A stretch of 23,064 nucleotides of DNA from an uncultured Verrucomicrobiae bacterium (lineage in GTDB: Bacteria; Verrucomicrobiota; Verrucomicrobiia; Chthoniobacterales; UBA10450). How positions within the stretch are numbered: position 1 is the first letter of the stretch; every line of letters starts with the position of its first letter. Location of the stretch: the NCBI GenBank assembly GCA_963815455.1, contig CAWFGO010000006.1:1-23064 (forward strand), read 5' to 3'. Shown here piece after piece: positions 1 through 23,064 of the stretch. Made by a program: the position numbers and the translations under genes. The notes beneath the pieces were generated by a model. It ran no database searches. It saw nothing but the letters and a program-made list of their open reading frames with translations, and was not told where the DNA came from.

Positions 1-647
1 TCGCGCAGTTGGATGATGCGGTTTCCGTAGGCGGCGTTCTTTTCCGAGTGCGTTACTTGGATGATGGTCGTGCCCTCGGCGTTTAATTTCTTAAACAAGT
101 TCATGATCTCTTCGCCTTGGCTGGAGTGCAGATTGCCAGTCGGCTCGTCCGCCAGCAGGAGCTTCGGATTTGAAATGATCGCCCGGGCGACTCCGACGAG
201 CTGCTGTTGCCCGCCCGAGAGCTGGCGCGGATACAAATCTTTCTTGCCGACGATCTGAACAGTAGAGAGCTTTCGGCCACCATCCCTGCTCGCTCGCTTT
301 TGCCGACCTTGCGATAGGAGAGCGGGATTTCGAGATTTTCGTACACGGTCAGGTCGTCGAGCAGATGATATTGTTGAAAAACGAACCCGATTTGTTCGTT
401 GCGAAGCGTGGCGCGTTCTTTTGCTTTCAAGTTGTGGACCGCGACATCATTCAGGAAATATTCGCCATTCCAACCGTGGTCGTGCATGCCGAGCACATGC
501 AACAGTGTCGATTTGCCAGGCGCCCGAAGGGCCCATGACCGAAACGAATTCTCCCTCGGCAACATCGAGATTAATGTCGCGCAGCACGTAAAAGAACTGC
601 GCTTTAGCCAGCGGATAAACGCGTTCGAGATTTCGAAGTTTAATCAT
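1..647 (-). CDS. ABC transporter ATP-binding protein (LolD/MacB type), frameshifted in this sequence, 3' end runs off the window
   Basis: ATG at 647 ([11 protein letters not shown]). Walker A GPSGA/GKST is broken by a +1 indel near 519. [11 protein letters not shown] follows in ORF 101..565. After a garbled stretch near 260-270, a third frame gives [25 protein letters not shown] and QVTH. Confidence 0.9.
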
Positions 648-652
648 TGGAG

Positions 653-3105
653 TTAGGGGTTGTGTCCGAGAGCGATCATCGGGTCGGCTCGCGTGGCGCG
701 AATCGCGGGCACAAAGCTGGCGGCCAGCGCCACCAACCCGAGCAACACGGTGACCAGGGCAAATGTCGGCCCATCGAATGCGCTGACCCGATAAAGCAAC
801 GTTGCCAGCGCGCGTGTGCTCAGGAACGCGAGAAATAAGCCGATGGAGGTCCCCCGCGCCGATCAACATCAGCGCGCGGACCATGACGAGATTTAAGACA
901 TCGCGACGTTGCGCGCCTAACGCCATGCGCACTCCGATTTCGTGCGTGCGTTGCAGAACTAGGTAGGAAATAACTCCATAAATTCCTACTGACGCGAGGA
1001 GCAACGCGATTCCAGCAAAAGCGCCAAAGAACACGACCGACAATCTCCGGGCGGCTATTGAATCGCCAATGATTTGCTCCATCGGTCGCACGTATGCGAT
1101 GGCGACACCGGAATAGATCGCCTGGACTTCGCGTCGAATGTTACCGATGAGCTGGCGCGGATCCATTGTGTTCCGGACGACGAGGATCATCGTTTGCGGC
1201 GGTGAATGCCAGAGCGGCAGATACATTTCCGGATTCGGATCGGTATCGAGGCCGAGATGATGCATATTTGTCACGATCCCGACAATCGGGATCCAGCGCG
1301 GATTCTTCGCCGGATTATCAAACGTGATGCGTTTGTCGAGCGCATCGCCGTTTGGCCAAAACTTGTTAGCGAAAGCCTGATTGACCAACACACCGCGGGC
1401 ATCTTTTTGGCTGTCGTCGGCGACCAGGGGCCGGCCGGAAAGCACCGGCGTTTGCAGAACACGAAAGTAATCCGGACTGACATTCGATCTCTTCATCCGG
1501 TCCCGGATCTCTCGGCGCAATCGGACGACCTTCGATTGAAACGACCAGTCGGAATTTTTCCGGAGAGCGGCAAAATAGCTGTGATTACAGCGGCAGTCAC
1601 CCCGGAACGCTTGCAGCTCTGCGCACAAGCTCATCGGAAAAATGTATAATGTTCTCCGGTTTGGGATAGCTCAGCGACGGAAGAGTGAGTTCCATCGTCA
1701 ACACGTTTTGGGGGTTGAATCCGGGATCGACCTGCTGTAGGCGCGCGAAACTTTTGATGAGCAAACTCGCGCTGGTAAGGAGGACCAGGGCGAGCGCCAC
1801 TTCGGCGATCACCAGAACCGTACCCGCGAGATTGCGCCGGCGGCCTTCGCTTGTCCCACGACCGCCCTCTTTCAATGCGCCACTCAATTCCGGTCGAGCG
1901 GTCGTGAGCGCAGGGATAAGGCCAAAGAGTAAACCAGCGCCGATCGCCACCACCAAAGTAACGAGCAACACCGTGAGATCGAGATTGACGTCGCCCAGTC
2001 GCGGCACCGTTTGAGCGCCAATACGTTTCAGGACGTTCACGCTCCAGCCTGCAGTCAGAACACCGAGGCTACCTCCGGCGAGCGCGAGCATGACGCTCTC
2101 CACCAGCATCTGACGCACAATAGCCCATCGGTTGGCCCCAAGCGCGACGCGAATTGCAAACTCTCGTTCGCGCGCGGTGGCACGCGCGAGCAGCATCGTC
2201 CCGACGTTTGCACAACCGATGACCAAAACCAGGCCGACGGCGGCGACCAGGATGAGCGACATGGAACGAACCGGCGCGGTCGTGAGTTCCTGCAATTGCA
2301 AAACGTCCGCTCCGAAGCTTGTCCCCGAGGGATATCGGTTCGGATTTTCCCGTCTCATTTGGGCGTTAACCGTTTCCATTTCCGCCTCAGCCGAGTGGAA
2401 AGTCGCGCTGTCCCGCAGGCGAGCGATCGCGACAAGGTTACGCGAATAACGAGCCTGCATTTGTTCTTCCGTGAAAGCGAGCGGACACCAGAGATCGGCT
2501 CGCTCGGAAAATGAGGCAACTGCCACGTTGTAGAGTCGTATTGGGAAATCAAAACTTTCCGGCATTACTCCGACCACCGTGTAGTTGCGTCCATCCAGCG
2601 CGATCTGGTTGCCGACGATGTTTGAGTCGGAATTAAACCGCCGTTTCCACAATCGCGCGCTGATGACGACGACGTTGTCGCGGCCAACCTGGCATTCTTC
2701 CCCAGTAAAGGTCCGTCCCCGCACTGGTTTGATGCCGAGTGCATCGAACACGCCGTCAGTGACCAGCGCGGCAGGAACACGTTCGGGCTGATCGCCGCTG
2801 GCCAGATTGTAATTGGCGGTGGTGAAAGCGCCGATTCTTTCGAAGCTGCCAACGCGCTGCTCGTAATCGCGAAACTCCGGCGCAGACATCGGTATTTTCT
2901 CGAGCCCCATCGAATGAAAATGCTGCACGATGAGTGCAAGACGCGACGGCTCGTGAAACGGCAGGGGACGGAACAAAAGGGCGTCGACCAGACTAAACAC
3001 GGCGGTATTGGCGCCGATGGCGAGCGCCAGAGTGACAATCGCGATTAGAGTGAACCCTGGTGTTTTTGTCAGGCTCCGGAACGCGAAACGGATTTCTTGG
3101 AGCAT
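653..3105 (-). CDS. ABC transporter permease, duplicated MacB-PCD/FtsX (ADOP-like), frameshifted in this sequence
   Basis: ORF 1597..3105 has [13 protein letters not shown] and [29 protein letters not shown] 447..1634 has [25 protein letters not shown]. The C-terminus [18 protein letters not shown] ends at 653. Several indels lie at ~1490-1600 and ~830-855. Confidence 0.88.
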
Positions 3106-3117
3106 GACACGCGTCCG

Positions 3118-5703
3118 TTACTCGTAGCGCAGAGCTTCGACCGGGTTTAGTGCAGCGGCCCGGCGCGCGGGCAACCAGGTTGCGACGAGTGCGGCAGCGG
3201 CCAGCAGCAGCGGAGCGGCCGTAAACGCAATGGGATCGAAGGCGCCGACTTCATACCGAACTCCACTGAGTATCTTTCCGGTCGCTGCCGCGAGGAGCAG
3301 ACCGAGCGCGATGCCGCTGAAAAGCATGATCGACCCTTCGCGCATAATTAGTCGCAGAACCGCTCCGGGCTGTGCGCCCAGAGCCATGCGAATCCCGATC
3401 TCGCGTGTTCGCCGCGCGACGGAATACGCCTTTACTCCGTAAAGACCGACTACAGCGAGACCGAGCGCGAGTCCGCCGAAGATGGAGAACAACGCCGCTC
3501 CGGCCCGGACAATCCAGAGTTGCAAGTTGGAATCGAGATGCTGCGAAAATGTTTTCAGCGATAGGATTGGGATCGAAGGATCGACATCGCGCACCGTTCG
3601 TCGCAATAGATCGGCGGCGCTGGCTTCGTTACCGGGAGGGAGCGAACGAAATCGAACAAAAAAATTCACGTCGCTTTGGAATCCACGCGCGAATGGCAAA
3701 TAGATGGCGCATCCGGGCTCTTTTTCGAAAAGCGCGCGTCGCGTCGCCGGCACGATACCAACTATTTCAATCGTCTCTTCCGCTTTCTGTTCTTCACTCA
3801 AGTCGGCGGTCATTCCCATCTTCTTGTCTCCCCCGCCTTGTTTGGCTGCGTTCTCGCTGGCGTATTGAATCCGCTGGCCGAGCGCGTTCCCTTCGGGCCA
3901 AAGTTTTTTGGCCAACACCTCGTCGATGATCGCGACTTTCGGGCCAGGCTGCGTGGCTTCCGCTTCGGTGAACGCGCGGCCGCGAATCACAGGCAGCCCA
4001 ACCGTGGGAAAGTAATCTGCGCCCACACTGTTCCATGCCGCATCAAAAGCGAGACCCTCGGCGGCCGTAGCTGGTTTGTCGTCCGGCCCGGGGTGAACGC
4101 CTGCTCGCTGAATGTTTCGGCCCAACGAAATCATCCCAAACGGCACCGTTGCGGAAACGCTCGCGTGTTCAACCCCCGGAAGCGCAGCAAGCCGCTCGCT
4201 CAGGTTTTGATAGAGTTGCTCCGCGCGTTTCGATTCGTAACCAGCCAGGCTGGCATCGACTTCGAGAAGAAAACTTGCCCCCGGCTTAAGACCGGTATCA
4301 ACGGACGCGGCTTTGGCCGCGCCACGAATGAACAAGGCTGCGGCAGTAAGCAGCGCGAGCGAGAACGCAATTTGTATAACCACCAGCGGATTCCGCGGCA
4401 GAAATTTCCATCGACGGCGCACGACGTCTTCGCCGGCATGCTCCTTTAGATCGGTTATCACCGCGCTGCGCGAAATTTTCAAGGCCGGTCCCAGCGCAAA
4501 CAAAAGCGTGCCGAGCAGGCAAAATCCGAATGTCGCACCCAGAACCGCGGGACTCGGTCCACTCGCCCAGACGATGTCGAGCGGTATCATTTTGCGAAGT
4601 GAACCGACCAGGAGATCGGACGACCAGAGCCCGAGAATGAGTCCGCCCAACCCGCCAAGCAACGCCAGCACGAACCCCTCGACCAGGAGCTGTCGCACAA
4701 CGAGTGCACGACTGCCGCCAAGGGCGAGTCGGATCGCGATTTCTTTTCGGCGCGCCGTCCCGCGCGCAAGGAGCATGTTGGCGAGATTAAGGCAGGCCAC
4801 CAGCAACACCACCGTCGCCATGCCGAGTAGCAACGGCCCGATTGCCACCATGCCGCCATCGCCTGACGGGCTCGTGCTCACCGAATTGCGCGACACCGGT
4901 TCGGTTATGAACGTTTGATTCTTTTGTTCGACCGGAAACGCTTTTTCCAAATTCGCCGCTAAACCTTCCAGTGCGGGTTTGGCCGCGGCCGCGGTCATTC
5001 CGGATTTGAGTCGGCCGAGAATGAGCAATTGATTGCCTTTGCGATCGGCAATTGTCGTCTTGTTCTCCGAGGCAAAATCGTTTGCCACTCGATCGTAAAC
5101 GCTCATCGGCAGCCAGGCATCCGCTGAGAAAACCTGCATCGTGCCGGTGAATCCTTTTGGCGTGATCCCGACGATGGTGAATGCGCGGCCGTTGATGAGA
5201 AGCTGCGACCCGAGCACGCCGGGATCGAGATCGTGTTTCTGCCAGTAACTATAGCTGACGATCGCGACCGGTGTGTCACGCCCGAGCGTTTCTTCCTCGG
5301 GCAAGAACACACGACCTCGCGCCAGGGGAACTCCGAGCACTGAGAAATAGTTTGAACTAACGATGGCTGCGAACCCGCGCCGCGTGTCGCCTTTCTGGCC
5401 GAGACCGACCAGGGCGAGATTGAAGCATGTCACGTCAGTAAAGACTGTGTTTTGCGCGCGAATATCGAGATAAGTCGGATAAGAAAAGCCGCGAAAGGTT
5501 TTCGGGTTCTTCTTGTCCTGGGAAAAGAGCTGCACCACTTCGTGTGGCCTGGCGTAAGACGGCGGGGCAAATAAAAGCGTGTTACCAGGCTAAATACCGC
5601 CGTGTTTGCGCCAATGCCCAGCGCGAGCACGGTCGCCGCGGCAATTGTGAATCCCGGCGCCTTTCATCAGCTGCCGGAAGGCGAACTTAAAATCCTGAAT
5701 CAT
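3118..5703 (-). CDS. ABC transporter permease, duplicated MacB-PCD/FtsX (ADOP-like), N-terminus frameshifted
   Basis: ORF 3118..5538 has ACLNLANMLLARGTARRKEIAIRLALG and RRTREIGIRMALGA. The probable true start is ATG at 5703 (MIQDFKFAFRQLMK), with [15 protein letters not shown] in ORF 5430..5630. Indels lie between ~5540 and 5665. Confidence 0.9.
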
Positions 5704-5726
5704 GTGCGGCAGGGACCGCTCTATGT

Positions 5727-6428
5727 TCAAGCGGCGACCCGGTTGTCTTCCACCACCCGGCCGTCGAACAGATGCACCGTCCGATCGGCGTGTTGAGCGA
5801 AGCGCTGATCGTGCGTGACCATGCAGATGGTCGCGCCACCGGCGTGCAGTTCCTTTAGCAAATCCATGACCGCTTCGCCATTGCGCGAATCGAGATTTCC
5901 CGTCGGTTCGTCGGCCAGCAGGATCGCCGGTTTACCGGCAAGTGCGCGCGCTACGGCCACGCGTTGCTGCTGACCGCCGGAAAGCTGGCTTGGCAAATGT
6001 TTGGCCCGATGCCCCATGCCAACGCGCTCGAGCGCTTGCGTCACGAAGCCTTTTCGCTCGGAAGCAGCCATGCCGCGATAGGTCAGCGGTAGCTCGACGT
6101 TCTCATACACGGTCAGATCGCCGATCAAGTTAAAGCTTTGAAAAATGAATCCGATCTCGCGATTGCGGATCCGCGCGCGCTCGGGAAACGAAAGATTGGC
6201 AACTTCGCTTCCTTTCAAGGCATAGCTTCCGTCCGACGGCGTATCGAGCAGGCCGAGGATCGATAATAGCGTCGATTTGCCGCAACCGGACGGTCCGGCA
6301 ATGGAAAGATATTCGCCGGGGCGAATATCGAGATGAATGCCGGACAAGGCGTGTGTCTCGACCTCATCGGTGAGAAACACTTTTTTAACGTCTTGAAGGT
6401 GAATGAGAGGAGTGGATCCGTTTTTCAT
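5727..6428 (-). CDS. ABC transporter ATP-binding protein (LolD/MacB type)
   Basis: Intact 233 aa with Walker A GPSGCGKST, signature LSGGQQQRVAVARA, Walker [13 protein letters not shown] and H-loop VTHD. Confidence 0.96.
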   Translation of the reverse strand: MKNGSTPLIHLQDVKKVFLTDEVETHALSGIHLDIRPGEYLSIAGPSGCGKSTLLSILGLLDTPSDGSYALKGSEVANLSFPERARIRNREIGFIFQSFNLIGDLTVYENVELPLTYRGMAASERKGFVTQALERVGMGHRAKHLPSQLSGGQQQRVAVARALAGKPAILLADEPTGNLDSRNGEAVMDLLKELHAGGATICMVTHDQRFAQHADRTVHLFDGRVVEDNRVAA

Positions 6429-6472
6429 AGGTTGAGGTGTTGGCTTGTTTTGGGTTTGGTTCTAGATGTGTG

Positions 6473-7798
6473 TCAGTTCAGTCGAATCCGATCGTGCGTG
6501 TCCCAGGCGCTGGTATCGGACAAGATGACTTGGTCGCCCGGCTGCAGGCCGCTCACGATTTCGATGGTGTTGACTGAACTCTTCCCGAGTTTTACCGGCG
6601 TTCGGACAGCCTCGGAGCTGCCGGAAACGAGTTTGAAGATTCCAACGGTGCTGCTTTCCTGGCCAAAAGCCGGACGGCCGACGTAAACGACATCGTTCAG
6701 TCGCTCGAGCTCGATTGTTCCATCGACGCTCAAGTCCGGGCGGGCGCCTTTCGGCAAATCGCCATCGAGTGCGACGTCGACCGTGACGGTTCCTTGCTCG
6801 ACCGCGGGATCGACCCGGATAACATGGCCGTCAACTACGCCGTTGCGTGTGTCGATCGTGGCCTTCTGATCGATCTGAATGTCTTTCGCCTGGGTCTCCG
6901 CGATTTTGATTTGGGCCTTGAGCTTGGTCGGGTCGGCCACACGAGCGAGATTGTCGCCGACTTTTACGCGCTGACCGATCTGCACCGGTAATTGCTGCAG
7001 CACCCCGGACATGCCGGCGCGCACGTGTAACGCCTCGACCTGGTCTGTCTTTAATTTCGCCAGTTGTTTGGCCTGATCGACCGCGGCTTGCTTCGACGCG
7101 ATTTGCGGTTCGATCGAGCTTCGGGAAAACTCCAGCCGCTTTTGCTCAATCTGGTCGCGGTTTTCCAGCTCCGCTTCCTTCACTTTCGATGTCTTGTAGG
7201 TCAGCACGGCAATGAGTCCATTCTTTGCCAGCTGGTCGTTCGTTTCCCGCTCCATTTTCGCTTGTTGATACTCGGAGTGAACACGCGCGGTCGTTGCCTC
7301 TTGATCGAGAACTTCTCGCTGCAGAGTTGCTCGCAGAGTTGTTAGCTCCGCCTCCGCCGCGGTCGCCTGAAGATCGGCGTCGTGAGCGCTCTGTTCGAGT
7401 TCGGAACTGCTCATTTCAAGAATCACCGTGTCGGGCTCCACGGGTGTGCCTGGCCGAACGATGATTTTTTCCACGCGACCCTCCGTTGCCGCCGCGATCC
7501 AACGAATATCTTCCGGAACAAGTGTGCCGAGCCCCCGCACCTGGCGCACCATCGGGCCGCGTTTTACCGTGTCGATCCAAACAGTCGAGCGATCGACGCT
7601 CGGTACGGCCGGCTTGAGCCGAGACAAACCGATCGTTGCCAGAATCACTCCCAGCGCAATCGCCGAAATCGTGATGATCCGCTTTTTCCTTTTTTTGGCC
7701 GCGACCCCGGGCCGGGCAATATCCATGGAAGAAAGGCTAGGCGTAAAGCCCTCCGGCCGCACGATTGTAGTTTCCGCTTTTGCTTCGCTTTTCGTCAT
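6473..7798 (-). CDS. Efflux membrane fusion / periplasmic adaptor protein (HlyD/MacA family)
   Basis: Basic stretch KKRKKR plus one TM, lipoyl-like halves (EGRVEKIIVRPG; VRAGMSGVL), coiled-coil hairpin and C-terminal GLQPGDQVI. Start placed at ATG 7798 after a GGAAGGA SD-like sequence. Confidence 0.92.
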   Translation of the reverse strand: MTKSEAKAETTIVRPEGFTPSLSSMDIARPGVAAKKRKKRIITISAIALGVILATIGLSRLKPAVPSVDRSTVWIDTVKRGPMVRQVRGLGTLVPEDIRWIAAATEGRVEKIIVRPGTPVEPDTVILEMSSSELEQSAHDADLQATAAEAELTTLRATLQREVLDQEATTARVHSEYQQAKMERETNDQLAKNGLIAVLTYKTSKVKEAELENRDQIEQKRLEFSRSSIEPQIASKQAAVDQAKQLAKLKTDQVEALHVRAGMSGVLQQLPVQIGQRVKVGDNLARVADPTKLKAQIKIAETQAKDIQIDQKATIDTRNGVVDGHVIRVDPAVEQGTVTVDVALDGDLPKGARPDLSVDGTIELERLNDVVYVGRPAFGQESSTVGIFKLVSGSSEAVRTPVKLGKSSVNTIEIVSGLQPGDQVILSDTSAWDTHDRIRLN

Positions 7799-7832
7799 CG
7801 GGGTTGATCCTTCCAAGTCAGAGTCCGCCGGT

Positions 7833-8117
7833 TCAGCGAATGAGACCGAGAACGGCGTGCGCTGCCTGGAACAACGGCAAACAGACGGTCAGCATCACTG
7901 CGCTGAAGACGGCCGTTTCCGCCAGAAAGTCGCGGTGCGCTTCGCCTTCGAAATACGCGCGGGTGACCTGGAAAGAATTGCTTACGTCCAGGCTCGAGCA
8001 ACGAGCGGTGTAACCGCCGATCCCGACCGCTTGGTAGTTGGAGTCCGTGACTGGAACCCGGCGATGAGTTGCATTCGCTCGCTCGGTTTCGTCGATTATT
8101 TGAACTGTGGGTTTCAT
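7833..8117 (-). CDS. Small hypothetical protein (94 aa) with C-terminal TM helix; first gene after sigma-54 promoter P1
   Basis: ATG start, co-oriented and 35 bp before the adaptor gene, hydrophobic segment AVFSAVMLTVCLPLFQAAHAVLGLI. Shares a motif with ORF 13721..13942. Confidence 0.7.
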   Translation of the reverse strand: MKPTVQIIDETERANATHRRVPVTDSNYQAVGIGGYTARCSSLDVSNSFQVTRAYFEGEAHRDFLAETAVFSAVMLTVCLPLFQAAHAVLGLIR

Positions 8118-8189
8118 ATTTTCTTCTTAGGTGAGATGCGTTTGGGAGCGCATTTGGATTAGGATTTTTTTAAAGTCGTTACCCCCTAT

Positions 8190-8205
8190 TGCAAAGCCCG
8201 TGCCA
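8190..8205 (-). promoter_or_regulatory. Sigma-54 (-24/-12) promoter P1
   Basis: Minus strand TGGCACGGGCTTTGCA is a perfect TGGCACG-N4-TTGCA (GG-N10-GC). A sigma-54 activator gene is nearby. Confidence 0.9.
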
Positions 8206-8212
8206 CCGGGGA

Positions 8213-8254
8213 ATGGAAAGTGATAAATGACTAGTGACGAGTGACTTGTGAATT
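8213..8254. repeat. Degenerate heptamer tandem repeat
   Basis: atggaaa gtgataa atgacta gtgacga gtgactt gtgaatt. Confidence 0.65.
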
Positions 8255-8282
8255 GCAATCTCCTCGGCCCCTGCCGCGCTTC

Positions 8283-8320
8283 GCTTCGCTTGTGGGACAT
8301 CGCCGTCCCGATTTCGGGAC
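8283..8320. promoter_or_regulatory. Tandem enhancer (UAS) for a sigma-54 activator, upstream of P1
   Basis: Perfect palindrome GTCCCGA-TT-TCGGGAC at 8305-8320, plus a weaker site GCTTCGCTTGTGGGAC 22 bp closer (8283-8298). Same layout as 14048-14085. Confidence 0.78.
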
Positions 8321-8337
8321 GCGACCGTATCATGCTT

Positions 8338-8469
8338 GTCTTTCCTGAGCGGAAGCGAAGGATCTCGCGAGAAGAGGCAATGCTCGCGCATCAGGAAGCG
8401 CTCGCGCATTCAGTGTGGTTCGGTCCGTTGCGATACGATGCCGAGATCCCTCGCTGTGCTCGGGATGAT
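8338..8469. repeat. Palindromic intergenic repeat (GTCATCCTGAGC...GCTCAGGATGAC type, REP/MITE-like)
   Basis: Arms GTCTTTCCTGAGCGGAAGCGAAGGATCTCG (8338-8367) and CGAGATCCCTCGCTGTGCTCGGGATGAT (8442-8469) are imperfectly complementary. A related copy is at 15866-15946. Confidence 0.75.
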
Positions 8470-8474
8470 GATGC

Positions 8475-9809
8475 CTAACAAGGCAATCGCAGCAACGCTT
8501 CTGCGCCAGTGCCGCTGCGTCGATTTGCCAGGGCCAGCGAACCGCCGTGGGCTTCGGCAATTTGGCGACTGAGCGCGAGACCAATCCCGGATCCGCCCGG
8601 TTTGGTGGTGAAGAATGGCACGAAAAGATTTGTCGGGTTCATGATGCCGGGACCTTCATCAACGACGATCACTTCTACGCAGTCCCTGGTTTCGTGACAG
8701 CTAACGGTGACTCCGCCGCCGGTTTCGAGCGCAGAGTCCACGGCGTTGTGCACGAGATTGATCAACACCTGTTCGATCTGAGCCGCGTCGGCGTGAATTT
8801 TCGTTTTCGCGCCTGGAACAAGTTTGACGTTTAGTCGCGGCTCCAAGCTGATGACGCGCCGAATCAGCTCATCAAGATCGACATCTTCTTTCTGTGGCGG
8901 CGGCAGCTTGGCCAGCTTCGTATACGCCTGCATGAAACGGCTCAACGATTCCGCGCGCGCCTCGATCGATTTAAGCCCGCTCTGGGCGTCCTCTTTCCAG
9001 TCGGACGGCGGCGGGTCGCGAGTTAACAACGCTTCCAAACTTCCGGCGAGCGATTTGATCGGGGCCAAAGAATTGTTCATCTCGTGGCCGAGCACGCGGA
9101 CCAGGCTTTGCCAGGCGCGACGTTCTTCTTCCCGCAAAGTGCGGCTGAGATCGGTCAGCACGAGCAGTTCGTGTGGCAGGCCGCGTTCGCGAAATGTGCT
9201 GCGCCGCACCCCCCAACGGCCGGAACCGCCGGGAAAACTCAGGGTGAGCGGCGCGTCTTCGTCGGATTCGAGGCACGCAGCGAGTCCCAGTTCGTCCGCA
9301 GTTTTGCCGAGCAATTTGTCGATCGGCTTGCCCAGTAAATGTTCGCCGGCCCGGTTAACGAGGCGCAAATGCCGTTCCGGATCGAACGTGAAAACGGCGA
9401 CCTCGATTTCGGCCATGATAGTGCGCAACAACGCGGTGGCTTCGAACGCCCCCAACCGTTGCAGGCGCAGGGTTTCGCCGAGCATGTTGATCTCGAGCAA
9501 AGCTTCGCCAAGCGCATCGTCGACTCGAGCGCCGCGGGCGCGAATCGAGTAATCGCCTTCCCGCAATGCGCCCAGCAGATTCGCCATCGTTTGTAACGGA
9601 CGGACGATGTGTTCTCGCGCGCTTGCGATGAAACCGGCCAGACAACCCAACATCACGATTACGAACGTCCATTGTACTTTCGCGCTGTAGCCCCCGAACC
9701 AGAGAAAGGCCATGGCAATGACAATGGCGGGACCGGCTGCGCCAAGTGTGAGCCAGGTCAGGCGATTCTCATGGGAGAGACGATGTCGATCTTTCGACGG
9801 GCGTTTCAT
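8475..9809 (-). CDS. Sensor histidine kinase (2 TM, HAMP-like, PAS, HisKA, HATPase)
   Basis: H-box LGHEMNNSLAPI, N-box QVLINLVHNAVD, DEGPGI, FVPFFTTKPGGSGIGLALS. Two N-terminal TMs with a very short loop. Confidence 0.95.
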   Translation of the reverse strand: MKRPSKDRHRLSHENRLTWLTLGAAGPAIVIAMAFLWFGGYSAKVQWTFVIVMLGCLAGFIASAREHIVRPLQTMANLLGALREGDYSIRARGARVDDALGEALLEINMLGETLRLQRLGAFEATALLRTIMAEIEVAVFTFDPERHLRLVNRAGEHLLGKPIDKLLGKTADELGLAACLESDEDAPLTLSFPGGSGRWGVRRSTFRERGLPHELLVLTDLSRTLREEERRAWQSLVRVLGHEMNNSLAPIKSLAGSLEALLTRDPPPSDWKEDAQSGLKSIEARAESLSRFMQAYTKLAKLPPPQKEDVDLDELIRRVISLEPRLNVKLVPGAKTKIHADAAQIEQVLINLVHNAVDSALETGGGVTVSCHETRDCVEVIVVDEGPGIMNPTNLFVPFFTTKPGGSGIGLALSRQIAEAHGGSLALANRRSGTGAEALLRLPC

Positions 9810-9813
9810 CCGT

Positions 9814-9848
9814 TTCGAAATTCGAGATTCAAGATTCGAAGTTCGAAA
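9814..9848. repeat. Heptamer tandem repeat, 5 units
   Basis: ttcgaaa ttcgaga ttcaaga ttcgaag ttcgaaa, filling the regulator-kinase gap. Confidence 0.8.
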
Positions 9849-9851
9849 GTA

Positions 9852-11198
9852 TCAGAGTCCATATTGCTGCAAGCGCCGGTAAAATGCGCTCCGGCTCAGG
9901 CCGAGCGCTTCCGCGGCTTTCCTCGCGTTCCCATTGTTTCGCGCCAGCGCCTTCTTAATTAGGAATGCCTCGACTTCTTCCAGGCTCATTTCCTCGAGGG
10001 GGCGCGATTCGCCCACGCTGCTCGTCAAGCCGAGGTCGCCGGCCTTGATCTGTCGATCTCGCGACATGAGCACCGCCCGTTCGATCACGTGGTCCAGTTC
10101 GCGGACGTTTCCTGGATAAGAATGTTGCATCAGGCGGTCGCGAGCCGGTTCATCGAACCCGCCAATCTCTTTGCGGTAGCGCTGGGTATGTTGCTGAAGA
10201 AAATGATTCGCCAACGCCATGATGTCTTCGCGCCGGTCGCGTAACGGCGGCAGCCCGATCTCGATCGTGTTCAGCCGAAAAAGTAAATCCTGCCGAAAAC
10301 GGCCGGCGCCGACTTCGTCATGCAAATTCGAGTTCGTTGCCGAAATGATCCGGACATTCGCGTGCAAGGTCTTGGATGAACCGACTCGCTCGAACTCGCC
10401 GGTCTCGATCACGCGCAGCAGCTTGGCCTGCTGGCTCATTGGGATGTTTGCGATTTCATCCATGAAGAGTGTGCTCTCGTCGGCCAGCTCGAATCGTCCC
10501 GCGCGGTCCGTCTTTGCGTCGGTGAATGCGCCCTTGACGTGTCCAAACAGTTCGCTTTCGAAAAGTGTTTCGGAAAGCCCGCCCATGTTGACCGTGATCA
10601 TCGATTTGGCCGATCGCGGCGAAAGCGAATGCAAGGCCTGGGCGACCAATCCCTTGCCTGTGCCGTTCTCGCCTGTTATCAGCACATTCGCGTCCGAAGG
10701 CGCGACCCGCGAAATCATTTCGATGACCGGCCGCATGGTTGGCGATTCGGCAATTAGATTTGGCGCGCTCCCGCGAAGAAGTTCGTTCTCGGCTTCCAGT
10801 TTGCGGCCGCGGCGGAGCGCCCCCGCCAGTTCGACTTGTGTCCGCACAATCGCGAGCAACCTCTCGTTGTCCCACGGCTTCGGCACGAAGTCGCGGGCGC
10901 CCCGCTTCATCGCTTCCACCGCCAGATCGATTGTCGCCCACGCCGTCATGACAACGATCGGCAAAGTACTGTCGATCGCTTGAATTTTTGGGATGACCTC
11001 CAAACCTTCCTGGCCTGAGGTGGTGTCGCGGGTATAATTGAGATCCATCATCAACAACGCATAATCTTTTTTTTCCAACGCGTTGAAAACCGCCGCCAGC
11101 GACGTGACCGCGTCGGTCTGATATCCGGCGCCTTTAAGAAGAATTCGCAACGCTTCCAGCACGTCGTGCTGATCATCTGCGATTAGAATTTTCCTCAC
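9852..11198 (-). CDS. Sigma-54-dependent response regulator (NtrC family: REC, AAA+, Fis HTH)
   Basis: REC (ILIADD...MMDLN...FVPKPW), Walker A GENGTGKG, ESELFGHVKGAFTDA, LFMDEI, FRQDLLFRLN, YPGNVREL and HTH AAEALGLSRSAFYRRL. Confidence 0.96.
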   Translation of the reverse strand: MRKILIADDQHDVLEALRILLKGAGYQTDAVTSLAAVFNALEKKDYALLMMDLNYTRDTTSGQEGLEVIPKIQAIDSTLPIVVMTAWATIDLAVEAMKRGARDFVPKPWDNERLLAIVRTQVELAGALRRGRKLEAENELLRGSAPNLIAESPTMRPVIEMISRVAPSDANVLITGENGTGKGLVAQALHSLSPRSAKSMITVNMGGLSETLFESELFGHVKGAFTDAKTDRAGRFELADESTLFMDEIANIPMSQQAKLLRVIETGEFERVGSSKTLHANVRIISATNSNLHDEVGAGRFRQDLLFRLNTIEIGLPPLRDRREDIMALANHFLQQHTQRYRKEIGGFDEPARDRLMQHSYPGNVRELDHVIERAVLMSRDRQIKAGDLGLTSSVGESRPLEEMSLEEVEAFLIKKALARNNGNARKAAEALGLSRSAFYRRLQQYGL

Positions 11199-11247
11199 CG
11201 TTAACTCTCAACCGTGTTTCTGGCACGGTGTCAATCGCAAGTGCACC

Positions 11248-13677
11248 TCACTCCTCGCGCAGGGCGACGATCGGATCGACCCGACCGGCGCGGCGCGCTG
11301 GAATCCAGCAGGCGACAAACGTCGCGCCAAGAAGTAATGCCCCGACTCCAAGATAAATTCCGGGGTCGGCCCCTTTTGCTTCGAAAAGAACGCTTTGGAG
11401 TAAACGAGAAAGCCCTATCGAACCAACCAGGCCGATTAAGCATCCGACAACGAGCAACTGCATTCCGTGTGAAAGAATCAAGGCGCGAATCTGCGCGGGA
11501 GTGGCCCCGAGTGCGAGCCGGACTCCAAACTCGCGCACGCGTTTCAACGTCGTGTAGGCGAGAATTCCATAGAGACCGATCGCAGCGAGAAGAAGAGCAA
11601 GGCCGGCAAAGATCGAGAAGAGTAACGTGAGGAGGCGTTGCGCGCCCCAGGTTTCCTCCACCCGATCCAGCATGGTGCGCGCGTCGAAGACCGGCTGGGC
11701 GGGGTCGATTGATGTTACGATGTCACGGATTGGTTTCTCGAGTGAGGTGACACCGGAGCCGGCCCGAACAAGAATCGTGAGACTGTTGCGCTGAGCCTGT
11801 GCCTGCGAACAATAAATCACCGGGAGCGGCGCCATCTCATCGATCGCCTGAAATCGCATCCGCCCAACGACTCCGACAATTTCGTGAAACACGTAGCCTT
11901 CATCATCATTGCCTGCATCGACATAGAGACGTTTGCCGATCGGATCCTCGCCGGGAAAATATTGGTCGGCCAGGGGTTGATCGATGATGACAACGCGGGG
12001 CGAATTGGTCGTGTCCTGTGCATTAAAAAGGCGGCCGCGGACCAGAGGCGATTCAAGGGTCGCGAAATAATCGCCGGCAATCACTTCGAGGTTCGCCGAG
12101 GGCATTTGATTGGGCGTAAGTGTCGGACCGTTTTCGCGACCGAATCCAGTCTGCCAGCCGCCCATCAGCGGTGAATTCGACCCAACGCCGGCAGCTTGAA
12201 CTCCTGGTAGCGCCCGTATCCGGTCGAGCAGGGCCGTCGTAAACGTGATGACTTTTTCGCGCGAAGAATAGGTGCGAAACGGCAATTCGACGCGGGCGGT
12301 CAGCAGACCCCGAGGTTCGTAGCCGAGCTGAAGCGCCTGCATGCGGGCAAAACTTTTCAAAACCAGCGCCGCAGCGACAAGCAAAGTGAGCGTAAGAGCG
12401 ATCTCACTGATGACCAGCCAATCGCGCGTGCGTCTGGCCGACGGCGCATCGCCGCTGCCATGCGATCCCGACTTCAAAGCGAGTTGAACATCGGCGCGCG
12501 ACGTCTGCCAGGCCGGCCACAATCCAAAGAGCACAGTGGTGAGCGAGGCAATGAGAAAGGCAAAACCGAGCACGGGAAGATCGAACGAGATTTCCCGAAA
12601 CCGCTCGACGCCCTCCGGAGCCAATGCCACAAGGGCATCGCGTACCCAGACCGCAATAAAAATTCCAAGCATTCCGCCAAGAAATGCGATCACAAAGCTT
12701 TCCACCAGCAGCTGGCGAATAATCTGCACCCGACGCGCTCCAACCGCCGCCCGAATAGCGAACTCCCGCGCCCGTGCTGCGCCGCGCGCGGCAAACAGAT
12801 TGGCGAGATTCGCACAAGCAATGAGCAAGACCAGTCCGACCGCGCCGAGGAGGAGAGTAAGATTCGTGCGATATTTGCCGACAAGATTCTCGAGCAGCGG
12901 ATTCACCACAACGGTGGCTTGCGCGTTAGTCGCCGGATATAATTTTTCCAAGCGGGCGGCGATGTTCTTCATTTCGCTTCGCGCAAGATCGACAGTTACG
13001 CCGGGCTTCAATCGGCCCCAGACAAACAACATTGGGTGAATGTTTCGGTCTTGCCAGATCGATACGACGCGACGCTCAAATGGAAGCCATGCATCCGTAT
13101 CCTGGGGCGCGGCCATTTGCGGCGGCATGACGCCGATAACTGTGAAGGCCTGGTTGTGCAGTGTAATCGCGCGCCCAACAATCGCCGGATCGCGACCAAA
13201 GACTCTTTGCCAAAGCCGATCGCTAAGAATGACGGCGAGTGGCCCACCTGGCTTCTGCTCCTCCTCAGTAAACGTTCGACCCAATTGAGGCGAAAGACCC
13301 ATCACCTTGAAGAAATCGTCGCTTACGTAGGCGGAAGAAATGCGTTCGGCCTCGCGACCGGGAATGCCAGTGAGATTACGCGACTCGCGACGGGTGACGG
13401 CGAGATGTTCGAAAACCGTATTGTCCCTTTTCCAATCGAGGTAATTGGGAAGAGCGACGGAAAACTGTTGCCCGGGACCGGCGGATTCGGCCAGAACCAT
13501 GATCCGATCGGCGTTCGGATACGGAAGCGGCCGCAACAGGACCGCGTTGATAACGCTAAAGATGGCCGTGTTCGCGCCGATGCCGAGCGCCAGAGTGAGA
13601 ATGGAAATAAACGCGAATGCCGGTTGCTTAATCAGCATGCGCACGGCGTAACGCACGTCTTGAAACAAGGCGCTCAT
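11248..13677 (-). CDS. ABC transporter permease, duplicated MacB-PCD/FtsX (ADOP-like)
   Basis: Intact 809 aa with LALGIGANTAIFSV, IACANLANL...REFAIRAAVGA, REFGVRLALGA and PARRAGRVDPIVALR. Confidence 0.95.
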   Translation of the reverse strand: MSALFQDVRYAVRMLIKQPAFAFISILTLALGIGANTAIFSVINAVLLRPLPYPNADRIMVLAESAGPGQQFSVALPNYLDWKRDNTVFEHLAVTRRESRNLTGIPGREAERISSAYVSDDFFKVMGLSPQLGRTFTEEEQKPGGPLAVILSDRLWQRVFGRDPAIVGRAITLHNQAFTVIGVMPPQMAAPQDTDAWLPFERRVVSIWQDRNIHPMLFVWGRLKPGVTVDLARSEMKNIAARLEKLYPATNAQATVVVNPLLENLVGKYRTNLTLLLGAVGLVLLIACANLANLFAARGAARAREFAIRAAVGARRVQIIRQLLVESFVIAFLGGMLGIFIAVWVRDALVALAPEGVERFREISFDLPVLGFAFLIASLTTVLFGLWPAWQTSRADVQLALKSGSHGSGDAPSARRTRDWLVISEIALTLTLLVAAALVLKSFARMQALQLGYEPRGLLTARVELPFRTYSSREKVITFTTALLDRIRALPGVQAAGVGSNSPLMGGWQTGFGRENGPTLTPNQMPSANLEVIAGDYFATLESPLVRGRLFNAQDTTNSPRVVIIDQPLADQYFPGEDPIGKRLYVDAGNDDEGYVFHEIVGVVGRMRFQAIDEMAPLPVIYCSQAQAQRNSLTILVRAGSGVTSLEKPIRDIVTSIDPAQPVFDARTMLDRVEETWGAQRLLTLLFSIFAGLALLLAAIGLYGILAYTTLKRVREFGVRLALGATPAQIRALILSHGMQLLVVGCLIGLVGSIGLSRLLQSVLFEAKGADPGIYLGVGALLLGATFVACWIPARRAGRVDPIVALREE

Positions 13678-13720
13678 GTTCTAGACGCGCCGATTTCCTG
13701 ATCCGGCATTCTGTTGTTGC

Positions 13721-13942
13721 TCAGCTTCGGTGCGCCTGAATCAACGCGCTCGGCCCCGCCACCACTTTGCCGGTTGAGAGACCGACTGATTGTTGCGCGA
13801 ATTGCCAGATCGACAACACGGCGCAGAGAATGAGCAGCACATAAACCAGCGTTTCCAGCCGGCCGCGGCCCACATCTTCGGATCGAACCACGAGCGCGTA
13901 GGTAGATTCGAATTCGTTATTCATTGGAATTGTTTCGTTCAT
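13721..13942 (-). CDS. Small single-TM hypothetical protein (73 aa; alternative start at 13924); first gene after sigma-54 promoter P2
   Basis: TM segment LVYVLLILCAVLSIW. Lies between P2 and the permease. Shares a motif with 7833..8117. Confidence 0.7.
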   Translation of the reverse strand: MNETIPMNNEFESTYALVVRSEDVGRGRLETLVYVLLILCAVLSIWQFAQQSVGLSTGKVVAGPSALIQAHRS

Positions 13943-13954
13943 GCGCTCGCCTAA

Positions 13955-13970
13955 TGCAGTCGCCGTGCCA
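13955..13970 (-). promoter_or_regulatory. Sigma-54 (-24/-12) promoter P2
   Basis: Minus strand TGGCACGGCGACTGCA (GG-N10-GC). Confidence 0.85.
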
Positions 13971-14047
13971 CGGAAATCATCGATCCTGTAAACAAATCAT
14001 TTCGAGGCATATACGAAATCACATCACGACGGCGATGCGCTGTCGAT

Positions 14048-14085
14048 GTTGCGCAATTGGGATACGGCCGTTCCGTTTTCGGGAC
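14048..14085. promoter_or_regulatory. Tandem enhancer (UAS) upstream of P2
   Basis: GTTCCGTTTTCGGGAC (14070-14085) matches the P1 palindrome at 14/16 and has the identical 100 bp offset. A weaker site GTTGCGCAATTGGGAT lies 22 bp closer. Confidence 0.78.
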
Positions 14086-14115
14086 TTCTCGCGACGCCCG
14101 ATTTGCCCAGGGAAA

Positions 14116-14775
14116 TTACGCTTTCGGCGGCTCGCCGAAATGCGCAGCGTATGCAGTGTAGATCTCGACATCATCCAGCATCGAATCCAATGCCGCCATC
14201 AGCGGCGCTGCTTTTACGATCCCGGAAAAAACCGCGCGATCGCCTATCTCGGTATCGAACACGAACGTCGGCCGCTGCGTTACCTTGAGCGCGTGGAAAT
14301 CGGCGGTATCGGCCCGGACCCGTTTTTCGATCGCAGCCGAGCGGGCGCGTTCGAGCAATTTCTTCGAGTCGAGCCCGGCTGCTTTCGCTCCGATATCGGC
14401 TGCGATTTCCCATTCGCCGAAACGTTTGCCTTCGAGCAATCCGGCGCGAGAGATCGCGAGTCGCACGCGATCGTCGGCGACGCCGAGATCCCTGGCCGCT
14501 TCGGCTACGCAATTCGGCGCGAGAAATTCCGATTCGGTGTGATCGCACCAATCGGATCGCAGCATGACCGGCGATCGCATGATGATCCCGCTGCGCCGAT
14601 AAAACCACGCGTGTTGCTCTTGCGTCGCCGGCAGACCCGTCTTGTCCATCAGCGCGATCTTCCACTGAAATTCAACGCGCCCGTCATATCGCTTTTTCAA
14701 TTCCGCCCAGGCCGGCTCCGCCCAGAAGCACCACGAAGAAATAACATCGAGATAATTAGTGACAGTGATTCGCAT
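14116..14775 (-). CDS. DsbA/FrnE-like thioredoxin-fold protein (DSBA family)
   Basis: N-terminal ITVTNYLDVISSWCFWAE (SxxC at the CxxC position), helical insertion and cis-Pro motif VTQRPTFVF. Confidence 0.8.
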   Translation of the reverse strand: MRITVTNYLDVISSWCFWAEPAWAELKKRYDGRVEFQWKIALMDKTGLPATQEQHAWFYRRSGIIMRSPVMLRSDWCDHTESEFLAPNCVAEAARDLGVADDRVRLAISRAGLLEGKRFGEWEIAADIGAKAAGLDSKKLLERARSAAIEKRVRADTADFHALKVTQRPTFVFDTEIGDRAVFSGIVKAAPLMAALDSMLDDVEIYTAYAAHFGEPPKA

Positions 14776-14813
14776 AATTCAGGATCGACAGTTCATTCAA
14801 TCTTCGGCGTTTG

Positions 14814-14841
14814 ACATCAAACATCAAACATCGAACCTCAA
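14814..14841. repeat. Heptamer tandem repeat, 4 units
   Basis: acatcaa acatcaa acatcga acctcaa, in the divergent intergenic gap. Confidence 0.75.
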
Positions 14842-14853
14842 ACTTCTTTTGCA

Positions 14854-15855
14854 GTGGACCTGAATCACATTTTTCTTTTCGTTGCGGTGATCTCGCCGCT
14901 GCTTGTTCTGGCCCGCGCCTGGCGGCCTGGCAGAACATACCGTGGGTGGCGAGTGGCTTCGCTCATCGTCCTCGCCGTCACCGGGCTGGCCTGGATATTT
15001 TTTCGTAACCAGGCCGGATTTATTGGCGGCGGCGTGTGGTTCGCGCTTCTGTTTGTTCCAGCCGTCGGCTTGCGGAAAGTAACGGAGCTGGCCGCGCAGC
15101 ATCGTTACCGGGACGCGCGACGGCTTACCATCGTGCTCCAACTTTTTCACCCCAGCGTGGAGCTTCGTCAGCAGTGCGAACTATTTCGCACGCTTGAATC
15201 CAATCAACGCGCCGGATCTGCCCCGGCGTTTTCGCTTCGGCCCGGATTAGTCCAGAAAAATCGGGATGGGAGCCTTCGAAGCGCTCCTGCGGTGGGAATT
15301 CTTATTCTTTTGAATGCCGCCGTGTTTCTCGTGGAAATTAGATTTGGTAATTCTGACAGTGCAATGAACTTGCATTGGCTCGGTGCGCTCGAACCGTACT
15401 CTGTCGTCGCGATGGGCCAGTACTGGCGTCTCGTTACCTCGCTCTTCTTGCACGCCGGTGTTGCGCATTTGCTCTTCAATCTCTTTGCCCTCTATGTGCT
15501 GGGACCGGGACTGGAAAGAACCATCGGCTCCCTCCGGTTCGCCGCTGCATATTTGATTTCCGGAATCGGCTCGAGCGTGGGAGTCGTAGGACTTACCGTG
15601 ATCGGCGCCATTCGTGCCGCTCAGGTGGTCGGCGCATCGGGCTGCGTGATGGGGATAGTCGGCGCCTGGGCCGGTTTTCTTCTTCGACATCGTCACGCGC
15701 CGCGGGCGAAAGAACGATTGCTGAATATCCTGCTCATTATCGGAATCCAGACCGTGTTTGACCTAACGACCCCGCAAATCAGCACCGCCGCGCACGTTTG
15801 TGGTTTGATCACCGGATTTTTTGTCGGGTTGATTACGGCGCCCCGGAAGCGATGA
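14854..15855 (+). CDS. Rhomboid family intramembrane serine protease with extra N-terminal TMs
   Basis: YWRLVTSLFLHAGVAHLLFNLFAL, catalytic GASG and AHVCGLITG. Confidence 0.93.
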   Translation: MDLNHIFLFVAVISPLLVLARAWRPGRTYRGWRVASLIVLAVTGLAWIFFRNQAGFIGGGVWFALLFVPAVGLRKVTELAAQHRYRDARRLTIVLQLFHPSVELRQQCELFRTLESNQRAGSAPAFSLRPGLVQKNRDGSLRSAPAVGILILLNAAVFLVEIRFGNSDSAMNLHWLGALEPYSVVAMGQYWRLVTSLFLHAGVAHLLFNLFALYVLGPGLERTIGSLRFAAAYLISGIGSSVGVVGLTVIGAIRAAQVVGASGCVMGIVGAWAGFLLRHRHAPRAKERLLNILLIIGIQTVFDLTTPQISTAAHVCGLITGFFVGLITAPRKR

Positions 15856-15865
15856 GATCGAATCC

Positions 15866-15946
15866 GTCATCCCGAGCGCAGTCGAGGGATCCCGTTCCAT
15901 TAGCTTGGGGTAACATCGCGGGATTCTTCGCTCCGCTCGGAATGAC
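15866..15946. repeat. Palindromic intergenic repeat (REP/MITE-like) between convergent genes; may act as a terminator
   Basis: GTCATCCCGAGCGCAGTCGAGGGATCCCG (15866-15894) pairs with CGGGATTCTTCGCTCCGCTCGGAATGAC (15919-15946). Confidence 0.8.
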
Positions 15947-15954
15947 AGATTGGT

Positions 15955-16665
15955 TTAGCGCAGCCGCAATCGAACAATCTCTTTCAGCATCGACAGGCTA
16001 TCGCGCAGAAATCGCACCTTGCTGCCTTCCTCATGGTTCCAGCGCACTGGAATTTCGCGCAAACGCAGGCCGGCCCGATGCGCCAGATAGATCAGCTCCA
16101 CGTCGAAAGCAAAACCGTCGATGCGTGCCGCTTCCAAAATCGGGCGGCAAACATCGAGCCGAAATGCTTTGAACCCGCATTGGGTGTCCCAAAACGGCAG
16201 GCCGGTGGCGAGTCGGACGACCAAATTGAAAACGCGGCCGCCTTGTTCGCGCCGCCACGATTGATGAACTCCGATCAGACTGCGATCGAGCGCGCGCGAG
16301 CCGAAGGCAAGATCGACATCGCCGTTCGCGATCGGTCCGATCACTTTCGGAATTTCTTCCAGCGGCGTGGAAAGATCGGCATCGAAAAATAAACCGATTG
16401 GCTTTCGAGCGGCGAGCAGTCCCTTGCGCACCGCGGCGCCTTTGCCACGATTTGGAAAATTTTCCAGCAATCGATTCTCGATTTTCGTTCCGGAAAGCGC
16501 TGCCTTTGCCACTGTCGATGTTGCATCGGTCGATCCATCGTTTACGACGATCAACTCGCTCTCCGGCGCATTAGCGAAAAGATAATCGAGCGTTTTCCGT
16601 AGCGTCTCGCCGAGGCGGCCCGCTTCGTTGAAGCAGGGGATCACAACAGAAAAGGGCGACAGCAT
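15955..16665 (-). CDS. Glycosyltransferase family 2 (polyprenyl-phosphate glycosyltransferase, DPG/DPM synthase-like)
   Basis: SVVIPCFNE, VNDGSTD, NRGKGAAVR, FFDADLS, DTQCGFKAF and GFAFDVEL. Confidence 0.93.
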   Translation of the reverse strand: MLSPFSVVIPCFNEAGRLGETLRKTLDYLFANAPESELIVVNDGSTDATSTVAKAALSGTKIENRLLENFPNRGKGAAVRKGLLAARKPIGLFFDADLSTPLEEIPKVIGPIANGDVDLAFGSRALDRSLIGVHQSWRREQGGRVFNLVVRLATGLPFWDTQCGFKAFRLDVCRPILEAARIDGFAFDVELIYLAHRAGLRLREIPVRWNHEEGSKVRFLRDSLSMLKEIVRLRLR

Positions 16666-16674
16666 GTGCGAGTT

Positions 16675-16734
16675 GTAGAGGCGCGTGTCCCGACGCGCAA
16701 CTCCCCAAATTGCGGCGGATACAGCCGCTTCTAC
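16675..16734. repeat. GTAG-type REP doublet (REPIN-like)
   Basis: GTAG-AG-GCGCGT-gtcccg-ACGCGC on plus (16675-16698) and an inverted GTAG-AA-GCGGC-tgtatcc-GCCGC on minus (16734-16712). Confidence 0.65.
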
Positions 16735-16736
16735 AT

Positions 16737-17810
16737 CTATTTGTAAATTTCCACGACAAACTTGCCCTCTGGATCGACATAGGCGCGGTACATGCCGGAG
16801 GTATTGAAAGGCAGCGCGATGTTGCCGGCCCGGTCAATCGCAATCAATCCGCCTTCGCCGCCCAGCTTGGCGACCTTGTCCAGCACCGTTTGCGCCGCTT
16901 CTTGTAATTTCATTCCGCGATATTCCATCAGGGCGGCAACGTCTCGCGCGACGGTGGCACGGATGAAATACTCGCCGTCGCCGGTCGCCGAGACGGCGCA
17001 AGCCACATTGTTCGCGTACGTCCCGGCGCCGATCACAGGTGAATCGCCGATGCGGCCCGCTCTTTTGTTAGTGGTGCCGCCGGTGGAAGTCGCTGCGGCA
17101 AGATTGCCGTCTTTATCCAGCGCCACCGCGCCGACCGTTCCGTGTCGATCTTCATCTGTGATAATATAACTCTTGCCCGCCGCGCCGCTCTCCTCGGCGG
17201 TCTTGATCTTCTGTAATGCCTGCCAGCGTTCTTCAGTGTAAAAATATTTTTGATCGGGCAGAAGCTCGACACCGTTCTGTTTCGCGAACACTTCCGCGCC
17301 TTCTCCAGCCATCAAAACCGGACCGACCCGCGGAGACTTTGATGCATGTTTCGCCTTGTCCATGAGCAAGCGGGCGAGACTGATTGGACTTTTGATATGG
17401 CGCAAGTTCGCTACCGCGCCGGCTTTTAAACTCTTGCCGTCCATGATTGCCGCGTCCATTTCATTCGTCCCCGCATTCGTAAACACCGAGCCGCGCGCGG
17501 CGTTGAAATGGGGATCGTCTTCGAGAACGCGGACGGCGGCTTCGGTTGCGTCAAGGCTCGATCCGCCACGCTTGAGAATTTCGTAACCGGCAGTGAGCGC
17601 TCGCTCGAGCCCCGCTCGATATTCGCGCTCGCGTTCGGGCGTCATTTTGGTGCGGTCGATCGTCCCCGCCCCGCCGTGGACGGCTATGCCGAATTTTGCC
17701 TTATCCAATTTCATGTTTTTCTCCGGCGCCTCCGGTTTTTCCCCGGCGCTTTCTGCGCGGGAGGCCAGCGCCAGTGCTGCCATCGCCACGAGCGCCATCG
17801 CGGAATTCAT
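16737..17810 (-). CDS. iaaA: Isoaspartyl peptidase / L-asparaginase (Ntn hydrolase) with putative signal peptide
   Basis: IAVHGGAG, EMDAAIMDG, nucleophile site HG-TVGAVA, ATSTGG, GRIGDSPVIGAG and SATGDGEYF. Start placed at ATG 17810 before a hydrophobic Ala-rich leader; the exact start is uncertain. Confidence 0.92.
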   Translation of the reverse strand: MNSAMALVAMAALALASRAESAGEKPEAPEKNMKLDKAKFGIAVHGGAGTIDRTKMTPEREREYRAGLERALTAGYEILKRGGSSLDATEAAVRVLEDDPHFNAARGSVFTNAGTNEMDAAIMDGKSLKAGAVANLRHIKSPISLARLLMDKAKHASKSPRVGPVLMAGEGAEVFAKQNGVELLPDQKYFYTEERWQALQKIKTAEESGAAGKSYIITDEDRHGTVGAVALDKDGNLAAATSTGGTTNKRAGRIGDSPVIGAGTYANNVACAVSATGDGEYFIRATVARDVAALMEYRGMKLQEAAQTVLDKVAKLGGEGGLIAIDRAGNIALPFNTSGMYRAYVDPEGKFVVEIYK

Positions 17811-17924
17811 GGACGCGAATCTAACCTTGCCCGGTCGGCCGTGTCGAAAGCTTTCGTGAAAGGAGCGTCGAGCATTCAATTTTCTGCTTTTCCAGCCTGA
17901 TTACTGGGCCACCTTCCCCTGAAC

Positions 17925-18782
17925 ATGCCCGGCATCGACAATGACAAATCCGAATCCGAGAACGCGCTCTCGGCGAATCCGCTTGTTTTTGTCCGCGAAT
18001 TTGGCCGGTTTGGCGACAACTTTTTCATAGAAGTTGGGAGCATCTTTTGGTTCGTCATTCAGACGCTTGCCGAAACGTTCGAGCGTATTCGCAACGGCCG
18101 CGTCCCATTTCGCGCGTCCAGTTTTTTCCGGCATACCGAACGGGCCGGGGTCGATTCGGTCCCGTTGGTGGGCCTGGTTTCATTTTTGCTCGGCCTGACC
18201 ATGGCCCTGCTCACCGGCTATCAATTGCAGCGTTTTGGCACGGAGCGGCTGGTTCCTGGCCTGGTTTCAATCGCGTTTACCCGCGAGCTCGGCCCATTGA
18301 TCACGGGAATCATGCTGGCGGCCCGGATCGGCGCGGCTTTCACGGCCGAGCTGGGCACAATGCAGGTATCCGAGGAAGTGGAAGCGATCGAAGCAATGGG
18401 AATCGGTCCGCTGCGATTTTTGGTTGCGCCTCGTATGCTGGCGCTGTTTCTCCTGATGCCGTGTCTTTCCACGGTGGCGAACGTGGCCGCGATTGCCGGC
18501 AGCAGTCTGGTTTGTCGGGCTTACTTTAGCATGGCTTTCCCTTATTTTATCGATCTGGTGACCGATGCATTGCTCATTCGCGATATCATCACCGGCATCC
18601 TCAAGAGCTTCATTTTCGGTTTCTTGATCGCTGGAATTGCGTGTTACCGGGGGCTAACCGTGAAAGGCGGTGCCGCCGGTGTCGGCACGGCGACTACATC
18701 GAGCGTGGTTACCGCCATCACCACGGTGATCGGTTTCGATACGCTCTATAACATTGTTTACATCGTCTTCTTCCCATTGTGA
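17925..18782 (+). CDS. mlaE: MlaE/YrbE-family ABC permease
   Basis: RELGPLITGIMLAARIGAAFTAELGTMQVSEEVEAIEAMG and GGAAGVGTATTSSVV. Confidence 0.93.
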   Translation: MPGIDNDKSESENALSANPLVFVREFGRFGDNFFIEVGSIFWFVIQTLAETFERIRNGRVPFRASSFFRHTERAGVDSVPLVGLVSFLLGLTMALLTGYQLQRFGTERLVPGLVSIAFTRELGPLITGIMLAARIGAAFTAELGTMQVSEEVEAIEAMGIGPLRFLVAPRMLALFLLMPCLSTVANVAAIAGSSLVCRAYFSMAFPYFIDLVTDALLIRDIITGILKSFIFGFLIAGIACYRGLTVKGGAAGVGTATTSSVVTAITTVIGFDTLYNIVYIVFFPL

Positions 18783-19570
18783 ACGCGACCAATTCCCACG
18801 TGGTTGAGCTGCGCGATGTGACCAAGCAGTTCGAGGAAAAGAAAGTGCTCGACGACATGTCGCTCGATGTGAACTCATGCGATCGGCTGGTCGTAATGGG
18901 CCAAAGCGGCAGCGGCAAAAGCACCATTCTGCGGCTTATTCTGGGAATTCTTCAACCCGACGCAGGCTCGGTGTTCTTTAAACAATTCGAAGTCACCCGG
19001 CTGCGCCGGCGAAAGTTGCAACAGGTCCGTCAGAACATCGGAATGGTTTATCAATACTCCGCGCTATTGAGCTCGCGCAACGTGCGGGAAAACGTCGCTT
19101 TACCGCTCGAGGAATTGACCGATAAATCGCGCAAAGAAATTGATGAAATTGTCGATCACAAACTCGAGCTCGTCGGCATGCTGGAAGCGCGAGAACAAAT
19201 GCCCTCGGAGTTAAGCGGCGGTATGCGGAAACGCGTGAGCCTGGCCCGCGCTCTCGTTCTCGAGCCGGAACTGATCCTGTTCGACGAACCATCCGCCGGG
19301 CTCGACCCCGTGATCACCGCGGTCATCGACGAATTAATAATCAGTCTCACCGAGAAATCGAAAGTGACTTCGATTATAGTGACCCACGACATGGGCAGCG
19401 CCTTTCGCATCGGCACGCGAATGGCTATGTTATACCAGGGAAAAATCATTGAAGATGCCGAGCCCGAGAAATTCAAACAATCGCAAAACCCGGTCGTCGC
19501 TCAGTTCTTGAGCGGCAGCACCGAAGGTCCCATTCTGGAAGGCAGCCAAGATGCAATTACGACGAAATGA
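18779..19570 (+). CDS. mlaF: MlaF/Mkl-family ABC ATPase
   Basis: GQSGSGKST, PSELSGGMRKRVSLARAL, LFDEPSAGLDP and VTHD. Overlaps the mlaE stop (GTGA). Confidence 0.93.
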   Translation: MNATNSHVVELRDVTKQFEEKKVLDDMSLDVNSCDRLVVMGQSGSGKSTILRLILGILQPDAGSVFFKQFEVTRLRRRKLQQVRQNIGMVYQYSALLSSRNVRENVALPLEELTDKSRKEIDEIVDHKLELVGMLEAREQMPSELSGGMRKRVSLARALVLEPELILFDEPSAGLDPVITAVIDELIISLTEKSKVTSIIVTHDMGSAFRIGTRMAMLYQGKIIEDAEPEKFKQSQNPVVAQFLSGSTEGPILEGSQDAITTK

Positions 19571-20558
19571 AATAATGACCGGACTGCTCGTGGTCGGCAC
19601 CGTGGCCGCGCTCGCGTTTGTGCTCATCCTTCTCGGCGCGCCCGGGCTTTTCCGCCCGCTGGTGACCTATCGAATTTACGTCGATAACGCCGCCGGAATT
19701 AAACTGGGGGCGCCGGTCATGCTGGCCGGACGAAAGATCGGCCAGGTTTCAAAATTGTTCTCGCCCGTGTCGCGTGAAGAAGAGCAGCGGGCGCAGGAAG
19801 CCGCCGCTGTTTATCGTAAACCGGAGGCAGGCGCGACGCCGGCGCGGCCCGATGGCAAACCGAAATATGAAGCACGCATCGACGTCCAGGTGGACAAGAG
19901 CGGGATCGTTTATCGCGATGCCTACGCGCGCCTGATGCAGCTCGGCTTGCTCGGCGAAATGGCGATCGACTTCACCCAGGGCACCGAGGCGTCAGGGCAG
20001 GCCCACGACGGCGAGATTTTCGCCGGCGAACGCACCCCGGATTTTAGCGAAGCGGCGTCCAAGATGCTCGAAATCATCAAGCCGGTCGCGGCCGAAGCGA
20101 CCTCCACCATGAAAGAGCTGGAGACCACGGCGCAAAATCTCAGCCGTATCACCGAGCAGAATTCCGAGCTCAACCTTGCCCTGGTTCAGTTCAAGAAGTT
20201 CGGCGAGCACCTTGTCGATCTTTCCGCGCCGGACAGCCCGCTTTCGGTCTCGCTCAGGAACATAGAAAAAATCAGCAACGACCTCTCGGCCAACAATAAT
20301 CTCGCCGTGACGCTCGATAACTTCCGGGACTCGTCGGAAAAATTAAAAATTACGATGCGCGATCTCGAACCGGTCGGCGCGAACATCAAGGAATTCAGCG
20401 AGACCATAAAAGCGGAGCCGTGGCGTCTGATCTGGCGCGGCAGCAAGAAATCTTCTGAAGAACAAGCGGCCGGCGAAGCCACCATCACCGTACGCAAAAG
20501 CACGAAAACAAAATCCCGGCCCAGCCCGACGCCCGGCGCGCGAACCGGCAGCCGCTAA
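19551..20558 (+). CDS. mlaD: MCE/MlaD-family protein with C-terminal helical extension
   Basis: N-terminal TM, NAAGIKLGAPVMLAGRKIGQV, GLLGEMAIDF and terminal PWRLIW. In an operon with mlaEF. Confidence 0.88.
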   Translation: MQLRRNEIMTGLLVVGTVAALAFVLILLGAPGLFRPLVTYRIYVDNAAGIKLGAPVMLAGRKIGQVSKLFSPVSREEEQRAQEAAAVYRKPEAGATPARPDGKPKYEARIDVQVDKSGIVYRDAYARLMQLGLLGEMAIDFTQGTEASGQAHDGEIFAGERTPDFSEAASKMLEIIKPVAAEATSTMKELETTAQNLSRITEQNSELNLALVQFKKFGEHLVDLSAPDSPLSVSLRNIEKISNDLSANNNLAVTLDNFRDSSEKLKITMRDLEPVGANIKEFSETIKAEPWRLIWRGSKKSSEEQAAGEATITVRKSTKTKSRPSPTPGARTGSR

Positions 20559-20735
20559 GCTGCCGTAGTTCAGGGTAGCGCACCGCCTGCCCGCCGGTTC
20601 GGGCGTTTGGCGTGTCTGGTGAGCGCGTCCTCGCGGTGACGAACTTTATTCAGGCGGGATATCATCGTGGCGGAGCGAACACTTTGGAGCTGGTCCCGTG
20701 TTTCCTCTTACCTTGTTGGCTAGGTTGTTGGGTTG

Positions 20736-20772
20736 AATCCGTTATCGGAGGTGGGCCAGCCGTTTTCGGACG
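20736..20772. promoter_or_regulatory. Tandem enhancer-like palindromes upstream of P3
   Basis: AATCCGTTATCGGAGG (20736-20751) and CAGCCGTTTTCGGACG (20757-20772), 21 bp apart. CCG-N4-CGG core as in the P1/P2 enhancers, about 76-97 bp from P3. Confidence 0.55.
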
Positions 20773-20847
20773 CGGCCGAAAAATCTTCACTTAATCGACG
20801 ATTTTTGTTTACATGATCGTCACACAACTGTAACACAGTTGTAACAA

Positions 20848-20863
20848 AGGCACGATTGGTGCT
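20848..20863 (+). promoter_or_regulatory. Putative sigma-54 promoter P3
   Basis: AGGCACGATTGGTGCT (GG-N10-GC, two deviations from consensus). ATG is 14 nt after the -12 C, as at P2. Confidence 0.6.
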
Positions 20864-20875
20864 AAATGTGAACAT

Positions 20876-20962
20876 ATGCTCGTAATCGGTTTTCTTGTCG
20901 TATTCATTGGGATCCCAGCTTCGATCGCCTTCTATTTGGGCCGAACCAAAGCGGCACGGTAA
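20876..20962 (+). CDS. 28-aa hydrophobic membrane peptide MLVIGFLVVFIGIPASIAFYLGRTKAAR (below the ORF-track cutoff)
   Basis: Manually translated ATG..TAA: 22 uncharged residues then a basic tail, directly behind P3. Confidence 0.55.
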   Translation: MLVIGFLVVFIGIPASIAFYLGRTKAAR

Positions 20963-21017
20963 GGACGTCGGCTGACCTCCCACAAACGGGCGTTTACCCG
21001 AGTCCGCGGGGTTCAAT

Positions 21018-21141
21018 ATCTAACGAGAACAAGCTGAGCGACCGCCGCCGAGAGCGAGCGTGGTCCGTAGTCGGTGGTCAGTAGTCATGTTGTCGCGCGG
21101 AGCCCAGGCGGGTGGCGGTTAGCTCGACTGATTGGTTAGAT
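21018..21141 (-). other. Integron attC site 1 (complete, 124 bp)
   Basis: Minus strand: R'' ATCTAAC (contains the cassette gene stop), L'' region agtcGAGCtaACCGCC, variable loop, GGCGGTcGCTCagct, then R' GTTAGAT. The R boxes are perfectly complementary. Confidence 0.88.
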
Positions 21142-21447
21142 CGTCGTTCCATCACGCAACGAAGCGCGCCATCGATGGAAAATCCACCAGAAGCTCCAGA
21201 ACACTGTAAGGACAACGAGATACAGCAAAACATCGATCGCAATGCTCAAGCCAAGCACGCTGAAAACCTGAGCCGTGTGACCCGGCTCCATGGCCATCAG
21301 CAGGACCGAACTAGGCCAAAAGTAGAACAGTCGCTCTCCAGCGAAGCTAAAAATGTGCAGCCAAAGTCCGACCATGATAAGCACCGGCAAAACTGCACCG
21401 ACAATAATCGCCAGCAGAATGACGTATCGAAATCTGGGAAGGCGCAT
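21136..21447 (-). CDS. Gene-cassette ORF: 103-aa membrane protein with about 3 TM, function unknown
   Basis: ATG is 4 nt after R' GTTAGAT of attC2 and TAA lies within R'' of attC1, the classic cassette geometry. Strongly hydrophobic. Confidence 0.8.
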   Translation of the reverse strand: MRLPRFRYVILLAIIVGAVLPVLIMVGLWLHIFSFAGERLFYFWPSSVLLMAMEPGHTAQVFSVLGLSIAIDVLLYLVVLTVFWSFWWIFHRWRASLRDGTTI

Positions 21448-21451
21448 CGAG

Positions 21452-21552
21452 ATCTAACGAGAACAAGATGAGCGACGGCGGAGGAGGGGCGCGGCGCTCG
21501 GAGTTGAAGTGTGGAAGTCATATCAAGAGTGGAGCGTACGGTCCGCCGTTAG
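21452..21552 (-). other. Integron attC site 2, interrupted at the L'' box by the IS110-family element
   Basis: ATCTAACGAGAACAAGATGAGCGACGGC is 26/28 identical to attC1. Inner arms GACGGCGGA/TCCGCCGTT are present. Homology stops after GTTAG, where attC1 continues GTTAG-CTCG. Confidence 0.82.
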
Positions 21553-21599
21553 ATGCCATGAAGGGTTGAAAGCGTGGGCAAAACGGGCACACGCGTTGT

Positions 21600-22715
21600 A
21601 TGAAAAACAAAACAACAACAACCCTTCATGGCGGAGAGAAGTTTAACAATTCAAGCGCCCCTGGCAATGGGGCAGTGAGGCGGGTGTGGAAGCTTGGGCT
21701 GGACGTGGACCTGCGTTTTATGGTGGTGGCGATCCAGTGTGGGCGGGGAACGATTGGGCCGGCGCGGAAGTATACTCGCGAGCAGTTGCTCGAGTGGGTG
21801 AAGCAAAAAGTGGGTGTAGGCGATGTGGTCTACGCGGTGTGGGAATGCTGCGGATTTGGGTACACGTTGCACGAGCAATTAACTCAAGCGGGAGCAAAGA
21901 GCGTCGGGACGACCCCGATGCGATTAAATTTGGAGCGGCGGCGGAAGAACGACCGGATGGATGCGCGCGAGTTGTGTGTGCGATTGAGCCGTTACCTGGA
22001 TGGGCAGAGGAGGAATAAGACCAATCCGAATCCCGAGCCGGGCGGAGCAACAACGGCGGAGCTGGGGCGGCAGCGGGAGTTTTGGAAACGCCAAGTGCGG
22101 CGGCTGGAGAATCACGGGCGTGCGCTGCGGATCGAGTATGAAGATGAGACCCTGGAGGCCGGGTGGGGCGGACCGCGGAAGTGGAAACGGCTCGGGGCGA
22201 GTGCAGCGAATTTGTGCGCGCCCAACTTGAACCGGTCATGGGGCAGATCCGAGCTGCCAAAGCGGAATTAGAGCGGCTGACCCAACAGATTGAAGCGCGG
22301 GTGAGGGAAAAAAAAATCCCGAAGGGACTGGGGGCGCTAACTGTATCTCTGATGGACGGGGAGGTGTGCGACTGGCAACGCTTCAGCACGCAAAGCCGTC
22401 GGGAGCTACACCGGGTGTTGCCCGAGCGAATACAGTTCAGCCGGGATCCAGCGTTTTGGAAGCATCGACCGGCACGGCAACAAACATTTGCGCACGCTCC
22501 TGGTCGAGGCGGTCTGGCGACTTCTTCGCTGGCAGCCTAATTGGCATGCTCGTCAGAAATATCTGGAGAAATTAAGGCACGGCGCCTCGCTGAAAAAGAA
22601 AATCGCAGTGGCCCTGGCCCGGCAACTCGCCATAGACATCTGGCGCTGGCGAACCGGCCGGGCCAGTGCCGCCGAACTGGGCTGGAGCCTGTCTACATCC
22701 CAGGTGAAACCCTAA
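21600..22715 (+). CDS. IS110-family DEDD transposase/recombinase, frameshifted in this sequence
   Basis: RuvC-like KLGLDVD, VWECCGFG and KNDRMDA. C-terminal domain SYTGCCPSEYSSAG...GSIDRHGNKHLRTLLVEAVW...KKIAVALARQLAIDIW. Indels near 22010-22060, 22200 and 22390. Confidence 0.9.
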
Positions 22716-22763
22716 CAAACAGATTTAACCCTCAGCTTTTACGAAACGGAACTTCCAAGCAAA

Positions 22764-22984
22764 GTTTGATTTGGCCGCAGGGTGGAACGCTGCTCGGCGC
22801 TGGAGCTGGTCCTTTGAAACCAAGGGATCATCGCTTAGATGGGGCGCGTTCCGCCCAAAGCGGCTTCCCAAAGTCAGGCACGACATCATGGGCTCGCACA
22901 ACAAAAGCGATGCTCGAATAGGTGTTGTTGAGTTGCCCCGGCGAGACAACACGACAGAGGGAAGCTGCACCCTGCGGATCAAAC
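22764..22984 (+). ncRNA. Putative bridge RNA / seekRNA of the IS1111-type element
   Basis: Closing stem GTTTGAT..CCGCAGGGTG / CACCCTGCGG.ATCAAAC. Domain 1: GGAACGC/GCGTTCC stem, internal loop, hairpin TGGTCCTTTG/CAAGGGATCA. Domain 2: GCGGCTTCCC/GGGAAGCTGC stem with inner hairpins. Folded by eye only. Confidence 0.72.
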
Positions 22985-23064
22985 CACTAAAGATTGGAAA
23001 AACCGGGAAAGGAAAAAACTAAAGAAAAACAAACAATACCCGTTCCACGGTTGACAACCCTCAT

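Follow-up and report, generated by a model that had tools for sequence, protein, structure and literature searches.

Insertion sequences of IS1111 layout in integron attC sites of Verrucomicrobiota carry a putative bridge RNA and seem to have acquired attC targeting separately from ISKpn4

Results

An insertion sequence interrupts an integron attC site at a contig end

The window analyzed here is an entire contig of 23,064 nt (C6), the sequence of which ends at position 23064; C1, C2, and C3 are further contigs of the same genome assembly. Its right-hand end holds an intact attC (attC1), a cassette ORF with no Pfam or NCBIfam match, and a second attC (attC2) that is broken after 21550 by an insertion sequence, hereafter element A (Table 1). 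The contig stops inside element A, 3 nt short of its right end, and the non-coding region 3′ of the transposase gene is about 350 nt long. An mlaE-mlaF-mlaD-like operon lies directly outside the cassette array (17925–20558), and ABC-transporter genes at 3–3105 are split by frameshifts.

Table 1. Features at the right-hand end of the window
Feature	Position	Strand	Remarks
attC1, intact, 124 bp, last cassette of array; empty-site reference	21018..21141	-	box pattern
Cassette ORF, 103 aa, hydrophobic	21136..21447	-	ORF and domain scan
attC2 far half (R′ box, L′ arm, centre, most of near arm)	21452..21550	-	99 nt here, 103 nt in C3 copy
Element A, IS110 family, IS1111 layout	21551..23064	+	1524 bp in C3 copy; last 3 nt past contig end
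Left terminal extension, 7 nt, begins with donor core AG	21551..21557	+	84/86 left ends identical
Left sub-terminal inverted repeat, 11 nt	21558..21568	+	one gap against the 10-nt right repeat
Transposase gene	21600..22715	+	frameshifted here; 373 aa and intact in C2 and C3 copies
Single-base gaps in transposase gene	near 22009, 22015, 22057, 22199, 22384, 22388		relative to C3 copy
Predicted target-binding stem-loop of bridge/seek RNA	22780..22856	+	
Target guide 1	22798..22807	+	reverse complement of attC +1 to +10
Target guide 2 (target −5 to −1), core AG, then AT	22832..22840	+	
AT after the AG of guide 2	within 22832..22840	+	matches the element's left end, handshake-like
Donor-side hairpin with compensatory changes, then donor guide	22890..22926	+	
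TTGACA hexamer, candidate −35 of circle-junction promoter	23051..23056	+	no good −10 found
Right sub-terminal inverted repeat	23055..23064	+	followed in other copies by AGG and the rest of the attC

BLAST against the genome identified four further full copies of element A at 96–97% identity, two on C1 and one each on C2 and C3. The C3 copy occupies the same attC site with the same cassette behind it, and the end of C3 aligns with 15.5–23.1 kb of the window at 94.7%, so the window and C3 are versions of one locus; the end of C2 is a third version, in which element A sits in the outer attC. All four independent element A sites in the genome are at one attC register. The frameshifts in the window copy may stem from assembly error. 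The donor guide of this copy reads TGTT, against AGCT in the other four copies and in 30/30 aligned close relatives. Overlaps between C6 and the ends of C1, C2, and C3 are 92–99% identical (window 1–11000 and 15500–23064) with patchy divergence (about 22% mismatch at 16.0–17.0 kb), and from these overlaps the assembly looks like a strain mix.

The interrupted site belongs to a genome rich in attC arrays. A box-pattern search found 60 intact attC-like sites, attC1 included, of 92–151 nt (median 120), and none with the same pattern in a reversed-genome control. The sites form arrays in which short ORFs lie between them. Two of the arrays terminate at integrases passing TIGR02249 (454 bits, cut-off 265), and the array of the window's locus is headed by an integrase gene that is split in C2 and C3 (L009:1211–2240 and L010:1165–1926), while the two C1 integrases are whole. 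Alone, attC1 folded no better than shuffles (z 0.7 to 0.9), so identification as attC draws on the boxes, the arrays, and the linked integron integrase rather than on folding energy. The attC boxes are here named R″, L″, L′, and R′, and certain arm bases are taken to be bulged in the hairpin. One array contains a duplicated two-cassette block (L012:420–1512 and L012:10665–11757), and some cassettes are common to arrays on C1 and C3.

Insertion occurs at one register and without target duplication

All copies of element A share the left junction ...GTT|AGATGCC ATGAAGGGTTG and the right junction CAACCCTCAT AGG|NGCTCC...GGTTAGA, and the element is antiparallel to the cassette. The initial annotation, made from the window alone, held that attC2 is interrupted and predicted that CTCAT, a few nucleotides, AG, and then the missing attC half with its box would lie beyond the contig end. 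The C3 copy is assembled through the site: CTCAT and AGG are followed by CGCTCC... and a GTTAGAT box, so the prediction holds in every part but the junction itself, which is CG and not AG. Rejoined, the two C3 halves restore an attC of 124 bp that is 92.5% like the nearest empty attC, has no gap against it in the last 30 columns, and folds with its outer boxes paired. It follows that the ends obey the 7-nt/3-nt IS1111 rule and that nothing is duplicated. A duplication of AG on both sides was considered and discarded, since with AGG retained the site is 3 bases too long and its fold is lost. The passages of PMC11187229 on IS1111 ends describe 7-nt left and 3-nt right extensions and sub-terminal repeats of 11–13 nt; the repeats of element A (10–11 nt, one gap) correspond to the short end of that range.

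The junction bases are inherited from one side each. Taking AG as the core, as was initially suggested, is correct for the element and its RNA, but the target core is NG. The first base of the left junction is A, the element's base, in 85/86 ends, and the first base of the right junction is G or C, the target's base, in 63/70 unique right flanks; the 60 empty attC carry G (24 sites), C (24), or A (12) just after the cut. Prediction of the right-junction base from its hairpin partner was weaker than hoped (25/39 occupied sites vs. 54/60 empty ones), so the claim of polarity is drawn from the direct junction counts. Such strict one-sided inheritance of mismatched bases fits top-strand-only insertion. 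One locus in a short attC (L014) has an aberrant junction, 5 nt off register and with most of the left extension missing.

Close relatives of element A are found in the same register. We collected 95 loci at ≥55% identity (10 genome contigs, the best 80 of 337 metagenome matches, 4 from this genome, and 1 from another related genome), dropping 5 duplicate loci. Left ends in 86 loci comprise 84 AGATGCC, one AGGGGCC, and the aberrant L014; right ends in 82 loci comprise 78 NGCT, 2 GACT, and 2 others. All 53 unique insertions with both flanks known, of which 4 come from this genome, have an attC feature on at least one side, and nearly all share one register. As contigs from short reads may combine the flanks of separate copies, the numbers describe flanks more than insertion events. 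The 53 divide into 35 with far arm and R box, 12 with R box only, 2 with far arm only, and 4 with a second element stacked in the same site, with none lacking both signs; the far arm was scored by weight matrix after a relaxed pattern with 24% false positives was dropped. Site specificity for long attC, with attC1 as the intact empty-site reference, thus stands as first proposed, and neither a right flank that fails to restore an attC nor a close relative in an unrelated site was found.

Guide sequence may not be the whole of this specificity. At ≤2 mismatches, the guides match 110 non-attC sites in the genome vs. 38 attC sites, so selection against gene insertions, or some attC feature, may contribute. 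The two halves are mismatched in 19/38 occupied attC vs. 11/60 empty ones, and two or more mismatches occur in 10/29 metagenome contigs vs. 1/9 genome loci; these may reflect chimeric assembly or real recombination.

The transposase is an IS110-family recombinase

The intact 373-aa transposase of element A is an IS110-family DEDD/serine recombinase. It scores 162 bits against NF033542 (cut-off 140), is above cut-off for PF02371, and gives 19.4 bits, under the cut-off of 29, for PF01548; these two domains are accompanied by the DEDD residues and the G--P----SG serine motif of the family, with D35, E82, D118, D121, and S281/S282 conserved in 13 aligned rows. A sequence search of the PDB gave no IS110 match, and the 10 best matches of the predicted structure (mean pLDDT 74) are IS621 and ISCro4 (E 2e-8 to 4e-7, TM about 0.5). 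The transposase belongs to a large family, and the best 120 matches listed are 76–100% identical to it. At E ≤ 1e-40 the transposase family is present in 21/121 related genomes and in 8/401 genomes drawn from the phylum, this genome included in both, these being counts made with different queries. Named relatives of element A are Verrucomicrobiota, and same-family relatives are titled Verrucomicrobiae, in line with the non-proteobacterial host that had been suspected.

Element A has the IS1111 layout: sub-terminal repeats with extensions, a long 3′ non-coding region, no duplication, and the IS1111 guide order, in which guide 1 (top-strand match, 22798) precedes guide 2 (bottom-strand match, 22832). 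Both parts of the original call, DEDD transposase and IS1111 layout, are thereby confirmed. Its transposase is longer than the 330–350 aa of the tight IS1111 cluster and lies outside the IS5075/ISKpn4/IS5708 clade. By eye, ISCARN28 resembles the group of element A, and the portion of PMC11208160 that treats ISCARN28 counts it as IS1111, so the IS1111 label depends on the scheme. ISGsu4 and ISMahy12 were considered as relatives and set aside, having by eye no likeness to the transposase.

Guides in a conserved, predicted 3′ RNA follow the target and one element end

The non-coding region of element A has the signature of a structured RNA. Its folding z in the window is −4.63, and three helices are kept in 30 close relatives chosen from 53 distinct sequences (98.8% of cells paired). 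Compensatory change is seen in 9/28 stem pairs, which is above all slid controls and was equaled in 0/500 shuffles, though the structure was derived from the same alignment, which favors it. An Rfam scan of 20500–23064 gave no match at E up to 1. A promoter scan returned one match, at chance level, and no good −10 at 17 nt from TTGACA. No circle joint was seen among the 15 of 20 joints listed, from contigs of 4 runs with relatives only.

Both target guides sit in an internal loop of the RNA and covary with the site that is struck. Guide 1 matches target +5 in 67/71 rows and target +8 in 57/71 (shuffled mean 33.7 for each); guide 2 matches target −4 in 51/69 rows (shuffled mean 32.7) and target −1 in 60/69 (shuffled mean 53.5). 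For +5, +8, and −4, 0/5000 shuffles were as high, counts that overstate significance since relatedness among the rows makes them non-independent. No covariation with the target is seen at guide 2 position −3 (29/69, shuffled 28.6) or at guide 1 position +1; 7 guide-2 rows look mis-parsed. Variants of guide 1 track the attC subtype struck. Beyond the close relatives (group A), group D comprises 20 loci of 33–44% relatives in which the right end lies directly before GGTTAG in 17/17, 13 nt further on, and guide 1 is CTAACC, fitting this target (17/17). The 3 loci of group E are in a REP-like repeat with matching guides, and group F has other targets with guides changed to fit.

A donor guide covaries with the element itself. 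The motif after the second hairpin copies the element's right end plus AG, and this right-end motif is ATAGG in groups A and D, ATAGA in group E and two betaproteobacterial elements, and ATAGC in group F. The base after the motif's AG follows target +3 (C, T, C, and G in A, D, E, and F), and guide 2's AG is followed by bases that match the left end of the element. Only as CATC, in close relatives, does a second donor guide show plainly; it was not evident in group D and not clear outside group A. For comparison, the relevant passages of PMC11208160 describe multi-loop donor regions in IS1111 elements. The guides thus covary with the target and, for one donor guide, with the element end, the pattern by which a bridge RNA is recognized. 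On this guide–target covariation, the RNA guidance that the initial annotation posited for element A appears well founded.

attC targeting in this lineage seems separate from that of ISKpn4

Known attC-targeting elements of IS1111 layout are distant from element A. ISKpn4-type proteins are 26% identical to the transposase over the aligned part, which brings them no nearer than IS5075 (24%). Five plasmid loci with ISKpn4-type elements, one of them annotated as ISKpn4, have the same orientation and are cut 6 nt before GTTAG, vs. 14 nt for element A, placing the cuts 8 nt apart. In a tree of 41 rows (LG+G4, 7 near-duplicates left out, long-branch warning at the root), with which a quicker mixture-model tree agrees, the clade of element A falls into a single group with ISEc45/ISSso6 and a pair of betaproteobacterial elements (100/99), and ISKpn4 groups with IS5075, IS5708, and ISShdy1 (99/98). 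A single clade for all attC-targeting elements of IS1111 layout is rejected (p-AU 7.7e-7), in a test with only 2 IS1111-attC rows (ISPa25 and other members left out), rows chosen after a tree was seen, and a hypothesis that came from the initial annotation. Groups A and D may share one attC-targeting ancestor (72/83). On these comparisons, attC targeting seems to have been acquired separately from ISKpn4 in this lineage.

The nearest named transposases, at 26–28% identity, are those of the ISEc45/ISSso6 group, with which unnamed IS110 elements on plasmids of Mycetohabitans and Cupriavidus are placed. End motifs and the TAGATGGG / GGATAG RNA motifs are common to these two betaproteobacterial elements and element A. 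Branching order within the ISEc45/ISSso6/betaproteobacterial/element A clade is not firm. Inspection of four records (ISEc45, ISSso6, Mycetohabitans, and Cupriavidus) found no attC flank.

Several IS110-family types occupy attC sites of one genome

Three further IS110-family types occur in attC sites of this genome, making four IS types at two registers, sometimes stacked in one site. Element B (L011:6096–7690; G000:C1 about 1713.6–1715.2 kb) encodes a 376-aa transposase, 37% to A, and uses the same register, with a 6-nt left extension and a guide 1 that fits its own site. Element C (L011:1400–3100; G000:C1 about 1708.9–1710.6 kb) encodes a 422-aa protein, 42% to ISEsa2, has an upstream RNA region and a 2-nt repeat at its ends, and lies in an attC one base before the GTTAG box; an internally deleted remnant is at G000:C1 about 1237.4 kb. 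Element C-like proteins have attC flanks in 3 of 14 other loci (L167, L171, and L172), and others are in REP-like repeats. The third type is a group-D 3′ remnant (G000:C1:1479897–1480490) that retains its guide region and ends at the attC R box of the largest array's outer end. Two different elements are stacked in one attC, 12–14 nt apart, in L049, L055, L062, and L064 (A with D) and in L090, L107, and L113 (A with C-like). Convergence of unrelated bridge recombinases on attC is well supported.

Discussion

Element A is very probably an insertion sequence of the IS110 family, with IS1111 layout, that uses its 3′ RNA as a bridge RNA and belongs to a lineage that came to target attC separately from ISKpn4, by reprogramming of the guides. 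We propose that the element leaves as a circle with the junction ...ATAGG|AG AT... and that, once the RNA is expressed, one of its loops pairs with both strands of a linear duplex attC arm (...GGTT|NG CT CCAG...) while a further guide pairs with the end of the element. Seen from the cassette strand, the scheme would be that of IS621, with a long guide, a short guide, and two handshake bases that match the opposite partner. Exchange by the RuvC/serine recombinase would take place on the cassette-sense strand, just 3′ of the core, which would leave the element antiparallel to the cassette, without duplication, and 14 nt from the R″ box. A top-strand pathway in which that strand's sequence prevails is described in bioRxiv 10.1101/2025.10.25.684509; a like exchange is what we infer for element A, where biased repair would look the same. 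A duplex target is favored by guide 2, which covers a base bulged in the attC hairpin.

Insertion splits the attC and places 1.5 kb between its arms, so IntI should no longer move the cassette, which should stay locked until the element leaves. The same locking is suggested for ISPa21 in the relevant section of PMC11616780, on limited evidence.

Element A resembles, and differs from, several known systems. With the IS1111-attC group (ISKpn4) it shares the IS1111 layout, apparent RNA guidance, the L″/R″ side of attC, antiparallel orientation, and absence of duplication, but it forms a separate clade with unrelated repeat and RNA sequences and is found in 92–151-bp chromosomal attC of Verrucomicrobiota. 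For IS621, a CT core, a cut 3′ of the core, and handshake guides are given in the passages on its mechanism in PMC11208158 and PMC13626964 (also PMC11208160). On the cassette strand element A shares the CT core, long and short target guides, the cut 3′ of the core, and handshake bases, as well as the fold (E 2e-8, TM about 0.5), whereas its RNA is 3′ of the gene, its sub-terminal repeats are long, one target core base is free, its donor loop is not a simple internal loop, and identity is 16%. Group IIC-attC introns (PMC3001079) are likewise mobile elements specialized on attC, but they are retroelements with different chemistry. Literature on IS1111, seekRNA, bridge RNA, attC, ISKpn4/ISPa21, and Verrucomicrobiota yielded no mention of this lineage, its register, or a separate origin, although ISfinder and the supplements of PMC11208160 may list the clade. 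RNA-guided insertion sequences in attC are already published.

Other readings of element A fit parts of the evidence. The initial annotation saw a divergent member of the described IS1111-attC group, with an attC-targeting ancestor in common with ISKpn4, ISPst6, ISPa21, and ISPa25. The shared 7-nt/3-nt extensions, sub-terminal repeats, 3′ RNA, orientation, and attC arm speak for this, as does the breadth of that group: the parts of PMC11187229 consulted place ISPa25 at only 46% to ISKpn4, yet with the same target, and its matrix gives ISPst6 46–47% in the columns of the ISPa25 group. Common ancestry nevertheless seems highly improbable given 26% identity, the AU result, the intervening position of IS5075, IS5708, ISShdy1, and others, cuts 8 nt apart, and nearest relatives that strike non-attC targets. 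The RNA could alternatively be a seekRNA that picks the target only, with the protein reading the ends via the inverted repeats and the donor match incidental. We consider this unlikely, since the RNA motif tracks the right end through ATAGG, ATAGA, and ATAGC and the base after the core tracks target +3 across groups A, D, E, and F; in its favor, the inverted repeats are conserved, the second donor guide is weak, and the sections of PMC11187229 on IS1111 seekRNAs give only target matches and report that an 82-nt RNA suffices.

A further question is whether the substrate is the folded single-stranded attC hairpin, or whether attC structure is needed besides the sequence match. All two-flank insertions have attC features despite many non-attC sequence matches, as such a requirement would predict, yet guide 2 copies both near-arm T bases, one of them bulged and partnerless in the hairpin, and a target C at −1 is met by a guide C (4 closely related rows). 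In 13/53 insertions, together with the short-armed L014, there is moreover only a short arm plus R box and no detectable far arm. We regard a folded substrate or an added need for attC structure as very unlikely. As for the window copy, a truly dead, decaying allele is a plausible reading, if short of probable, beside that of a badly polished contig end. It carries 6 frameshifting deletions and two changes in invariant donor-guide bases, whereas 3 kb of unique DNA at 17.5–20.5 kb has only 1 gap; and its differences from the C3 copy at 22.0–22.5 kb are mostly synonymous (21 synonymous codons, 13 not), which makes it a distinct allele. Poor polishing is favored by the facts that all ORF gaps are single-base losses, that attC1, attC2, and the left end lose bases too, that other C6 genes are split, and that a C1 copy has one such loss.

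Returning to a bridge-RNA element that reprogrammed its guides, a wider picture can be sketched, which we hold to be doubtful: soil Verrucomicrobiota attC would be a niche shared by unrelated bridge recombinases that retune their guides, and recombination between their copies would reshuffle arrays without IntI. If true, this reshuffling would explain the excess of mismatched halves in occupied sites. IntI-independent shuffling is not well supported, because most of the mismatches of two or more bases come from short-read contigs and could be artifacts of chimeric assembly.

These elements bear on how bridge recombinases find their targets. The clade is a natural reprogramming series, with guides for attC subtypes, a second register 13 nt away, and non-attC repeats. 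It also informs the question of seekRNA vs. bridge RNA, since a donor guide and handshake-like bases covary within an IS1111 layout, and because intact copies exist, all of this is testable in E. coli. attC targeting would then be something that bridge recombinases have reached again and again via few guide bases, and not the property of one proteobacterial group.
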